Of a DNA stretch of 64,000 nucleotides, positions 1-64,000 are shown piece after piece. The stretch spans positions 2,953 to 66,952 of the forward strand of contig CACWOQ010000004.1 in assembly GCA_902762505.1 (NCBI GenBank), given 5' to 3'. Below the pieces are notes generated by a model that saw nothing but the letters and a program-made list of their open reading frames with translations, was not told where the DNA came from and ran no database searches. How positions within the stretch are numbered: the first letter of the stretch is position 1; each line of letters opens with the position of its first letter. The DNA comes from an uncultured Ruminococcus sp. GTDB taxonomy: Bacteria > Bacillota > Clostridia > Oscillospirales > CAG-272. A program made the translations under genes and the position numbers.

Positions 1-1
1 A

Positions 2-1510
2 ACGGACGATACGCTGACGGAGCCGGTCACGGACACGGAAAGCGAAACGGAACCCGAAACGGAGCCAGAAACGGAGCCTCAGACGGAGACGGTCCCGGAA
101 TTCAACGTGGTGCCGGACGAAGACGCCGTGCTCGAGCTTCCGAGAGTCTTCGGCTCGCACATGGTGCTCCAGCGCGACGCGGAATTCCGTGTATTCGGCA
201 GATCAAACAGAGACGGCGCGGTGGTCCGCGGCACCTTCAAGGATCAGACGGCGTACGCCGTAGTCAGCGACGGCGCCTTCACGCTCGTATTCAAGCCGGA
301 GCCGGCGTGCGCCGAGCCCGACACGCTCACGGTCGAGGACGACCGGGGGAATTCCGTAACGTATGAGGACGTGCTCGTCGGCGACGTCTGGCTGATCGGC
401 GGTCAGTCAAACGCTCAGGTGGAGATTTCATACATAAGGGCGGGGCTTTCCTCCGTGCCGGAATTTGACGAAAACGATCCGGTCAGACTTCTTATGCAGT
501 CGGTGAACTACTACGTTGCTCACAAGGATGAGGCGACGGAGCCGCTGTTCGATTTCGGCGACCCCGCCTGCAAATGGAAACGGCAGGATCAGGCGGCGGC
601 GACGTCGTTTTCCGCGCTCGGTCTGTTCTTCGCACGCAGTCTCAGCGAAAAGCTCGGCGTCCCGGTCGGTGCGATATGCGTAGCCGCAAACGGCGCGCAG
701 ATACAGGAGCTTATGCCCGGCGAGCTTGCGGAGAGCTTCAAGCTCAGAACGTCGTACGGCGCCGGCGTCGCGCATATTTTCAACGGGATGATGAATCCTC
801 TCATAGGCCTTTCGTTCAAGGGGATGGTCTTCTTCCAGGGCGAAAGCGAGGCTCTTTCCGAGTCCGTCGCAAATAAATACTCGAAATACCTCCGCGCGTA
901 CATTGAAGATCTGCGAAAACGCACGGGAATCATGTTTCCCCTGTGCAACATCCAGCTTTCCTCGTACGGCGACCACGATTCAAAGACGTTCAAATTCATA
1001 CATAACGTGCGCAATCAGCAGTTCGACGCGTACCGGCTGATCCCCGACAGCATCCTCGTCACGTCGTACGATCTGCGCTCACCCGACAAATACGGCGATC
1101 AGATGCATTCTCCGAGAAAGCAGGAGCTTGGCGAACGCGTCTGCGACGCCGTGCTCGCCGCGTTTTACGGTGTGGGCGACACGGAGACGGCGCTCTGCCC
1201 CGAGCCTGTTTCAGCAAAGCTCTCGGATGACGGCTCGACGGTAACGGTAAAATTCAAGAACGTCGCCGGCGGTCTGACATCGACGGGCGAAGACGGCTCC
1301 GTAAACGGCTTCAGCATCGGCAGCAAGACAAAAAAAGTCAACGCGGAGGCGAAGATAGTCTCAGCCGACACGGTGACCGTAAAAATACCGGATGGCGTAA
1401 AAGCAACGTTTATAACCTACGGAAATTATCTCGTTATAAAAGACGGGCTCGTGAGTCTTTGCGGCGGCACGGGACTGCCGGCGCTTGCGTTCTGCATATC
1501 CGTCGAATAA
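2..1510 (+). CDS. Carbohydrate esterase, sialate O-acetylesterase-like (SASA/DUF303); 5' end lies outside the window
   Basis: The frame is open from nt 2. Nt 2-106 encode a Thr/Glu/Pro linker (TDDTLTEPVTDTESETEPETEPETEPQTETVPEF), so the GTG at 107 is probably internal. VWLIGGQSNAQ and VFFQGESE resemble the GQSN and QGES signatures of SASA-type esterases. Confidence 0.7.
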   Translation, partial: TDDTLTEPVTDTESETEPETEPETEPQTETVPEFNVVPDEDAVLELPRVFGSHMVLQRDAEFRVFGRSNRDGAVVRGTFKDQTAYAVVSDGAFTLVFKPEPACAEPDTLTVEDDRGNSVTYEDVLVGDVWLIGGQSNAQVEISYIRAGLSSVPEFDENDPVRLLMQSVNYYVAHKDEATEPLFDFGDPACKWKRQDQAAATSFSALGLFFARSLSEKLGVPVGAICVAANGAQIQELMPGELAESFKLRTSYGAGVAHIFNGMMNPLIGLSFKGMVFFQGESEALSESVANKYSKYLRAYIEDLRKRTGIMFPLCNIQLSSYGDHDSKTFKFIHNVRNQQFDAYRLIPDSILVTSYDLRSPDKYGDQMHSPRKQELGERVCDAVLAAFYGVGDTETALCPEPVSAKLSDDGSTVTVKFKNVAGGLTSTGEDGSVNGFSIGSKTKKVNAEAKIVSADTVTVKIPDGVKATFITYGNYLVIKDGLVSLCGGTGLPALAFCISVE

Positions 1511-1565
1511 ACAAGGGGCTATCGCATAGCATTAACAAACCGTGAACAGCCTGTTCAGTATCAAC

Positions 1566-1606
1566 AAAAAATCAGTCTCGTTTTTAATGTGCGAGACTGA
1601 TTTTTT
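1566..1606. terminator. Bidirectional intrinsic terminator between convergent genes
   Basis: 15-bp perfect stem AAAAAATCAGTCTCG / CGAGACTGATTTTTT with an 11-nt loop. A/T runs on both sides. Confidence 0.7.
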
Positions 1607-1652
1607 GTTACATTTGTATAGCAAAAATCATAACTTGCGCCAGCCCTTTTTA

Positions 1653-2576
1653 TTATTGTTTTTTCTTTTTCCGCAGCGTCCTGATGAGCTGTATGGCGCC
1701 GACGGTCAGAGCCGCCGCTGCCGCCGCGCAGCCTGTTATTATAAACACAAGGCTTCTCACCGGGGCGTTTTTTTTGCGTTCGCTGCCCGTCGTTTCATCC
1801 ACGGTCACGACGGTCGTTCCGGTTTCCGCGTCGGTCTTTGTCGTCCGGCTCTCCGTTTCCGTGTCGGTCACCGTATCAGTCGCGGTCTCGGTGTCCGTAA
1901 CGGTCGTCTCAGGCTCCCGCGTCTCCGTTTCGGTCACGGTCACGGGCTCCGTTTCCGTCTCCGTTTCCGTCTCCGTCCGGGTCGTCTCCGGTGCCGTTGT
2001 TTCCGTCTCCTCACGGGTCGTCTCGGTCACGGTTTCCGTCGGTATATCCGTGTCCGTCACGGTCTCCGTATCAGTCACGGTCTCCGTCTCCGTATCCGGC
2101 GGATCCGTATGCATCATTACGGTGAAAGTCGCGGTATAGGGCGACGCTGCCGCCTCTCTGTCGGCGATGCCGTCGGAAAGAGCCGTCTCGGATATGCCTA
2201 CCGTCGTCTGCTCTCCCTCACGCCCTTCAAGCACGGTGAACGAAAGCCGCATGAGCTCCGCTTTGCCGGAATAAAGCTCGTCGGTGCGGAACAGAAGCGT
2301 GACCGTGCCTTCCCCGGCGGAATAGTACACGGTAAGTCCGGCTTCCGTGCCGGGGACCGCCGAGGTAAGCGAAAGCACGTTTTTGTCGTACGTTATCCTC
2401 GCCCTGCCTCCGCGCATTTCCGTCATATGCGCCGTCACGGTCAGCGTGATCACGGTTTCCGTTATTTCAAGCGGTCCTTCTATCGCAAAGGATCCGTCGT
2501 CCAAAAGCTCGGCTTTTACCGGAAGGCACGCGCCGAGCATTACGAATACAAGCAATACGGCAAATAAACGCTTCAC
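1653..2576 (-). CDS. Membrane-anchored cohesin-like domain protein (signal peptide, cohesin-like beta-sandwich, T/E/P linker, C-terminal TM + KKKKQ)
   Basis: N-terminal signal peptide MKRLFAVLLVFVMLGACLPVKA. ITYDKNVLSL...TVTLLF...LMRLSFTVLEG resembles a cohesin. About 100 aa of TETETV repeats, then a hydrophobic helix and a basic tail. GTG start overlaps the upstream stop (GTGA), with GGAGG 7 nt upstream. Confidence 0.6.
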   Translation of the reverse strand: MKRLFAVLLVFVMLGACLPVKAELLDDGSFAIEGPLEITETVITLTVTAHMTEMRGGRARITYDKNVLSLTSAVPGTEAGLTVYYSAGEGTVTLLFRTDELYSGKAELMRLSFTVLEGREGEQTTVGISETALSDGIADREAAASPYTATFTVMMHTDPPDTETETVTDTETVTDTDIPTETVTETTREETETTAPETTRTETETETETEPVTVTETETREPETTVTDTETATDTVTDTETESRTTKTDAETGTTVVTVDETTGSERKKNAPVRSLVFIITGCAAAAAALTVGAIQLIRTLRKKKKQ

Positions 2577-4030
2577 GGCTCCGCCTCCGTTCCGGGCGTC
2601 TCCGGCTCCGTCACGGGTTCCGCCGTATCCGTCTCCTCGCCCGTATCATCCGGCGGGACAGGCACGGTCACCGCGTCGGCGATGATGATGAAATCCGTTA
2701 CGTTGACGGTGCCGTTCTGATCCACGTCCGCCGCGGCGTAAAATACCGGCTTTTCCGGCACGGCGGTTCCGAGCAGATAGCCGACGGCTATATCAAGATC
2801 GTCCCCGTCCATATCGCCGTCACCGTCGAGATCGCCTTTTACGCAGACGGTAACGGAATCGACCGTTCTGCCGTTAACGCTGATCATTGCGGTATGACCC
2901 GAGCCTACGCGGTCCTCCGGGAGGATATCCCCCTCGCCGTCCGATACGACGAGGAAATCGCCCGCTCCGAGGTCTGTGCGCAGATCGGCAAGCGACGTTC
3001 CGGGCTCCGCAATGAGATACTCCTCACCGTCGATCAGCGCGGTGCCCGGCAGAGACAGCGGATAACCGTCGAACACGTAATCGTATTCGCATACGGACGA
3101 ATACGCGACGTACGCCTCCGCTATGTCGTGGGTCTTCATGACCGTCTGCTCCGACACAAGCAGAAACGTCCTTTCCGCGGACGTATGTACGCCGTTTTCA
3201 TCCACCGGTCCGTCATGAAGTATGTCGAGATGATACGTTCTTCCGTCTACCTCGACGAGGTTCCATATATGCGGTATCCCGCCGACCTCGCCGGTTATGA
3301 GAATGTTTTTATATCCGAGTGCGTCAAGCAGAAGCGACGTGAAGCCGGCGTATTCCTCGCAGACGCCGACGCCCTCGTTCACGAGAGCGACGGAGCTGCA
3401 TCTGTGCCGGCAGCTCATATCGTATCTGAATCTGCCGTCGAGCATGAGCTCGTTCATTTTAAGGAATCTTTCGCCGTCCGACAGGGGAAGAAGCTCGGCC
3501 GCTATCCCGGCGATATACGTTTCCACCATCTGTCTGCGGTCCTCCGTCTTCTCTCCGCACGAGACGAATATCTTGACGGTGACGGAATCTGTGCTTCCGT
3601 CAGACGTCTGTACGACCCCGGAGATACGCGCGTTGTACGTGCGCGCAATGCAGCGCAGATATTTCGTCGACGCGGAGTTTTTAACGAAGCCGACTATCCG
3701 CTTGGCGAGCGCTTCAAGATCGTATACCGTAAGGTCCTCGACGTCCGTTATTACGAACGTGCGCATATAGACGTGACAAAGCTCGGCGACGCCTCCGACG
3801 GAGACTTCGCCGTAAAGATAATTGCACTCCAGAGGGTCGAGCAGCTCGTCCGTCGTCGCACCCGCGTAATATTCCTCCAGCTCCGACAGCGTTAACTCGC
3901 GCACGTAAACGGGCTCCTGTGCGGAAAGCTCGTTGTACGCGGGCGAATCGGCGCCGGATACGGGATACGGGAGCAGCAAAACGACGGCGGCAAGCACGGC
4001 GGCAAATATCCTTTTGCTCTTCATACGCAC
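2573..4030 (-). CDS. Secreted transglutaminase-like cysteine peptidase-fold protein with C-terminal dockerin
   Basis: Signal peptide present. Cys-His-Asp core context CEEYAGF...GIPHIWNLVEVDGRTYHLD. Two dockerin Ca-binding loops, DLDGDGDMDGDD and DVDQNGTVNVTD. Confidence 0.7.
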   Translation of the reverse strand: MRMKSKRIFAAVLAAVVLLLPYPVSGADSPAYNELSAQEPVYVRELTLSELEEYYAGATTDELLDPLECNYLYGEVSVGGVAELCHVYMRTFVITDVEDLTVYDLEALAKRIVGFVKNSASTKYLRCIARTYNARISGVVQTSDGSTDSVTVKIFVSCGEKTEDRRQMVETYIAGIAAELLPLSDGERFLKMNELMLDGRFRYDMSCRHRCSSVALVNEGVGVCEEYAGFTSLLLDALGYKNILITGEVGGIPHIWNLVEVDGRTYHLDILHDGPVDENGVHTSAERTFLLVSEQTVMKTHDIAEAYVAYSSVCEYDYVFDGYPLSLPGTALIDGEEYLIAEPGTSLADLRTDLGAGDFLVVSDGEGDILPEDRVGSGHTAMISVNGRTVDSVTVCVKGDLDGDGDMDGDDLDIAVGYLLGTAVPEKPVFYAAADVDQNGTVNVTDFIIIADAVTVPVPPDDTGEETDTAEPVTEPETPGTEAEP

Positions 4031-4272
4031 CTTTTTTTCGTTTTTCTACGACAATTATATAACGGCGCACACCGATAGTCAACACGCCGCTTTTGCACAA
4101 TATGTAAACAAAAATCACTTTTTTAAGCCGCGTTCACGCGGCGCTTCAATATATACAGACGCTTTTTCAGCCGTCTTTGTTTCACGTTTCGACCATTGTT
4201 TACAAAAAATTTAAATATTAAAAATTATAAAGAATTCTTACGTCGTCTTAATAAATCTTAATATTTTCTCTA

Positions 4273-4301
4273 TTGCTTTGCCCGCTGTTATGGTGTAAAA
4301 T
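4273..4301 (+). promoter_or_regulatory. Candidate sigma-A promoter of the V-ATPase operon
   Basis: TTGCTT, 17 nt, TAAAAT, located about 40 nt upstream of the first operon gene. Confidence 0.4.
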
Positions 4302-4339
4302 GAAAAAATCAAGTTTAAATAAAGAAAGGAGCGTTGAAG

Positions 4340-4648
4340 ATGGCGATCATTGACGAGATCAAAGCCGCCGAAAAGAAGGCTCAGCAGATAAAAGACGACG
4401 CACGCGCCGCCGCAAGAGCCGACGCGGAGATGATAGAGGCGGAAGCCAAAAAGAAAGCCGCCGCAATGAAAGACGCGGCTCAGCGCAAAGCGGAGGAAAA
4501 CGCCGCGGAAGCGAGACGCAAAGCCGACGCCCTCACCGCGGAAGCGATGAAGAGATCGGAGGCTGAATGCCGCGCCGTAAAAGAAGCGGGCGAAAAGAAG
4601 CTTGACGAGGCTGCCGAGCTGATCTTCAAGGGAGCGATCGACGTATGA
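4340..4648 (+). CDS. V/A-type ATPase peripheral-stalk subunit (G/H-like small coiled-coil protein)
   Basis: Ala/Lys/Glu-rich coiled-coil protein of about 100 aa. Its stop overlaps the subunit I start (ATGA). AAGGAG lies 8 nt before the ATG at 4340; the listed TTG at 4334 is too close to the RBS. Confidence 0.65.
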   Translation: MAIIDEIKAAEKKAQQIKDDARAAARADAEMIEAEAKKKAAAMKDAAQRKAEENAAEARRKADALTAEAMKRSEAECRAVKEAGEKKLDEAAELIFKGAIDV

Positions 4649-6531
4649 TAGTCGCAATGAAACGCGCGACGGTCGCGTTTTTATCCGACAGGCTCGAGAG
4701 CGTTACGGAGCAGCTGCAGAAATGCGGGCAGTTCATGCCGATAAAATCCGAAGACGGAAAGACCGTTCGCACGGTCACCTCGCCGATACTCAGCGAGGAG
4801 GCGGACACGGCTCTCAAAGCGTATTCCGGTTACAGAAAAAAGCCCGGTATGCTCGATCCTCCGCAGTTTTACACGGAGGAACAGTTCTCAGCCGACGACG
4901 GCGACGAAAAAACGCGCGTGATCAAGGCGGTGGAGCTTTACGAGAAGCTCAACTCCGTTCGCGCTCAGCTGAAGCAGTGCGACGAGGAGGAAGCGGCGCT
5001 TTCGCCGTACGCCGGACTTGAGATCGACGCGGCGGAGCTTCAGGGCACGAAATACACGTCGCTCGTCATAGGTAAGATGCCGTATCCGGCAAAGCCGAAA
5101 ACGCTGCCTCCGCTTGACGCCATATGCGAAAAGTACGGCGTTGAATACGAGACGTTTTACGAAGAAGCCGGTCAGAAATACTTCACGGTGAGCGTCTTTC
5201 GCGACGACGCGGAGCAGTTTCTGAAGGAGCTTAACGAACACGGCTTCGAGCCGCTTTCGCCGCCGTTCAGAACGGGCACCTGCCGTCAGGCGCTCGAAAA
5301 AAACAGGCAGAAAAAAGAACAGCTTTCATTTCTCGAGTCGTCGCTTCAGGCGGAGCTCAGCGAGGAATCCGCGAACGCCGGCGCCGTAGAGCTGTTCTAC
5401 GACAAGGAAAAGGCTCGCGCCGACAGATCGGAGATCCCCGCCGAGGTAACGGATTGCACCACGGTGCTGACAGGCTGGGTCAGATCCGACAAAATGGAGG
5501 AGGTCGAGGCGGCGGTCGCCGCGGCGACGGACGTCTATTCCATACAGTTCGAGGACCCGCGCGAAGGCGACGAGGTGCCTTCGGTGACGAAGGATCCGTA
5601 TCTGATCGACCAGTATTCGACGATCACGAACTCCTATTCCCCTCCCGGCAAAAACGACATAGACCCGAACCCGTTCATGGCGCCGTGGTATTTCATGATA
5701 TTCGGGATGATCATCGGCGACGTCGGGTACGGCGTACTGATAGGGCTCGTCCTGCTTGTTATAAAGCTTGTGAAAAAGCCCACGGGCGACTTTGCCAAGC
5801 TGCTTAACGTCATGATGTATTCGAGCATCCCGGCGGTGTTCTGGGGCGTGATGTACGGCTCGTATTTCGGCGAGACCTGGCATCCCGTGCTCTTCTCACC
5901 GCTTGACAATATCTTAGGCGCGATGATCCTCGTGCTGATCGTCGGAGTGCTCCACATGTTCACCGGCATCACGATAAAAGCCGTGATGAACATCAAAGCG
6001 GGACGGTGGCTCGACGCTCTGACCGACCAGATAGCGTGGATGGCGCTGATAACCGGCTGCGGTCTGCTCGCTCTTTCTCAGACGAGAAAAGCCGGGATCA
6101 TAACCGTTATCGTCTCCGTCGCCGTGATAGTAATTCTCGGCGGTCACGCAAAGCCGACTCTGTTCGGCAAGATAACCGGCGGCGTATCCTCGCTCACCGG
6201 TATAACGAACTACCTGTCCGACATCCTCTCTTATCTGAGGATCTTCGCTCTCGCTCTCGCCTCCGGTCTGATCGGCATGGTAATGAACGTCGTGGCGAAC
6301 ATGGTCGCCTCCGGGATACCCGTTCCGGTTCTGAACCGCGTAGCGACCGTGCCGATATATCTTATCGGTCACGGACTGAACACGGCGCTTTCGATACTCG
6401 GCGCGTACGTGCACACGGGCAGACTGCAGTTCATCGAATTCTTCAGCAAATTCTACGAGGGCAACGGCGTTTACTTCCGTCCTCTCGAAAGAAAAAACAA
6501 ATATACGCAGATAGTGCAAAACAAAAAGTGA
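4645..6531 (+). CDS. ntpI: V/A-type ATPase subunit I (membrane a-subunit)
   Basis: 628 aa. Soluble N-terminal half followed by a multi-TM C-terminal half (LSYLRIFALALASG..., GAYVHTGRLQFIEFFSKFYEG). Operon position between the stalk subunit and the proteolipid. Confidence 0.9.
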   Translation: MIVAMKRATVAFLSDRLESVTEQLQKCGQFMPIKSEDGKTVRTVTSPILSEEADTALKAYSGYRKKPGMLDPPQFYTEEQFSADDGDEKTRVIKAVELYEKLNSVRAQLKQCDEEEAALSPYAGLEIDAAELQGTKYTSLVIGKMPYPAKPKTLPPLDAICEKYGVEYETFYEEAGQKYFTVSVFRDDAEQFLKELNEHGFEPLSPPFRTGTCRQALEKNRQKKEQLSFLESSLQAELSEESANAGAVELFYDKEKARADRSEIPAEVTDCTTVLTGWVRSDKMEEVEAAVAAATDVYSIQFEDPREGDEVPSVTKDPYLIDQYSTITNSYSPPGKNDIDPNPFMAPWYFMIFGMIIGDVGYGVLIGLVLLVIKLVKKPTGDFAKLLNVMMYSSIPAVFWGVMYGSYFGETWHPVLFSPLDNILGAMILVLIVGVLHMFTGITIKAVMNIKAGRWLDALTDQIAWMALITGCGLLALSQTRKAGIITVIVSVAVIVILGGHAKPTLFGKITGGVSSLTGITNYLSDILSYLRIFALALASGLIGMVMNVVANMVASGIPVPVLNRVATVPIYLIGHGLNTALSILGAYVHTGRLQFIEFFSKFYEGNGVYFRPLERKNKYTQIVQNKK

Positions 6532-6551
6532 TCTGAAAGGAAATTACGAAA

Positions 6552-7037
6552 ATGGGAACTATTTATGCAATCATAGGCGCCGCTCTCGCGGCAACTCTCG
6601 CCGGTATCGGTTCTTCGTACGGCGTTCAGGCGGCGGGTAAAGCCGCGGCGGGCGTTACGAGCGAAAAGCCCGAGCTGTTCAGCAAGCTGTTCGTCCTTCA
6701 GGCTCTTCCCGCAACGCAGGGCATGTACGGTCTTGTGGCGGCGATAGTCATCGTCATGAGAGCAGGTCTGTTCGACGGCACCATCACGACCGTTTCCAAG
6801 GAATCCGGTCTCGCGCTCATGTTCGCCGCCATTCCGATAGCAGTCGTCGGTCTTATCTCCGGCATATATCAGGGCAGAACGGCAGCCGCCGCGATACTCA
6901 TGACCTCCAAACAGCCCGACGCACAGACGAAGGGCATGCAGATGACCGCGCTCGTCGAGCTTTACGCCATATTCGCGCTCGTCGCAACGCTGCTCATCGC
7001 CTTCATGCTCCCGATCACGCAGGCTGCCGCCGTTTAA
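6552..7037 (+). CDS. ntpK: V/A-type ATPase proteolipid subunit K (c-ring)
   Basis: 161-aa, Gly/Ala-rich, four-helix hydrophobic protein in the expected operon position. Confidence 0.9.
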   Translation: MGTIYAIIGAALAATLAGIGSSYGVQAAGKAAAGVTSEKPELFSKLFVLQALPATQGMYGLVAAIVIVMRAGLFDGTITTVSKESGLALMFAAIPIAVVGLISGIYQGRTAAAAILMTSKQPDAQTKGMQMTALVELYAIFALVATLLIAFMLPITQAAAV

Positions 7038-7052
7038 AGAAAAGGTGACGGT

Positions 7053-7613
7053 ATGTCCTCACAGGCACTTATAGATAAGATCCTCGTACAGGCTGACGCC
7101 GAAGCCGAGCAGATCACGGATGAAATACTTCGCCGCGCGGGCGAAAACGAAAAGCTCACGCTTGAACGCGCCGCGGCGGAATGCAAAACGACAGAGTCCG
7201 ATTCGGAGCGTGAATGCGCTCAGATACTCCGCATCGCGGAGCTGAACAGCGGACTTCAGAGCAGAAAAGCGCTCCTGCACGCAAGACGCGAGCTGCTTGA
7301 CGAAGCCTTCGGGCGGGCGTACAGGAAGGTCCTGTCGCTGAAAGGCGCCGAGCGCGTCTCGTTCTTATGCGATCTCATAAAAAAGCACGCCCCGGCAAAG
7401 ACCTTCACCGCCTGCGTTTCTCCCGATGACGCCGCGGCTCTCGCCGAAGCCGTTCCCGGGCTTGACGTCAGGGCGAGCGAAGATATCAAATGCGGTGTAT
7501 ACATGATCTCCGACGACGCCGACGTCGACTGCACGGTCGACGCGATATTTGAAGAGCTCCGTGAAAAATACGAGGCTCAGGCTGACGCGATCATGTATTC
7601 CGGCGGAGTCTGA
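7053..7613 (+). CDS. ntpE: V/A-type ATPase subunit E
   Basis: 186 aa with a charged coiled-coil N-terminus and a globular C-terminus. Position after K. Confidence 0.8.
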   Translation: MSSQALIDKILVQADAEAEQITDEILRRAGENEKLTLERAAAECKTTESDSERECAQILRIAELNSGLQSRKALLHARRELLDEAFGRAYRKVLSLKGAERVSFLCDLIKKHAPAKTFTACVSPDDAAALAEAVPGLDVRASEDIKCGVYMISDDADVDCTVDAIFEELREKYEAQADAIMYSGGV

Positions 7614-7614
7614 T

Positions 7615-8520
7615 ATGTTCGATTATTCATACAACGTCGCGTACGCGGCGGCGAAGGAGCCGTCGATCCTGTCGCGCGAGGCGCTGTCCCGGATGGCGGC
7701 GGACGGATCGGACGCGGTGCGTCAGCTGATACAGTACGGTTACGGCGGCGAAGGCGCGACGGTGTCCGAGCTTACGGACCGCGAGCTTTCGGCTCTGCGC
7801 GCGTTCATCATGACCGCGCTGCCGGAGCAGCTTTACAGACTGCTCATCCTGCCGTATGATGCTCACAATCTGAAGGTGCTTCTGAAATGCGCCGTCAGCG
7901 GAGCTGACGCGTCTCCGTATCTGTACGACAACACGGTGTACGACACGGAAATACTTTCGGCGTGCTGCCGCGGCGGCGAGTTCTCGCTCGTCTCCGAGGA
8001 GGCTGCGAAGGAGCTCAATCCCGCGTACGATTCCGGGGTGCTTTCCGCACCGTTCGGCATAAGTACCACGGTCGACCGTGTTATCCGGGCGGAGATCACG
8101 CGCTCTGCAAAGGACGCGCCGGAGCCGGTCTTTAAATTCATCACGGCTGAAACGGACGGCAAGAACCTCATTTCATACTACAGGAGCAGAAACACGGGAC
8201 TTTCACGCGAAACGCTTTCGCAGGTCCTGCTCGCCGGCGGAGAGCTGCCGGAGCAGGCGTACCTTTCCGCTTTTGACGAAAACGCCGCGGATCTGCGCGC
8301 GTATACGTTCGGGCTTTCTCTGCATGACGCGTTCTGCGACGCCGCGGAGGCGTGCCGCACGTCGATCTCATCGGCGGCGGACGTACTCGATTCGTACGCT
8401 CTGTCCAAGCTCGAGCCGTACAGATACGAAACGAACAGCCCCGTTCCGCTTTTCCTCTATTTCAAGAAGAAAACGGCGGAGGCCAGGCACGTGAGAGAAA
8501 CGCTCGGAGGGTCCAGATGA
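7615..8520 (+). CDS. ntpC: V/A-type ATPase subunit C (d-like)
   Basis: In-frame ATG at 7615 (MFDYSYNVAY...) lies 1 nt after the subunit E stop. The listed 7549 start would overlap E by 65 nt. Size and position fit subunit C. Confidence 0.8.
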   Translation: MFDYSYNVAYAAAKEPSILSREALSRMAADGSDAVRQLIQYGYGGEGATVSELTDRELSALRAFIMTALPEQLYRLLILPYDAHNLKVLLKCAVSGADASPYLYDNTVYDTEILSACCRGGEFSLVSEEAAKELNPAYDSGVLSAPFGISTTVDRVIRAEITRSAKDAPEPVFKFITAETDGKNLISYYRSRNTGLSRETLSQVLLAGGELPEQAYLSAFDENAADLRAYTFGLSLHDAFCDAAEACRTSISSAADVLDSYALSKLEPYRYETNSPVPLFLYFKKKTAEARHVRETLGGSR

Positions 8521-8837
8521 ACGAGAAAAAACTTAAAGCCGCCGTTATAGGCGACAGAGCCGTCACGGCGCTTTACGGCGCGGCGGGAGTATCCGTTTTC
8601 GACGTCACGGACTCGGGCGCCGTACCGAAGCTGATATCGAAGCTTTACGGCGAAGGCTACGGTATTATTTTCACCGCCGAGAAGCTTTACAAAAGCTGTG
8701 AAGGCGCGCTGAAAAAGTATCTGACCGACCCTTATCCGATAGTCATACCGGTCCCCGACGAGACGTCGGACGGATCATATTCAAAGGAACGCATAGCCGC
8801 AAACATAAAAAAAGCCATCGGCAGCGACCTTATATAA
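8517..8837 (+). CDS. V/A-type ATPase subunit F
   Basis: ATG at 8517 overlaps the subunit C stop (ATGA). The 106-aa product MNEKKLKAAVIGDRAV...YPIVIPVPD is typical of subunit F. Confidence 0.8.
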   Translation: MNEKKLKAAVIGDRAVTALYGAAGVSVFDVTDSGAVPKLISKLYGEGYGIIFTAEKLYKSCEGALKKYLTDPYPIVIPVPDETSDGSYSKERIAANIKKAIGSDLI

Positions 8838-8858
8838 TAAATACGAAAGGCTTGTACA

Positions 8859-10646
8859 ATGGAAAATACGGAAAAAACAGGCAGAGTCGTCAAGGTATCC
8901 GGTCCGCTTATAACCGCGTCCGGCATGGCTGACGTCCATATGTACGACGTCGTACGCGTCGGTAAAGACAGACTGATCGGCGAGATCATAGAGCTTCGCG
9001 GCGACGTCGCGTCCGTACAGGTGTACGAGGACACCGCCGGCATAGGCGCCGGCGCGCCCGTGTATCTGACGAACATGCCGCTTTCCGCCGAGCTCGGGCC
9101 CGGCATGATAGAATCCATGTTCGACGGTATCGAGCGTCCGCTCGACGTCCTGTACGCACTTTACGGCGACAGGATACGCCGCGGCGCGTCAGTCCCGTCG
9201 CTCAACAGAGATAAAAAATGGCATTTCACGCCCGTCGCGAAGGTGGGAGACAACGTCGTCGGCGGCGATATACTCGGTACGGTTCAGGAGACCGAGGCGG
9301 TGCTCCACAAGATCATGGTCCCGCCGGACGAATCCGGTACAGTCATGAACATCAGAGAAGGCGATTTCACGGTCGACTCCACCGTCGCCGTGATCCTCAA
9401 CGCAAAGGGCGAGGAAAAACAGCTTTCGATGATACAGTACTGGCCGGTCCGCCGCGGAAGGCCCTGCAAGGAGAAGCTTTCTCCGGAAGAGCCGATGGTA
9501 ACGGGTCAGCGCAACGTTGACACGCTCTTCCCGATAGCGCGCGGCGGCGTCGCCGCCATACCCGGACCGTTCGGCTCCGGAAAGACCGTCGTTCAGCATC
9601 AGCTCGCGAAATGGGCTGACGCCGATATAGTCATCTACATAGGCTGCGGCGAGCGCGGCAACGAGATGACCGACGTCATGAACGAATTCCCGGAGATAAT
9701 CGACCCGAAGACGGGTATGTCGCTCATGAAGCGTACAGTTCTTATAGCGAACACCTCGGATATGCCCGTTGCGGCTCGCGAGGCGTCGATATACACGGGT
9801 ATAACGATAGCGGAATACTTCCGCGATATGGGCTACAAGGTGGCGATCATAGCCGACTCCACGTCACGCTGGGCGGAGGCTCTGCGTGAAATGTCCGGGC
9901 GTCTCGAAGAGATGCCTGGCGAGGAGGGATATCCGGCTTATCTGTCGTCGCGCCTCGCGGAATTCTACGAGCGCGCGGGCGAGGTAAAATGCCTCGGCAG
10001 CGAGGACCGCACCGGCGCCGTCACGGCGATCGGAGCCGTCTCGCCTCCCGGCGGTGACACTTCTGAGCCCGTTTCGCAGGCAACGCTGCGTATAGTCAAG
10101 GTATTCTGGGGACTTTCCTCGGAGCTTGCGTACAAGCGTCACTTTCCCGCGATAGACTGGCTGAAGAGCTATTCGCTCTACGAGCCGAAGCTGCAGGATC
10201 ACTATAAAAAGACGATCTCCCCCGAATGGCCGTCGCTTGTCGCAAAGACCAAGGCGATGCTCCAGGAGGAGGCGGATCTGAACGAGATAGTACAGCTCGT
10301 CGGTATAGATTCTCTCAGCGCGGGCGACAGGCTCACTCTCGCCGCCGCGCAGATGATCCGCGAGGACTATCTGCAGCAGGACGCGCTCGATCCCACGGAC
10401 TCCTACACCACGCCGAGAAAGATGTTCCTTATGCTCGGAACGATACACGGCTGGTATGAAGCGGGAAAGAACGCGCTTGAAGTCGGCGTTCCCTTCGAGC
10501 AGATCGAAAAAATGCCGGTGTGCGAAAAGATAGCGAGAATGAAATACACGGACGAGTCCGTGCGCGAGGAAACGTTTGCGCAGATAAGCGCGGATATGGA
10601 CGCGCAGTTCACAAAGCTGATGGAGGAGGCTGTATCCGATGAATAA
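8859..10646 (+). CDS. ntpA: V/A-type ATPase catalytic subunit A
   Basis: Walker [10 protein letters not shown], and [23 protein letters not shown]. 595 aa. Confidence 0.95.
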
Positions 10647-12021
10647 GGAATTCAAGACCATAAAAGAAGTCGTCGGACCTCTTATGCTCATAGAAAAAGC
10701 CGAGGGAGCGACTTACGACGAGCTTGTGCAGATAAAGCAGGCGACGGGCGAGGTCAGATACGGCAAGGTCCTCGAGGTGGACCGCGACAAAGCGCTCGTT
10801 CAGCTCTTCGAGCCGTCGGAGGGACTCAAAATATCCGACGCGCGCGCAAAGCTGCTCGGACACGGAGTTCAGCTCGGCGTTTCCGCCGATATGCTCGGAC
10901 GCGTTTTCGACGGCATGGGCGAGCCGATAGACGGCGGAGACAGGATAATCCCCGAAAAATACATGGATATAAACGGACTGCCGATGAATCCGGCGGCGAG
11001 AGACTTCCCGTCGGAGTTCATACAGACGGGCGTTTCCGCGATAGACGGGCTGAACACCCTCGTCCGCGGTCAGAAGCTCCCCGTTTTCTCCGGCTCCGGT
11101 CTGCCGCACGCGGAGCTTGCCGCTCAGATAGCGAGGCAGGCGAAGGTGCGCGGGACCGACGACAAATTCGCCGTCGTATTCGCCGCGATCGGTATAACGT
11201 TCGAGGAATCCGAATTCTTCATCCGCGATTTCAGAAGGACGGGCGCGATAGACCGTTCCGTCATGTTCATAAACCTCGCGAACGACCCGGCGGTCGAGCG
11301 TATATCAACGCCGCGTATGGCGATAACCTGCGCCGAATATCTTGCATACGAGCTCGGCATGCACGTCCTCGTCATAATGAGCGATATAACCAACTACGCG
11401 GAGGCGCTGCGTGAGATCAGCGCGGCGCGAAAGGAAGTTCCCGGACGCCGCGGCTATCCCGGTTATCTTTACACGGACTTAGCGACAATGTACGAGCGCG
11501 CGGGCAAGCTGAAGGGCAAGCCCGGCTCGATCACGCAGATACCGATACTCACGATGCCCGAGGACGACAAGACTCACCCGATCCCGGACCTTACCGGATA
11601 TATCACCGAGGGTCAGATAATCCTCTCACGTGAGCTTTACAGAAAAGGCGTACAGCCGCCGATAGACGTTCTGCCCTCGCTTTCGCGTCTTAAAAACAAG
11701 GGTATCGGCCCCGGGCGCACGCGTGAGGACCATTCCGGCAACATGAACCAGCTTTTCGCCGCGTACGCGCGCGGCAAGGACGCGCGTGAGCTGTCGACCA
11801 TACTCGGCGAATCGGCGCTTTCCGAGGTAGACCGCATTTACGCGAAGTTCGCCGAGGAATTCGAGCGCAGATACGTATCGCAGGGTTATCAGACGGACAG
11901 ATCGATCGAAGAGACGCTTACGGTCGGCTGGGAGCTGCTGTCAATGCTCCCGAGGACCGAGCTCAAACGCATAAAGGAAGAATATATAGAAAAATATCTT
12001 CCGAAAAAAGAGCAGGAATAA
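10639..12021 (+). CDS. ntpB: V/A-type ATPase subunit B
   Basis: Conserved [25 protein letters not shown] and [31 protein letters not shown]. Overlaps the end of A by 8 nt. Confidence 0.95.
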
Positions 12022-12024
12022 GAG

Positions 12025-12648
12025 ATGGCAAAGCAGATAAATCCGACGAGAATGGAGCTTACGCGCCTCAAAAGACGCCTGAAAACGGCGGCGCGCGGTC
12101 ACAAGCTTCTGAAGGATAAGCAAAACGGGATGACGAAGAAGTTCATGGAGCAGATAAGGTTCAACCGCCGCCTGCGCGAGCAGGTGGAGGCGGAGCTTTC
12201 CGACGCCGCGAGGCAGTTCCGCTCCGCTTCGTCCGTCATGGGCGAAAAGGAGCTCGCCGAGGCTCTGATGCTCCCCGCGGGGGAGATCGGCGTCGTAGGC
12301 GGATCGGATAACGTCATGAGCGTCCGGGTCCCCACGCTCAGCTCCGACGGCTCGCTCGCCGGCACGCTTCCGTACGGCTTTGCCGACACCTCGCCCGAGC
12401 TTGACGCCGCCACGCTTTCGATGGTGAAGCTGTTCCCCACGCTTCTGCGGCTCGCGGAATGCGAGAAAACGTGCGATATGCTCGCCGCCGAGATAGAAAA
12501 GACGCGCCGCCGCGTCAACGCGCTCGAGCACGTCATGATCCCGGAGATGGAGCGTAACATCAAGTTCATCACGATGAAGCTTGAGGACAACGAGCGTCAG
12601 AACATCACCCGCCTAATGAAGGTCAAGGACGTGATCAACGCAAGATAA
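12025..12648 (+). CDS. ntpD: V/A-type ATPase subunit D (central stalk)
   Basis: MAKQINPTRMELTRLKRRLKTAARGHKLLKDK is the characteristic subunit D N-terminus. Last gene of the operon. Confidence 0.9.
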   Translation: MAKQINPTRMELTRLKRRLKTAARGHKLLKDKQNGMTKKFMEQIRFNRRLREQVEAELSDAARQFRSASSVMGEKELAEALMLPAGEIGVVGGSDNVMSVRVPTLSSDGSLAGTLPYGFADTSPELDAATLSMVKLFPTLLRLAECEKTCDMLAAEIEKTRRRVNALEHVMIPEMERNIKFITMKLEDNERQNITRLMKVKDVINAR

Positions 12649-12652
12649 TGCA

Positions 12653-12680
12653 AAAACCGCGCCGGAAGACGCGGTTTTCT
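12653..12680 (+). terminator. Intrinsic terminator of the V-ATPase operon
   Basis: AAAACCGCG, loop CCGGAAGA, CGCGGTTTT, then a T-rich tail, starting 5 nt after the ntpD stop. Confidence 0.75.
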
Positions 12681-12842
12681 TATGGACTGTTTACGTAATT
12701 CAGCCGGGGCGGAAAGGTCCTGATCCATACGATCCGTTCAGCGCATGACGGCTCAGACGGGCTTTTTGTGAATTTTGATATTCTTCGTTACCGGTCGTTA
12801 TATATTCAGCATATATATCGTATTATCGGCGAACGGAAGCGG

Positions 12843-12876
12843 CGGAAAAAGAAACGCCCGCCGTGCGGCGGGCGTT
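12843..12876 (-). terminator. Intrinsic terminator downstream of the GH84 gene
   Basis: Stem AACGCCCGCC / GGCGGGCGTT with a 3-nt loop, followed on the minus strand by TTCTTTTTCC. Confidence 0.7.
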
Positions 12877-12946
12877 CTTCAATACGATGTTACAATACTT
12901 ATTCTGCTGTTGTTTATTTGATATCCAGGTCAGTTACAGGTCTGCG

Positions 12947-15826
12947 TTACTTTTTTACGACCTCGGCGATCCCGAACGGGGCTCCGTTGAACGTGACTGT
13001 GACAGAATCGGAGTTTTTGACGTCTATCACCGTATGAGCGGACAGAGAAACCTCCCTGCCCGAGGCGGCGACGGAGATGCCTTCATACGAGGTCAGATAA
13101 AGCTCAAGCAAGTCGCAGCCGGACGTGTCGAACGTAAGCGTTTTCCCGGCGAGTTCATCCGCGGCGGGCGCGAACACCGTGAAAACGTCGCGGTCCGTGA
13201 GCGGATAAAAGTCTATGCTGCCGTCTCCGTCAAACGAGACGCCGTCCGGCAGAGCGAATTTACGGTCAATTTCAAACTCGGATATTATGACCCAGTTGGT
13301 CTGCGCCGCCGTACAGCGGACGCGGACGTATCTTGCGCGGAACGAAGCGGCGGACTTTGTGACTCTGCCGTTCACGTCGCACAGCTTCGTATATTCCGCT
13401 CCGTCCGCGGAGTATTCGAGCACGCCCGAGTGGATATAGTCGTCCGGATGGCCGTCTTCGCCCGCCGTGAGCCTTACGCCGCTGACGTCGGCGACGGAGC
13501 CGAGATCGACGGTGAACACGCCGTTGACCGTCGGCGCGGCGGACGACCAGAATACCGTCGTCTGATCGCCGTCAAACGCGTTTTCGGGCACGTAATTCTG
13601 ATACACCGGCATATTCGTGTCGACTTTTCTGCCGGAGGACGCGGGGCGCCTCGTCGTATTCGCTTCAAACGAACGGATGATGACCCAGTTCGGAGACGAC
13701 TGATCTCCGCATCTGACTCTCAGAGCCTTTGCCGTTATGCTGAGTTTTTCAAAATACACCTCGCTGCCGAAGCTGCCGGCGGCGAGCTTTTTCCAGTTCT
13801 TCTCATCGGTCGAGTATTCAAGTATTATATCCGACAAAACGTCGCGCCCGTTGTTTCCGGTCGTGATATATACGTTTCTTACGGTGACGGCGGACGGGAA
13901 TCTGATCCCCACGTATCCCTTGCCGCCGTCGGACGCCTGCTGAAGCGAGCCCGCGCTCCAGAAAAACGTAGAGTCATCGCCGTCGGCTATATAATCCGCG
14001 GAATGATCCTCGTAAACGCGGCAGTCGGTGAACGCCGTCGCTTTTTCAAACGTGATCTTTGGCGCGTCGCCGAGCACGGAATTCACGCGCGTTTTAGCCG
14101 CCGCAAGGAACGGGGCGAGAACGTCCGCGCTGACGTTCACCGCGTTATTGCGCGTTCTTTCATAAGCCGAGACGAACCGCACCGCAAGCTCAGGCTTTGC
14201 GTCGGGCTGAGCCGCGTCGAATCCGAGCAGCGCGACAGCCGAATCAACGAAGGCGCGCGCCTTTGACAGCCACGGCTCCGTCTCCGATATAAAGGCTCGG
14301 TCGCCGTTTTTTTCAAGATCGGACAGGTCGAGGCTCATCTTTTCAAGCTGTGACAAAAGCTCTGAATTATCCTTTCCGGGATCGTAATCCCGTACAGCGC
14401 CGGCGATCGAGAGCGACGATCTTTCGCCGTTTATGACAGATGCGCGGCAGAGATCCATGAACGCGTAAAGCCCGTCCGCCTTATCGGGCATCAACCGGGT
14501 CACCGCTTCTTTGACAGATCTATTGGGGTCGTAGGAGGCTGTGTTCCACATCATATCCGCGACCGTCAGAAGCGGCAGCATGGAAGCGTGGCCCTGATTC
14601 ATCGGATTGGAGACGAGTCCGCATATATGCTCCGGCAGATCACCTCCGAGATTCTCGCACGGACCGAGGAAAAGTCTGTCCGTCATAGTATCGTTTACCG
14701 GGTAGTTCCACCAGATAAGGACGTTTCTGCCGAGTTTTTTGTTTATTTTTTCAAGCTGAGAGCCGGTTATCGACGCGGGAACGACGCCCGTTCCGGTCCA
14801 CATGACCTTTATATCCGCGTCAAGCAGCGGAGCGAGCCCGTCCGTGTAGCCGGTGAGCATCGCGTCGCAGAATTCGGGCGAGATCATGATCAGATCGGCG
14901 CAGCCTTCGTGAGTTTTAACGAATTTACTCTGAAAATCGTTGACGAGAGCGGCGTGTCCCTTCGCGTCATGGGACTCTATATCGTCAAGCAGTATCGCAA
15001 AATCGCGCACGCCGAGCTCATACATGGCTTCGCATTTGGAAAACAGCTTTTCAAGGTCGCCGCCGTACCCTTCGCCGAGGTCGATATCGAGCCCGGGAGA
15101 CAGGGCGTATATGAATCTGACGTTGTTGTCCGCGGCTGTTTTACAAAGCTCCTTCATTTTTTCAAGCTCTTCACCCGTATACGCCTCGCGCCACTTTGCG
15201 CGGTGCTTCGGATCGTCCTTCGGGGCGTAAATATACGCGTTGAGCTTGTATCTGCCCATGAACGACAACAGCTCGAGACGGAAGCTGTGCGTCCAAGCCT
15301 CGCCGTAAAAGCCTTCGATTACTCCGCGCAGCGGAACGGACGGCTTGTCCTCAACGTCGGCGGCGGCTATCCTTCCCTGATCGCGGAGCTGAGAAAGCGT
15401 CGATACGGCGTTGTAGACTCCGCGTGATCCTGCGGCTGTCAGCGTGACGCCGTTGCTTCTGACGCTCAGCTTGTATTCCTCCTCCGAAAGCGCGCCGTCG
15501 GTGACAACCGTCACGGGCAGTCCGTTTTCCGCGCAGGAAAATCCGAAATGCGCGAAAACGCCGTTATACGAGCTGTCCGACGGGGTCAGCGCGGAAGCGT
15601 CAGCCGAGTCGATGCCGCGTACCGATACGCGGATGCTCTGCGGCTCGGGATAAACGGAAACGTGAAGCTCGCCGTCAAACCCGGGCGAAGACCCGGTTTC
15701 GGTCGCCGTGTCCGTTCCCGTGATTTCGTCCGTCACGGTATCGGGCGCGTTATCCGGCTTGCACGCGGTCAGAAGCGCCGCCGTCGCGGCTATAAGAGAT
15801 ATTACGGTCAGTATCCTGTGTTTCAA
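12947..15826 (-). CDS. Secreted lipoprotein, GH84 beta-N-acetylglucosaminidase (O-GlcNAcase/NagJ-like) with C-terminal F5/8 type C (discoidin/CBM32-like) domains
   Basis: PLRGVIEGFYGEAWTH...YIYAPKDDPKHR...FIYALSPGLD matches the GH84 catalytic-domain signature. Lipobox LLTAC. Preferred start is the TTG at 15826, preceded by GAGGTG; ATG 15847 and the listed 15916 lack an RBS. Confidence 0.8.
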   Translation of the reverse strand: MKHRILTVISLIAATAALLTACKPDNAPDTVTDEITGTDTATETGSSPGFDGELHVSVYPEPQSIRVSVRGIDSADASALTPSDSSYNGVFAHFGFSCAENGLPVTVVTDGALSEEEYKLSVRSNGVTLTAAGSRGVYNAVSTLSQLRDQGRIAAADVEDKPSVPLRGVIEGFYGEAWTHSFRLELLSFMGRYKLNAYIYAPKDDPKHRAKWREAYTGEELEKMKELCKTAADNNVRFIYALSPGLDIDLGEGYGGDLEKLFSKCEAMYELGVRDFAILLDDIESHDAKGHAALVNDFQSKFVKTHEGCADLIMISPEFCDAMLTGYTDGLAPLLDADIKVMWTGTGVVPASITGSQLEKINKKLGRNVLIWWNYPVNDTMTDRLFLGPCENLGGDLPEHICGLVSNPMNQGHASMLPLLTVADMMWNTASYDPNRSVKEAVTRLMPDKADGLYAFMDLCRASVINGERSSLSIAGAVRDYDPGKDNSELLSQLEKMSLDLSDLEKNGDRAFISETEPWLSKARAFVDSAVALLGFDAAQPDAKPELAVRFVSAYERTRNNAVNVSADVLAPFLAAAKTRVNSVLGDAPKITFEKATAFTDCRVYEDHSADYIADGDDSTFFWSAGSLQQASDGGKGYVGIRFPSAVTVRNVYITTGNNGRDVLSDIILEYSTDEKNWKKLAAGSFGSEVYFEKLSITAKALRVRCGDQSSPNWVIIRSFEANTTRRPASSGRKVDTNMPVYQNYVPENAFDGDQTTVFWSSAAPTVNGVFTVDLGSVADVSGVRLTAGEDGHPDDYIHSGVLEYSADGAEYTKLCDVNGRVTKSAASFRARYVRVRCTAAQTNWVIISEFEIDRKFALPDGVSFDGDGSIDFYPLTDRDVFTVFAPAADELAGKTLTFDTSGCDLLELYLTSYEGISVAASGREVSLSAHTVIDVKNSDSVTVTFNGAPFGIAEVVKK

Positions 15827-15975
15827 ATTAATCACCTCGTATATCATTATACACCAAACGCCGTGATCTGTCAAGCCCGAAAAACCGTTTGATGCGCAGC
15901 GCCTCCAACAAAACACTTGACATCACGGATTTCTTGTGTTATAATCATATCATAAATCTTGAAGAGGTGAAAATC

Positions 15976-16821
15976 ATGGCAAAGCAGACCAGGAATACAG
16001 CGGCGCAGGAAGCCGCCAAAAAGGCGCTTGAAGCCGTACAGGCGAAAAAAGCCGCCGAAAAGAAAAAGATAGAGCATACCTACACTCAGGTCGGTCAGCA
16101 GAGCGCGGACAAGGACGAGCTGCTCGCCGCAACGCGCAAAAACGCCCTGCCCTACCGCATAGGCGCGATCGTTCTCTGGGTCCTCGCGATAGCGTTCGAG
16201 GTTCTGGCGATACTCCTTTTCGTACATAAGATCGAATTATCGTTCACCGTCGAGAATCCCGGCTGGATGATCTCATGGATCGTCTGCCTCGTGCTTGACC
16301 TCGTATGCGTGATCGTCGGTTCACAACTCTGGAAGAAGGGCAACCACCTCGATCCCGCGTCCGCCAAAAACAAGCTCCGTTTCTGGCTTCACAACAACCT
16401 CGGAGTCATCGTATCCGTCTTCGCGTTCGCTCCCTTCATCATAATCGTACTCACGGACAAGAAGGCGAACAAGCAGTCGAAGATAATCGCCGCAGTCGCC
16501 GCCGCAGTCGCGCTTGTCATAGCCGGTCTTACGAGCTACGACTGGAACCCCATTTCCCAGGAGGAAATGCTTGAAAACGCGAATATCGAGACCGTTTACT
16601 GGACCGCGAGCGGCACCGTCTATCACGCGTATGACGACTGCTCTCACCTGAGCAACACAGTCGAGCTGCTCACCGGCACGTCCGCCACCGCAATTGAAAA
16701 CGGCAAGACGAGGCTCTGCAAGACCTGCGAGGCAAGGGCTCTCAAAGAAGCCGAGGCGCTTGAAGGCGACAAAACCGCCGACACGGAAGCCGAAACCGGA
16801 GCCGACACCGAAGCCGAATAA
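15976..16821 (+). CDS. Four-TM membrane protein with a C-terminal Cys/His motif domain and an acidic tail
   Basis: ATG at 15976 is preceded by GAGGTG; the listed 15889 start lacks an RBS. Four hydrophobic helices, then YHAYDDCSHL...(24 aa)...CKTC. Confidence 0.55.
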   Translation: MAKQTRNTAAQEAAKKALEAVQAKKAAEKKKIEHTYTQVGQQSADKDELLAATRKNALPYRIGAIVLWVLAIAFEVLAILLFVHKIELSFTVENPGWMISWIVCLVLDLVCVIVGSQLWKKGNHLDPASAKNKLRFWLHNNLGVIVSVFAFAPFIIIVLTDKKANKQSKIIAAVAAAVALVIAGLTSYDWNPISQEEMLENANIETVYWTASGTVYHAYDDCSHLSNTVELLTGTSATAIENGKTRLCKTCEARALKEAEALEGDKTADTEAETGADTEAE

Positions 16822-16830
16822 GCAGCCCTT

Positions 16831-16866
16831 ACCGTCCGGGACGACCCGGGCGGTTTTCTTTTTTTC
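16831..16866 (+). terminator. Intrinsic terminator
   Basis: ACCGTCCGGG, loop ACGA, CCCGGGCGGT (one G-T pair), then TTTTCTTTTTTT. Confidence 0.75.
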
Positions 16867-17002
16867 CGGTCAAACACGTTTTACACCTCCTTTTCACCTG
16901 ATTTTCGCATGAATCGTATTAAGAATTTTCAAATTCCGGCAAGATTCGGAAATCACGTTACGGTATAATATTATACAGAAATCGAACGGAGGACTTCCGA
17001 CC

Positions 17003-19090
17003 ATGAAAAAATACATCTGCGTCTTCGCCGTCTCGGTGCTGCTTGTTCTGACGTCGTGCACGGCGATCGCTCCGGTCCCGGCGCCATCTCCCGGTACCGT
17101 GCAGACGTCTCCCGAAACGGCGCCCGGGGTCACGTCCGGGACGGTCACAGACCCCACGGACGACGAAAGAGCCGCCACGGGAGAATTCACCGTATCGGCG
17201 CCGGACGGCGTACGTGTTACGTATGAAGGCGGCGTCTGCACCGTCACGGAGCCGGGCGAATACACGCTCAGCGGCAGGCTTGACGGCAGGATAGTCGTCG
17301 ACGCGGGCGACGGCGAGGTAACTCTCATACTGAACGGCTGCTCCGTTTACTGCGCGGACGGCTCCCCGATAAGCTTCATTTCCTGCGGCGGCGCAGCGGT
17401 GAAGGCCGCGGAGGGCTCGTACAACACGGTATCAGATCTGCGTACGGGCGACGCCTCCCTGCTCTCCGGCACGGACGAAAACGACGACGCGGCGATATAC
17501 TCGTCGTGCGATCTGAAAATCAACGGAAAAGGCACTCTGATCGTCACATCCTCCTATGACAACGGGATCAAATCAAAGGACGATCTGAAAATAAAAAACG
17601 TGACTCTGAAGGTCACGTCGCCCGGCTGTGCGCTCAAGGGGAACGACAGCGTATCGGTCGAATCCGGCTCGCTCATACTCGTATCGGAGCAGTCGGACTG
17701 CATAAAGACGAAGAATACCGACGTGTCGGCTAAGGGAAATCAGCGCGGAAACGTTCAGATCAGCGGAGGATGCGTCGATATTTACGCCGCCTGCGACGGG
17801 ATAAGCGCGGCGTATGACGCCCTGATCTCGGGCGACTGCGTGATAAACGTTTACACCGCCTCGTACGCCGGTCAGGACGCGTCGTCTTCCGGGGAGCTTT
17901 ATCTGATCGTACCGCGCACCTCATACTCCGAATCGCTCGATTACTTCGCGTATTTCAGCGGCGATAACGGCGGCGTATGGCGCAGATTCGAATATGAAAC
18001 GATGGTTTACAGCGGCAGAAACGCGTCTTATTACGGGCTTCTCACAAGTATACCGGCAAACAGCACCGGCATCGCGTTCTTCACGGTGAGTAAGGGCGCC
18101 GACCCGTCGACGGTATATACGGACGTCGATACTCACGCGATAAACACGGCGATGAACGGCTACCTCTACGGCAGGGAAACGTCGGGCGAAATAAGCGGCG
18201 AATGGGTGCAGCTCGGCAGCGGCGGCGGCAACTCCGAAAAAACAACGTATTCGTCAAAGGGCGTAAAGGCCGGGAACTCCGTAACGGTCGACGGCGGCAC
18301 GATCGGTATTTACAGCAAGGACGACGGTATCCACGCAAACGCGGACAAGCTCGATTCCGGCGCGTCCGGTAAAGGCGACGTGACCGTGAACGGCGGATCC
18401 GTTACGATAACGGCGGCTGACGACGGCATCCACGCGGATTCGGTATTGACCGTAAACGGCGGATATATAAACGTCGTAAAATCGCACGAAGGGCTTGAAG
18501 GCAACGTGATCCGGATAAACGGCGGCACGGTATACGTTTACGGCGGCGACGACGGTTTAAACGCCTGCAAAGGCGGCTCCTCGCCTCTGATCGACATAAC
18601 GGGCGGATATCTTGAAGTGACCACGCCGTCCGGCGATACCGACGGAATAGACAGCAACGGCAGCATAACCGTGTCCGGCGGACTTGTCATAGTCAAAGGC
18701 GGCGCGTCGAACGGAGGCATGGCGGGCTCGGTCGACGCGGACGGCTCCGTCTCCGTCACCGGCGGAACGGTGATAGCGCTCGGCGGCGTATGCGAGGTAC
18801 CGGGCAGCGGCTCGGTGAACGTTTACGTCTCTCAGTCGACCCGGTTCGAGCCGGGCGAATACGTTCTTGCGGATCAGTCCGGCTCAGTCATCGCGTCGTT
18901 TACGCTCGGATCGTCGTATTCGTCCTGCTGGATCGCGTCCGAAGCGTTCGCGCTGAACGGCTCGTATAAGCTCGAAAAGGACGGCTCCTCCCTGCTTTCA
19001 TGGACGCAGTCGTCACAGCTTATGGGATATTCCGGCGGCGGCTTCGGCGGAGGCGGCTTCGGCGGAGGCGGAAGACCCGGAAAAAGATAA
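17003..19090 (+). CDS. Cthe_2159-family beta-helix carbohydrate-binding lipoprotein (paralog 1)
   Basis: Lipobox VLTSC. Repeated beta-helix rungs with DDGIHAD, SHEGLEG, DDGLNA, DTDGIDSNGS. Gly-rich tail GGGFGGGGFGGGG. Confidence 0.7.
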   Translation: MKKYICVFAVSVLLVLTSCTAIAPVPAPSPGTVQTSPETAPGVTSGTVTDPTDDERAATGEFTVSAPDGVRVTYEGGVCTVTEPGEYTLSGRLDGRIVVDAGDGEVTLILNGCSVYCADGSPISFISCGGAAVKAAEGSYNTVSDLRTGDASLLSGTDENDDAAIYSSCDLKINGKGTLIVTSSYDNGIKSKDDLKIKNVTLKVTSPGCALKGNDSVSVESGSLILVSEQSDCIKTKNTDVSAKGNQRGNVQISGGCVDIYAACDGISAAYDALISGDCVINVYTASYAGQDASSSGELYLIVPRTSYSESLDYFAYFSGDNGGVWRRFEYETMVYSGRNASYYGLLTSIPANSTGIAFFTVSKGADPSTVYTDVDTHAINTAMNGYLYGRETSGEISGEWVQLGSGGGNSEKTTYSSKGVKAGNSVTVDGGTIGIYSKDDGIHANADKLDSGASGKGDVTVNGGSVTITAADDGIHADSVLTVNGGYINVVKSHEGLEGNVIRINGGTVYVYGGDDGLNACKGGSSPLIDITGGYLEVTTPSGDTDGIDSNGSITVSGGLVIVKGGASNGGMAGSVDADGSVSVTGGTVIALGGVCEVPGSGSVNVYVSQSTRFEPGEYVLADQSGSVIASFTLGSSYSSCWIASEAFALNGSYKLEKDGSSLLSWTQSSQLMGYSGGGFGGGGFGGGGRPGKR

Positions 19091-19102
19091 ATACAGCGTC
19101 AA

Positions 19103-19135
19103 AAAAGCCTCGAAGGGTTTTCGAGGCTTTGTTTT
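19103..19135. terminator. Bidirectional terminator
   Basis: AAAGCCTCGAA / TTCGAGGCTTT stem flanked by an A-run and a T-run, between convergent genes. Confidence 0.7.
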
Positions 19136-19881
19136 TACTTTTCAAACGGGCGTTTGATCCCGAGCGCGTGCAGTTTTTCGTTATATTCGCGGATCCGGTC
19201 CGGCAGATAATCGCCGACGCGGTGACCGTCGAAGCCTATCGAGACGAGGGCGCCCGATCTTCTCACGATATCCTGCTTCTCCTCATCCGCAAAGAAATCG
19301 AGCATATAGCCGTGTACGCGGTAGTTGTGTATGCTGTCATAGCTTACGTTCATCTCCCAGAATATATTCTCCTCCGCCATGCGGCAGAAATATTCGTACG
19401 GATCCTCTCCGCGCGACCTTATATGTCTGAAAAGATCCGTGTGAGCAATGCCGACAAGCGGCGTGCCGCACCGCTTCGCGTATGCGAAAATATCACCGCG
19501 CGTCACCGTACAGTCGCTGTCAAGGCATTCGACAAGACAGTAATCGTAATACGAAATGTCCGCGCTGTCCGGCAGCGGGTTTCTCCCGTCGTCCGTTGTG
19601 TTCAGCTCTATGCCGCGTTTTATCTCTATTTTGTCCCTGTATTTTTCGCGGATAAGATTTATGTGGTCGTAATATCTGCGCAGCGTCCGCTCCGCGGTGC
19701 CGCCGAATCTCTGCGCGTCGGGCGCGGTGTAGAAATCGAGCCGGCAATAGCAGACGCCCGTGTTATGGTCGGTTATACCGAGCACGTCTATCCCGCCTTT
19801 TATAGCCGCCTCCGCCACCTGCTCGGGCGTATCGCCTCCGCAGAACGAATAATACGTGTGTGAATGAAGATCCTGTATCAT
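19135..19881 (-). CDS. PHP-domain metal-dependent phosphoesterase
   Basis: N-terminal MIQDLHSHTYYSFCGG...GIDVLGITDHN is the PHP His-x-His/Asp-His motif set. 248 aa. Confidence 0.65.
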   Translation of the reverse strand: MIQDLHSHTYYSFCGGDTPEQVAEAAIKGGIDVLGITDHNTGVCYCRLDFYTAPDAQRFGGTAERTLRRYYDHINLIREKYRDKIEIKRGIELNTTDDGRNPLPDSADISYYDYCLVECLDSDCTVTRGDIFAYAKRCGTPLVGIAHTDLFRHIRSRGEDPYEYFCRMAEENIFWEMNVSYDSIHNYRVHGYMLDFFADEEKQDIVRRSGALVSIGFDGHRVGDYLPDRIREYNEKLHALGIKRPFEK

Positions 19882-20061
19882 AAGGTCACCCCTTCCGATG
19901 CCGCGGCGGCTGCGTCACCTCGGATCCTTGCCGCGTACCGCCGTTTCACGGTTATTCTATCACATCCGTTTATTAGCCGGGTTACGCGTATGTAAACTAT
20001 GTATGAATGTATAGGCGGCGGTTTTTATGATAAAAATGTGCAGAATCGCGCGGATCGTACC

Positions 20062-20090
20062 TTGACACGGTCGGCTTAATATGATATATT
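20062..20090 (+). promoter_or_regulatory. Candidate sigma-A promoter
   Basis: TTGACA, 17 nt, TATATT, about 35 nt upstream of the GH27 start. Confidence 0.5.
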
Positions 20091-20125
20091 CGGATCATAA
20101 CAAACACGATCGGAGGAAAGCCAAT

Positions 20126-21532
20126 ATGTTTACGAAGCTCAGCCCTGTCACACCGGTGTTCGAAGGTCTGCCGAGGATCAACGCGCCGGAGGCTTACGGA
20201 GCGTCGACCGGTAAGCCGCTGATCTTTCGGGTACCTGCTTTCGGTCAAAGGCCTCTTTTGTTTTCCGGCAGACTGCCGAAGGGACTGTCGATCAGCCGCG
20301 ACGGGATCATAACCGGCTCCGTAAAAAGAGCAGGCGAGTATAAAATGAGGATACGCGCCGAAAACGCGCTCGGCTCGGATGAGATGACCGTAAAGCTGAT
20401 CATCGGGCGCGGCGCCCTGCTTCAGACTCCTCTGATTGGGTGGACGAGCTGGAACGCGTTTCTTCACGCATACGATCAGAACACGATAACCGACACCGCT
20501 CATGCTCTTATCGAGACGGGACTATCGGAATTCGGATACAGCTACGTGAACATCGACTCAGACTGGCAGGGCAGCTACGGCGGCAAGTACGACGCGATAC
20601 AGCCGAACGAACGGTTCACCGATATGAAGGCGATGACGGATCACATACATTCGCTCGGTCTCAAATGCGGTATTTACTCAACGCCGATGAAGCTCGCCTT
20701 CGGAATGTGTCAGACGCTTCCCGGCTGTACGCGCGGCGAGACGGACGGCAAATACCTCGCTTACAGGGAGATAGGAAAAGAGAGGATGGAGCAGAACAAC
20801 GTCGACCAATGGGTCGAATGGGGCTTCGACTATCTCAAATACGACTGGTATCCGAACGACACGGAAAACGCCGCCGTAATGGCGAAATGCCTGAGAAAAG
20901 CCCCGCGCGACATAGTATACTGCGTCACGACCACAGCAGTATACGATGAAAGGGACTGGTATAAGAACAACACGCAGATGTTCCGTATAGGCGGAGATTC
21001 AGAGGACAGTTGGGAGGTCGTGAGACGGAACAATTTCGAAATGGACCACTGGCTCGGCGAAGGAAAGATCGGCGGCTGGGCTGATCTCGATATGCTCGAA
21101 ATAGGATATTTCGCCGGGAAGCGCTGCCGTCTTACTGACGACGAGCAGGTCGTTTCATACACGGCAAAGGTCATATTCCCGTCGCCCATCCAGCTTTCCT
21201 GCGATCTGCGGAAGCTCACGGAAACGGAAATGCGCATATTCTGCAATGAAGAAGTCATAGCCGTGAATCAGGACGTACTCGGAGCGCAGGCGTCGCTTTT
21301 ATACGAGGCAAACGACGGCGGCGACAGATTCAAGATATACGAAAAACGCCTTTCCGACGGAGGACGGGCGCTGGCGCTGTTCAATATAGGCGAGAAGGAT
21401 CACACGCATACGCTTGAAGCGGACGGTCAGCTCCGTGACCTGTGGGCGAAGGAGGATATCGCGGTAAAGGACGGAAAATACACCGTCACGATGCCGCCGC
21501 ACACGGCTCTTCTGCTGAAAATAAAAAGCTGA
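20126..21532 (+). CDS. GH27 alpha-galactosidase-like enzyme with an N-terminal Ig-like domain
   Basis: ATG at 20126 with GGAGG 9 nt upstream. PLIGWTSWNAF and YSYVNIDSDWQ are GH27-type motifs. LPKGLSISRDGIITGSV is a putative Ig-domain motif. No signal peptide seen. Confidence 0.75.
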   Translation: MFTKLSPVTPVFEGLPRINAPEAYGASTGKPLIFRVPAFGQRPLLFSGRLPKGLSISRDGIITGSVKRAGEYKMRIRAENALGSDEMTVKLIIGRGALLQTPLIGWTSWNAFLHAYDQNTITDTAHALIETGLSEFGYSYVNIDSDWQGSYGGKYDAIQPNERFTDMKAMTDHIHSLGLKCGIYSTPMKLAFGMCQTLPGCTRGETDGKYLAYREIGKERMEQNNVDQWVEWGFDYLKYDWYPNDTENAAVMAKCLRKAPRDIVYCVTTTAVYDERDWYKNNTQMFRIGGDSEDSWEVVRRNNFEMDHWLGEGKIGGWADLDMLEIGYFAGKRCRLTDDEQVVSYTAKVIFPSPIQLSCDLRKLTETEMRIFCNEEVIAVNQDVLGAQASLLYEANDGGDRFKIYEKRLSDGGRALALFNIGEKDHTHTLEADGQLRDLWAKEDIAVKDGKYTVTMPPHTALLLKIKS

Positions 21533-21573
21533 CGCAAAAGAAGCGGTCTGTGAAACGCGCCTGAAGGGCAGAT

Positions 21574-21627
21574 AAAAAGCACCGGCTGAATGAAGGAAAA
21601 TCATCCTTTGTTCAGCCGGTGCTTTTT
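21574..21627. terminator. Bidirectional terminator hairpin
   Basis: 17-bp perfect stem AAAAAGCACCGGCTGAA / TTCAGCCGGTGCTTTTT with a 20-nt loop. Confidence 0.7.
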
Positions 21628-21685
21628 GCCGCATATCTTTTGCAAACAGTACGTTTGTGCGCCAAACGTCAAAGAAAAGTTAACG

Positions 21686-21837
21686 GTTATGAGTTATGAT
21701 TTGCGGCACAGCCGCAAAGTTATGATATGAGTTTCCGCAATCGTGCCGCAGGCACTCATGATCTGCACAGCGATCATAACGCGCACCGGCACTCATAACG
21801 TTTCGCGTAAGCGAACTCATAACTGCCGGCGTACGCC
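21686..21837. repeat. Intergenic array: GTTATGAGT-type words (about 4 forward, about 4 inverted) interleaved with short GC-rich hairpins
   Basis: Forward words at 21686, 21693, 21719 and 21726. Inverted words (ACTCATAAC / ACTCATGAT / TCATAAC) at 21754, 21774, 21791 and 21815. Hairpins TTTGCGGC-ACA-GCCGCAAA, TGCC-GCA-GGCA, TTCGC-GTAA-GCGAA, GGCG-TA-CGCC. Confidence 0.7.
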
Positions 21838-21851
21838 GCTTATTTTTTATC

Positions 21852-23522
21852 TCATTTCGTTTTCTTCGACGCGGCGACCGCGAGTATCACGAAAAGCACG
21901 ATCAGCGCGATCACGGCGAGCGCCGCGATCAGTATCACCTTTATCACACGCCCAGCGGCGGCGCCTATTGTACCGAGGTCGAGCGTCACGTCCGACGGCT
22001 CATCCGTCTGATTTCCCGGGATTATAACGACAGGCTCCGTGACGTCCGTTTCGGTCTGAGCCGCACCGCTGTCGCCGGGCTCCGTCTCATCCGGCGGAAA
22101 TTCCGCCGTCTCCCTCTCGCCGCATATCAGGCAATAGCGCATACACGTCTTCGGCTCCCACGCCGCGCCTTCGCTTATAACGACCCATTCGCTGAATTCG
22201 TGGACGCATTCCGTTTCCTCACCGGTAAGCGGCGCCGTTACGGGCTCCGTCACGGGCGGGGAGTCTTTATGCTCCGCACGGCAGATGACTGTGCCGATAT
22301 AATCGCCGGAGGGCTTTTTAAGCTCGCCCCCGACGTAGGCGTAGCTCTGCCCCGGCGCAGACGACGTCACCGCAAGCTCATAATCCGGATCGGAATATTC
22401 TGAAAATACGTAATAATTCCCGTTTGCGTGCACCGTTGCGAACAGTGTGACCGTGTCGCCCTTTTTCACGGTCGGCTCCCTGTCAAGCGAAACGCTGTAA
22501 TAACCCGCGTCGGTGACGGTGAGCGTCCCGGCGGCGTCCGGCTTCGCCGTGCCGACGGCCGAGGGATCCTTCAGATTGACGAACAGCTTCGCTTCAAGCA
22601 CGGAACCGGGCTTAGAGGTATAAATCCCCGCGGCGGTGACGGTCAGCTTTTCATTTGCCGTGAATACGTTGACCGCGCCGTACAGCGTTTTATCCGAGGT
22701 GTGGTTCCCGGACAGAAAATCGACCTCCGTATGAGTGAGCACGCGCGCGTCGGAGTCGATCTTAACGCTTGCGGCGTACGCAACTCTGCCGAATTCCGTG
22801 TTATACGAGATATACGCGTAGCCTCCGTCGCCCCAGCCCGTGCCCCAGCTGTTCTTCATTATAAAGGCGCCCGTTCCGGTATCCGTGTATTTCGTATCGT
22901 CCCAGCCGACGAGAAGCAGCTGATGAGACGGCTTCGAATTGTCGAAGCTGAGCGTTCTCGCAACGTGCGTCACGTTGTTGTAGTCGCCTATGAACGCGTC
23001 GCAGCTGACGGCGCCGTATTCCGCGATCCATTCCTTCAGCTTCGCCGTTCTGTCCCTGCGCTGTAATTCCGAAATATCGCGCTCGACAAATCTGTCGATA
23101 TAAGCGAATCTGCCGTACAGAGCCGACACCGGCGCCGAAGACGACGATTCGACCGACGGATACGCGGCGTCGGGCAGCAGACCCTTTCCGGAGACGCCGG
23201 CGAAAAGCGCGTAGTCAAGACTGCCGTAGCATTTGTTCCAGGCGTTTCCGCGGCTGTTTCTGTGTTCGTTGCCGTCAAACTCGGCGCGTGCCATCATGGG
23301 CGCCGAAAAAACGGATGAGCCGGAGGGAGCCTGACCGCTTTTCACGGCGGCGATGCTGAGCATATCCGCTCCGGCGTAAGCCCAGCAGAGCGGATTGTTT
23401 TTCTGGTTGAGCACCGGCGTTTCGGCATCCGTCCTGTATTTATCCGGCAAAGCGGCGGCGGACGCCGCAAAAAGCGACGCCGTAAGGATCAGTATCATAA
23501 AAGCGGATATTGTTTTCTTCAT
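21852..23522 (-). CDS. Papain-family (C1) cysteine peptidase, secreted, with a C-terminal TM anchor
   Basis: Signal peptide. Catalytic Cys context NQKNNPLCWAYAG. MKNSWGTGWGDGGYAYISY. A four-Cys cluster (CVHEF...CMRYCLIC) near the C-terminus, then a TM helix + SKKTK. Confidence 0.8.
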   Translation of the reverse strand: MKKTISAFMILILTASLFAASAAALPDKYRTDAETPVLNQKNNPLCWAYAGADMLSIAAVKSGQAPSGSSVFSAPMMARAEFDGNEHRNSRGNAWNKCYGSLDYALFAGVSGKGLLPDAAYPSVESSSSAPVSALYGRFAYIDRFVERDISELQRRDRTAKLKEWIAEYGAVSCDAFIGDYNNVTHVARTLSFDNSKPSHQLLLVGWDDTKYTDTGTGAFIMKNSWGTGWGDGGYAYISYNTEFGRVAYAASVKIDSDARVLTHTEVDFLSGNHTSDKTLYGAVNVFTANEKLTVTAAGIYTSKPGSVLEAKLFVNLKDPSAVGTAKPDAAGTLTVTDAGYYSVSLDREPTVKKGDTVTLFATVHANGNYYVFSEYSDPDYELAVTSSAPGQSYAYVGGELKKPSGDYIGTVICRAEHKDSPPVTEPVTAPLTGEETECVHEFSEWVVISEGAAWEPKTCMRYCLICGERETAEFPPDETEPGDSGAAQTETDVTEPVVIIPGNQTDEPSDVTLDLGTIGAAAGRVIKVILIAALAVIALIVLFVILAVAASKKTK

Positions 23523-23690
23523 GCGCGCACGTCCTTTCTTTTCTTCATTATATCATACGATCGGCGTCAAGTCAATAAGAAGCCGGTCCGAAACGGAAAA
23601 TTTGTTTTTTTCGGGTTTTAAGTCTTTTTTAAGTTTTCCGCGTATAATCGCAGGTGAAAAGAGAAAAAGACCCCGAAAGGAGAAAAAACA

Positions 23691-25580
23691 ATGAAAAAGA
23701 TTATCTCATTACTCACGCTGACGGCTTTGATCCTTACGCTCGCTTCATGCTCGTTTGCAGACGCTTCGGGCGGCGCGTGGTTTATGACATATACGGAAAA
23801 CGCAGCCGCAGACGACACGGCGCCGGAGGACGGCGAAAGCGAACTGATAACGGACGAAGAAGTCCGGACGGGGACATCCGGCTCCGAAACGGAAGACGCC
23901 GCGGAGTCCGTAACGGATGATACATCTGACGAATATACTGATACGGAAGCGCCGGGGACGGAAGCGCCGCCCGTAACGGAGCCCGAAACTACCGCGGACA
24001 CAACGTCCGGGGAGACGGAGCAGACCGCGGGCGAAACGACGGACGACCCGGACGGCGGCTTCACGGTGACGACGGAGGACGGCGCCGTCACAAAGAGCGG
24101 TTCGGTCTACACGATCACCTCAGCCGGTACCTACGTTTTGAAAGGAATGCTTTCGGAGGGCAGGATAGTGATAGAGGCAGGCGAGGACGACGAAGTGGAG
24201 CTCGATCTGAGCGGCGTCGATCTGACCTGCTCGACCGGCAGCCCGATACACGCCGTGACCGCGGGCAAGCTCAAAATCAAAGCCGTAGACGGAACGGTAA
24301 ACACAGTCACCGACGAAAGACCGCTTAAAACCGACGACACGGATACTTCCGGTCAGGCGGCGATATACGCGGAATGCGATATGAATCTTATCGGGAAAGG
24401 CTCGCTCACGGTAACGGCGTCATACAACAACGGCGTGCAGAGCAAGGACGATCTGAAAATCAAAAACCTCACTCTCACCGTCACCGCCCCGAACAACGCG
24501 ATAAAGGGCAACGACAGCGTGACCGTCGAGTCCGGTACCGTGACGGCTATATCAACGTCAGGCGACGGAATAAAGACGGACAATTCCGACATCTCCTCCA
24601 AGGGCAATCAGCGCGGCAATATAACCGTGTCGGGCGGTACCCTGAACGTTTACGCGGCGTGCGACGGTATCGACGCGGCGTACAACGTTGAGATCTCCGG
24701 CGATCCCGTCATAAACGTACTGACGCATTCGTATTCGGAATATACCGCGTCCTCAGCCAAAAAAACGCAGAATTCAAGCGGAGTCACAAAGAGCGCGGAA
24801 AGCTCCAAGGGCATAAAAGCCGACAACGAAATAAACGTGTCCGGCGGCACGGTCACGATAAAATGTATGGACGACGGACTGCACGCGAACGCGGACGTCG
24901 CGCTCGCCGACGGATCGAAGGGAAGCGGAAATATAACCGTATCAGGCGGTGGCGTGACGGTCACGGCGGCGGACGACGGCATTCACGCCGACGGCAGCCT
25001 TCAGATCGACGGCGGATATATAGACGTGGCGAACAGTCACGAGGGGCTTGAAGGACATCTCATCACGGTAAACGACGGCGAGATACACGTTTACGCGACG
25101 GACGACGGAGTGAACGCAACGTCGTCGGGCGGAAGAAGCTCCGACGGACTCATAACCGTCAACGGAGGGACGATGTTCGTGGAGGTCGCCGGGCGCGACG
25201 TCGACGGCGTGGACAGCAACGGAAGCTATAAGCAGACCGGCGGATTCGTTGTCGTAAGCAACCCGAACGCGGATTCAAGCGGCAACACGTCCGCGGTGGA
25301 CGCCGACGGCACGGTCACCGTGACCGGCGGCACGATAATCGCGCTCGGAACGGTGCCCGGCGGCGCGGGCGGCGGGCGCGGAGGACGCTTCGGCATGGGC
25401 GGCATGGGCGGCGGAAGCACGCTCCCGACCGGCAGCGTGACTTATTCGGGCACCCTCACAGCCGGAGAGCACACGTTCACGTACAACGGCGTATCGACGT
25501 CCTTCACGCTCAAAGCGCGCGTGTCAAACGGCTGGATCTGGTCGTCAGGCATAACCTCGTCAAACTACACGCTCAAATAA
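23691..25580 (+). CDS. Cthe_2159-family beta-helix carbohydrate-binding lipoprotein (paralog 2)
   Basis: Lipobox TLASC. Long collinear similarity to 17003..19090, e.g. SKDDLKIKN(L/V)TL.VT.P..A(I/L)KGNDSV(T/S)VESG and KGNQRGN(I/V). Same DDGIHAD / SHEGLEG rungs. Confidence 0.7.
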   Translation: MKKIISLLTLTALILTLASCSFADASGGAWFMTYTENAAADDTAPEDGESELITDEEVRTGTSGSETEDAAESVTDDTSDEYTDTEAPGTEAPPVTEPETTADTTSGETEQTAGETTDDPDGGFTVTTEDGAVTKSGSVYTITSAGTYVLKGMLSEGRIVIEAGEDDEVELDLSGVDLTCSTGSPIHAVTAGKLKIKAVDGTVNTVTDERPLKTDDTDTSGQAAIYAECDMNLIGKGSLTVTASYNNGVQSKDDLKIKNLTLTVTAPNNAIKGNDSVTVESGTVTAISTSGDGIKTDNSDISSKGNQRGNITVSGGTLNVYAACDGIDAAYNVEISGDPVINVLTHSYSEYTASSAKKTQNSSGVTKSAESSKGIKADNEINVSGGTVTIKCMDDGLHANADVALADGSKGSGNITVSGGGVTVTAADDGIHADGSLQIDGGYIDVANSHEGLEGHLITVNDGEIHVYATDDGVNATSSGGRSSDGLITVNGGTMFVEVAGRDVDGVDSNGSYKQTGGFVVVSNPNADSSGNTSAVDADGTVTVTGGTIIALGTVPGGAGGGRGGRFGMGGMGGGSTLPTGSVTYSGTLTAGEHTFTYNGVSTSFTLKARVSNGWIWSSGITSSNYTLK

Positions 25581-25582
25581 AA

Positions 25583-25616
25583 AACGGTCATCCGGGAGAG
25601 ATCCCGGATGACCGTT
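25583..25616 (+). terminator. Terminator-like hairpin
   Basis: 15-bp perfect stem AACGGTCATCCGGGA / TCCCGGATGACCGTT with loop GAGA. No clear T-run. Confidence 0.45.
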
Positions 25617-25661
25617 GACTTATCACGGCTTTTGTGTTATAATGGCTTCACGGAGGGATCT

Positions 25662-25973
25662 ATGAAAAGGTTTTTATGTATCGTTCTTATAATCTGCACC
25701 GTGTTCGCGTGCACGGTGTCGTCAGCGGAGACGGAGCCCGCGTCAGTCACGGCGGACGAAACTACGGAGGAGATTACGGAAACGGCTCCCGAGACCGAGA
25801 CCGACGGCTCTTATGAAACGGCGCGCCGTATGCTTCGCGCGGATCTTTACGTTTTCGCCGCCGCCGTCGTCCTGTTCGCCGTCTGCACGGTGATCCATTT
25901 CGTTCTGCGATCGAAAAAGAAAAAGGCTGACGGCGCAGAGGCACGGCAAAAGAATATTTCAAAAACCCCTTGA
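25662..25973 (+). CDS. Small signal-peptide protein with an acidic T/E-rich segment and a C-terminal TM helix
   Basis: ATG at 25662 preceded by GGAGGG. MKRFLCIVLIICTVFACTVSSAE signal, a later hydrophobic helix, then KKKK. Confidence 0.5.
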   Translation: MKRFLCIVLIICTVFACTVSSAETEPASVTADETTEEITETAPETETDGSYETARRMLRADLYVFAAAVVLFAVCTVIHFVLRSKKKKADGAEARQKNISKTP

Positions 25974-25998
25974 CAAATCGATTCTTTTGTGGTACAAT
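25970..25998 (+). promoter_or_regulatory. Near-consensus sigma-A promoter for tRNA-Lys
   Basis: TTGACA, 17 nt, TACAAT, with TGn immediately upstream of the -10. About 24 nt before the mature tRNA 5' end. Confidence 0.7.
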
Positions 25999-26021
25999 AC
26001 ATAGGCTTTGATAAGAAGCAC

Positions 26022-26097
26022 GACTCATTAGCTCAGACGGTAGAGCACTTGACTTTTAATCAAGGTGTCCGGAGTTCGAATCTCCGATGGGTCACCA
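26022..26097 (+). tRNA. tRNA-Lys (anticodon UUU), CCA encoded
   Basis: Cloverleaf by hand. Acceptor GACTCAT/ATGGGTC (one G-T pair), D-stem GCTC/GAGC, anticodon stem CTTGA/TCAAG with loop CTTTTAA, T-arm CGGAG-TTCGAAT-CTCCG, discriminator A + CCA. Confidence 0.9.
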
Positions 26098-26103
26098 GAA
26101 AAA

Positions 26104-26126
26104 AGCACGCGGAAGCGTGCTTTTTT
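26104..26126 (+). terminator. Intrinsic terminator after tRNA-Lys
   Basis: AGCACGC-GGAA-GCGTGCT followed by TTTTT. Confidence 0.8.
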
Positions 26127-26129
26127 CAG

Positions 26130-26160
26130 TTCAACAGATCCGCGGCGCGGATCTGTTGAA
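26130..26160. terminator. Second perfect 15-bp inverted repeat (terminator-like hairpin)
   Basis: TTCAACAGATCCGCG-G-CGCGGATCTGTTGAA, starting 4 nt after the first terminator. Confidence 0.5.
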
Positions 26161-26270
26161 TTTCACATTCGGCGCAAGCCGGATATTTCATGGCGGCGAA
26201 GCCGTTATTTCACATTTTGCCGTCAGGCAAAATATTTCACTTTTTTGCCGTCAGGCAGATTATTTCACTT
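26160..26270 (+). repeat. Direct array of five (T)ATTTCA(C/T) words alternating with four GC-rich mini-hairpins
   Basis: Words at 26160, 26184, 26206, 26233 and 26261. Hairpins CGGC-GCAA-GCCG, CGGC-GAA-GCCG, TTGCC-GTCA-GGCAA, TGCC-GTCA-GGCA. The last word contains the stop codon of the convergent AraC gene. Confidence 0.75.
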
Positions 26271-27083
26271 TTCCTTCCGCGATCTTTCCAGCTCCTCGAG
26301 CACCGCCCTGCGGTACTCTCCCGGCGTGATCCCGTTCTGGGACGAGAAAACGCGGTTGAACGTCCGGATGGACTGGAATCCCGCCTCCATCGCCGCCTCG
26401 GTGATGCTTCTCTTCCCGTCCAGCAGCACGCGTTTCGCCTCCATTATCCGCAGCGCCGCGACGTATTTCGTCAGCGTCGTGCCGAGATACCGTCTGAATA
26501 CCCTCTGTATGTACGACGGGCTGATATACAGATCCGCCGCCATCTGCTCCGCCGTTATCTTTTTGGTGAAATTCTCGTTGCAGTACATCAGTATCCTTTC
26601 AACGTTGTCGCCCGAGGCGTCGCGCAGCTTTTTCAGATCGAGCATCGGCAGAAGCCCGGCGATCAGAAGCTCGGCGTACGCGCATTGCAGCTGTTCCTTG
26701 AAGGGAGGCTCCTCCGTAAGCAGACCGGTAAGCTTTTCAAAAACCGAGACGAGCTCGTCCGGCGTATGTTTTACAAGAGGCGACCCGGGCAGATACGACG
26801 TGAAAATATCGCCGAACAGCGAAAGCACGCCCCAGCCGACCGTCGTATAACAGCACAGTATACCGCCGCCGCAGACGTCGAAGCTGTGGACCATATTCGG
26901 GAAAATGACAGCTGTCTGTCCCGGCGTCAGCGTGTACACGGAGCTTCCCAGCCGCAGCTCTGCCGAGCCTTCGAGCATGGTCACTATTTCAAGACATCTG
27001 TGAACGTGCGCGTAATCGGTCAGCTCCCCGCGCTTCGTGGCGAAAACGGGCACGGTCCAGTTTTCATATTTGATACCGGGCAT
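26265..27083 (-). CDS. AraC-family transcriptional regulator (cupin-type sensor + AraC HTH)
   Basis: C-terminal ISPSYIQRVFRRYLGTTLTKYV...ITEAAMEAGFQSIRTFNRVFSSQNGITPGEYR is a canonical AraC dual HTH. The N-terminus looks cupin-like. Confidence 0.85.
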   Translation of the reverse strand: MPGIKYENWTVPVFATKRGELTDYAHVHRCLEIVTMLEGSAELRLGSSVYTLTPGQTAVIFPNMVHSFDVCGGGILCCYTTVGWGVLSLFGDIFTSYLPGSPLVKHTPDELVSVFEKLTGLLTEEPPFKEQLQCAYAELLIAGLLPMLDLKKLRDASGDNVERILMYCNENFTKKITAEQMAADLYISPSYIQRVFRRYLGTTLTKYVAALRIMEAKRVLLDGKRSITEAAMEAGFQSIRTFNRVFSSQNGITPGEYRRAVLEELERSRKEK

Positions 27084-27314
27084 CCGACTCCCCTCCTCTT
27101 TTATTCGCTTTTATTATATCACGGTTTTGTCCGAATTCAACGTTTTTTTCAAAACCCGGCTTTTTTTGTCTATACATAATACCGATTTTGTCTTGATATT
27201 TTCCTTTTCCGGGAGTATTTTTTTATCAGGGGCGCAAGGAACGGGAGCCGCCGGCGTCGCCGTGCGGATCCGACGCGCGCCTTAATCCGTAATGATCAAA
27301 AGGAGACGAACAAA

Positions 27315-27890
27315 ATGAAAAAACTCACTGTCATCCTGCTCGCCGTCGTTTTCACGGCAACAATTTTCGCTGTCAGCGCAAACGCCGCCGCCACCGTAAA
27401 GCAGTGCAACTACGACGCCGGTACGACTACCGGTGAAGACTACTATTTCAGAGGCTGGGTCATCGTCGAGGGCGATACGGTCGTTGACCTCGGCTACCGT
27501 ATCGACGACGAGGCTCCCGTTTTCAGCGTCGCCGACAACAGACCCGACGTATCCGATTACTTCAAGATCGATCCGTCCGTCGTAGGCGGCTTCGATTTCC
27601 ATCTCAAGCCCGGCGACCTTGCCGAGGGCGAGCACATAATCCACGTAGTCGTAAAGACCGCGGACGGCTCCGTTCTTGACATCAACAACGCGACCGACGA
27701 CGGATATACCCTCATCGGCACGAAGAAGGCCGAGCCCGCCGACGAGCCGACCGAGCCCGCCGTGAACACGGAGCCCGAGCAGCCCGGGCAGCCCGAGAAC
27801 CCGAAGACGTCCGACGCGTCCGTTGCGGCGATAGCCGCCGTCTGCTGCATCGCGCTTGCGGGAGCTTTCGTACTGAAAAAATCGAAGTGA
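27315..27890 (+). CDS. Secreted surface protein with a C-terminal NPKTSD sorting-signal-like tail
   Basis: AAAGGAG RBS and a signal peptide ending ANA. C-terminus PENPKTSDASVAAIAAVCCIALAGAFVLKKSK. Confidence 0.6.
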   Translation: MKKLTVILLAVVFTATIFAVSANAAATVKQCNYDAGTTTGEDYYFRGWVIVEGDTVVDLGYRIDDEAPVFSVADNRPDVSDYFKIDPSVVGGFDFHLKPGDLAEGEHIIHVVVKTADGSVLDINNATDDGYTLIGTKKAEPADEPTEPAVNTEPEQPGQPENPKTSDASVAAIAAVCCIALAGAFVLKKSK

Positions 27891-27913
27891 TCGGATCACG
27901 ATCACGCAAATAC

Positions 27914-27942
27914 GGGCGGATAACGGTATCCGCCCTTTATTT
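27914..27942 (+). terminator. Intrinsic terminator
   Basis: GGGCGGATA-ACGG-TATCCGCCC then TTTATTT. Confidence 0.75.
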
Positions 27943-28023
27943 AAACCGACGTGTGAATTTTGTTTATAATATGCTCACAAAAATATGGTATGATCCGGTT
28001 AGTACGATATACGGAGGCTTAAA

Positions 28024-29913
28024 ATGAGACGGGTTTTAAGATCGGCTCTGCCGGCGCTTCTCTGCGCCGTGCTTATGACTTTGTCCGTTTCGTGTTCCGT
28101 GCAAACGGATCATCCCGCAAAGACCGAAGCCGCGGACAGCGGTCACGGCGGCACGGATACGGAAAAGGAGACTGATAAAGTGACGGAAACGGTAACGGAA
28201 ATATTCCCGCCCGACATAACCGAGAAGACGGATTACACGACGGACACGTGGGTCGCGGTCGACATAGATTTCGAAACAGACAAAGCGTACGGGGATAAAG
28301 AACAGCTTTACGTCTTCACGGACGTCATTTTCACACACCGCGAAAGCGGAAAAAAGCTCGTGATACCCGCGTTCTGGCGCGGCGGCGCAACCTTCACCGT
28401 GCGCTTCGCGCCGACGGAATACGGCGTATGGGACTACGTGACCTCGTGCGGCACGGACGCGTCGCTTGACGGAAAGACGGGGACCGTCGCCGCAAACGCT
28501 TACAAAGGTCCGCTCGAGATCTACAGACGCGGATTCGTAAAGACGAACGGTTCGAAGCATTTCGTATACGACGACGGCACGCCGTTCTTCTATCTCGGCG
28601 ACACGCACTGGAGCATGCTTACCGAGGAGTACGACAGCGCGGGGCTCGGCGCCGCGAGGACGGGTGCGAAATCGCATTTCAGATACATAGTTGACAAGCG
28701 CGTCGAGCAGGGCTTCACCGTCTACGAATCCGAGCCGATAGGAACGAAGGCGGATCTTACGGACGGTTCTCTCTCCTCCGCCGACGCGGCGGCGTTCAAC
28801 GACAACGACCGCTATTACCGCTACATAGCCGAAAAGGGGCTCGTACACGCGAACGCCGAATTCTTCTTCGCCGGCTCCATGAACGAAAGAGTCATGAACG
28901 ACGAAAAATACCTTGAGGCGATCTGCCGTTACTGGGTCGCGCGCTATTCAGCATATCCCGTTATGTGGACGCTCGGGCAGGAGATAGACAACGACTTTTA
29001 CCGCGAGCGCGGAGATCAGACGATTTACGATTATTCAAACAATCCGTGGGTGAAGATCGCGGAATATCTGCATAAATACGACGCGTACGGACATCCCCTG
29101 TCCGGGCATCAGGAAAACGCGATATATACGACGGCGTCCGGCAGCGGCACGACCGTACGCGACGCCGACAACGGCGGCAGATCCGCGTTTTACGCGGACG
29201 ACGTCAGCGCCGCGACCGGTCACAACTGGTGGGCGGTGCAGTGGCAGCCCGAGCTTGCCTCGCAGATAAACGACGCGGTGCCGAAGGATTATTACGCAAG
29301 CGGCAAGGTCGCGATCAACTACGAAAGCCGTTACTGCAACCTCTGGACGAAGGATTACGGAGCGCGTGCTCAGTCGTGGATCGCCATGCTCTCAGGCTTT
29401 GCCGGCGTGGGCTACGGAGCCGCCGACATATGGCTTTACAACAGCACCTACAACATGGACGAGCCGTCAAACGACGGACTTGAGACCGTCACCGTGGCGG
29501 ACAAGGCCATGGTATGGGGCAGATCCGTTGAGCTTGAATCAGCGTATCAGCAGGGTTATATGAGAAAATTCTTCGAGGGATTCGACTGGTGGGAGCTGAC
29601 GCCGGATTTCAACGACGGCAGCAGATTCGACGGGAAGGTCTCCTCGAGAAAAAGATCTTATTACGTCTGCGCGTCGATAGGAAACGATCTTTACGCCGTA
29701 TATCTTTACAGCAAAAACAAGGCGTCCGGAACCGTCTGCGGTATGGACGGCGACGCCGTATACGAGGCGAAGTGGTTCGATCCGCGCACGGGAGAATACG
29801 CCGTAATAGGCGACATAAAAGCCGACAAAACGGATAAGAACGGCGCGCCCGCGTGGTCGGCGCCGGACAGACCGGAAGAACTTGATTACGTACTTTTATT
29901 AAAGAAAAAGTGA
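28024..29913 (+). CDS. Secreted lipoprotein, DUF5060 beta-sandwich + DUF4038 (GH140-like/GH5-like TIM barrel) putative glycoside hydrolase
   Basis: Lipobox LSVSC. KLVIPAFWRGGATFTVRFAPTEYGVWDY resembles DUF5060, and KHFVYDDGTPFFYLGDTHWSML resembles DUF4038. Family call is from motif memory only. Confidence 0.5.
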   Translation: MRRVLRSALPALLCAVLMTLSVSCSVQTDHPAKTEAADSGHGGTDTEKETDKVTETVTEIFPPDITEKTDYTTDTWVAVDIDFETDKAYGDKEQLYVFTDVIFTHRESGKKLVIPAFWRGGATFTVRFAPTEYGVWDYVTSCGTDASLDGKTGTVAANAYKGPLEIYRRGFVKTNGSKHFVYDDGTPFFYLGDTHWSMLTEEYDSAGLGAARTGAKSHFRYIVDKRVEQGFTVYESEPIGTKADLTDGSLSSADAAAFNDNDRYYRYIAEKGLVHANAEFFFAGSMNERVMNDEKYLEAICRYWVARYSAYPVMWTLGQEIDNDFYRERGDQTIYDYSNNPWVKIAEYLHKYDAYGHPLSGHQENAIYTTASGSGTTVRDADNGGRSAFYADDVSAATGHNWWAVQWQPELASQINDAVPKDYYASGKVAINYESRYCNLWTKDYGARAQSWIAMLSGFAGVGYGAADIWLYNSTYNMDEPSNDGLETVTVADKAMVWGRSVELESAYQQGYMRKFFEGFDWWELTPDFNDGSRFDGKVSSRKRSYYVCASIGNDLYAVYLYSKNKASGTVCGMDGDAVYEAKWFDPRTGEYAVIGDIKADKTDKNGAPAWSAPDRPEELDYVLLLKKK

Positions 29914-29923
29914 GGATCAGAAA

Positions 29924-31381
29924 ATGAAAAAAACCGTCTGCGCGGTTCTCGCCGCGCTTACCGTCATCTTCACGCTTGCCGCAGCCGGCTGCGCCGGAAG
30001 ACCGGAAGCGGCAACGAGCGAGCCGGAGGTCACCGATACCGTAACGGAAGAGGAGACCACGGCGGAGGACACTGCCGCCCTGCCCGAGAAAAATTACGGC
30101 GGCGAGGAATTCCGCATACTCAGTCAGAACGACGGCAACCGTCATTACGACGTGTTCGCCGAGGAAGCGGAAAACAACGACAGCGTCCGCGACGCCGTAT
30201 ATCAGAGAAACAAAGTGGTCGAGGATAAATTCGGCGTGAAGATCGTCGTTGTATCCGATATCTTTTCCAACGTTAACGCGGCGATCGACAGAATGGTCAA
30301 ATCCGGCTCCGACGATTACGACCTCTGCTTCGTGCATATGGTGACCGGCGCCGCGCTCGCGCTCGATCACGACTTCGTGCCGTTTGAGAATCTGACGTAC
30401 GTCGACCTGTCGAAGCCCTGGTGGGACAAGTCGCTTAAGGAGGGCTTTTCCATCGGAAACAACCTTTTCTTGGCGAACGGCGACATAAGCCCGTCGAGCT
30501 TCAGCACGACCTCGTGCCTGTATTTCAACAAGAAAATATTCGACAGAAACGACCTTGAATATCCGTATGAGCTCGTCAAATCCGGCAAATGGACGCTTGA
30601 CAGGTTCATAGAATACACAAAGGAGTTCACGCGCGACGCGGACGGCGACGGCAAAATCGACCCGCACGGCACCGCTGACACGTTCGGTCTTACGTCCTGG
30701 GCGTACGACGTTCCGTACAGCCTCTATTACGGCGCGGGCGGCGGCCTCGTTTCCAAGGATGAAAACGACATGCCGTACTACGATCCGCAGATCGAGCGCG
30801 ACGAGCAGATCTACGGCAAGATATACGAAGCCGTGATCACAAACAACGCCTATTTCGAAACTGCGGACTACAACAACGTCGGTCAGCTTTTCATAAACGG
30901 TCAGGCGATGTTCTATGACGCGAGCCTGCTGCTCGCCGACAGGCTGAGAGACATGAGCGACGAATTCGGAATAATCCCCTTACCGAAATTCGACGAGTCT
31001 CAGAAGGAATACCGTTCCTTCGTGAACGGCGCGTCGAGCATGGTATGCGTGCCCGCCTCGTGTCAGGATCTTGAAAGAGCGTCTGTCATTACGGAAGCGC
31101 TCGCCTCCGAGGCCTACGCCACGGTAACGCCCGTGCTCTATGAAACGTACCTGAAACGCAAGGTCAGCCGCGACGCCGACTCCGCGGAAATGATCGATTA
31201 CATAGTCAGAAACCGTGTGTTCGATATGGGATACGTGAATCTGTTCGACGGGATCGGATCCTACGTCAGAGAGCTTCTCGTATCAAAAGCGACAAGCGTC
31301 GCGTCAACGTTCAAATCACGCGACAAATCGTCGAAAAACATCATCAAAAAGATGATAGAAGCGTACAACGGCAAAAAATGA
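29924..31381 (+). CDS. ABC-transporter extracellular solute-binding lipoprotein (family 1, sugar type)
   Basis: Lipobox LAAAGC, about 485 aa. PWWDKSLKEGFSIGNNLFLANGD and GKWTLDRFIEY...DGDGKID...FGL are typical of large Firmicutes sugar-binding SBPs. Confidence 0.7.
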   Translation: MKKTVCAVLAALTVIFTLAAAGCAGRPEAATSEPEVTDTVTEEETTAEDTAALPEKNYGGEEFRILSQNDGNRHYDVFAEEAENNDSVRDAVYQRNKVVEDKFGVKIVVVSDIFSNVNAAIDRMVKSGSDDYDLCFVHMVTGAALALDHDFVPFENLTYVDLSKPWWDKSLKEGFSIGNNLFLANGDISPSSFSTTSCLYFNKKIFDRNDLEYPYELVKSGKWTLDRFIEYTKEFTRDADGDGKIDPHGTADTFGLTSWAYDVPYSLYYGAGGGLVSKDENDMPYYDPQIERDEQIYGKIYEAVITNNAYFETADYNNVGQLFINGQAMFYDASLLLADRLRDMSDEFGIIPLPKFDESQKEYRSFVNGASSMVCVPASCQDLERASVITEALASEAYATVTPVLYETYLKRKVSRDADSAEMIDYIVRNRVFDMGYVNLFDGIGSYVRELLVSKATSVASTFKSRDKSSKNIIKKMIEAYNGKK

Positions 31382-31387
31382 ACGAAG

Positions 31388-31416
31388 CGCTCCGTGCAAA
31401 CGGAGCGTTTTTATTT
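31388..31416 (+). terminator. Intrinsic terminator
   Basis: CGCTCCGT-GCAA-ACGGAGCG followed by TTTTTATTT. Confidence 0.75.
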
Positions 31417-31456
31417 ATCAGCGCGCGATATTAAACTCCCGTACAACAAAAAGGTG

Positions 31457-31485
31457 TTGACTTTTACGCAAAGTGGTGATAAAAT
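31457..31485 (+). promoter_or_regulatory. Candidate sigma-A promoter (extended -10)
   Basis: TTGACT, 17 nt, TAAAAT, with TGA immediately upstream of the -10. Confidence 0.55.
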
Positions 31486-31530
31486 TACGTAAAAAAGCAG
31501 TAACACCGTTTTGCTATCAGGAGGAAGACA

Positions 31531-32793
31531 TTGAAAAACATAATTCCGAAAGCCGCGGCGCTGATACTCGCCGCGCTGATAACGCTCACGTCATGCACCA
31601 CGGGCGGACCGGGCGACGTTACGACCGTGCCGGAACCCGTGACCGAGCCGGAAACGACGGCGGAGCAGACGGAAGAACAAACAGAGACCGAGGAGGAAAC
31701 AACAGTGGAAGAGACACCCGAAGTACCCGGCAGGGTCGAGCTTTATCAGCTCGCGCCCGAAAGCACGAGCCTTATGATGAGCTACGTCATAGTCACGCCG
31801 AACAAAAAGATCATCGTTATAGACGGAGGCATAGACGGTACCGGACTTGACGGAAAAACTTATATACCGGCGGCTGTAAGAGGCATACTCGGGCTTGCCG
31901 AGGGCGAATACTTTGAGATCGAAGCGTGGTTTTTGTCTCACGAACACAGAGACCATTTCAACGAGTTATCAAAGCTTCTCAAGGCTTATAAAGCCGAAGA
32001 CAACTACAAGATTAACAACTTCTATTTCGACTTTCCCGAGATCGGGACCGAATGGGACAGCAAGGCGGGCGCAAACGACTACGATCTGCCGAGGCTCGAC
32101 ACGCTGAAGAACGGGTTTGACAACTACTATTCGGTAAACGCATTCAACGGGATCACGGGGGCGGATATTCCCGCCGACAAATTCACAAAGCCCGAGGGCG
32201 CACAGCATTATTACTACGACCTTATAAACGGCGCCGTGATCAATGAAGAGGCGATAGAAAAAGGACTTACGATAGAAGTTGACGGCGTTTCGTTCCGCAT
32301 CCTTCTCACCTGGTGCAAGGATTCGAGATACGTAAACAGCACGTCGGTCATCATGCGTATGGAATACGACGGACACACCGTCCTCTTCCTCGGCGACTGC
32401 GCGTCAGACGAAAGCGACAGGCTTCTTGCGAAATACGCGCCCGAGGAAATGAGATCCGATTACGTTCAGATGGGTCATCACGGACAGGGCGGTCCCGACA
32501 AAAAGTTCTACGACGCCATAAACACGACCGATTCGATCCGCCTCTGGCCGACGCCGAGCTGGGTATGGAGCAACGCTCAGACTTACAGGATAGGCGACAC
32601 GAGATCGTGGGTCGGGCTTCCGTTCGAGGCGGCTGATTTCAAGGCGCAGGGACTCCTTGAGACCGGCATGGATTTCGTCGCGGGCCTTTACGCGAAATAC
32701 CCCCGCGGCAGGGTCGACAAGGTAAAGAACTGGACCGAAGAGGTCCTCTCCGGAATGCGCGTCGCGGTATTTGAAGAAAACGCCGCGAAATGA
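31531..32793 (+). CDS. MBL-fold metallo-hydrolase lipoprotein (ComEC-type beta-lactamase-like domain)
   Basis: TTG start with GGAGGA upstream. Lipobox LTSC. HxHxDH motif LSHEHRDHF, and later MGHHGQGG. Confidence 0.7.
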   Translation: MKNIIPKAAALILAALITLTSCTTGGPGDVTTVPEPVTEPETTAEQTEEQTETEEETTVEETPEVPGRVELYQLAPESTSLMMSYVIVTPNKKIIVIDGGIDGTGLDGKTYIPAAVRGILGLAEGEYFEIEAWFLSHEHRDHFNELSKLLKAYKAEDNYKINNFYFDFPEIGTEWDSKAGANDYDLPRLDTLKNGFDNYYSVNAFNGITGADIPADKFTKPEGAQHYYYDLINGAVINEEAIEKGLTIEVDGVSFRILLTWCKDSRYVNSTSVIMRMEYDGHTVLFLGDCASDESDRLLAKYAPEEMRSDYVQMGHHGQGGPDKKFYDAINTTDSIRLWPTPSWVWSNAQTYRIGDTRSWVGLPFEAADFKAQGLLETGMDFVAGLYAKYPRGRVDKVKNWTEEVLSGMRVAVFEENAAK

Positions 32794-32834
32794 CCGGGCA
32801 AAAGTGTAATTTAATAGAAAAAGAGGATAAAACC

Positions 32835-34238
32835 ATGAGCGAAAAAGAAAAATCCGCGGGCGAGCTGCTCAAAGAAAAGCTTGTCTACAAAAAGAAAAAC
32901 GTATTTGAAAAATGCCCCGAACAGACCGAGGCGGCGCTCGCCTACTGCGAGGATTACAAAAAATTCCTTGACAACGGCAAGACCGAGCGCGACGCCACCG
33001 CGTATTCGATCGGGCTTGCAAAGGCTCACGGCTTCCGTGAATACAAGCTCGGGATGAAGGTGAAAGCGGGAGACAAATTCTATTACGACAACCGCGGCAA
33101 GAGCCTTTACCTCTTCATCATCGGCTCCGAGGATATCGAAAACGGCATCGCGATCACGGCGGCGCACATCGACTCTCCGAGACTCGACATCAAAGCCAAC
33201 CCCGTATACGAGGCGGGCGGAATGGCGTTCATCAAGACGCATTACTACGGCGGTATCAAGAAATACCAGTGGACGGCGATACCGCTCGCAATACACGGCA
33301 TGGTAACTCTTTCCGACGGAAGCACGGTCGAAGTGAACATAGGCGAGGACGACAACGATCCGCTGTTCTACGTAAACGACATACTTCCCCATCTTGCGAA
33401 GGATCAGTATCAGAAGCACGTCGGCGACGCGATAGAGGGCGAACAGCTCAATCTGCTCTCCGGCAGCATACCGTTCGACAACGAGACGTCGGAGGCGATA
33501 AAACTCAACCTTCTGAAGCTCCTGAACGACAAATACGGAATGACAGAGTACGACTTCCAGGCGGCGGAGCTCTCCGCGGTACCTGCGTACAAGGCGCGCG
33601 ATATCGGTCTTGACAGGTCGCTTATCGCCGCGTACGGTCACGACGACAAGGTCTGCGCATATCCCGAGATCACGGCGATACTGAGCCTCGAGCATCCGAA
33701 GAAGACCGTAATGAGCATCCTCGCCGACAAGGAGGAGACGGGCTCAAACGGCAACACCGGCATGAAGACGAGCGCGTTCTGCGACATCATAGCCGATATC
33801 TCCGCATCGCTCGGGAAGAACGAGCGTATCGTCAGATCCAATTCAGTATGCCTGTCCGCGGACGTCGCGGCGGCGTACGATCCCAACTTCGCGGGAGCCT
33901 ACGAGATAAACAACTCCGCGCTGATCAACTCCGGTATAGCGCTCTGCAAATACACGGGCGCGCGCGGAAAGTCCGATACGAACGACGCCTCGGGCGAATA
34001 CGTCGGGAAGATCAGGAAGATATTCGACGACAACAACGTCGTATGGCAGTCCTGCGAGCTCGGCAAGGTCGATCAGGGCGGCGGCGGAACGGTCGCGAAG
34101 TATATTTCGGAAAAGAACATCGACACGGTCGACGTCGGCGTTCCCGTGATCTCCATGCACGCACCGTACGAGGTCGTATCAAAGTTCGACGTTTACAATA
34201 TGCACAAAGCTGTCGTCGCGTTCTACACGGCTGAATGA
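32835..34238 (+). CDS. M18-family aminopeptidase (aminopeptidase 1 / aspartyl aminopeptidase-like)
   Basis: ATG at 32835 preceded by AGAGGA. AAHIDSPRLDIK, THYYGGIKKYQW, YGHDDKVC, LADKEETGSNG and ISMHAPYE match the M18 metal-binding blocks. Confidence 0.8.
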   Translation: MSEKEKSAGELLKEKLVYKKKNVFEKCPEQTEAALAYCEDYKKFLDNGKTERDATAYSIGLAKAHGFREYKLGMKVKAGDKFYYDNRGKSLYLFIIGSEDIENGIAITAAHIDSPRLDIKANPVYEAGGMAFIKTHYYGGIKKYQWTAIPLAIHGMVTLSDGSTVEVNIGEDDNDPLFYVNDILPHLAKDQYQKHVGDAIEGEQLNLLSGSIPFDNETSEAIKLNLLKLLNDKYGMTEYDFQAAELSAVPAYKARDIGLDRSLIAAYGHDDKVCAYPEITAILSLEHPKKTVMSILADKEETGSNGNTGMKTSAFCDIIADISASLGKNERIVRSNSVCLSADVAAAYDPNFAGAYEINNSALINSGIALCKYTGARGKSDTNDASGEYVGKIRKIFDDNNVVWQSCELGKVDQGGGGTVAKYISEKNIDTVDVGVPVISMHAPYEVVSKFDVYNMHKAVVAFYTAE

Positions 34239-34243
34239 ATATG

Positions 34244-34281
34244 AAAACCGGGGCGGATCCGTCGATACCGCCCCGGTTTTT
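34244..34281 (+). terminator. Intrinsic terminator
   Basis: 13-bp stem AAAACCGGGGCGG / CCGCCCCGGTTTT with an 11-nt loop and a T tail. Confidence 0.8.
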
Positions 34282-34400
34282 CCGTCATCCGCCCTCCGAA
34301 ATTCGAATTTACAAAATGTTTACAAGAATTTCTGACACTTTTTCGTAAAAAACGTATATATATATGAAGAGCAAGCGCTTTTGATAAAAGAGGTATATTT

Positions 34401-34658
34401 ATGAAAAAAATCAGCAAAGCTACCGCTCTGAAGAAAACCGTCTCGCTGCTGCTTTCCTTTGTGATGATCCTCGTTATCATCCCCATCACCGCGGTGCACG
34501 CGGACGACGGTCCCGGGCTTGCGGTCACCGTTCTGGATGAAGATCAGCTTCACGATATAGCCGCAGAGAGCGCGGGAAAGCTGCCGGACGAGCTTTTGCA
34601 GCGCCTGTCCCTGCGCGATGCCGATATCCCGGAATCAATGAGTTCCACGGATATATGA
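34401..34658 (+). CDS. Signal-peptide fragment (85 aa), probably the N-terminus of the downstream gene cut off by an in-frame TGA
   Basis: MKKISKATALKKTVSLLLSFVMILVIIPITAVHA signal peptide. Same reading frame as 34737..36905, with no further stop between 34659 and 34736. Confidence 0.5.
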   Translation: MKKISKATALKKTVSLLLSFVMILVIIPITAVHADDGPGLAVTVLDEDQLHDIAAESAGKLPDELLQRLSLRDADIPESMSSTDI

Positions 34659-34736
34659 AACACGGAAGCGGTCGCCCGGCTCAAAGCCCGTGAAGACGGT
34701 CTTTCGTCGCTTGTATATGTAAACCGTGACGGAAAG

Positions 34737-36905
34737 GTGACGGAATACTTCTTTTCCGAGAACGTGAAGTACGAAAAAGAGGGAAACATATACGATAAAT
34801 CTAACCGCCTTACCGCGTCTGAAAAAACGGGCGGATATACAAACGAAGAGAATGACATAAACGTAACGCTGCCTTTTGAGCTGTCAAAAAGCAGCGGCAT
34901 AGAATTATCCTATAAGGATCACTTGATCGGATTCACACCTGTAAATAAAGACGACGGTAAAACGGCTGCAAAGCAGAGCACGGATGATACCGTAATATAT
35001 AAAAACGCTTTCGGCGAGGGTATATCGCTTGAATATACGGCGCAGTTCTCCGGCGTCAAGGAGAACGTGATAATAGCGCGTGATACGGGAGTATATGAAT
35101 ATGCGTTCGTGCTGAAAACACACGGCTTGTATCTCACAGCGGAAAACGGCGTTGTTCTTTTGCTTGATGAAAAGGGAGAAGAGATCGCGCAGATCGGCGG
35201 CGTGCTGATATATGACGAAAAAGGAAAGCCGGGCGAAGGCTCATTCAATGTAACGGAGCTTGTACCGGGTGAGGAATACGTATACACCGTTTCCGTGTCT
35301 GAGGCTTTTATGAAAAGCGATGATACGGCTTTTCCCGTTACCGTTGATCCGACAATTACATTTAATTCGTCATATCTGTATTATGATTCATCGCTGCAAG
35401 CGTTTTCGGGAGATTATACCCTGGACGCTGCGTGCCAATCTGTAAGCTTAGGACGCACCGGGACGTCAACTTATAAAAGAATGCTTATAAAATTCCCGAG
35501 TTTAACAACGGCGCTGAAAAAAATATCGTTCGATAATATCACAAGTATTAATCTGACGTTATACAGATCGAGTCCGTATGATTTTCAAACGATCAATTGT
35601 TACAGGATGACGAATTCCTGGTCAAGTACATCCGGATCAACAACTTCATCGGTATGGAACGGTTATGATCCCTCAAGCGTTGTAACGGGAAGCTTCTATA
35701 GTAATTGTAATTCCTGCTCGGTGAATATTAAAAGCATATGTGAGAAATGGATCGTAAATAATTACAGTGATTACGGTATAATGATCAAATTGCAGGATGA
35801 ATCGTTAAGCGGTCTGTCTTTGTATACAAAAGAAAATGCGAGCAGAAAACCCGTAGTCAGCATTTCATATACCATGCCTTCAAACATAGAAGACGTCGGA
35901 TTAAAAGAAAAACATCTATACAAGATCAAAAACACTTCTTCATTCAGTTATATCGGCTGTAACAGATCAAATTCAGGTACATATTCCGTATCTTTAAGCA
36001 CAACCGAACCGAGCGCATCATCGACCCTCGAAAACAGTGTGTATTTCGCTTTGTACAAAGACGGGAACAGTGGCTATTTCAAACTGACCCCGACAAATGC
36101 CAACTATAGGGGCAGCAAGGAATTATGGAATACCACTGAGATAAATTACTTGTATTATGACGGCAGCTCTGTAGGTATTTCAAGCAGTTATAACAACAGC
36201 AATAAATCAAGCTGGTACGTTGTAATGCATAACGACGGCAAATACTTTATATTGAACAGATACTATCCGAACATTGCCTTGAACTGGTTCTTAGGTAATC
36301 CTTCAGTTTCAACGGGCGAAGTTTCATTTAGCAGCTTGTCTCATAAATGGGAGTTCATCCCTGTCGGGCTTGATGTGCCGTTAATTCAACAAGAGCCAAA
36401 TTACTGCGGTCCTTGTTCAGTATTACAGGCAATAACATATAACGGAACTGAGAATCAAATTTGTAACAACCCGAACAATTACCAGAATCAATTGGCAATA
36501 AATATGAATACTGACTCAAGCGGGACAATCGTTGGCAAGGTTAAAGATGAGTTAAACAAGACGATTTATAACTTTCCTTCAACATTCAATAGTTACAGAG
36601 ACAACGTTATTAACAATACAAATAAGCTTAAAGAATATTGCCAGCATAGTTTAAACTTGCTATGTCCGGTTATCATTCAGGTTAAGCCATCAATTCTAGA
36701 TTATTATTCAAGTAATTATTCAAGCGATGGACACTATATTTGCTTGATTGGTATTGACGGAAATAACGCGATAGTAAGAGATTGTAATAATTCCGACTCG
36801 TATTTTGGTGAATTTGTTGTTCCTTTAAGTTCAGTATATGATGCCTCAACAAATTACTTTCCCCCCGATCATCCAACATATTCAAACTATATTATCTGCG
36901 CGTAA
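34737..36905 (+). CDS. Large multidomain protein: DNRLRE-like domain, beta-trefoil-like region and C-terminal papain-fold (C39-like) cysteine peptidase; lacks its own signal peptide
   Basis: The reading frame stays open upstream back to the TGA at 34656. The C-terminus has QQEPNYCGPCSVLQAI (Cys) and DGHYICLIGIDG (His), typical of the Peptidase_C39-like fold. WYVV and KWEFIP are QxW-like. Domain names are from motif memory. Confidence 0.5.
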   Translation: MTEYFFSENVKYEKEGNIYDKSNRLTASEKTGGYTNEENDINVTLPFELSKSSGIELSYKDHLIGFTPVNKDDGKTAAKQSTDDTVIYKNAFGEGISLEYTAQFSGVKENVIIARDTGVYEYAFVLKTHGLYLTAENGVVLLLDEKGEEIAQIGGVLIYDEKGKPGEGSFNVTELVPGEEYVYTVSVSEAFMKSDDTAFPVTVDPTITFNSSYLYYDSSLQAFSGDYTLDAACQSVSLGRTGTSTYKRMLIKFPSLTTALKKISFDNITSINLTLYRSSPYDFQTINCYRMTNSWSSTSGSTTSSVWNGYDPSSVVTGSFYSNCNSCSVNIKSICEKWIVNNYSDYGIMIKLQDESLSGLSLYTKENASRKPVVSISYTMPSNIEDVGLKEKHLYKIKNTSSFSYIGCNRSNSGTYSVSLSTTEPSASSTLENSVYFALYKDGNSGYFKLTPTNANYRGSKELWNTTEINYLYYDGSSVGISSSYNNSNKSSWYVVMHNDGKYFILNRYYPNIALNWFLGNPSVSTGEVSFSSLSHKWEFIPVGLDVPLIQQEPNYCGPCSVLQAITYNGTENQICNNPNNYQNQLAINMNTDSSGTIVGKVKDELNKTIYNFPSTFNSYRDNVINNTNKLKEYCQHSLNLLCPVIIQVKPSILDYYSSNYSSDGHYICLIGIDGNNAIVRDCNNSDSYFGEFVVPLSSVYDASTNYFPPDHPTYSNYIICA

Positions 36906-36930
36906 AAATCATCATAATGGAGGATGCAAA

Positions 36931-37605
36931 ATGAATTATGTAAAAAAAGCAGTAATATGCTTAGTTTCCATTACAATAGTATTGTCTGTCGCGTGTTGTG
37001 CATACGAAACGACGAATAAATATGACGGCAGCATAAAATGTGCGTTTCAACTATATCTGGTGATGTATCAGGATTGTGCAAATAAGCCATATGTTGAAAA
37101 TACTGACATAAGTATTGACGCTGATACGGAAGACTACGGAAAATGTAAAGCGTGGGAATTCACAGAGGATCTGTCAACTCCCGAAAAATTCAATGATTAT
37201 ACGTCGTCATTCTTTGACGATAACGTTTCCGCAAAGGCTTTTCATGAAACGATGTATCTTAAACTGATTGACGGAAAAATCGTATTGCTTGAGTTAGGAC
37301 CGCAATATATACCGTTTCAATATGACGAATCTGCGAAAACTTACATCATTGCAGAAACAGATAATACAATAACTTTGAAACGTGCAATCCTGCATATTAA
37401 CGGAAATGGCGACAGATCTCAAATTGATTACACCTTTATAATAAATAAAACAAATCAAAAAATCTGCGGAGGCACATTTGTTGAAAAAATGCTTGAAATC
37501 GATGCCGACACCCCTCAAACCTCCGACGCGCCAGTGATCGCTGTATGTGCTCTGACGCTTTCCGCCGCGGCGGCAGCGGTGCTGATAAAGAAGAAAAAAG
37601 TCTGA
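36931..37605 (+). CDS. Small surface (lipo)protein with a C-terminal TPQTSD sorting-signal-like tail
   Basis: ATG at 36931 with GGAGGA upstream. Signal/lipobox LSVACC. C-terminus DTPQTSDAPVIAVCALTLSAAAAAVLIKKKKV. Confidence 0.6.
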   Translation: MNYVKKAVICLVSITIVLSVACCAYETTNKYDGSIKCAFQLYLVMYQDCANKPYVENTDISIDADTEDYGKCKAWEFTEDLSTPEKFNDYTSSFFDDNVSAKAFHETMYLKLIDGKIVLLELGPQYIPFQYDESAKTYIIAETDNTITLKRAILHINGNGDRSQIDYTFIINKTNQKICGGTFVEKMLEIDADTPQTSDAPVIAVCALTLSAAAAAVLIKKKKV

Positions 37606-37752
37606 CCCGTGCCGTTCATCATATACGACAAGAACGCGGCGCACGTGATAGAGCCGGCGGACGATTACGGTCTGTCGAACGTAGCCGCCACCGTCACCGA
37701 GCTTCTCGGTCTTACGCCGGATCCCGTATGGCAAAGAAGTATGCTGAAATAA
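37606..37752 (+). pseudogene. 48-codon C-terminal relic of an alkaline-phosphatase-superfamily (metalloenzyme/phosphodiesterase-like) gene
   Basis: Directly in frame after the TGA of the preceding gene: PVPFIIYDKNAAHVIEPADDYGLSNVAATVTELLGLTPDPVWQRSMLK*. GC-rich like the host, and followed by its own terminator. No start codon and no N-terminal part. Confidence 0.5.
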
Positions 37753-37755
37753 GTC

Positions 37756-37780
37756 AACGGGGAACTCTGTTCCCCGTTTT
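37756..37780 (+). terminator. Intrinsic terminator (belongs to the relic gene)
   Basis: AACGGGGAAC-TCT-GTTCCCCGTT then TT. Confidence 0.65.
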
Positions 37781-37900
37781 CCGTCAAAAAAGCGAATTTA
37801 CATAAAATTAACAAGAAAAAACGACACTTTTCGGGTGTTTTTTACGTTTATATAAGTGAGCGAAAAAACCAAAATTATAATGCAGCAAGGAGAATGCAAA

Positions 37901-38713
37901 ATGAAAACCAAAAGAATTGTCTCGCTGGTCCTTTCAGTCATAACGCTTTTTTTGACATTACCGTCCTTTTCCGTTGCAACCGATGGATTGACCATATCTG
38001 AAGCGGCGAGGCTTGTTCGCGGATTTGAAGAAGCATATCTTATGACTGTCGAGTCAAACAAGGCGCCTCTTTTCTGGCAAAAGGATAAAAACATAAGTTT
38101 AAGCTACGAATACCGATTATCGAATGACAATCCGCAGTATGAGGCAGACAACGTTGAAAGCGGCGCCAAGTTATATATGTGCATAATGGAAACGTATGAC
38201 GAACTCCTGCAAAAACTGAAGCTTACGTTTACCGACGAGATGTCGAAAAAGATACTGAACGACAGTCGGTTCATCTATATCGACGGTAAAGCATATTATC
38301 CGAGAATCTTTTTCGACCCCGGTAATTTTTACGTTATTTCCGACGATGAGAATACCGAGGTTCCACTTGAAGAGCGTATTACGATTGTTGATAACGGAGA
38401 CGGTAGGTATACCGTTCATTACAACTATTGGGCGCCTGTCGAGGATGATAATGAAAACCATAATTCTGACAAATGGCTGTTATCCGATGCAAGAGACGGT
38501 CAAATAGACATCGTAAAAACAGACGACGGATTCAGAGTGTATAAGTATGACGGACTGTTATTCAAATCCGATCCTTTAGCGGACAGAGGCTTACGTAAAA
38601 CGCGTTTATTGAGCGAATCCCCTCAAACCTCTGACGCGCCGGTGATCGCGGTATGCGCGCTGGCGCTTTCCGCCGCAGCGGCGGCAGTCGTTCTTCGGAA
38701 AAAGCGCGGCTGA
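37901..38713 (+). CDS. Small secreted surface protein with a C-terminal SPQTSD sorting-signal-like tail
   Basis: ATG at 37901 with AAGGAGAA upstream. Signal peptide ...LPSFSVA. C-terminus ESPQTSDAPVIAVCALALSAAAAAVVLRKKRG. Confidence 0.6.
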   Translation: MKTKRIVSLVLSVITLFLTLPSFSVATDGLTISEAARLVRGFEEAYLMTVESNKAPLFWQKDKNISLSYEYRLSNDNPQYEADNVESGAKLYMCIMETYDELLQKLKLTFTDEMSKKILNDSRFIYIDGKAYYPRIFFDPGNFYVISDDENTEVPLEERITIVDNGDGRYTVHYNYWAPVEDDNENHNSDKWLLSDARDGQIDIVKTDDGFRVYKYDGLLFKSDPLADRGLRKTRLLSESPQTSDAPVIAVCALALSAAAAAVVLRKKRG

Positions 38714-38726
38714 GACAAAATAACGG

Positions 38727-38759
38727 CAGACCGGGGTCATCCCGGTCTGTTTTGTGTTT
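38727..38759. terminator. Terminator between convergent genes
   Basis: CAGACCGGG-GTCAT-CCCGGTCTG then TTTTGTGTTT. Confidence 0.7.
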
Positions 38760-38765
38760 ACAGCT

Positions 38766-39620
38766 TTACCCGACGGTGCCCTGAAGCGTTATGACCGCCG
38801 TTCCCGGGACGACCGACGCCGAACCGTCCGGATTCTTCGTGAACTGAGCCGCGGGAACGGTTATAACGCCATCGCCCGTCTCGAACACTCCCGTCTGCGC
38901 GGAATAAGTGTACTGTCCGCCCTCTGTCCACGGAGCGCCGTTGTACGTCACGGAAAGGTCCGTCAGCACGGGCTGAACCGTATCGGTTATCACGGCGTTT
39001 TCACCGGCTCCGGCTTCCGCGTTGCCGTAGTTTTCGATCGTCAGCGTGTACGTGATGCTCTCGCCGGGCGATACCGTCAGCGGATCGAGCGTCTTCGACA
39101 CGGTGAGCACCGGTCCCTCCGTCACCGGGAGCGTATGCTCCGCCGTCACCGGCTGCGTAAGCTGCGCGCCGGTCAGGGATACTGTATTGACTATCGCGCC
39201 CGACGCCTGCAAAGGAGCGAAGCCGTTGACGAGCGCCGTGTATATGACCGTCGCTCCGCCGTTTCCGGGAACGTCTATCCCGGTGACCGTCAAAGGCGAC
39301 GTCTCCGTCACCGTGACGTCCGTCTGACGGACGCCGTTTTCGAGCACGAGCAGCGATCCCTCCTCGTATCCGAGAGGATAAAGAAGACCGCCCGGGCCTT
39401 CGTACGCGCCGAGATCGTCTTCAAGCGTCAGATCCGCAAGCGGCGCCGAGCACGTGTTTTGAAGCGTAACGATATACGTTATCCTGTCGCCCGAAGCGTA
39501 GGACTGCTGAAGCGACGTCTTTGCCGCGCTCAGACTTTCGACGATCTGTCCGGTCGTCGTATTTGAAAGCACCTGCGTGCCTCCGTACGTCAGAACAGCC
39601 TGGTTTGTGAATGTTGCCAT
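38766..39620 (-). CDS. DUF11 (conserved repeat domain) protein, two repeats, no signal peptide
   Basis: Preferred start is ATG 39620 (MATFTNQAVLTYGG...). LTVSKTLDPLTVSPGESITYTLTIENYGNAEAG is a typical DUF11 repeat core. The longer listed start adds a hydrophobic, unlikely extension. Confidence 0.6.
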   Translation of the reverse strand: MATFTNQAVLTYGGTQVLSNTTTGQIVESLSAAKTSLQQSYASGDRITYIVTLQNTCSAPLADLTLEDDLGAYEGPGGLLYPLGYEEGSLLVLENGVRQTDVTVTETSPLTVTGIDVPGNGGATVIYTALVNGFAPLQASGAIVNTVSLTGAQLTQPVTAEHTLPVTEGPVLTVSKTLDPLTVSPGESITYTLTIENYGNAEAGAGENAVITDTVQPVLTDLSVTYNGAPWTEGGQYTYSAQTGVFETGDGVITVPAAQFTKNPDGSASVVPGTAVITLQGTVG

Positions 39621-39786
39621 AAGTAAAATATTCCTTTCCGCGGTGCGTTTTCCCGCACCGTTACCATTATATGATGCAAAATTCAGCATTGATACAACTG
39701 TTTTTGCATCAATACTCTTGCTTTTTTCAAAAAAACGCGGTATAATCAATAATAGTATACAACTTTGTAAAGGAAGGAACACATAC

Positions 39787-42156
39787 ATGGCAGAAAACAA
39801 CAGACCCAACGGCAGGCAGAGAAACGTGACCGGTCAGGGTACCGGCGGTTACCGCCGCGGCGAAGGGCTCGGCACCGGACCCGTAGGCAATCAGAACGGT
39901 TATTCCGGCAGGACCGGTACCGGCGGAGGCGGCGGAGGTCAGACCACGCGCGCGTCCGGCGGTATGGGAAAAATAATCGGTATCATAATAGCCGTCGTTG
40001 CGGTGCTTGCGGGCGGAGGCGGACTTTCCCTTTCCGGAGTTTTGAATAACTTCCTCGGCGGCGGCACGCAGACGACGACGGACACCTCGGCTCTGACAAG
40101 CCTTCTGTCCGGCTTCACCTCGTCCAACGTATCGACCGGCTGGACAGACAGCGGCTCGAACAACACCGTAAAACCCGTAAACACGAGCGTTGCGAAGGGC
40201 GCGCGTGAAAAATACACGACTGTCATCGGCGGCGGCAAGGACGTCGTCACGCTCATGGTGTATATGTGCGGTACGGATCTCGAATCCAAGTACGCGATGG
40301 CGAGCAAGGATATGCAGGAAATGGCTGCCGCCTCGCTGTCGGACAAAGTCAATATTATCATCTACACGGGCGGCTGCTCGCAGTGGCAGACGAAAGGGAT
40401 AAGCAACACCGTCAGTCAGATCTATAAAATAGAGAACGGCGGACTCAGGCAGCTCGTCGCGGACGACGGCAAAAAAGCGATGACGGATCCCGCCACGCTC
40501 ACCTCGTTCATAAAATACTGCAGCGAAAACTATCCCGCCAACAGATATGATCTCATCATGTGGGACCACGGCGGCGGAACGACCGGCGGCTTCGGCTACG
40601 ATCAGCTCTTCTCAAACAAAGGCGCGATGGGCATAGCCTCCATCAACACGGCGCTCAAAAACGCGGGCGTGAAATTCGACTTCGTCGGCTTTGACGCGTG
40701 TCTGATGGCAACGGCGGAAAACGCTCTCATGCTGACCTCCCACGCGGACTATCTCATAGCGAGCGAGGAGACGGAGCCGGGCGTCGGCTGGTATTACACC
40801 AGATGGCTCACCGAGCTTTCCAAAAACACCTCTCTTCCCACTACGACCGTCGGTCAGATGATCGTAGACGATTTCGTCGACACCTGCAACAAGCAGTGCA
40901 AGGGTCAGAAAACGACGCTTTCCCTGATCGACTTAGCCGAGCTTCAGGAAACCGTCCCCGAAAGCCTCAATGAATTTGCAAAATCGACGACAGCCCTCAT
41001 AAAGGCTGACGATTATCAGGTCGTTTCGGACGCGAGATCGAACACGCGTGAATTCGCGACGTCGTCAAAGCGCGACCTCGTAGACCTCGTGCATCTTGCG
41101 CAGAATATGAACACGAAGGAAGGCAAAGCCCTTGCCGACGTGATCCTTTCCGCGGTAAAATACAACCGTACCTCATCCGAGATGACGAACTCCTACGGTA
41201 TGTCGATCTACTTCCCGTACAACAGCACGAACAAGGTTGACACCGCCGTATCTCAGTACAACGCGATAGGCATGGACGGCGATTACGCCGAGTGCATCAG
41301 ACAGTTTGCGGCGGTGGAATCCGCGGGTCAGCAGGTTTCCGCGGCGAACGGCGGCTCCTCCTCCCCGATCTCCTCCCTGCTCGGCAACTTCGTATCGTCC
41401 GGCACGCAGTCGACCGATATGATCTCCTCCCTGCTCGGAAGCTTTCTCGGCGGCTCCTCCGCCCGTGATTCCGAGTACCTGCAGGTTCTCGACAGCGGCG
41501 CGGCGGCTTCCTACATCGCCGGACATCAGTTCGACACGTCCAATCTCCGCTGGAAGATCTCCGGCAGCAAAAAGGTCATGGCGCTCGATATCGAGCAGTG
41601 GAAGCTCGTCAACGACCTTGAGCTCAACGTATTCATCGACGACGGCGAGGGCTTCATCGACCTCGGTCTTGATCCCGTGTTCGAATTTGACGAGGACGGA
41701 TCACTCATAGGCGAATATGAAGGCACGTGGATGGCGATAAATAATCAGATCGTCGCATCGTATCACGTCGACACGACTTATATAAACAACGGCAATTACA
41801 GATACACGTACAGGATCCCCGTAATGCTCAACGGTCAGCGCGCGGATCTTATCGCCGTGTTCGATAACGAGACTCCGGACGGCTACGTTGCCGGCGCGAG
41901 GATCGACTACAGAAACGGCGAGACGGAAGCCGAAGCGAAGCTTACTCAGCTTCAGGACGGCGACGTTATAGACTTTCTGTGCGATTATTACAAATACGAC
42001 GGAACGTACAGCGACAGCTATATGTTCGGCGAACGGCTCACCGTTAACGGCGCGCTTTCCGTAAGCGACGTATATCTGCCCGCGGGCACAAAGACGAGCG
42101 CGGTATACCGCTTCACCGACATCTACGGTCAGACTTACTGGACGCCCGAAATGTGA
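39787..42156 (+). CDS. Clostripain-family (C11) cysteine peptidase, type II membrane topology with a Gly/Arg-rich cytoplasmic N-terminus
   Basis: ATG at 39787 (AAGGAAGG upstream). One TM helix, IIGIIIAVVAVLAGGG. MVYMCGTDLES...IIYTGG...LIMWDHGGG...FVGFDACLMAT...LIASEETEPGVGWYY are C11 His/Cys blocks. Confidence 0.8.
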   Translation: MAENNRPNGRQRNVTGQGTGGYRRGEGLGTGPVGNQNGYSGRTGTGGGGGGQTTRASGGMGKIIGIIIAVVAVLAGGGGLSLSGVLNNFLGGGTQTTTDTSALTSLLSGFTSSNVSTGWTDSGSNNTVKPVNTSVAKGAREKYTTVIGGGKDVVTLMVYMCGTDLESKYAMASKDMQEMAAASLSDKVNIIIYTGGCSQWQTKGISNTVSQIYKIENGGLRQLVADDGKKAMTDPATLTSFIKYCSENYPANRYDLIMWDHGGGTTGGFGYDQLFSNKGAMGIASINTALKNAGVKFDFVGFDACLMATAENALMLTSHADYLIASEETEPGVGWYYTRWLTELSKNTSLPTTTVGQMIVDDFVDTCNKQCKGQKTTLSLIDLAELQETVPESLNEFAKSTTALIKADDYQVVSDARSNTREFATSSKRDLVDLVHLAQNMNTKEGKALADVILSAVKYNRTSSEMTNSYGMSIYFPYNSTNKVDTAVSQYNAIGMDGDYAECIRQFAAVESAGQQVSAANGGSSSPISSLLGNFVSSGTQSTDMISSLLGSFLGGSSARDSEYLQVLDSGAAASYIAGHQFDTSNLRWKISGSKKVMALDIEQWKLVNDLELNVFIDDGEGFIDLGLDPVFEFDEDGSLIGEYEGTWMAINNQIVASYHVDTTYINNGNYRYTYRIPVMLNGQRADLIAVFDNETPDGYVAGARIDYRNGETEAEAKLTQLQDGDVIDFLCDYYKYDGTYSDSYMFGERLTVNGALSVSDVYLPAGTKTSAVYRFTDIYGQTYWTPEM

Positions 42157-42169
42157 CCGTCAAACGCGG

Positions 42170-42207
42170 CAAGGTTCCCGGAAAACTACCGGGAACCTTG
42201 TTTTTTT
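42170..42207 (+). terminator. Intrinsic terminator
   Basis: 12-bp stem CAAGGTTCCCGG / CCGGGAACCTTG, then TTTTTTT. Confidence 0.8.
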
Positions 42208-42617
42208 CATCTGTAACCGTCTTCAAAAGCCGGGTACGTCGATTTGTCCCGCCTGATGCTTCCGAGAAAGGCTCCGAGCGTCGCCGCGCCCGCCGCCGCG
42301 GGGAGCAGTCCCCAGCTTATCTTTCCGGGGACGATCAGCGCCACGGCGATCACGACCGAGATAAACATCGCACCGCCCGCCAGACCCGACAGAAACGGAG
42401 CTTCGTCCGTGCATTTTCCGCCGATGAAGCCGCCCGTCATACAGCAGAAAAGCAGTATGAACAGTCCTATACCGGAATGCGCCGCCGGATCTCTTGTTTT
42501 GAGTAAGAGCGCCGAGCAGACGAGCAAAAGCAGCGCCGCCGAAGCGACCGCCGAAGCGCCGCCGAGCGCGGCGGACGGCAGCGCCGACAGCTTTCTGTTA
42601 CCGTTTTCGATTCGCAT
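42207..42617 (-). CDS. Small four-TM membrane protein (resembles the TIGR04086 family often found next to yajC)
   Basis: 136 aa with four Gly/Ala-rich hydrophobic helices. Immediately downstream of yajC on the same strand. Family assignment is tentative. Confidence 0.45.
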   Translation of the reverse strand: MRIENGNRKLSALPSAALGGASAVASAALLLLVCSALLLKTRDPAAHSGIGLFILLFCCMTGGFIGGKCTDEAPFLSGLAGGAMFISVVIAVALIVPGKISWGLLPAAAGAATLGAFLGSIRRDKSTYPAFEDGYR

Positions 42618-42678
42618 GAAAAAAGACCTCCCATCCGTTGATTTCCGTCAACAGGATATGAGGTCCGTTTCATTTTTA

Positions 42679-43026
42679 TTACTTCTTTGTTTCTTCCGTC
42701 TGAGTCTCGCCGAGTTTTTTGTCGACGCGCGCGATGGAGGATTTGAGTATGCGGAGCTTCGTGCAGTCGCCGGACGTGCCGATGACCACGGTCTCGTCGG
42801 ATATGCTGAGTATCCTGCCGACGATGCCGCCCGCCGTCGTTATCTCGTCGCCTACTCCGAGTCCGCTTCTCATCTGAGCCTCTTCCTTCTCACGCTTCCT
42901 CTGCGGACGGATCATAAGGAAGTACATCGCCGCGAGCAGCGCAACTATCAAAAGTCCCGAGGTGAGGAACTGGGTCCAGTTGGCGCCGGTACCGGCGGCT
43001 GCGGTAAGTGAAACAAAATTTATCAT
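42679..43026 (-). CDS. yajC: Preprotein translocase subunit YajC
   Basis: ATG at 43026 with AAAGGAGAA upstream. A single TM helix followed by MIRPQRKREKE...GDEITTAGGIVGRI..., the characteristic YajC core. Confidence 0.85.
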   Translation of the reverse strand: MINFVSLTAAAGTGANWTQFLTSGLLIVALLAAMYFLMIRPQRKREKEEAQMRSGLGVGDEITTAGGIVGRILSISDETVVIGTSGDCTKLRILKSSIARVDKKLGETQTEETKK

Positions 43027-43186
43027 TTGGGTTCTCCTTTTACGTTCTGTACGTATGATTATACGACGCCGCGCAGCGCATTGCAATACGTTTATGTAAA
43101 TTTTTATCTTACCGATTTACGAATTGTGTTGACATAAGGATTATTTTGTGCTATCATAACAAGCAGACAGTAAAGGAGGGATCCAT

Positions 43187-44521
43187 ATGAAAAAACTTAT
43201 ACAGGCAGCGGCGCTTCTCATCTGCGCGCTGCTTCTCTGCCCGCACGTGTCGGCGGAAGGCGGCGCCGTCATGCTCGGCGACAGGGGCGACCTCATAACG
43301 GCGCGCGAAAGTCTCGACGGGCTGGGGCTGAACAAAGCCCATTCCGGCGAGGAAATAACGGTTTGGGAGCTTTCGTTCGACAAGGGCCTGGGCTTTCATT
43401 GCCTGCCTGACAAAGACGCTTATCTTGAATTCGACATTTCGTCGCTTAACAAAAAATATTTTTCCGCCACGGTCGGCGTTCTGCAGAAAGCGTCGTATTA
43501 TATCGAACTCGGCGATATCGCGTTCAGCGTCTACGGTGACGGAGAGCTCCTCACAAAGACCGACGTCATATCGTGGAACATGAAGCCGGCTTATATCTGC
43601 GTCAACGTCGAGGGCGTCAAAACTCTCCGCCTCGTCGAAAGCAACGGCGGCAACTACGCCTGCGACGCCGGAGTCTGGGGCGACGCAATGCTGACGGACG
43701 AGAAACCGGAGGCTCCCGAATGGACGAAGCCGAAGGGCGGCTTCGACCGGGACAAAACAGATCTGCCGCAGCCGGCGGAGGCGGTTTCGGGCGATATCGC
43801 CTACGTGAGCGACCTTTATTTTCTCGACAGCAAAACGTATTCCGGCAACGTGGTGGGGCGCGACTGCAACACCGCGAACGAGATAATTTTCTCAACGGAC
43901 GGTAAATTTTTCAGCAAGGGCGTGGGCTTCCACGCCTCCTCGGGTGAATACACCTCGTTCTGCGACGTGAACATAGAGGGGCTGGGCTTCACGAAATTCG
44001 CCGCGTACGTCGGCGTCTGCGAGACGCTTTCGCCGCACGACATCTCCATGGCTGCGGTCAGATTCGCGCTTTTCGGCGACGGTGTCAAGCTCTGGGAAAG
44101 CGGAGTGCAGAAATACGGTCAGCCGATGAGTCCGATGACGGCTGACATAACCGGCGTAAGGGTCCTGCGTCTCGCCGTCTGCGGCGCGCCTTCGATCAGC
44201 GGCGCGTGGGCTACGTGGGGCGGCGCGGTGATGAGCAAGAGCGGACAGATACCCGACGACAAAATATACAGCGAACAGAACATAGAAGATATTTTCGACA
44301 CCTCGGTCCCCGACAGTCAGACGGAGCCTCAGACGTCCGCGGTAGAAGACACGGAGCCTGAAAGCGAACCGCAGACCGTGACGGACGCGCCCGAGACTGC
44401 GCCTGTCACGGAAAAACGCGGAGGCTCGACAAAGCTGCCCGTGATCGTCGCCGTTTGCGCGGTTGTCTGTGCGGCTGTCGTATGCGCCGCGGTTTTCGCG
44501 GTCAGAAAGAAAAGAAAGTGA
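43187..44521 (+). CDS. Secreted protein with tandem NPCBM/NEW2-like carbohydrate-binding modules and a C-terminal TM anchor
   Basis: Signal peptide. Two repeats of the pattern ...KG(L/V)GFH...(F/A)(S/A)A(T/Y)VGV...(I/V)(A/R)F(S/A)(V/L)(Y/F)GDG..L, with YVSDLYFLD before the second. Tail LPVIVAVCAVVCAAVVCAAVFAVRKKRK. Confidence 0.65.
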   Translation: MKKLIQAAALLICALLLCPHVSAEGGAVMLGDRGDLITARESLDGLGLNKAHSGEEITVWELSFDKGLGFHCLPDKDAYLEFDISSLNKKYFSATVGVLQKASYYIELGDIAFSVYGDGELLTKTDVISWNMKPAYICVNVEGVKTLRLVESNGGNYACDAGVWGDAMLTDEKPEAPEWTKPKGGFDRDKTDLPQPAEAVSGDIAYVSDLYFLDSKTYSGNVVGRDCNTANEIIFSTDGKFFSKGVGFHASSGEYTSFCDVNIEGLGFTKFAAYVGVCETLSPHDISMAAVRFALFGDGVKLWESGVQKYGQPMSPMTADITGVRVLRLAVCGAPSISGAWATWGGAVMSKSGQIPDDKIYSEQNIEDIFDTSVPDSQTEPQTSAVEDTEPESEPQTVTDAPETAPVTEKRGGSTKLPVIVAVCAVVCAAVVCAAVFAVRKKRK

Positions 44522-44533
44522 GGAGAAGCCGTC

Positions 44534-46642
44534 ATGAAAATACGCACTTTAATATGCATGCTGCTTTGTCTGCTTTTTATAGCCGGCTGTAACGGCACGG
44601 ATCCGGCAACAGACGCCGTCACCGACGGCACGGACACCGTTACCGCGGCGCCTTCGACCAACACGGATACCGTCCCTTCGACCGAACCTGAGTCAGAGCC
44701 CGCCGAAAACCCGGCGGAATACGACGAGCTGCTGTCCTCACCTGCTGATTTTCCGATCCGCTTCTCATACGACGGAAAAGAATACTCCGGCTTCGGCGGC
44801 TTTACCGTCGAATCTGACGAGGTGACGCCGGTCGACCGCGGGACCTCCACGGTCACCGTTTACCGCAGCCCCGAGATACCGGCTAAATTCACGCTCAAAA
44901 CAAACGTATACCCAAACGAGAGCGCTTACGAGTACGTCGTATACGTTGAAAACGACGGAGATACCGACACGGGCGTTTTCTCCGATCTGCGCTTCGAGAT
45001 AACGTTCGACGGCGACAACGCGCGCGTTTACGGCATAAGAGGCGACGCCGGCGGGAACAACTACAAACAGTACACCTACGATATAGCAAAGCACGGAAAA
45101 TTCTCCGACAAATCGACCTCGGGCCGTCCCACGCACGGAGTTTTCCCGTATTACAAGCTCCGCCACGGTGACGGCGGCACGTTCATAGCGATAGGCTGGC
45201 CCGGAAGATGGCACGCCGATTTCGTATACGACAAGGAAAGCAGATCGACTACACTTACTGCCGGTCAGAACACGCTGAACACGAAGCTTCTGCCCGGTGA
45301 GACGATCCGCACGCCGCTTATGGGCTTCGTCGAATACAAGGGCGGAGACGACGACGAGCATACGAACATCTGGCGCAGATACTACATAAACGACGTCATG
45401 AGAAAGATCGACGGCGGACTTACCCCGATATATACGGGTATTTCGAGCATGTCTGCGGGGATGACGACGTCAAAATTCCTTCTCTTGTGCCGCGCGTTCA
45501 ACGCTCACGGTCTGCATCCCGATCTGCTCTGGATGGACGCCGGCTGGTACACCGGCGCCTCGGGCGAGCCGGTCGGCTGGCCCTCGACCGGAACTCTCAA
45601 CGTCGACACCTCACGCTTCCCCGACAGATTCGCGGATATCGGCGCGTACGGCAAGGAGCACAACGTCAGAACGCTTTTGTGGTTCGAGCCCGAGTGCATG
45701 AGGCTTGACAAGACGGCGTTTCTGAAAAGCGCGCCCGGCTTTGAAGGCGACTGGCTTCTGAATATCAACGGCGGTGCAGGTCTCGGCGGACTTCTGTTCG
45801 ACCTCGGAGAGCCCGGGTGCCGCGAATGGATATTCGAAAGGATCTGCAAGGTCATCGACGACGGCGGCATCACCGGTTACCGTCAGGACTTCAACAGCGA
45901 TCCCGCCTCCGCCTGGGACAGCAAGTACAAGAAACAGAAGGACCGCGCGGGCATTGCCGAGAATCAGTACGTGCAGGGTTATCTCAGGCTCTGGGACGAT
46001 ATAATCGCACGTTATCCCGGTATTTATATGGATTCCTGCGCGTCGGGCGGCGGCAGGAACGACCTCGAGTCGATGAAGCGCGCCGTGCCGCTCCACTATA
46101 CGGACTGGTTCGACGGCAACCACGAGGATTACGATATGAAATCCCGCATGACGCAGGCTCTGTTCGCGTGGTTCCCGTATTTCAAAAACGAGATATACCG
46201 CGTGGATTCGTCGTATAAAACGCGTATGAATTACGCTCCGCTTTCCCTGCTCAATCTGCCGAGCGTTCTCGACAAGGACGCGAACTGGGAGCTTATCACG
46301 GAGGCGTATTCAGAGCACGACAAGGTGGCGCCGTACTTCTACGCGGACTACTACCAGCTCGTCAAATGGTCTGAGAAAGCGAACAGATGGAACGGCTGGG
46401 AATTTTACGATCCGTCGACCGGCTCGGGCGTCGCCTCCCTGTTCTGTCACGAGACGACAAAAACGCTGACGACGACAGTACAGCTCAAAGGCGTCGACCC
46501 GGACAAAACGTATCGCGTATACGACGCGGACGGTCTGATAGATATTACGGCAAAGGGCTCCTCGCTTCTTACCGACGGAATCACCGTAACGGTGCCGGAG
46601 CAGCCCTACGGCGTTCTGATCTATATAACGCCGGCAAACTGA
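44534..46642 (+). CDS. GH36-like alpha-galactosidase-family lipoprotein
   Basis: Lipobox LFIAGC. LLWMDAGWY, GYRQDFN and MDSCASGGGRNDLE resemble the GH36 catalytic blocks (KWDMN / CSSGGGR). Confidence 0.6.
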   Translation: MKIRTLICMLLCLLFIAGCNGTDPATDAVTDGTDTVTAAPSTNTDTVPSTEPESEPAENPAEYDELLSSPADFPIRFSYDGKEYSGFGGFTVESDEVTPVDRGTSTVTVYRSPEIPAKFTLKTNVYPNESAYEYVVYVENDGDTDTGVFSDLRFEITFDGDNARVYGIRGDAGGNNYKQYTYDIAKHGKFSDKSTSGRPTHGVFPYYKLRHGDGGTFIAIGWPGRWHADFVYDKESRSTTLTAGQNTLNTKLLPGETIRTPLMGFVEYKGGDDDEHTNIWRRYYINDVMRKIDGGLTPIYTGISSMSAGMTTSKFLLLCRAFNAHGLHPDLLWMDAGWYTGASGEPVGWPSTGTLNVDTSRFPDRFADIGAYGKEHNVRTLLWFEPECMRLDKTAFLKSAPGFEGDWLLNINGGAGLGGLLFDLGEPGCREWIFERICKVIDDGGITGYRQDFNSDPASAWDSKYKKQKDRAGIAENQYVQGYLRLWDDIIARYPGIYMDSCASGGGRNDLESMKRAVPLHYTDWFDGNHEDYDMKSRMTQALFAWFPYFKNEIYRVDSSYKTRMNYAPLSLLNLPSVLDKDANWELITEAYSEHDKVAPYFYADYYQLVKWSEKANRWNGWEFYDPSTGSGVASLFCHETTKTLTTTVQLKGVDPDKTYRVYDADGLIDITAKGSSLLTDGITVTVPEQPYGVLIYITPAN

Positions 46643-46655
46643 TGCCGATCATCCT

Positions 46656-46683
46656 GCTCCCCCTTCTGGGGGAGCTTTTGTTT
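46656..46683 (+). terminator. Intrinsic terminator
   Basis: GCTCCCCC-TTCT-GGGGGAGC then TTTTGTTT. Confidence 0.8.
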
Positions 46684-46727
46684 ACCGTTTTTTCGTCATT
46701 CTTTATGTTTTATACTTAATATTGTTC

Positions 46728-46756
46728 TTGACATAAGCGTCGTAATTTGTTATAAT
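46728..46756 (+). promoter_or_regulatory. Consensus sigma-A promoter
   Basis: TTGACA, 17 nt, TATAAT, 33 nt upstream of the CotH-family gene start. Confidence 0.7.
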
Positions 46757-46788
46757 AAGTCGAATAATACGGAAAAGACGGTAAAATC

Positions 46789-49191
46789 ATGAAAATCGAA
46801 AGAATCATATCCGCGCTGCTCGCGGTCCTGACGCTTGTATCCGCGCTCGCCTCCTGCGACGCGGAGCCGGCTTCCGCATCGACCGGCACGGAGCCTGTGA
46901 CGGTGACGGAAACCGAAACGCAGACCGAAGAGCCGACCGGAACCGACGCCGAAACGGAGACGGAGCCCGTGACGGAGGAGCCTCTTCCCGAGCTTGTCAA
47001 AATGATATCGGTAAGCGAGCTCTGCGCCGACAACCGCCGTTTCACGTACGGATGCACCGACGACTGGGCTGAGCTTTATAACGACGAGGACGAGGACGTC
47101 ACTCTCGATTCGTTTTTCCTCTTCCGCGACGGCGACCGCGACGAACGAGTGGAGCTTGACGGGATAACCGTCCCGGCAAAGGGCTATACCGTTGTAAGAT
47201 TTGACGAGCAAAGTCCATTCCGGCTGCCGAAGGAAGGCGGCACGCTCTGCCTCGGATACAAAAAAGACACCGTTTCATTTCTTGAATACGACGAAACGAT
47301 AGGCTCGGGCTCCTTCACGCAGTCCGGCGCCTGCGCCGATCCGACGCCCGGTTACCCGAACACCTTATCGGGGCTTGAGCAGTACAAAGCCTCCGTCACG
47401 CTTCCGTCGCTGTATATTTCCGAGGTCATGTCCTCGAACAAAAAATACGCGCCGCAGGACGGCAAATACTACGACTGGATAGAGCTTTACAACGCAAGCG
47501 ACGCGCCGGTCACGCTTTCGGACTATTATCTGACTGACAAATATTCCGAGCTGAAAAGGTACAGGCTCCCCGCCGTATCGCTTCAGCCCGGCGCATATTA
47601 CGTGGTCTACTGCTCCGGCGTCGACCGCGAGGGTCACGCCCCGTTCAAGATCAGCTCCGACGGCGAGGATATCTACCTGTCAGACGCCCGCGGAGTGACG
47701 GATCTTCTGCAGGTCCCCGCGGATCTGAAGCAGAACGAAAGCTGCGGAAGGACAGACGGGCGGCTTCGCTACTATACGACCCCCACACCGTCCAAAAAGA
47801 ACGGCGAAGGATATGAAAGCGCGCTCCCCGCGCCGACGGCGAGCCTTCCGTCCGGCAATTACGACGGCGCCGTCGTCGTTTCGCTTCAGGGCAGGGGAAA
47901 AATATACTACACGCTCGACGGCACGGAGCCGAACGAGAGATCCGAGCTTTACGAGCGCCCGATCGGCGTTGACCGCGTCGCGTCCATCCGCGCCGTCTGC
48001 ATCGACGGCGGACGCGTAAGCGCTCTGTCGTCGTTTTTCTACACCGTGGGGATAAATCACGCTTATCCCGTGCTCGAGGTGGCGATCAAAGAAGAATATC
48101 TTACCGGTGAAAAAGGCGTGCTCGTCAACATAAATAAGGAATACGAGCACGAGGCGTATATAACCTTATCCGACAACGGCGCGGTGCTTTTCTCCGCTCC
48201 GTGCGGTCTGAAGCTTCACGGCAACGACAGCAAAAAGGGCGACAAACAGAATTTTCAACTCCGTTTCAGATCGCAGTACGGTCTCGGAACGCTCGATTAT
48301 CCGCTTTTCGACGACCGTGATTACACGAAATTCAACTCGCTTATACTTCACGGCGGCGGAGAAGACTATAAATTCGCCGGCTTCCGTGAGGAGCTGTGCA
48401 CACGTTTAGTCGACGGCGTGACCTCGCTTTACGTTCAGGCGTGCCGTCCGTGCGTGCTTTATTTCAACGGAGAATACCGCGGCATCTACTGGATACGCGA
48501 AAGGATAGACGCGCAGTACTGCGCCAACCGTCTCGGCGTTTCAAAGGATTCGATCAACCTGCTGCACACATACGGTACCGTATCCGACGGCGACAACTCG
48601 GGTTATCTCGCGCTTGTGAAATTCTGCGAGAAAAACGATCTGAAAAAAGAAGAAAACTACAAATACGTAATGGACAGGATCGACGCGCAGAGCCTGATGG
48701 ACTGGTATATCTGCCGCGCGTATCTCGCGGACATGGATCTTGCGAACATCAAGTATTTTCAGTCCACCGAGGACGACGGGAAATGGCACTGGTGCTTCTT
48801 CGATCTTGACTGGTCGTTCTACCACAACAACACGAAATCCATCGCCAAAGTCATGCCGAACAACGGCCATCACACCATGATCCGCGCCCTTCTGAAAAAT
48901 CCCGAATTTGAAGATCTGTTCATCCGCCGCTGCGTCGAGCTGCTCGACACGGTGCTGACCGAGGAGCGCGTTCTGAAGGAGCTTGATTTCGCGATAGCCG
49001 AGGTCGCGCCCGAATACGAGGCGAATAAGAAGAAATACCGCCTGTACGATTCAACCAGGCAGAAGCACGTTGACATGATCCGCGATTTCGTAAAGGACGG
49101 CGTAAGGCTGGAGGAAATGAAAATAAGCATACAGTCCTTCTTCTCCTTATCAGACGACCGCATGGCGGAATATTTCGGTCAAAACGGTTGA
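46789..49191 (+). CDS. CotH-family (atypical kinase fold) lipoprotein with two N-terminal lamin-tail (LTD) domains
   Basis: Lipobox LASC. LTD motifs ELCADNRRF...DWAELYN and ISEVMSSNKKY...DWIELYNASDAPVTLSDYYLTD. CotH region KLHGNDSKKGDKQNFQLRF...LILHGGGED...VLYFNGEYRGIYWIRERID. Confidence 0.7.
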   Translation: MKIERIISALLAVLTLVSALASCDAEPASASTGTEPVTVTETETQTEEPTGTDAETETEPVTEEPLPELVKMISVSELCADNRRFTYGCTDDWAELYNDEDEDVTLDSFFLFRDGDRDERVELDGITVPAKGYTVVRFDEQSPFRLPKEGGTLCLGYKKDTVSFLEYDETIGSGSFTQSGACADPTPGYPNTLSGLEQYKASVTLPSLYISEVMSSNKKYAPQDGKYYDWIELYNASDAPVTLSDYYLTDKYSELKRYRLPAVSLQPGAYYVVYCSGVDREGHAPFKISSDGEDIYLSDARGVTDLLQVPADLKQNESCGRTDGRLRYYTTPTPSKKNGEGYESALPAPTASLPSGNYDGAVVVSLQGRGKIYYTLDGTEPNERSELYERPIGVDRVASIRAVCIDGGRVSALSSFFYTVGINHAYPVLEVAIKEEYLTGEKGVLVNINKEYEHEAYITLSDNGAVLFSAPCGLKLHGNDSKKGDKQNFQLRFRSQYGLGTLDYPLFDDRDYTKFNSLILHGGGEDYKFAGFREELCTRLVDGVTSLYVQACRPCVLYFNGEYRGIYWIRERIDAQYCANRLGVSKDSINLLHTYGTVSDGDNSGYLALVKFCEKNDLKKEENYKYVMDRIDAQSLMDWYICRAYLADMDLANIKYFQSTEDDGKWHWCFFDLDWSFYHNNTKSIAKVMPNNGHHTMIRALLKNPEFEDLFIRRCVELLDTVLTEERVLKELDFAIAEVAPEYEANKKKYRLYDSTRQKHVDMIRDFVKDGVRLEEMKISIQSFFSLSDDRMAEYFGQNG

Positions 49192-49370
49192 ACCAAAGCC
49201 GGACGGCAAAAACCGGACGGCTTTTGTATTCCGCGCGGCTGTTTCCCGTTAATATAAATTTAACATTTTCCGTTTGCATTAAGCCGCAATACTATGCTCG
49301 GAGCATATTGATTTTTAGATTTGTTTGTGATAATATATAAATATAATCGACAAAGGCGGAAAGAAGACCC

Positions 49371-49790
49371 ATGAAGAATACAAGTGAAATGCTGAGAGAC
49401 CTCAAGGGCTGTGAGATGTTTGAGAAATACTACGCCAGCAACAGACGGGATTTCAACAGAACCGATCTTTCGTCGTATCTGAACGATATCATCGCGCGCA
49501 AAGGACTTCGCAAAAGCGACGTCATACGCCGTTCGGAGCTCAGCGAGGTATACGGATATCAGATATTCGGAGGCTTGCGCCGCCCCGAGCGCGACAAGCT
49601 GCTCAGTCTTCTCATCGGTATGGAGCTCAAATTCGACGAGATCCAGCTGCTTTTCAAATCGTGCGGTTACGCTCCGCTTTACGCGAAGGACCCGCGTGAC
49701 GCGGCGATAATATTCGCCGTACTGAACAGGCTTTCCGTTGCGGAAACGAACGAGCTGCTTGAAAAATACGGATTTGCGTCAATAGGATGA
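49371..49790 (+). CDS. XRE-like HTH protein (paralog A), first gene of the HTH / zinc-ribbon / kinase operon
   Basis: GLRKSDVIRRSELSEVYGYQIFGGLRRPERDKLLSLLIGMEL is HTH_3-like. Clear paralog of 57111..57539 (shared Y.YQIF...(R/K)RP.RDK, GY(A/P)PLYAKD.RD). Confidence 0.65.
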   Translation: MKNTSEMLRDLKGCEMFEKYYASNRRDFNRTDLSSYLNDIIARKGLRKSDVIRRSELSEVYGYQIFGGLRRPERDKLLSLLIGMELKFDEIQLLFKSCGYAPLYAKDPRDAAIIFAVLNRLSVAETNELLEKYGFASIG

Positions 49791-50956
49791 AAAAATGTAA
49801 ATACTGCGGACGTGCAATAAGAGACGAGGCGAGATTCTGTCTTTACTGCATGAATTCGCTTGAAGAAAAAAAGGTAATAGAAATAAAAAACAGACGCCCC
49901 GTCAAAGCGATCATCGCCGCCGGGGCTTCCGTCGTTGTGACGGCGGGTGCCGTTGCCGTCGCGCTTTCCGCGGGCGGCGCGGTAAACGGCGCGGCGCATA
50001 TCAGGGAAGCGTCTTACGCGCCGCTGACCGACACCGCCGCCGTGACCCTTGCGCAATCCGGTCCGGAGGACGAAACGGAGCTTGTGATATTATCGCTTTT
50101 CGCCTCAGCCGATCAAAACGGCGATGAGACCGGCGCGCCGGAAGCGACCGCACCCGAAACGACGGAGTCCGAGACAACGGCGTCGGAAACGACAGTACCC
50201 GAAACGTCCGCACCTGAAACCGCCGCGCCGGAAACCACAACGTCAGAAACGACGGCGCCCGAAACGACGGGACCCGAAACATCCGCGCAGGAAACCGCCG
50301 CACCGGAAACCACAACGTCAGAAACGACGGTGCCCGAAACGTCCGCACCTGAAACCGCCGCACCGGAAGCAACGACGCCTGTGTCCGGGCAGTATTCCAT
50401 CCTGCCGGTCGGGCAGATCGGATATCTCACGCCCGGCGTCACCCTGTCGGATAAGCCGTTCGTTTCGTACGGCGACTGGACCGGTTACCGCGCCGAGCAT
50501 ACCGTAAAAGGTGAGGTCGTGCAGTACGGCGATCCGCTCATATACGTTTACGGAGACGGTGAAAAAGCGGTGTTCGAGGCGTCGCCCGAATCGCTTACCG
50601 GATCCCCCTCCGACGCTGACGCGGCGGACCTCGCTTATTCCATGCTGTGCCGCGTTACCGGGGCTTTGCCCGGCTCGCTGTGCGACGCGGAGGGCAACGA
50701 CGTAAACGCTCTTATGCGCAGCGTAACGAATTACGGCGGGGAAGGATACGACGGCATCCTTACGTCTCTTTGTCTGCCGGACGAACACAGGCGTGTATTA
50801 TATACGTACGGGATGATACCCGAATTCAGCCGCAGTGAATTCACGATCGGCGGCGAGCGGAGCATGCGCGTCACGTTTGAGGTACGCCGGTGGTCCGGTA
50901 TGACGTCGGGGATCTGCGTCGTTGACTGCGTGACGCTCATTGAATACGCCGACTGA
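49787..50956 (+). CDS. Zinc-ribbon / single-TM / T-E-P linker / extracellular-domain protein (module A)
   Basis: Start overlaps the HTH stop (ATGA). [23 protein letters not shown] is a CxxC...CxxC zinc ribbon. TM helix [28 protein letters not shown]-type repeats, then a C-terminal domain of about 190 aa and unknown fold. Confidence 0.65.
50183..50377 (+). repeat. In-frame tandem repeat (60/75/60 nt units) encoding SETT(V/A)[15 protein letters not shown]
   Basis: Units at 50183-50242, 50243-50317 (with a 15-nt insertion) and 50318-50377, read directly from the sequence. Confidence 0.8.
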
Positions 50957-50957
50957 A

Positions 50958-51662
50958 ATGAACAGACAGCAGTTTGAAACAGATATAAAAAAGATCTACT
51001 CGACGGTAGCGGTGATAACGGACAAACCCGGAAAAAAGGTGATCCGCTGCCGCCACACAGAGCTATTGCGCGACGTTGTGGTAAAGATCACGGAGAACGA
51101 TCTGCCCGCGTGCCGTTTTCTCTGCGGGATACGCCACGCGAATCTCCCGGAGATATACGACGTGTACGATCTTGACGACGGGTTTGCCGTCGTCGAGGAA
51201 TTCATAGCCGGAATGGATCTGCGCGGATCGCTCGGAGCCGGACTGTACGACTACTCCGGCGCGCGCAGCGTGATCCGCCAGGTCTGCCGCGCGCTCGCCG
51301 TTCTCCACGAAAACGGCTTCGTTCACAGGGACGTGAAGCCGGAAAACGTGATGATCGCGGACGACGGGACGGTCAAGCTTATAGACTTCGACGCCTGCCG
51401 CGCCTATTCAAGCGTAAAAAGCGCCGACACGCAGATCCTCGGTACGATCGGCTACGCCCCGCCCGAGCAGTTCGGCGTGGCGCAGAGCGACAGCCGTAGC
51501 GATATATACGCCGTAGGCGTTCTGCTGAACGTTATGCTTACGGGCGTCCATCCGTCGGAGAGAATAGCGCGCGGACGCGCCGGCAGGATAATCAGAAAAT
51601 GCACGCGGATCAACCCGGACGAGCGTTTCCGTGACGTGGAAAAGCTTATATCCGCGTTATAA
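50958..51662 (+). CDS. Stand-alone short Hanks-type Ser/Thr kinase domain protein (module A)
   Basis: [30 protein letters not shown]. No TM helix and no sensor domain. The ATG at 50958 lies 1 nt after the upstream stop (TGAaATG), mirroring module B. The listed TTG at 50940 is the alternative start. Confidence 0.7.
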
Positions 51663-51701
51663 AGAGCCGTTTTCAGGGATAGGCTATATAAAGAAGAAAC
51701 A

Positions 51702-51757
51702 AACCCACTCTGTCATCTTTCAATTATAGAAAGTGTCATAGTGGGTTATTTTCTTTC
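51702..51757 (+). terminator. Terminator-like compound hairpin after kinase A
   Basis: Outer stem AACCCACT/AGTGGGTT, inner stem CTTTC/GAAAG, followed by ATTTTCTTTC. Confidence 0.5.
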
Positions 51758-51801
51758 AGCTCGTCTTAACCCTTCCGATATAGGAAAGGTTTTTATTATT
51801 C

Positions 51802-52013
51802 AGCTAAATTGCTCGCTTACGCTCGCAGCTAAATTGAAGTCTTACGACTTCAGCTAAATTGAAAACCACAGGTTTTCAGCTAAATTAAATTCGCCTTTAA
51901 GCTCGCGTCAGCGAATTTAGCTTGCGACAGCAAATTTAGCTATGCGGAGCATAATTCAGCTCGCCGCTCGCGGCGAATTTAGCTGCGGTGTACTTCCTTA
52001 TGAAGTACACCGC
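51802..52013. repeat. Convergent 4+4 array of the 9-mer AGCTAAATT alternating with distinct short hairpins
   Basis: Plus-strand copies at 51802, 51827, 51852 and 51878. Inverted copies (AATTTAGCT; one is AATTCAGCT) at 51914, 51933, 51953 and 51976. Spacers are GAAGTC-TTAC-GACTTC, GAAAACC-ACA-GGTTTTC, TGC-GACA-GCA, ATGC-GGA-GCAT, CGCCG-CTCG-CGGCG, plus a terminal 12-bp stem at 51985-52013. Confidence 0.85.
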
Positions 52014-52198
52014 TACCGCGGCTTTTTCTTTGCGTCCGGCTTTTCCACGCTGACATTCGTGCCGGACATTTCGCGGTATGATTCCGCTTCACCGTCCGTC
52101 AGCGGCACGCTCGCTGTGAGTCCCGTGCACTCGTTCGCCATGACGGCGCCGGCAAACAGCTCGTCCTTTGTGAGAGGCACTTTTTTCTTTTTCTTCAT
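52013..52198 (-). CDS. Small hypothetical protein (61 aa, Lys-rich at both ends)
   Basis: GGAGG lies 8 nt upstream of the ATG at 52198. MKKKKKVPLTKDELFAGAVMANECTGLTASVPLTDGEAESYREMSGTNVSVEKPDAKKKPR. The stop abuts the 12-bp hairpin of the array. I recognise no family. Confidence 0.4.
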   Translation of the reverse strand: MKKKKKVPLTKDELFAGAVMANECTGLTASVPLTDGEAESYREMSGTNVSVEKPDAKKKPR

Positions 52199-52256
52199 TT
52201 TCATCACCTCCGCCGCATTATTGCCGTCATGTTTTAAAAAAATTCAATGATTGATA

Positions 52257-52285
52257 TTGCAAATATGCACAATAGACTGTATAAT
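52257..52285 (+). promoter_or_regulatory. Candidate sigma-A promoter of the aminotransferase gene
   Basis: TTGCAA, 17 nt, TATAAT. Confidence 0.55.
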
Positions 52286-52361
52286 ATAATGAAAACGTAC
52301 GTTTTTTTGCAGGGCGGTTTGAGTTTTACTGCAAAAATACGGTCCTTAAAAGGTGGCTTAT

Positions 52362-53645
52362 ATGAAAAAATACACGGAAATGGATCGCGCGGAGCTTTTA
52401 TCCGAGCGCCAAAGGATACAGAACGAATACGACGATATCAAGGCGCAGGGCTATAAGCTCGATATGTCGCGCGGAAAGCCGAGCAGCGAGCAGCTGCGGC
52501 TCACGGAATCCATGCTCGGGATCCTCAATAAAGGATGCGACTGCAAAACGGACGAGGGCATAGACTGCCGCAACTACGGTCAGCTTTTCGGCTTGCCGGA
52601 GGCGAGACAGCTTTTCTCCTCCCTGCTTGACATCCCTGCCGACAACATAATCCTCGGCGGCAACTCGTCGCTCAATATGATGTACGATACCGTTGTCCGC
52701 GCGATGCTATACGGAGTGCCCGGCGGCGACCGTCCCTGGTGCAAGCTCGACCGCGTTAAATTCCTCTGCCCCTCCCCCGGTTACGACAGGCATTTCAGCA
52801 TCTGTGAATCGCTCGGGATAGAGATGATACCGGTAGACATGACGCCGACCGGTCCCGATATGGACGCGGTCGAATCTCTCGTCGCCTCGGACGAGAGCAT
52901 AAAAGGCATCTGGTGCGTGCCGAAATACTCCAACCCTCAGGGCATAACGTATTCCGACGAGACGGTGAGACGCTTTGCTCGCCTTGAATGCAAGGCGAAG
53001 GATTTCAGGATATTCTGGGACAACGCGTACGCCGTGCACGATCTTGACGAGGAAGGTGACAGTCTTCTGAACATCTTCCGGCTCATGCAGGGGACGGACA
53101 AGGAGGATATGCTTTATTTCTTCTTCTCAACGTCGAAGATAAGCTTCCCCGGCTCGGGCGTCGCAATGCTCGCTCTGAGCGACGGGAACCTCGCCGCAGC
53201 GAAAAAGATCATCGAGGTCCAGACGATAGGACCGGATAAAATAAACCAGCTGAGGCACGTAAAATACTTCACGAATGCCGAAGGCATAGTAGACCACATG
53301 AGACTTCACGGAATGGTGCTGAAGCCCAGATTCGACGTGGTGCTGGGTACGCTGCGCAAGGAGCTTGCGCCCGCGGGCATCGCCTCCTGGACCGAGCCGA
53401 AGGGCGGCTACTTCATCAGCCTCGACGTGGCGGACGGTACCGCCGCGGAAACGTACAGACTTGCGGCGGAAGCCGGCGTGAAAATAACGAAAGCCGGCGC
53501 CACCTTCCCGTACGGCAAGGATCCGAGGGACAGAAATCTGAGACTTGCGCCGTCGTATCCGCCTCTGCGCGAGCTGATCGAGGCGATACACGTCATCTGT
53601 GTCTGCGCAAAGCTCGCATATCTTGACAAAGCGCTTAACGTTTGA
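52362..53645 (+). CDS. PLP-dependent aminotransferase, class I/II fold (aspartate/aromatic aminotransferase-like)
   Basis: ATG at 52362 with AAAGGTGG upstream. LDMSRGKPSSEQL, CPSPGYDRHF, CVPKYSNPQG, FWDNAYAVH and FSTSKISFPGSG (Lys for PLP) are characteristic of this aminotransferase subgroup. Confidence 0.75.
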   Translation: MKKYTEMDRAELLSERQRIQNEYDDIKAQGYKLDMSRGKPSSEQLRLTESMLGILNKGCDCKTDEGIDCRNYGQLFGLPEARQLFSSLLDIPADNIILGGNSSLNMMYDTVVRAMLYGVPGGDRPWCKLDRVKFLCPSPGYDRHFSICESLGIEMIPVDMTPTGPDMDAVESLVASDESIKGIWCVPKYSNPQGITYSDETVRRFARLECKAKDFRIFWDNAYAVHDLDEEGDSLLNIFRLMQGTDKEDMLYFFFSTSKISFPGSGVAMLALSDGNLAAAKKIIEVQTIGPDKINQLRHVKYFTNAEGIVDHMRLHGMVLKPRFDVVLGTLRKELAPAGIASWTEPKGGYFISLDVADGTAAETYRLAAEAGVKITKAGATFPYGKDPRDRNLRLAPSYPPLRELIEAIHVICVCAKLAYLDKALNV

Positions 53646-53778
53646 CAACAAAAACATAAAAACCGGCGACAGCCGCGATCCGATACGATCCGCTGTTCAC
53701 CGGTTTTTTTCTTTGTATAGTCGACGTGCAAAAGCTCGTGTTCGATGGTTCGGATCTTTTGAGAACAGCAGATCCTTA

Positions 53779-54522
53779 TCATTTGCCGGGAAGGATCCTG
53801 ATCCCGGCGCCGAGCGCCGAGGCGAGCGCTTCGGCTGATCTGTACCGCAGATCCGGATTGATCTGCGTGCATTTGAGTATGATCCTGCCGGCGCGGCCCT
53901 TAGCGATCCGCTCCGTCGGGTGGGATCCCGTGAGCAGGACGTTGTAAAGAACGCCGAGCGCGTAGATATCGACTCTGCAGTCGCTCTGGCTTATTCCGAA
54001 CTGCTCGGGCGAGGCGTACCCCGGAGTTCCGAGCACTCTCGTGTCGCCGGTCTTGCTGTCGTCGTACAGGCGCGCCGCGTCGAAATCTATGAGCACGACT
54101 CTTTCGCCCGATATCATTACGTTTTCCGGCTTTATATCTCTGTGGACGAAGCCGTTTGAATGAAGCAGCGAAAGGATGCCGCAAAGACTGATAACGATAT
54201 CCGCGGCTTGCTTTTTCGACAGCTCCTCCGTCATGATCAGATCGGACAGAAGCCTTCCTTTTATGAATTCTTCTATGAGGACCGCTCCGTCCGGGCATTC
54301 GTATACCTCGTAAACGCGCGGAAGTCCGTCGCATTCCACCCCGCGCAGAAAGCCGTATACGGGCAGATATTCCGGCAGGCTTTTTATAAGGAAATCGCGT
54401 CCCGTGCCCGCGTGAACGGCTTTGAATATCATTTTGCCGTCTGACGCGGACATCTCGCCGCCGGTTTTGAAAAGCCCGCCCAGCCCGTCAAGCACTTCCT
54501 GTCTTGTTTTTTTCGTTCTCAT
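53779..54522 (-). CDS. Stand-alone short Hanks-type Ser/Thr kinase domain protein (module B)
   Basis: HRDIKPENVMI, DFDAARLY, GTPGYASPEQF. 247 aa with no TM helix. The ATG lies 1 nt after the upstream stop (TGAtATG). Confidence 0.7.
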   Translation of the reverse strand: MRTKKTRQEVLDGLGGLFKTGGEMSASDGKMIFKAVHAGTGRDFLIKSLPEYLPVYGFLRGVECDGLPRVYEVYECPDGAVLIEEFIKGRLLSDLIMTEELSKKQAADIVISLCGILSLLHSNGFVHRDIKPENVMISGERVVLIDFDAARLYDDSKTGDTRVLGTPGYASPEQFGISQSDCRVDIYALGVLYNVLLTGSHPTERIAKGRAGRIILKCTQINPDLRYRSAEALASALGAGIRILPGK

Positions 54523-54523
54523 A

Positions 54524-55798
54524 TCAGTTTACGTATTCCGCGTATGTGAATGTACCGCTCTCGAAAAACCACGGTATAGATTGTATTATCCTGTCGTCGG
54601 TTGGCAATCCGATAACGTTTTTATATTCCACCGTGACTCTGACGGTATGCTCGGCGCCCTTTAAGAGAAATTCACGGTATTCGTATTCTATCGAACCGAC
54701 GTTTCCGAGTCCGCCATACTCCCTGAAAACGTCGTATAACGGATAATCCGGATTATCCTCGTCAATACGTCCGTCAAATCCGTATTCGATCCCGATACCG
54801 CGCCAGCCATCCGGTCTCTTGTGTTCTTCCGCTTCCGATACGGCGAGACGGAGATCCGGATCGTCGGCACCGACGTTCAGAGAATAGCCTAACAACGACA
54901 ATCCGTCAAATTCGTGATCGGAATATGCGGCGACGGCGCCGCCGCCGTTTCTGAAGTAAACGAGCCTCCTGTGCTCAAGATCTTCAATTTGCTTTGATAC
55001 ACCGTAATCCGGATCCATCGTCCCGTATAAAAAAGTCGTCCAATCGTTATAACAATAGGCTTCGAGCCACAGGTATTCCGATACATACGGATCGTCCGGA
55101 GGTCCTCCGGCAAATTCGTCTTTGTCAACGATCCTGACCGGACCTCGGGTCTTTACCTCTACGTCGGGTATTCCGGTTTCCGGAACTGTTGTTTCGGGAG
55201 CCGTTGTTTCCGGCGGCGTTTCGGGGGTTGCCGTTTCGGCGGTCGTCGTTTCCGGGGGCGTTGTTTCGGGAGTCGTCGTTTCCGGCGGAGTTGTTTCCGG
55301 CGGAGTTGTCACCGGTGTCTGCGTTTCCTTTATCTCCGTCACGGGCGCTATGGTCACGGGCGCCGCTGTTTCGGGTTCCGCCGTTTCACCGTCTGTTTCG
55401 GGAGGCGCCGTTTCAGTCTCCGAAGCCGCTGTCACAGGCTCCGGCTCCGTGCCGGGTGAGGTTTGACCGTCTGCCGTCTCTGTATTATCCGGGTCGGTTC
55501 CGGTTATCGCCGGCGCAGCGGCGGTCACTTCCGTGCCGTCCGACGATCCGCCGTTCACGCCGGATTCGGCGTTGGTATACACACCGGGTCTGAAGCTGCC
55601 GAACGCACGGTGCACGGAAGTCACGGCGAGTACCGAGAAAACGGTAACGGCGGCGATAACGGCGAACAGCACCGGATACAGCCTTGATTTTCTGTCCGTG
55701 TCGATCACGACGCGTGCGGCTGAGGAGGTGCGCTCCGCGCAGAAAACGCAGAACGACGATCCGTTGTCGATCTGCCTGCCGCAGTTCGGGCATTTCAT
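54524..55798 (-). CDS. Zinc-ribbon / single-TM / T-E-P linker / extracellular-domain protein (module B)
   Basis: Preferred start is ATG 55798 (MKCPNCGRQIDNGSSFCVFC), 11 nt after AAAGGAGG. TM helix YPVLFAVIAAVTVFSVLAVTSV. PETT repeats. The C-terminal domain of about 210 aa is unrelated to that of module A. Confidence 0.65.
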   Translation of the reverse strand: MKCPNCGRQIDNGSSFCVFCAERTSSAARVVIDTDRKSRLYPVLFAVIAAVTVFSVLAVTSVHRAFGSFRPGVYTNAESGVNGGSSDGTEVTAAAPAITGTDPDNTETADGQTSPGTEPEPVTAASETETAPPETDGETAEPETAAPVTIAPVTEIKETQTPVTTPPETTPPETTTPETTPPETTTAETATPETPPETTAPETTVPETGIPDVEVKTRGPVRIVDKDEFAGGPPDDPYVSEYLWLEAYCYNDWTTFLYGTMDPDYGVSKQIEDLEHRRLVYFRNGGGAVAAYSDHEFDGLSLLGYSLNVGADDPDLRLAVSEAEEHKRPDGWRGIGIEYGFDGRIDEDNPDYPLYDVFREYGGLGNVGSIEYEYREFLLKGAEHTVRVTVEYKNVIGLPTDDRIIQSIPWFFESGTFTYAEYVN

Positions 55799-55922
55799 AT
55801 CCGCGCTCACCTCCTTTTAACGTATTTTACCACCGATGCGCGCAAAAATCAATATTTGCGGGAAAATTGAAAAGCCGTTTTTTAAAATTTATGATTTTTT
55901 GTTTTTTTCGGCGTAAAATATC

Positions 55923-55951
55923 TTGACAAACGTCTGAAAACTGTATATAAT
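55923..55951 (+). promoter_or_regulatory. Consensus sigma-A promoter
   Basis: TTGACA, 17 nt, TATAAT, about 40 nt upstream of 55994. Confidence 0.7.
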
Positions 55952-55993
55952 TAACAATAACGCAAGGCGTAATTTATATTAAAGGAGAATAAC

Positions 55994-56920
55994 ATGAAAA
56001 AAGTACTTTCAATAGTCCTTTGCACGCTTCTCTGCGCGGCTCTCGCTCTGACTTCGTTCGCAGCCAGCCACGCCGAATCCGCTAAAGCCGGCGAAGAGCT
56101 CTTCGCGGATGACTTTTCCGGTGACTCCCTCGACGCTGAAAAGTGGGATGCATGGGCCGGCTACGCAGTAACCGACGGCAAGCTCCATCTCGGCCACGGT
56201 GCAAGCTGGATCGATTCCTCGCCCGGCGCCAACACCAAGGTCACGTTCAAAAACTATATCGCAGAATTCGACTTCGCGGGCGACGGCAGAGACTGCTACT
56301 ACGGCTTCGGTCTCCGCACTCTCACCAGCCATACCGCCGCTTCTTTGTTCAACGGCGGCAGATTCGGTGTTCCGTCCGCGGCTGAAACGTCCACCGGTAT
56401 CGCGATAGACATCTTCGGCGCCGGCAACTCCACCCTCAACGGCGCAGCTCTCGGTATCACGTTCTGCAACGGCGGTGAAAACGGCTCCGCTCCGGCCCTC
56501 TCGATCCCGTACGCAAACGGCTTCGACGGCAAGGCCGAGACCCACTTCAAGGTAGTTGACTCCGGCGAAAAGATCACGATCTACGCCGCGAACAACGAGA
56601 TCGCGACCATCGAGCTTTCCGGTCTGTCCGACGGCAGCTACACCAAAGCCGCCGTATTCGGACCCGACGGTGCTTCCCTCGGTTCCTTCGACGTAACCGT
56701 CGCTGAAGAAGGCGCTCTCGCTTTCTATCAGAGAAACGACCACATCACCGTTGACAACCTGAAGGTCAACGCCATCGCGGAAGAAGCCGGCGAACAGCCC
56801 GGCGGCGATACTCCCGCGGATCCCGTAAATCCGGGTACTGCCGACGCTTCCGTCATAGCTGTCGCGGCTGTCGCCTGCGTAGCTCTTGCCGGTGTCGTTG
56901 TTGCGAAAAAGGTAAGATAA
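55994..56920 (+). CDS. Secreted DUF1080/LamG-like (concanavalin-type lectin fold) protein with a C-terminal NPGTAD sorting-signal-like tail
   Basis: AAAGGAGAA RBS and a signal peptide ...TSFAAS. FADDFSGDSLDAEKWDAWAGYAVTDGKLHL is a DUF1080-like opening. C-terminus VNPGTADASVIAVAAVACVALAGVVVAKKVR. Confidence 0.6.
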   Translation: MKKVLSIVLCTLLCAALALTSFAASHAESAKAGEELFADDFSGDSLDAEKWDAWAGYAVTDGKLHLGHGASWIDSSPGANTKVTFKNYIAEFDFAGDGRDCYYGFGLRTLTSHTAASLFNGGRFGVPSAAETSTGIAIDIFGAGNSTLNGAALGITFCNGGENGSAPALSIPYANGFDGKAETHFKVVDSGEKITIYAANNEIATIELSGLSDGSYTKAAVFGPDGASLGSFDVTVAEEGALAFYQRNDHITVDNLKVNAIAEEAGEQPGGDTPADPVNPGTADASVIAVAAVACVALAGVVVAKKVR

Positions 56921-56933
56921 CCTGAAACAGATC

Positions 56934-56964
56934 AAGGCGGATGACTTCTCATCCGCCTTTTTCC
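56934..56964 (+). terminator. Intrinsic terminator
   Basis: AAGGCGGATGA-CTTC-TCATCCGCCTT then TTTTCC. Confidence 0.8.
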
Positions 56965-57110
56965 TTTGATCCGCTTGCCGATTTTTTCCGCTTTTTTCAA
57001 AAAAATACGAAAAAAACCGCGATAATTATGCTCGCAGGTTAACACAAACGCCGAAAAATATGTATAATAGGAGGCAGAGCACAGACGTGAGTGAAAGGAA
57101 ATTCCGGGCT

Positions 57111-57539
57111 ATGGATAAAACAACGAAAGAGCTGCTTGAAACGATGAAAACAAGCAAGAACTACTACGAATATCTTGTCGAGAATGAAACCTCTCTTTAT
57201 TCCGGCAAAATGAAGCCCGGACGCGCTCTGAAATCGCTCATAGCCGAATCCGGTATGAAAAAAGCGGACATAATCGCAAAATCCACAATAGAACAGCACT
57301 ACGCCTATCAGATCTTCGAGGACAAAAAAAGACCCTCGCGCGACAAGATGATAATGCTCTGTTTCGGGCTTCAGTTATCTCTTGACGATGCGAACGATCT
57401 TTTCAAGGTCACCGGATATCCTCCGCTTTACGCGAAGGATATGCGCGACAACATAATCATATACTGTCTTGAAAAAAAGCAGAGAGTGATAGACGTGAAC
57501 CTGCTTCTTGCCGAACGCGGGTTCCAGACGCTCGATTAA
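57111..57539 (+). CDS. XRE-like HTH protein (paralog B)
   Basis: ATG at 57111 (GAAAGGAA upstream). GMKKADIIAKSTIEQHYAYQIFEDKKRPSRDKMIMLCFGLQL...GYPPLYAKDMRD is collinear with 49371..49790. Confidence 0.65.
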   Translation: MDKTTKELLETMKTSKNYYEYLVENETSLYSGKMKPGRALKSLIAESGMKKADIIAKSTIEQHYAYQIFEDKKRPSRDKMIMLCFGLQLSLDDANDLFKVTGYPPLYAKDMRDNIIIYCLEKKQRVIDVNLLLAERGFQTLD

Positions 57540-58828
57540 AGCCGTCTTGACATCTCCTCCGCGATCTTTCCCGTGTTTACGTACACGATGACCGCAAGCG
57601 CGACGCAAGCCGCGATCCCGGCGAATCTCACGACGCCCGCGTAAAGCATTCCGAAGCCGGAGGCGGCGGATACGGCGCAGGCGGCGATTCCGGCGATTCC
57701 GATCAGCTTGCATCTGTTATACAAACCTCTCAGATAGCCCTCCTCGTCAAACGTGGGGGCTTTTGTATATTTGACGACGGCTTCGCAGAGATATCCGTAA
57801 AGCAGATAGAACAGGTACGCGAACAAAACGAAGCAAAGGGCGCGAAGCGAAGCGACCGTCAAAAACGGCGCGGACGGTGAAAACGATCCGTTGTAGTGTT
57901 TTTGCGCCGTCACAAGCTCAAGCGAAAACGAGCCGGCGCAGAGCGCCGCAGTCACAGCCGAGACGACGGCGGCTTTTTTTGTTTTCGCAACGGCTCTCAA
58001 TCTGTAAAACGCGGCGAGCATCAGCGCTGCCGCGATGAAATCCGGTATCACGTCGACTCCGCGGATGAAAACGCCGGATAACGCGGCGCAGGCTGCCGTC
58101 AGAAGCGACGCCGACGCCTTTACCGACATAAAAGCCTGTTTCTCTTCATCCGAGCCGATCTCCGCGTCGTATCGCGCGGCGATCGCCGCGACAGACACTT
58201 TATCGGAGCGGAGCCTGCCGAAATACCTCACGGCGAGGATGAAGAATACGACGCCGATCATAAGCGATATCACAAAGCAGGCGACGGTTATCACGGATCT
58301 GCTGTCGTAGAGCGTGGCCCTCTGCAGATCGTCCACCGTGACGGATTCCTTATACGCGTTGTTCGTCAGCACCGTCAGCTCCGGCGCTGCGGCGAGCACG
58401 GCGCGTCCGATCACGAACACGCGCGAGGTGAGAAGCAGATCGTCGTGATATTTGTCGGGCACGTCGCAGCCGGCGCGTGTGCTGAGATAATAGCTCCCCT
58501 CGCGCAGCTCGGAAAAAGCCGGAAGAAGGAACACCGTCTCCGCTATCGCGAACGCGAACACGACGAGCATTTCCGTCATCTCGTCGCGCAGGCCCGCGAC
58601 GGCGGGCGTGAGTATCAGCCTTGCGAGGCTGAGATATAAAAGATACCTGAAATTGCGCGCGGCGGAATGCAAATCGCCGTTCAGCTGAGACGTCTTATAT
58701 AATCCGGCGGCGATCAGCGCGTACCCGATAACGTCCGGCATGAAATCGTACAGACCGAACGCGGGGACGAACAGAAACGCGATGCCGGCTATGATCAAAC
58801 CGTAACCCATAAGCAACGCTCCTTTCAC
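57536..58828 (-). CDS. Polytopic membrane protein of unknown function (about 10 predicted TM helices)
   Basis: 430 aa, hydrophobic throughout, no recognisable motif. Its stop overlaps the stop of the convergent HTH gene by 4 nt. Confidence 0.5.
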   Translation of the reverse strand: MKGALLMGYGLIIAGIAFLFVPAFGLYDFMPDVIGYALIAAGLYKTSQLNGDLHSAARNFRYLLYLSLARLILTPAVAGLRDEMTEMLVVFAFAIAETVFLLPAFSELREGSYYLSTRAGCDVPDKYHDDLLLTSRVFVIGRAVLAAAPELTVLTNNAYKESVTVDDLQRATLYDSRSVITVACFVISLMIGVVFFILAVRYFGRLRSDKVSVAAIAARYDAEIGSDEEKQAFMSVKASASLLTAACAALSGVFIRGVDVIPDFIAAALMLAAFYRLRAVAKTKKAAVVSAVTAALCAGSFSLELVTAQKHYNGSFSPSAPFLTVASLRALCFVLFAYLFYLLYGYLCEAVVKYTKAPTFDEEGYLRGLYNRCKLIGIAGIAACAVSAASGFGMLYAGVVRFAGIAACVALAVIVYVNTGKIAEEMSRRL

Positions 58829-58869
58829 GTATATTATACCGCCATTTTATGAACGTTTCAAGCCGCTTT

Positions 58870-60258
58870 TCATTCCTTTACGAGTCTCAACGCCCATTTG
58901 CAGCGGCGGAGCAGGATGAATCCGAGCACGGCTTTGAATATTTCAAGTCCCTGCCCTATCGCGAACAGAGGGCGGATGTCGATCGACGTCGCGCGCGACA
59001 GGACGAGCATTGCGGGAACGATGACGACCCACATGAACACGCTGTCGAAAAGCACCGTTATAAGCACCTTTCCGCCGGAGCGCAGCGTGAAATACGCGCC
59101 GTTCGCGTACGCGTCGAACGGCATGACGATCGAGAACACGATTATCATATACGCTGCAAGCGAAGCGACCGTCTGCGACGTTTTATAGAACATCGGGAAC
59201 ACGAAGGACGAGGCGGCGAGCATGAGCGAGACGACGACGGTGCAGCCGACCGTAAATATGAGCAGCTTTTTGTCCGTTCTCTTTGCTTCCTCGATCTGTC
59301 CCGCGCCGAGCAGATTGCCGATTATGACGGCGATAGCCGAGCCGAGCGACAGATATATGACGTTGAAGAGATTCGTCACCGTGGTCGATATGCTCATGGC
59401 GGTGACGGCGTCGAGCCCGCAGGTCGAGTAGCACTGGCTCCGCACGGTGATAGATAACGCCCAGAAGCCCTCGTTCAGCATGAGCGGAAGCCCCATGACC
59501 GCGATGTTTTTCACAAGTGAAAGCGGCACGCGCGGCGAGCGGAAGGCTCCTTTGATGAACGGGCATTTTTTGCGGTTCGCCCCGGTCCAGATCACGAGGA
59601 TCAGAAATTCGATGTATCTCGATATCACGGTCGCGATCGCGGCTCCGGCGACGCCGAGCTCGGGCGCGCCGAAATGACCGAAAATAAGGACGTAGTTGAG
59701 CACGAGGTTGACGACGACCGCGGCGGAGCTCGCCGCCATGGGCGGGACCGTCTTGCCCGTCTCACGCAAAGTCGACGCGTACGCCTGCGAAAGCGAATAC
59801 GGAATTATGCCGAAAAGCATGACGCGGAGGTACTGCTGCGCGAGGCTGCGCGTCAGCTCAAGGTCGATATCCGAGCCCGTTTCCGTAAGGAACGTACCGA
59901 TGAAAAAGCCGCCCGAAAAGATGAAAAGCAGAAGCCCGGCGACGCCGGAGACGGCGCAAATTATGACTTTCGCGCGGAACGTCGCACGGACGTTCAATAC
60001 GTCGCCCTTGCCGTGGTACTGCGCCGTGAAGATCCCGGCGGCGGAGACCGCGCCGAACGTGACGAGGTAGAACACGAACATGAACTGGTTGACGATGGCG
60101 ACGCCGGACGTCGCCTCGCTTGAAACGTTGCCGACCATCACGTTGTCGAGCACGCCGACGACGTTCGTCACGCCGTTCTGTATCACCATCGGCAAAGCTA
60201 TGGCGAATACGTTTCTGAAAAACCGCCTGTCGGCGAAATAATCTCTTATCTTTCCCAT
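58870..60258 (-). CDS. MATE-family efflux transporter
   Basis: 462 aa, 12-TM pattern. N-terminal FFRNVFAIALPMVIQNGVTNVVGVLDNVMVG is the typical MatE opening. Internal duplication. Confidence 0.85.
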   Translation of the reverse strand: MGKIRDYFADRRFFRNVFAIALPMVIQNGVTNVVGVLDNVMVGNVSSEATSGVAIVNQFMFVFYLVTFGAVSAAGIFTAQYHGKGDVLNVRATFRAKVIICAVSGVAGLLLFIFSGGFFIGTFLTETGSDIDLELTRSLAQQYLRVMLFGIIPYSLSQAYASTLRETGKTVPPMAASSAAVVVNLVLNYVLIFGHFGAPELGVAGAAIATVISRYIEFLILVIWTGANRKKCPFIKGAFRSPRVPLSLVKNIAVMGLPLMLNEGFWALSITVRSQCYSTCGLDAVTAMSISTTVTNLFNVIYLSLGSAIAVIIGNLLGAGQIEEAKRTDKKLLIFTVGCTVVVSLMLAASSFVFPMFYKTSQTVASLAAYMIIVFSIVMPFDAYANGAYFTLRSGGKVLITVLFDSVFMWVVIVPAMLVLSRATSIDIRPLFAIGQGLEIFKAVLGFILLRRCKWALRLVKE

Positions 60259-60383
60259 AAAAACCTCACAATACGGCGATTATAGCACATAAATCACGCA
60301 TTGTCAATACGTGCGCCGTCATATAAAATCCCCGCGGACCGCGCCGCGGGGGTTTTTATGTTGATTTTTATTCCGGATCAGTC

Positions 60384-61394
60384 TCATTCGACGTATTCGG
60401 CGACCTTCACGGCGTACCGTTTCTCCGTTTTTCCGGCTGCACCGTCTTCACCGACTTTCTTTTCTTTTATTACGACCTCGACCCACAGTCCGTCTTCCGC
60501 GGGTATGGCGGTACAGGAAACCTTTTTCCTCAAAACTCCCGGAATATTTTCATCCGAGGTGCTGCATATCCTGTTCCTGTCAAGCTTTATACCGCTGAAA
60601 GGCTCAAGCGCCTTGTCATACAGCTCGCCGCAGAATTCGAGGACCGTTCCGTCGTTTCTTATGACGGCTTTTACGTCATCTCCGCGTCTTATACCGTCAG
60701 TCTCCCTGTAAAAGGTGAACGTGTATTCGGCTCTGAAATCCCTGTCTTCTTTCGTGTAATTCTTGAAATCCGCGGTCTTATCTTCATCGGTGTATACGTG
60801 GATGAGAGACGGTTCGGTCACGTGCGTGTCAACGTCATATTTCCATTCCCTCGCGTCGACCCCGGTGTATTCAAGGATAACGGCTCTCGCGTAATCCGCG
60901 TAATCCTTCTCCGTTGAATCTTCATTGATGGGACCCGTGAACGTAAGCGCGTCGGGCGTCTCGTCCGGACTGTACGTGTATCTTACGATCCCTCCGGTCA
61001 CCTCGTCAAACCATAACGCCGCAAACGCACCCTCAGTCCCGTTCCAGTACATATCGGCGCCGTGACCCCGTTTGAATGTATTTTGCGTCCATTCATAACG
61101 AAGGCAATATTCTTTTCCGAACACCGTTTCGGTTTTATCCGGAACTTCTTTCTTTTTGTAAGTTTCGGCTTTATGCAGATCATTCATGATCTGCATGACT
61201 TCCGCGGAAGATGAATCTGCTGTTTGAAGATCAGAAAGACGGTATTCCGACAATTCCGCGGTTTTTCTTGTTTCGGTTTCCTGTTCATTCTCATAAGAAG
61301 AACCCGCCGGTCCGCCTTTGATTTGACAGGAACAAAGAGCGCCGATAAGCGCTGCGGTTACGAGTAATACAATAATGAACAAGCGATTTTTCAT
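60384..61394 (-). CDS. Hypothetical lipoprotein
   Basis: Lipobox LIGALCSC. No recognisable domain. Terminator hairpin CCCCGCGG...CCGCGGGG just downstream, at about 60330-60356. Confidence 0.5.
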   Translation of the reverse strand: MKNRLFIIVLLVTAALIGALCSCQIKGGPAGSSYENEQETETRKTAELSEYRLSDLQTADSSSAEVMQIMNDLHKAETYKKKEVPDKTETVFGKEYCLRYEWTQNTFKRGHGADMYWNGTEGAFAALWFDEVTGGIVRYTYSPDETPDALTFTGPINEDSTEKDYADYARAVILEYTGVDAREWKYDVDTHVTEPSLIHVYTDEDKTADFKNYTKEDRDFRAEYTFTFYRETDGIRRGDDVKAVIRNDGTVLEFCGELYDKALEPFSGIKLDRNRICSTSDENIPGVLRKKVSCTAIPAEDGLWVEVVIKEKKVGEDGAAGKTEKRYAVKVAEYVE

Positions 61395-61482
61395 AATAGC
61401 CTCCTTAATTGAACTTGATAAGGAAAAACCGCGCCGGAGGTCACACCGGCGCGGTATTTTTACCGTAATTATTTCGTTCCTT

Positions 61483-62601
61483 TCAATCAGCCGTGACAGA
61501 CCGATCCGCCGCTTTATAATACGCCACGGCGAGGTCGACGACGAGCCCGTACGAGCGCGTGCCCTCCGGCTGTCCGTGCGCCTGAAGATATCCGTTGTTC
61601 ACTTTTTCCGATACCTCTGCGACCTTGTTTTCGCGGTAACGCTCGAAGAATTCGTTATACGCGATCATTTCGTTTTTATAAAGCGCCGGCACGCGCTGTG
61701 CGTAAAGCGATCTGTAAAGCTCCCTGTCGGCGCTGTAAAGCGACGTTGCCACGTATTCGTATACGCTTGCGTAACCGGAATATCTTATATACGGGTCGTC
61801 GCTTTCGAGGCAGACGAGGAACGCGACGAAGTTCGCCTCGTCCTCCCGGGCGATCCCGCGCTGATGCGCCATTTCGTGCGCGGCTGTATACGGTATCGTA
61901 TAATCCGGGAAATTCACGTTTATGTTCGCCTCACCGGTAAAAAACGTATATACTCCGGAAATATGCGTGTACGTCCACGGCTCGGACAGCGCGACGGGCT
62001 TCGGGTTTGATCTGAATTTCGATATGAAGCCGTATTTTTCGCACGCCGTCTCATACGCCGCATTGAGCTTTTTGTTCATTTCACCGAGGCTGTACGGCAT
62101 CACCGAGCCTTCTCCGTATACGAATCCGACCCCGTCGATATTGTCCCTCACGCCGTCTATCAGCGCGTACGCCGTATCGTACAGCTCCTCCGCCGAGACC
62201 TCCCGGCGCTGAAGTCCGAGCCGCTGATCGAGCGGCGTCGTATAATACCCCGCCGAAAAATTCACGAGCAGGACCGCGTAGACTATCGCCGCCGCGCCGA
62301 GCAGATTCAGCGAATAGCGAAAAGTCCCCGCCCACGAGTCCGACGCGCTCTTTCCGGCGAAATAGATGAACAGCGCTACGGTGAGAGGCGCGGTGAGTAT
62401 GATCGACTCCGCGATCGAAAACGGGAATATATTCGTTATATACGCGAGCGCCGCCCGCGGCACGGACGCGACCTTTGTTTGCCAGAAATCCGCGAACGCG
62501 GCGCTTTGAGACGCGGCGATCCTTATCGCAAGCCCCGCCGCGAGTATCGCCGCCGATATCAGGAAAAACGGCGATATTATCTTTTTTATCTTACTTTTCA
62601 T
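61483..62601 (-). CDS. DUF3810-family membrane protein (putative zinc metallopeptidase, HExxH)
   Basis: ATG at 62601 overlaps the upstream stop (ATGA). N-terminal TM helices. AAHEMAHQRGIAREDEANF is the DUF3810 HExxH block. Confidence 0.65.
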   Translation of the reverse strand: MKSKIKKIISPFFLISAAILAAGLAIRIAASQSAAFADFWQTKVASVPRAALAYITNIFPFSIAESIILTAPLTVALFIYFAGKSASDSWAGTFRYSLNLLGAAAIVYAVLLVNFSAGYYTTPLDQRLGLQRREVSAEELYDTAYALIDGVRDNIDGVGFVYGEGSVMPYSLGEMNKKLNAAYETACEKYGFISKFRSNPKPVALSEPWTYTHISGVYTFFTGEANINVNFPDYTIPYTAAHEMAHQRGIAREDEANFVAFLVCLESDDPYIRYSGYASVYEYVATSLYSADRELYRSLYAQRVPALYKNEMIAYNEFFERYRENKVAEVSEKVNNGYLQAHGQPEGTRSYGLVVDLAVAYYKAADRSVTAD

Positions 62602-63488
62602 ATTCCGAATAACGTTGTGAAGCACTCCGGCACCGGCGCGCAAAGCTCGAGCTTTTCGCCGGTCGTCGGGTGGTTGAGCGTCAGTCTGTTCGCGTGCAGC
62701 GCGAGCCTGCCGAGTCCGGCGTCCTCTCCGTCGCCGTAAAGTCCGTCTCCGGCTATCGGCGCGCCGAGATAAGCCATGTGGACGCGGAGCTGATGCGTCC
62801 TCCCCGTCCGCGGGATCAGCTTCATAAGCGAATACGTCTGCCCTTTATATACAGTCTCGGCGACTCTCTCGTACTCGGTAACGCATTCTCTGCCCTCGCC
62901 GCTGTCGCAGACGGAGCGGATTATTATGCTCTCCGCCTCGCGTCTGATGTTTTTTTCAAGCACGCCGGACTTCTGCTCCGTCAGTCCGTGGCAGACGGCG
63001 TAATACACTTTTTCCGGATGACAGCGGAAAAACTGATCGGACAGATTATAAGCCGCCATCCGCGTCCGCGCGACGACCACGACTCCCGACGTGGGATTGT
63101 CGAGCCGGTTCACGGCGCGGAAAACGAAATTTCCGCCGCGGTACCTGTAGGCGAGCGCGTTCGCCAGCGTGTCGTAATGGTGGTTGTGCGACGTATGCGT
63201 CGGCATTCCGGACGGTTTGTTCACCGCGACAAGCTCACCGTCCTCGTAAATGATCCCGACCGGGATATCCACGGGCTCGACGTCCGTGCTCTCGGTCTCC
63301 TCAAACCGGAGGCGCAGAACGTCGCCCGCGCGGCAGATATAACGCACGGTCTTTTGCTCGCCGTTTACGGTGATACCGTTTTCCGTGCGTTTCAGCTCCG
63401 TCAAAATACCGCCCGACATGGCGGGGATGCCGCGCAGAAAATCGCGCAGCAGCCTCCCCTCGTATTCGGGCGGGATAATGAATTCCAT
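62598..63488 (-). CDS. RluA-family pseudouridine synthase (RluD-like, with an N-terminal S4-like domain)
   Basis: Preferred start is ATG 63488 ([11 protein letters not shown]...), overlapping the ilvE stop (TGATG). AVNKPSGMPTH and NRLDNPTSGVVVVART match the RluA catalytic-Asp motif context. Confidence 0.8.
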   Translation of the reverse strand: MEFIIPPEYEGRLLRDFLRGIPAMSGGILTELKRTENGITVNGEQKTVRYICRAGDVLRLRFEETESTDVEPVDIPVGIIYEDGELVAVNKPSGMPTHTSHNHHYDTLANALAYRYRGGNFVFRAVNRLDNPTSGVVVVARTRMAAYNLSDQFFRCHPEKVYYAVCHGLTEQKSGVLEKNIRREAESIIIRSVCDSGEGRECVTEYERVAETVYKGQTYSLMKLIPRTGRTHQLRVHMAYLGAPIAGDGLYGDGEDAGLGRLALHANRLTLNHPTTGEKLELCAPVPECFTTLFGI

Positions 63489-64000
63489 CAGCCTATGACT
63501 CTCGTCCAGCCGAACTCGTCGGGCAGATTGCCCCACTGTATGCCGGTCAGGGTATCGTAAAGCATCTGAGATACGGGTCCGATCGCACCGCCGTTTATCA
63601 CGGCTTTCTTATGCTCGTCGTCAAGCGAGCCTATCGGCGATATGACGGCGGCGGTACCGGTGCCGAACGCCTCCTTCAGCTCCCCTTTGTCGTACGCCTC
63701 GTAAAGCTCGTCTACGGAGATCCTGCGCTCGGATACCTTGTATCCCTTATGTCTGAGAAGCTCGATGCACGACGCGCGCGTCACGCCCGGGAGTATGCTT
63801 CCGTCCGCAAGCGACGGAGTGACGACCTCGTCGCCTATGACGAAGAACACGTTCATGGCGCCGACCTCGTCGATGTATTTTCTGTAAATGCCGTCAAGCC
63901 AGAGGACCTGAGAATAACCGAGCTTCGCCGCCTTTTCCTGTCCCTTCAGCGATGACGCGTAGTTTCCGCCGACCTTGGCGAAGCCCGTGCCGCCCTTTAC
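63488..64000 (-). CDS. ilvE: Branched-chain amino acid aminotransferase (class IV), C-terminal part; 5' end outside the window
   Basis: The frame is open to the window edge: [37 protein letters not shown]...EVGAMNVFF...GSILPGVTR...[13 protein letters not shown]. Typical BCAT blocks. Confidence 0.85.

Follow-up and report, generated by a model that had tools for sequence, protein, structure and literature searches.

The window, that is, the whole 64,000-nucleotide stretch of DNA that was analysed, is an ordinary piece of the chromosome of an uncultured Clostridia bacterium. The closest relatives of its proteins are found in metagenome-assembled genomes of Acutalibacteraceae, Oscillospiraceae and Ruminococcus. 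The window contains three arrays of short repeated words. The third of these, array 3, lies between two convergent genes, a Ser/Thr kinase gene (50958-51662, plus strand) and a small ORF of 61-64 amino acids (52013-52207, minus strand). An aspartate aminotransferase gene comes after the small ORF, and the products encoded in the neighbourhood include a zinc-ribbon protein. Array 1 (about 21686-21830, words GTTATGAGT/ACTCATAAC) and array 2 (about 26140-26272, word (T)ATTTCAC) have the same build as array 3 with different words, and the stop codon TGA of an AraC gene falls within the opening word of array 2. Among the window ORFs scanned there was no gene for a transposase and none of the cas, Nop-domain or XRE type. 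The first-pass annotation had put forward two nearby XRE-like HTH proteins as binding candidates; the neighbouring ORFs that were scanned yielded no XRE-type domain.

Array 3 is built on the 9-nt word AGCTAAATT, present in seven exact copies and one variant in a convergent 4+4 layout. The forward copies, on the plus strand, begin at 51802, 51827, 51852 and 51878. The exact reverse copies, on the minus strand, occupy 51914-51922, 51933-51941 and 51976-51984, and the single variant among the eight, AGCTGAATT, is situated at 51953-51961 on the same strand. A sequence search returned all eight positions and strands as they had been given before, and no further exact copies in the rest of the 64 kb window. 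The spacing between words is 19, 20, 23, 25, 25 and 26 bp. The distal half-array (51802-51886, plus strand) holds the four forward words and the spacers GCTCGC-TTAC-GCTCGC, GAAGTC-TTAC-GACTTC and GAAAACC-ACA-GGTTTTC, the first of which is a direct repeat. In the proximal half-array (51904-51984, minus strand) the hairpins CGC-GTCA-GCG, TGC-GACA-GCA, ATGC-GGA-GCAT and CGCCG-CTCG-CGGCG alternate with the reverse words at 51914, 51933, 51953 (the variant) and 51976.

The two halves meet at a conserved centre (51887-51903), consisting of AAATTCGCC and a degenerate reverse word, TTTAAGCT. The latter (51896-51903) and the hairpin CGC-GTCA-GCG (51904-51913) form a fifth, degenerate reverse unit that had been overlooked. 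This unit is 79% identical to the next one, and a change of C..G to T..A between them keeps the pairing. On its other side the proximal half-array is followed by a hairpin with a 12-bp stem, GCGGTGTACTTC-CTTAT-GAAGTACACCGC (51985-52013). The stem shares one nucleotide with the stop codon of the small ORF, which (52013-52015) is made of the last base of the hairpin and TA. The structures described in the first-pass annotation are likewise borne out, namely all its palindromes, the first spacer as a direct repeat, the inverted repeat formed by AAATTCGC and GCGAATTT, and the stem of 12 bp.

Chance does not account for the pattern, as had been supposed. Seven of the eight spacers of array 3 are perfect end-to-end hairpins, compared with a maximum of three in 20,000 shuffles, and the same 9-mer occurs exactly seven times in 250 nt, where shuffled windows give at most four. 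The fold of the array region is far better than that of shuffled sequences on both strands (z-scores of -6.9 and -6.4). The array is base-for-base identical in at least four independent public assemblies and is therefore not an assembly artefact. Many public contigs stop inside it or shortly ahead of it. Array 3 is real DNA that is troublesome for assemblers. It does not resemble an array of intrinsic terminators: no site combining a GC-rich hairpin with a direct U tract was found in 51500-52400, and the hairpins precede AGCUAAAUU or AAUUUAGCU instead. Nor was a conserved internal promoter found, the only match being one of 9/12 that other copies do not conserve.

Array 3 forms the core of a larger dispersed element, some 341 bp in length (51675-52015) and composed of a left module, the array and the terminal hairpin. 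The blastn similarity of four metagenome loci (L365, L432, L350 and L338) to the window is restricted to 51675-~52015/52033, with an identity of 97% for L365 and 71-80% for the other three. By tblastn, homologues of the kinase, the small ORF and the aminotransferase are absent from all four loci, which were consequently rejected as orthologous loci and are regarded as separate insertions of the same element. The left module (51675-51801) contains a long imperfect hairpin (51694-51755, inverted repeat I1) and a second hairpin (51768-51791) with a T run reaching to about 51800. It accompanies the array in L365, L350, L432, L343 and L338 with an identity of 81-98%, and its predicted RNA fold has z-scores of -5.0 on the plus strand and -5.6 on the minus strand. 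On the left the element has a sharp boundary at |AGGGAKAGGCT, and on the right it finishes where the 12-bp hairpin does; its ends read AGGGAKAGGC... and ...GAAGTACACCGC. The sequence of the terminal hairpin is kept in L338, L350, L354, L365, L384, L431 and L432, where the flanks are unrelated. The hairpins that look like terminators of the kinase gene belong to the element itself; neither this nor the larger unit was noticed in the first reading. A comparison of the flanks of five copies showed neither terminal inverted repeats, beyond the words themselves, nor target duplications.

The flanks of the element in the window are complementary to each other. The segment AAAGAGCCG (51661-51669) can pair with CGGCTTTTT (52019-52027), and the two are probably the left and right arms of a split terminator hairpin of the host. 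Mutually pairing flanks are found elsewhere, namely A7-GGCGAT ... ATCGCC-T7 in L350 and CTCCCCG ... CGGGGAG in L338. A scan of the genome collection with the kinase alignment was swamped by the generic pattern of kinases and gave only about nine relevant loci, the remaining loci serving as negative controls. In the syntenic loci L012 and L455 a single bidirectional hairpin separates the homologous kinase gene from the homologue of the small ORF. In L011 the gene homologous to the kinase is followed, where the contig ends, by an array of a different word in the opposite orientation. From these comparisons it is inferred that the element was inserted into the loop of a terminator hairpin common to the kinase gene and the small ORF.

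A genome- and metagenome-wide search for the layout of words and palindromes, which had been suggested earlier, proved productive. At least 120 metagenome stretches match a pattern of three copies of AGCTAAATT, and the matches listed include 61 arrays with hairpin spacers in 59 loci. These arrays come from human gut and rumen and range in GC content from 0.37 to 0.57. Among the same matches, 102 of the 124 distinct spacers are one perfect hairpin; 19 arrays are convergent ('>>>><<<<') and one is divergent, while the remaining ones show a single orientation, many of them being cut by contig ends. The centre motif AGCTAAATT-AAATTCRCY is kept in all bipartite copies, one end of the family arrays bears a long hairpin or a terminator, and the earlier observation that both flanking genes, each read in its own direction, meet the words with the same polarity holds throughout the family. 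The family, which is unnamed and is defined here by the word AGCTAAATT, is widespread in Clostridia of the gut and rumen. Contigs with AGCTAAATT arrays often carry arrays of other words as well (ATTTCAC, GTGATAT, ATGATG, AATTCATG), and in L401 three arrays of different words adjoin.

In viruses the pattern of paired AGCTAAATT words gave chance matches only, with a hairpin spacer in 0 of 130. The scan with a triple GTGAAAT pattern also returned mostly chance matches, yet it led to the Gut-1 arrays discussed below. Array 3 has no blastn match in phages, and a Gut-1 array has one, to an unannotated record. Readings of the words as primase sites (CTA/TTA) or as -10-like sequences, both judged by eye, do not fit the other families of words and were set aside. 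The TAACTGA repeats known from the literature were excluded as a match.

The distribution of the words bears on two explanations that had been offered for array 3. According to the first, the words are iteron-like sites in double-stranded DNA, and a protein bound to them is a roadblock between the convergent genes. The eight word copies in opposed orientation between convergent genes, and the predominance of such gene pairs in the family, are in agreement with this proposal. However, the spacing of 19-26 bp is without helical phasing, the palindromic spacers are left unexplained, at least five word families occur together in the same genomes or contigs, and no DNA-binding gene, nor any other gene, was found to be consistently linked to the arrays. 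A double-stranded binding array of the iteron or centromere type is thus very improbable. The second explanation takes the units to be insertion/excision footprints with 9-bp target duplications; a guide array of the CRISPR or TIGR type was considered along with it. The alternation of a constant repeat with variable inserts is superficially similar, and the TIGR 'stem-loop arrays' likewise contain variable palindromes. Nevertheless, many unrelated loci and species share the word, the centre, the terminal hairpin and the order in which the hairpins follow one another, variable non-palindromic spacers are absent, and there are no cas, Tas or Nop genes nearby. The units, moreover, measure about 25 nt, compared with at least 36 nt for TIGR and at least 50 nt for CRISPR (PMC12045711). 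An origin of this second kind is contradicted and extremely improbable.

The closest match of array 3 in Rfam is Gut-1 (RF01706), with a score of 29.0 bits (E 0.0011) over 51909-51985 of the minus strand. This is below the curated gathering score of 50 bits, although all three helices of the model are kept. Array 2 of the window scores 38 bits. Arrays of the word GTGAAAT/ATTTCAC with distinct hairpins, found in L011, L015 and IMG/VR contigs with a GC content of 0.33-0.57, include matches of 52-78 bits, and L015 has a convergent pair of matches on opposite strands. None of the AGCTAAATT arrays reached the Gut-1 threshold among the 11-15 loci rescanned with Rfam. The linker of array 3 is AGCUAAAUU, that of Gut-1 is (G)UGAAAU, and the two have AAAU alone in common. 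Because of the different linker and the score below threshold, array 3 is a variant and not a member of Gut-1. The published Gut-1 alignment itself holds variants of the word (GUGAUAU), and a reverse half is seen in its flank. Array 3 is very probably a dispersed, structured element of the Gut-1 kind.

Gut-1 was described as a motif from human gut sequences only, and its authors rated it as an RNA on the basis of covariation without assigning a function (Weinberg et al. 2010, PMC2864571). No later mention of Gut-1 was found in the literature searched, where that publication was also the sole match for hairpin arrays, variable palindromes or spacers that are palindromic. Since Gut-1 is an orphan to which no function has been assigned, the match gives array 3 a name without explaining it.

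The secondary structure of the array appears to be under stronger constraint than its sequence. When 13 sequences of the proximal half are aligned, 90% of the cells are paired, as against 23-42% when the partners are slid. Both sides change in 10 of 15 pairs, a number that is reached by none of 500 shuffles. The covariation across related loci that had been looked for is thus present, and the compensatory changes support the earlier view that selection acts on structure rather than on sequence: the comparison indicates that pairing in the mini-hairpins is preserved while their sequence is free.

A long-range helix, P0, connects the centre with a segment made up of the outermost hairpin's 3' arm and the next word. 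It is the inverted repeat I12, in which TAAATTCGCC (51886-51895) pairs with GGCGAATTTA (51972-51981) over 10 nt with 100% complementarity. As its 3' strand overlaps the 3' arm of the hairpin at 51962-51975, P0 and this local hairpin are mutually exclusive. The variable part of P0 covaries between subfamilies (CGCC/GGCG, CAC/GTG, CGCT/AGCG), and the Gut-1 arrays have an equivalent helix, GAAATAAATCC(C)/GGGATTTATTTC, GAAATCCACCC/GGGTGGATTTC or AAATCCGTCC/GGACGGATTT. P0 can close the half-array next to the 12-bp terminal hairpin. The branched single-stranded structure, of RNA or of DNA, that had been listed among the possible explanations gains support both from this covarying helix and from the nearest match being a structured motif.

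The copies of the element differ in a modular fashion. The words, the centre, the terminal hairpin, some of the hairpins and the spacer GCTCGC-N4-GCTCGC, including the direct repeat of array 3, are retained. Other hairpins are swapped outright between copies whose remaining modules are 80-97% identical. The unit number differs, and whole units are duplicated inside some arrays, for instance in L374 and L360. This variability, the perfection of the palindromes and the breaks of public assemblies at the array are all compatible with a functionless selfish repeat, in which slippage between words would resize the arrays, template switching would make and repair the palindromes, and the covariation would be mutational and unselected. 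Template switching is reportedly able both to create and to maintain hairpins. However, the conserved parts and the order of the hairpins persist over copies and taxa with GC contents from 0.37 to 0.57, the bias in loops and closing pairs is strong and polar, and the covariation in P0 spans 76 nt, which is too distant for local template switching. A repeat with no function at all is therefore rather improbable.

The stems among the matches listed contain 522 Watson-Crick pairs and 11 mismatches (98% of 533 pairs). There is no excess of G.U pairs on either strand (3 versus 3 in 533). Triloops are more frequent than tetraloops in the stems of the family. On the strand of the forward word the loops are TGC, TTC, TTAC, TGAC and TTGC. 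On the opposite strand they are GCA, GAA, GTAA, GTCA and GCAA, nearly always closed by C:G. GNA or GNNA loops closed by C:G are found at least 34 times on the opposite strand and never on the strand of the forward word. In each half the GNA/GNNA strand points 5' to 3' away from the centre.

These properties raise the possibility that the element acts as DNA. The mini-hairpins would then form in single-stranded or supercoiled DNA, whether during replication, through transcription-driven supercoiling or in the course of single-strand transposition, and the 4+4 mirror would show the strand with the stable hairpins to machines arriving from either side. The array might be a polar barrier, a site for gyrase or a single-strand-binding protein as in REP/BIME sequences, or the substrate of an HUH-type transposase. 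The loops d(cGNAg) and d(cGNNAg) are classic, very stable loops in DNA. The loops on the outward strand (GCA, GAA, GTA, GTAA, GCAA, GTCA and GACA, and also g-CAAG-c) match the loop types d(cGNAg), d(cGNNAg) and d(gCNNGc), which are exceptionally stable in DNA, and at the promoters of phage N4 hairpins of this sort are reported to be extruded when the DNA is supercoiled. Of 63 triloops among the matches listed, 58 are closed by a 5'-C..G-3' pair, GTCA and GACA are outside the GNRA class of RNA loops, and DNA energy parameters slightly favour the outward strand. Near-total Watson-Crick pairing and the excess of triloops fit DNA mini-hairpins better than a typical RNA. An element that moves without terminal inverted repeats or target duplications also resembles single-strand transposons.

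Several observations speak against action as DNA. The single hairpins are weak in DNA, at -1 to -5 kcal/mol. In the Gut-1 array L276, two of the pairs in P0 are G.U when the Rfam strand is read, and as DNA they are G.T pairs on one strand only. No HUH transposase or RAYT (Y1 HUH) gene, and no other candidate gene, occurs in the 64 kb window, Gut-1 was rated as RNA by its authors, and the stop codons of genes adjoin the arrays in one preferred orientation. Action at the level of DNA is, on the whole, unlikely, though it retains a sizeable share of the probability on account of the loop polarity, the scarcity of wobble pairs, the excess of triloops and the lack of a promoter.

The genomic context of the arrays favours action in transcripts. 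Among the matches listed, the flanking genes are convergent at 21 arrays and divergent at two, and 22 of the 68 ends entered in the forward-word sense have a co-oriented stop codon no more than 35 nt away, compared with three of 30 ends entered in the reverse sense. The AraC stop codon inside array 2 and the stop codon of the small ORF, formed by the last bases of the element, point in the same direction. The element would act as a single strand, most likely of RNA, transcribed with the small ORF as its 3' untranslated region and reached from the kinase gene by read-through. Owing to the mirror layout, a transcript of either strand would meet the forward words first and the reverse words second. 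The hairpins may keep the repeated 9-mers single-stranded, making them a multivalent site for a putative partner; alternatively, the half-arrays might zip up through pairing of their words and give a rod in which the junctions are stacked. The module could thereby protect, insulate or process the transcript ends of both convergent genes, and it would have spread as a selfish insertion with a preference for terminator hairpins. Counting against action as RNA, the loops on the strand read from the adjacent gene are UNC or UNNC, and some arrays are placed past the canonical terminator of that gene. Action at the RNA 3' end specifically can be proposed only tentatively, at less than an even chance. 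The broader reading, that array 3 is a mobile, REP/BIME-like 3'-end module related to Gut-1 and serving both flanking genes, is the best overall explanation and has about an even chance of being correct.

A more far-reaching proposal is that Gut-1 and the arrays of AGCTAAATT, GTGATAT, ATGATGA, GTTATGAGT, CATGAATTA and other words constitute a single mobile class, hitherto unrecognised, in Clostridia, combining homing to terminator loops, templated hairpin cassettes and word-specific partners. Homing to the loops of terminator hairpins would be a single-strand mechanism. The cassettes would be actively exchanged or regenerated from a template, the word being copied at each step, and each word family would have its own putative trans-acting reader. 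Such a class would reverse the logic of CRISPR, the linker being constant and the palindromes variable. Taken jointly, these claims are speculative and improbable.

TIGR units have two variable guide spacers of 8-12 nt and box C/D motifs and lie beside a Nop-domain Tas gene (PMC12045711). Like TIGR and CRISPR arrays, some of which occur in Oscillospiraceae, array 3 consists of tandem units with variable yet consistently palindromic segments; unlike them, it is constant in the sole segment that is not a palindrome, and it has no Tas or cas gene near it. The element resembles MITEs in being a few hundred bp long, non-coding and dispersed, with sharp boundaries and presence or absence between relatives, but it differs from them in lacking terminal inverted repeats and a target-site duplication.

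The similarity to REP, BIME and REPIN sequences is closer. These are likewise clusters of extragenic palindromes in alternating or mirror orientation, dispersed, multicopy and non-coding, and enriched at gene 3' ends and convergent intergenic sites, a position that the arrays share; a complete doublet is able to form one long hairpin. However, REPs conserve the palindrome, of about 20-40 nt, and vary the linkers, whereas in the family of array 3 the reverse is found, with 124 distinct spacers in the 61 listed arrays. The hosts of REPs are Proteobacteria, and neither a RAYT transposase (in the 64 kb window) nor a 5' tetranucleotide of the GTAG type was identified for array 3.

Gut-1 is the nearest relative. 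In both, three or more GC-rich hairpins, free in their sequence, alternate with an invariant AU-rich linker whose last letters are AAAU, both occur in gut Clostridia with a long hairpin or terminator at one end and the same loop polarity, and in both two halves are paired convergently with a covarying closing helix. The Rfam model, in contrast, spans one 77-nt half only. Gut-1, an orphan in Rfam since 2010, is shown to represent one half of a single member in a far larger group that is bipartite and mirror-symmetric, has interchangeable linker words and is abundant in gut and rumen Clostridia. The insertion sites of this group are the 3' ends of genes and, apparently, the interior of terminator hairpins; its members can provide the stop codons of host genes, and they break metagenome assemblies. 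New here are the bipartite mirror build, P0 as a closing helix, the polarity of the loops, the multiple word families, the dispersal of the element and its position inside terminator hairpins. Of these, the strand polarity and P0, together with the sharp element boundaries, offer testable handles on the question of how the elements act. If they act in transcripts, the 3'-end regulation of major gut bacteria would include a common layer that annotation has passed over; should DNA hairpins be their active form, they would be a Gram-positive counterpart of REP/BIME sequences with a putative mobilising enzyme.

The element that carries array 3, an array of eight 9-mer words and hairpins, occupies positions 51675-52015 and lies between the two arms of what was inferred to be the terminator hairpin of the host. 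The stop codon of the small ORF (52013-52015) is formed by the final bases of the inserted element, and the right arm of the split hairpin (within 51661-52027) encodes the last codons of this ORF, KKKPR. The C-terminus of the small-ORF protein has probably been reshaped by the insertion. In the public assemblies of the same strain (L001-L010), most of the contigs carrying the kinase gene end inside or just before array 3, as would fit a repeat that is multicopy or varies between strains and that interrupts de Bruijn assemblies.

The neighborhood of array 3 contains two paralogous gene sets, 49371-51662 on the plus strand and 53779-55810 on the minus strand, each comprising a zinc-ribbon protein and a short Ser/Thr kinase. 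The sets are mutually inverted, with an aminotransferase gene between them, and the zinc-ribbon proteins carry Pro/Thr-rich 15/75-nt tandem repeats (50134-50379 and 55191-55400). Elsewhere in the window, the region 34000-38000 has a GC content of 0.39-0.45, compared to about 0.56 outside it, and may have been acquired horizontally. This low-GC island includes ORFs that match no family and the gene (34737-36905) for a protein of 722 aa in which a C39-like peptidase domain is present.

Array 1 (21686-21830) is built in the same way as array 3, from the words GTTATGA(GT) in the forward and (AC)TCATAAC in the reverse orientation, and is the more degenerate of the two. Its central spacer is a direct repeat, CCGCA-ATCGTG-CCGCA. 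The array is flanked by convergent genes for an alpha-galactosidase (20081-21532, plus strand) and a papain-family protease (21852-23522, minus strand).

Three arrays with different words, AATTCATG-type (in reverse polarity), AGCTAAATT and ATGATG, abut each other in locus L401 (3790-4090). Each of them keeps the loop-polarity rule, by which GNA/GNNA loops are found on the strand running 5' to 3' outward from the array center. A match to the structured motif Gut-1 (Rfam RF01706) is situated about 600 nt beyond them, at 4701-4770. In L360 (11309-11702) an entire AGCTAAATT array is tandemly duplicated together with about 30 nt of its flank, and the differences between the copies are confined to a few stem and loop positions. 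The AGCTAAATT arrays are repeatedly adjoined by a gene whose 118-aa product belongs to PF05635 (95 bits), the family of 23S rRNA-intervening-sequence proteins, as in L368 (437-1077), where arrays lie on either side of the gene, and also in L382, L393 and L402.

Array 2 (26140-26272) has five ATTTCAC words and hairpins with GNNA loops. A tRNA-Lys gene (26022-26097) and its terminator are closely upstream; tRNA genes also directly adjoin arrays of both word families at L419:442-884, L011:298-381 and L332:681-1336. The first word of array 2 contains the TGA stop codon (26265-26267) of an AraC-family gene (26265-27083, minus strand). In forward orientation, RUGA (GUGA or AUGA) or UAA is present in almost every linker word of the families in the window, L011, L401 and the Rfam seed, so that each of these words holds a stop codon and, in most cases, an overlapping start-stop. 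Compared with Gut-1 itself, array 2 scores 38.3 bits, a match below the 50-bit threshold of that family.

Follow-up and report, generated by a model that had tools for sequence, protein, structure and literature searches.

Whether a zinc-ribbon membrane protein and a small protein kinase encoded side by side amount to a signalling unit, and of what kind, is the question raised by module B, one of two such gene pairs in the window, as the whole analysed stretch of 64,000 nucleotides is called here. The first-pass annotation had described this module as a minus-strand gene for a ribbon, a transmembrane (TM) helix, a PETT linker and an ectodomain, joined through TGA-T-ATG to a gene for a 247-aa kinase, and all of these sequence statements hold (Table 1). 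Sequence comparison supports the view that ribbon protein and kinase form a conserved functional unit, module B being a paralogue of module A. The reading favoured here, at a probability of about 0.55, is that module B is one instance of a transmembrane signalling cassette with three components, in effect a receptor Ser/Thr kinase split in two and provided with its own regulator.

Table 1. Features of modules A and B and their flanks (window coordinates)
Feature	Position	Strand	Description	Basis or remark
hthA	49371..49790	+	139-aa XRE-fold protein, first gene of module A	AF2, Foldseek
zrA	49787..50956	+	389 aa: zinc ribbon (FCLYCM), TM helix, PETT stalk, ectodomain A	
kinA	50958..51662	+	234-aa minimal kinase, kinB paralogue	Pkinase E 5.2e-32; junction TGA-A-ATG
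Possible operon terminator	53655..53706	-	imperfect GC-rich hairpin + T run, 3' of kinB	by eye
kinB	53779..54522	-	247-aa soluble minimal Hanks-type Ser/Thr kinase (predicted)	Pkinase, family alignment
zrB/kinB junction	54520..54526	-	TGA-T-ATG	reads ...GTA AAC TGA T ATG AGA...
zrB	54524..55798	-	424-aa bitopic membrane protein	ORF, translation, Pfam, orthologues
Ectodomain B	54527..55174	-	~216 aa, lineage-restricted α/β domain	profile search, hhalign, AF2
zrB stalk	55175..55546	-	Pro/Glu/Thr-rich; partly 15-nt tandem repeats (55191-55387)	TRF
zrB TM helix	55613..55681	-	single helix LYPVLFAVIAAVTVFSVLAVTSV, residues 40-62	sequence reading; passed hydrophobic-window test
zrB zinc ribbon	55733..55798	-	residues 1-22, CPNC...CVFC	Pfam, ribbon comparison
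Promoter-like site	55824..55852	-	TTGATT-17-(TG)TAAAAT, 5' of zrB	consensus scan only
hthC	57111..57539	+	XRE-fold small protein, hthA paralogue	candidate third component of module B

Architecture of ZrB and of the module B operon

Translation of zrB starts at the ATG at 55798, with AAGGAGG 11 nt upstream of it, and ends at the TGA at 54524-54526; the protein begins MKCPNCGRQIDNGSSFCVFC and runs from a cytoplasmic zinc ribbon at its N-terminus through one TM helix and the PETT stalk to a C-terminal ectodomain. Its cytoplasmic tail is only ~35 residues long and is mostly zinc ribbon, while the stalk varies in length among orthologues (404-455 aa for the total protein). Two CxxC knuckles and matches of residues 2-23 to the Pfam profiles DUF7575 (E 9.5e-7; 28.5 bits, exactly at the cut-off) and Zn_Ribbon_1 (E 5.9e-4) place ZrB among zinc ribbons of the Zn_Ribbon_1/DUF7575 kind; ZrA reaches 21.4 bits against Zn_Ribbon_1, below the cut-off of 25. 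The ZrB ribbon is the B-clade variant, ending in CxFCA as against the CxxCM of the ribbon family.

The identical geometry of the two junctions (module A reads ...GCC GAC TGA A ATG AAC...), which the first-pass annotation had emphasised, is real in both window copies but does not survive as a diagnostic signature. The B orthologues leave 0 or 1 nt between ribbon and kinase genes, and in the A orthologues and other relatives the two genes overlap by 4 nt; since orthologues use 0-, 1- and -4-nt junctions alike, the single nucleotide denotes tight coupling and nothing more specific. The absence of a strong Shine-Dalgarno sequence upstream of the kinB start at the junction suggests that zrB and kinB are translationally coupled. 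The hairpin downstream of kinB was not flagged by the terminator scan, and Rfam gave no match over 48.5-58 kb. The neighbours of module B are kept across related assemblies and include the housekeeping genes for Asp aminotransferase, infC and rpmI.

Ectodomains diverge faster than kinases

Conserved signalling halves carrying swapped, different sensor halves had been proposed for modules A and B, and pairwise the two ectodomains are indeed not alignable (BLASTP E 0.063). Profiles of the A and B types nevertheless match in hhalign with a probability of 97.5% (E 7.9e-12) and have in common the motifs NGWxG, KRPxGWRG..ENGI and a C-terminal (A/I)EY(V/A)D. On the strength of this profile match and these motifs, ectodomains A and B are the same domain, fast-diverging distant homologues that change much faster than the kinase: between the window and its orthologues in the related locus L001, ectodomains are 28-32% identical and kinases 63-64%. 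Sensor swapping within the window is thereby withdrawn; judged from sequence, true swapping occurs at the family level only, across genomes, where ribbon proteins bear LRR_5/BspA, PepSY, Cys-rich repeats or DUF6273. The LRR_5/BspA and PepSY domains found on linked ribbon proteins are of extracellular type, as expected for sensors.

Ectodomain B itself has only three true relatives among 1.84 billion representatives; a word-indexed search returned only a fragment of the zrB protein itself, and the full HMMER scan added two real relatives together with two spurious repeat proteins (P0224, P0225). Its AF2 model, built from a 4-row alignment, has a pLDDT of 59.8 and no fold match in the PDB by Foldseek, the matches to avidins and others having been discarded at TM <= 0.2.

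Ribbon and kinase genes are linked and co-inherited

The whole window contains only two zinc-ribbon+TM ORFs and only two kinases of the mini-kinase family, each ribbon gene being immediately followed on its own strand by a kinase gene. The B pair recurs in the same order, with a 0-1 nt junction, in five other loci (L001, L084, L085, L087, L088); in a sixth (L086) the contig stops within the upstream ribbon gene, and the called genes lie 31 nt apart. Loci L001, L086 and L087 retain the A triad. Ribbons of the A orthologues carry FCLYCM, those of the B orthologues FC[IV][FH]CA.

Contexts seeded with the kinase show the order HTH>ribbon>kinase in six loci (L003, L004, L005, L011, L170, L171), an HTH gene divergent from the kinase in four (L006, L007, L008, L010), and ribbon>kinase without an HTH gene in L172; a scan of the genome collection with the pattern HRD[IV]KPEN was swamped by generic kinases and contributed only L004-L011 as family members. 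A metagenome scan seeded with the HTH protein gave 80 loci, 36 of which had adequate flanks and were counted: a kinase lies within 3 kb in 28 and a ribbon+TM gene within 1.5 kb in 23, while eight have no kinase within 3 kb. Linkage of the HTH (H), ribbon (Z) and kinase (K) genes takes three different forms (H>Z>K, <K H> <Z and H>K>Z). All 22 distinct ribbons adjacent to a module end in CxxCM, compared with 1/15 non-adjacent ones, which end in CxxCG (Fisher p = 2.5e-9), and module-adjacent ribbons are on this sequence criterion a distinct subfamily.

The first-pass annotation had suggested testing whether ribbons co-vary with their cognate kinases; ribbons do track their kinases, both in the clade-specific ribbon ends and in pairwise distances across 27 dereplicated triads, where kinase and ribbon correlate at r = 0.82, kinase and HTH protein at r = 0.89 and HTH protein and ribbon at r = 0.78 (Mantel p <= 2e-4 for each), values that co-inheritance alone can explain. 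The three-gene cassette is widespread in uncultured gut Clostridia, the nearest named relatives being Oscillospiraceae, Acutalibacteraceae and Ruminococcus.

An XRE-fold protein as third component

The first-pass annotation missed a third gene of the unit, which encodes an XRE-fold protein of ~140 aa. In module A this is hthA, which shares the operon and overlaps zrA by ATGA. Its AF2 model (pLDDT 93.3) is a Cro/C1-type HTH that contains the five-helix Cro/C1 fold with two extra helices at each end, and Foldseek relates it to C.Esp1396I, DdrO, ClgR and TP901-1 CI (probability 1.0; TMt 0.7-0.78; rmsd 2.0-2.5 Å over 65-70 residues), the first three at TM ~0.73 and rmsd 2.1-2.5 Å. In Pfam, hthA matches none of HTH_3, HTH_31 and HTH_26 even at E 10, hthC reaches 15.2 bits against HTH_26, below the cut-off of 22, and a precomputed PF13560 match accompanies 2 of 99 HTH homologues.

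The module B operon itself has no HTH gene. The candidate hthC, 36% identical to hthA, lies 1.3 kb away on the opposite strand, with a monocistronic 308-aa gene between it and zrB and a promoter-like site of its own. Its ORF opens at 57060, and translation probably starts at M18 (MDKTT, 57111), as indicated by the family alignment together with a promoter-like site at 57039-57068. An orthologue in L001 is 67% identical and occupies the same relative position; the link of hthC with module B is seen in the window and L001 only. The regions upstream of hthA, zrB and hthC were searched for a common operator-like palindrome, and none was convincing.

Relatives with other architectures are also encoded next to an HTH gene. 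One, in L173, is a 550-aa fusion of kinase, TM helix and LRR_4 ectodomain whose start is overlapped by an HTH homologue; its kinase part has DFD, PEQFG..QTDxRTDxYAxGV and a short αG region and is 35% identical to kinA (E 2e-35); others are kinases of 374-420 aa with a polytopic membrane anchor, adjoining an HTH gene.

A proposed split receptor kinase, or possibly a membrane-held regulator

With its large extracellular domain on a long stalk, ZrB would act as the sensor or co-receptor, and KinB, probably produced in fixed ratio to it through translational coupling, would dock on its ribbon and juxtamembrane tail. An event at the ectodomain would then activate the kinase, which would phosphorylate the HTH protein and so change transcription, the XRE-fold output being hthA for module A and probably hthC for module B; candidate phosphorylation sites would be the near-invariant Thr4 of the HTH family and the invariant Thr161 and Thr166 of the activation loop. 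The arrangement would thus resemble a receptor kinase of the PknB/PrkC type divided between two polypeptides, with a one-to-one connection to a regulator of its own.

It is also conceivable, though unlikely, that the cytoplasmic ribbon keeps the HTH protein membrane-bound as long as the ectodomain is not engaged, in the manner of an anti-sigma factor or a LytTR membrane inhibitor, the kinase merely tuning release, for instance through phosphorylation of either the ribbon tail or the HTH protein. The overlap of hthA with zrA, the end-to-end abutment of HTH and ribbon genes in the <K H> <Z order (5414/5415, 17 loci) and the correlation of their distances given above would all suit such sequestration, and regulators paired with membrane inhibitors are an established design (PMC6193735). 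Against it, in the HTH-seeded sample the kinase is the commoner neighbour of the HTH gene (28 versus 23 of 36 loci), the fused kinase-TM-LRR relative needs no ribbon, and module B and L172 keep ribbon and kinase without an adjacent HTH gene.

A minimal kinase with an unusual nucleotide pocket

The kinase cores had been called paralogous, and kinA and kinB share 48% identity across 233 aa (E 3e-76). Both exceed the Pkinase (PF00069) cut-off of 31.7 bits, with 111.7 bits for kinA and 97.5 bits for kinB (E 1.1e-27), the match being confined to profile positions ~50-204. At E <= 1e-10, kinB is matched by 2364 clusters, of which the best 120 are all 217-269 aa long; family members that are named are assigned to Clostridia, and gut and rumen-type metagenomes are the source of the loci.

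The catalytic machinery of this family is conserved only in part. The motifs of kinB are β3 Lys47, HRDIKPEN, DFD and GTPGYASPE, and in all 122 family members compared HRDxKPEN, the Mg-binding Asp of DFG (D146), the DT and GT.GY of the activation loop and an APE-like SPE/PPE are invariant. The third DFG residue is N in 90, D in 30 and G in 1, and the β3 position holds R in 97, K in 14 and H in 11. The GxGxxG Gly-rich loop of subdomain I is absent from kinB (KTGGEMSASDGKMIFKAVH; family consensus LS.KN[GD]CKVLRLRH), and the short αC segment of the family contains no conserved acidic residue that could serve as the αC Glu. Alignment of kinB with PknB extends over residues 75-202 only and includes a ~24-residue deletion at the position of αG, ~10 residues separating HP(S/T) from the αH-like segment as opposed to 34 in PknB.

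Given this atypical N-lobe, with no GxGxxG, no conserved αC Glu and a β3 residue that is mostly Arg or His, some or all family members might be weak kinases or pseudokinases. In the extreme case, the mini-kinase would transfer no phosphate and serve as a nucleotide-binding or scaffold subunit joining the ribbon tail to the HTH protein, an idea also favoured by the replacement of the β3 Lys in 108/122 members, by DFN or DFD in place of DFG and by the missing αG. It is nonetheless regarded as improbable, as the catalytic motifs invariant in 122/122 members, the activation-loop Thr among them, are hard to explain without catalysis, and kinA and kinB both keep the β3 Lys.

Defence systems and chance

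A toxin-antitoxin or phage-defence role, in which an XRE antitoxin or repressor would be paired with a kinase effector as in HipBA, Stk2 or PD-T4-6, is suggested by the adjacency of an XRE-type protein and a kinase, by the several copies present in some genomes and by kinase matches to the PADLOC models PD-T4-6, mad6 and Stk2. Such a role is very hard to credit, however: the PADLOC and PHROG matches cover the generic kinase core only, the fold is Hanks-type with no HipA family among the kinase's profile matches, and PADLOC gave no match for either HTH protein or ZrB and only a stray 13.9 bits (E 0.007) for ZrA against a PD-T4-6 model. Moreover, the neighbours are stable across related assemblies and lie beside housekeeping genes, metagenomes contain 193 HTH relatives whereas 2.9 million viral contigs yield only 2, and a large extracellular domain would have no role. 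Chance adjacency, against which the first-pass annotation had also argued and which is prompted by how common generic zinc-ribbon+TM genes are in Clostridia (three in 12 kb of L003), is refuted by the two adjacent pairs out of two in the window, the conservation of the pair over assemblies and differing gene orders, and the CxxCM signature of module-linked ribbons.

Comparison with known signalling systems

Beyond module B, it is intriguing to consider, tentatively and at less than even odds, that the split-kinase cassettes would be the Clostridial equivalent of two-component systems, a so far unrecognised class in which Ser/Thr phospho-signalling runs one-to-one. In such a class, a zinc-ribbon co-receptor with a hypervariable or exchangeable ectodomain would switch on a minimal kinase in trans; the kinase, with its non-canonical ATP site (β3 Arg/His, no Gly-loop, DFN/DFD), would act on a dedicated XRE-fold regulator; and paralogue expansion to at least two modules per genome may allow gut Oscillospirales to read surface cues from host, diet and neighbouring cells. 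A full-text search, outside of which most subscription journals fell and which gives absence of evidence only, found no description of the three-gene system. Bacterial genomes are usually said to encode few Hanks kinases, each fused to its sensor and acting on many targets (PMC4601284), and the cassette family contrasts with this picture in its separate sensor gene, its ~233-aa kinase with an unusual nucleotide pocket and its own HTH protein. Signalling in the abundant, mostly uncultured gut Clostridia is almost unstudied; if the proposal is true, the cassette offers a simple modular three-gene system for the switching of a Ser/Thr kinase across the membrane by a partner chain, and its rapidly evolving surface domains may mark what gut bacteria sense.

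Cytokine receptors with JAK and plant receptor-like proteins likewise use a non-catalytic, ligand-binding TM chain that recruits a separate kinase; this is an architectural analogy only, the receptor chains being without homology. The SigI/RsgI systems of cellulolytic Clostridia comprise several paralogous modules per genome, with a conserved cytoplasmic part and a variable extracellular sensing domain on a bitopic membrane protein, much as in the cassettes, but their output is a sigma factor held by an anti-sigma domain, no kinase is involved, and Pfam scans of the module proteins found neither a sigma factor nor an RsgI_N domain. In PknH-EmbR of Mycobacterium tuberculosis the gene of a Hanks kinase adjoins that of a transcription factor serving as the kinase's specific substrate. 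PknK-VirS is another such kinase-regulator gene pair of this species (PMC4601284). The regulators of these two pairs are an FHA-containing SARP and an AraC protein, unlike the XRE fold of the cassette, and their kinases are full-size and lack a separate ribbon-anchored sensor; phosphorylation of the cassette's HTH protein is for its part only inferred. HipBA and HipBST also encode an XRE-type HTH protein beside a Ser/Thr kinase, but HipA is not related in fold to the Hanks kinases, these systems have no membrane partner, and they function as toxin-antitoxin pairs. In LytTR regulatory systems a small regulator is cotranscribed with the membrane protein controlling it; that regulator has the LytTR fold where the cassette has XRE, and such systems contain neither a kinase nor a large ectodomain (PMC6193735).

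Also comparable are the PASTA-type and other receptor Hanks kinases of Gram-positive bacteria (PknB, PrkC, StkP, Stk1), which have the Hanks core in common with the cassette kinase, PknB being its best PDB match (E 5e-22). The cassette differs from them in that sensor and TM helix are separate from the kinase, a zinc ribbon forms the sensor's cytoplasmic part, PASTA domain, Gly-rich loop and αG are missing, and a dedicated HTH gene is linked. Against the PASTA receptor kinase model (NCBIfam NF033483, PknB_PASTA_kin) the score is 109 bits, from the kinase core only, with a cut-off of 450. As in the cassette, PknB-type kinases place an extracellular sensor across a single TM helix, and the L173 fusion has exactly this order of kinase, TM helix and ectodomain.

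Architecture and pairing of the ribbon and kinase genes

The first-pass annotation described zrB and kinB as a membrane zinc-ribbon protein gene followed by a kinase gene; this layout is correct, and module A is laid out alike on the plus strand. The N-terminal four-Cys ribbon of ZrB (Pfam DUF7575, E 9.5e-7; Zn_Ribbon_1, E 5.9e-4) leads through a single hydrophobic helix into a Pro/Glu/Thr stalk of ~120 residues, encoded partly by 15-nt tandem repeats, and a C-terminal domain of ~216 residues. AAGGAGG lies 11 nt 5' of its ATG, kinB opens one base past its stop, and an imperfect GC-rich hairpin with a T run follows kinB. The proposed paralogy of kinA and kinB is borne out by 48% identity.

Coordinates of the genes and sites discussed (window positions unless another locus is named)
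Feature	Position	Strand	Remarks
Low-G+C region	34001-38000		G+C 0.39-0.45
Tail-bearing secreted protein	36838-37605	plus	
Tail-bearing secreted protein	37856-38713	plus	
hthA	49371-49790	plus	139 aa, first gene of module A
Inverted block and module B	49371-55798		
zrA	49787-50956	plus	module A ribbon gene
kinA	50958-51662	plus	module A kinase; zrA-kinA junction TGA-A-ATG
Tandem repeat	51801-51863		25 nt x 2.5
Tandem repeat	51900-51946		19 nt x 2.4
kinB	53779-54522	minus	247 aa; Pkinase E 1.1e-27
zrB	ATG 55798, TGA 54524-54526	minus	ORF, 424 aa
Promoter-like TTGATT-17-TAAAAT	55852-55824	minus	upstream of zrB
Perfect sigma-70 consensus promoter	55923-55951		of the 308-aa protein gene
Secreted, anchored protein, 308 aa	55994-56920	plus	monocistronic, between zrB and hthC; tail-bearing
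Terminator	56934-56959		of the 308-aa protein gene
hthC	57111-57539	plus	ORF opens at 57060; start probably at 57111
Polytopic membrane protein, 430 aa	57536-58828	minus	no family match
Tail-bearing secreted protein	4255-5493 (L172)	minus	

A whole-window scan returned no more than two ORFs with CxxC...CxxC and a TM helix, and the kinase family likewise has just two members there; ribbon and kinase genes sit side by side as two co-oriented pairs. In five further loci, from related assemblies (L001, L084, L085, L087, L088), the B pair is kept with 0-1 nt between its genes; in L086, where the contig ends within the ribbon gene, the gap is 31 nt. The module A unit is also present in L001, L086 and L087. 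The ribbon itself is distinctive: among 80 loci retrieved with the HTH family as seed, the C-terminal knuckle CxxCM closes 22 of 22 distinct module-adjacent ribbons vs 1 of 15 non-adjacent ones (Fisher p = 2.5e-9), the other 14 ending in generic CxxCG, and this near-exclusivity sets module-linked ribbons apart. All B orthologues retain a derived form, FC[IV][FH]CA. The identical 1-nt junction of A and B, previously emphasised, is real but no signature, as orthologues have 0, 1 or -4 nt. Neither kinase gene is preceded by a strong Shine-Dalgarno sequence, which makes translational coupling to the upstream ribbon gene likely.

A third component of the cassette

The ATGA overlap of hthA and zrA brings an HTH gene into module A, a component overlooked in the first-pass annotation. 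HthA has no match in Pfam or NCBIfam; its predicted model (pLDDT 93.3) has a core superposing on the Cro/C1-type HTH proteins C.Esp1396I, DdrO and ClgR (TM ~0.73, rmsd 2.1-2.5 Å), with two additional helices at each end. Of the loci first retrieved with the kinase as seed, every one that extends upstream (L001A, the module A copy of L001, L003-L008, L010 and L011) has an HTH gene adjoining the kinase; among later ones, L170 and L171 read HTH>ribbon>kinase and L172 ribbon>kinase without an HTH gene. In an independent HTH-seeded scan with 36 well-flanked loci, a kinase gene lay no more than 3 kb away in 28 and a ribbon+TM gene no more than 1.5 kb away in 23. At least three orders of HTH (H), ribbon (Z) and kinase (K) genes occur (H>Z>K, <K H> <Z and H>K>Z), and retention of the neighbourhood despite rearrangement argues for a functional unit. 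The suggested co-variation of ribbons and kinases is seen as correlated distances: over 27 dereplicated triads, pairwise distances among the three proteins correlate (r = 0.78-0.89, p <= 2e-4), showing that each module passes on as a unit, although such correlation is no proof of physical co-evolution.

HthC, a HthA paralogue (36% identity) encoded 1.3 kb from zrB on the opposite strand, is only tentatively the partner of module B, because it has its own promoter-like site, the 308-aa protein gene intervenes and the arrangement is shared with L001 only. Its stop overlaps the end of the 430-aa membrane protein gene tail to tail by 4 nt, a convergent pair kept in L001 (55% identity); the same tail-to-tail contact joins ribbon and HTH genes in the <K H> <Z loci from human gut. 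The 7.7-kb locus L169 seems to group several modules, some decayed: alongside two genes each for the HTH protein and the kinase, it has a single CxxCM ribbon gene and one ectodomain-only ORF.

L173 comes from a 3.9-Mb contig; there the gene for an HTH homologue overlaps the 5' end of one that encodes a 550-aa protein, in which a kinase of this family (35% identity to KinA, E 2e-35; DFD, PEQFG..QTDxRTDxYAxGV, short αG region) is joined to a single TM helix and an LRR_4 ectodomain. Further relatives encoded beside an HTH gene, kinases of 374-420 aa, have a polytopic membrane anchor at the C terminus. Judged from these architectures, sensor and anchor of the kinase-HTH pair are either fused or supplied in trans, and the ribbon protein is therefore read as a detached receptor half.

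Ectodomain divergence

Modules A and B had been credited with different ectodomains and ascribed to a diversifying receptor family. Within the window the difference fails: profiles of B-type (4 sequences) and A-type (3 sequences) ectodomains align in hhalign (probability 97.5%, E 7.9e-12), share NGWxG, KRPxGWRG..ENGI and a terminal (A/I)EY(V/A)D, and are connected by transitive BLAST links (e.g., 1e-7 between the A and B copies of L001). Genuine relatives number three among 1.84 billion representatives, confining the domain to a small clade. Identities to L001 orthologues (ectodomains 28-32%, kinases 63-64%, HTH proteins 57-67%) indicate that this ectodomain evolves far faster than its partners. 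No PDB fold match was found for the ectodomain B model (pLDDT 59.8). As a family-wide description, diversification holds: LRR_5/BspA, PepSY, Cys-rich repeats, DUF6273 and several domains without a Pfam match stand behind the CxxCM ribbon in other genomes, so that the ectodomain is genuinely exchanged behind one ribbon type.

Proposed signalling route and alternatives

From the parts and their observed linkage we infer the contacts and activities of a route, our preferred model, to which we assign a probability of roughly 0.55: the ectodomain, held through the wall on its stalk, would sense a cue, the ribbon tail would recruit and activate the co-translated kinase, and the kinase would phosphorylate the XRE-fold protein, altering transcription. 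That the ribbon instead holds the HTH protein in sequestration at the membrane is unlikely.

The kinase family, large and uniform, bears on a further rival. KinB matches 2364 clusters at E <= 1e-10, the best 120 of them mostly 233-234 aa, and the only source name is "serine/threonine protein kinase [Clostridia bacterium]". Over 122 aligned members no variation occurs in HRDxKPEN, the DFG Asp, the activation-loop DT and GT.GY, or PE; GxGxxG is absent, the DFG Gly is N in 90 and D in 30, and at β3 97 members have R, 14 have K and 11 have H, KinA and KinB both having Lys. The KinB-PknB alignment begins only at residue 75, and KinB has no αG region. We read these features as an apparently active but non-canonical minimal kinase; a pseudokinase or adaptor is a live rival, if a distinctly improbable one. 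In the homologue alignment P0001-P0120, with β3 Lys replaced by Arg in ~80% and His in ~9%, the catalytic loop is invariant. A conserved β2 His/Asn followed by Arg/Lys (RLRH[RK]) might, speculatively, substitute for the β3 Lys; in WNK kinases a relocated Lys replaces the canonical one.

A toxin-antitoxin or defence module is very improbable: searches of PADLOC and PHROG gave nothing meaningful for the accessory proteins, the locus retains housekeeping neighbours, and the HTH family occurs on only 2 viral contigs. Zinc-ribbon membrane proteins are frequent in these genomes; chance adjacency to a kinase is practically eliminated by the adjacent pairs, their recurrence and the module-specific ribbon.

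The nearest known systems are the fused receptor Hanks kinases PknB and PrkC, the kinase-regulator gene pairs PknK-VirS and PknH-EmbR, SigI/RsgI paralogue sets and LytTR regulatory systems, none of which unites a detached, ribbon-tailed sensor with a minimal kinase and an XRE-fold partner of its own; a full-text literature search of limited journal coverage found no published description of the cassette.

Neighbouring genes

The gene for the 308-aa protein, which has no Pfam match, points away from zrB-kinB in the window and likewise in L001 and L087. Its conservation (86-88% identity) greatly exceeds that of the adjacent genes (64% for the kinase), making it a possible regulated target. The protein is one of four secreted proteins, two of them adjoining ribbon-kinase pairs, that share a tail of P-x-T-[SA]-D-[AV], a ~20-residue hydrophobic stretch with Cys, and KK(A/V)(K/R), as in PQTSDAPVIAVCAL...KKKKV and PGTADASVIAVAAVACVALAGVVVAKKVR; this tail may serve for C-terminal anchoring, as a variant sortase-type signal or one of another kind.

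L001, L086 and L087 carry B, a PDZ protein gene, A and an Asp aminotransferase gene, all co-directional; in the window the A-aminotransferase block has the opposite orientation to B, and there is no PDZ gene. Between kinA and the aminotransferase gene is a gap of 690 bp that contains both short tandem repeats, a region without an Rfam match. Two of the tail-bearing proteins are encoded in the low-G+C region (rest of the window ~0.56), which could be an island.
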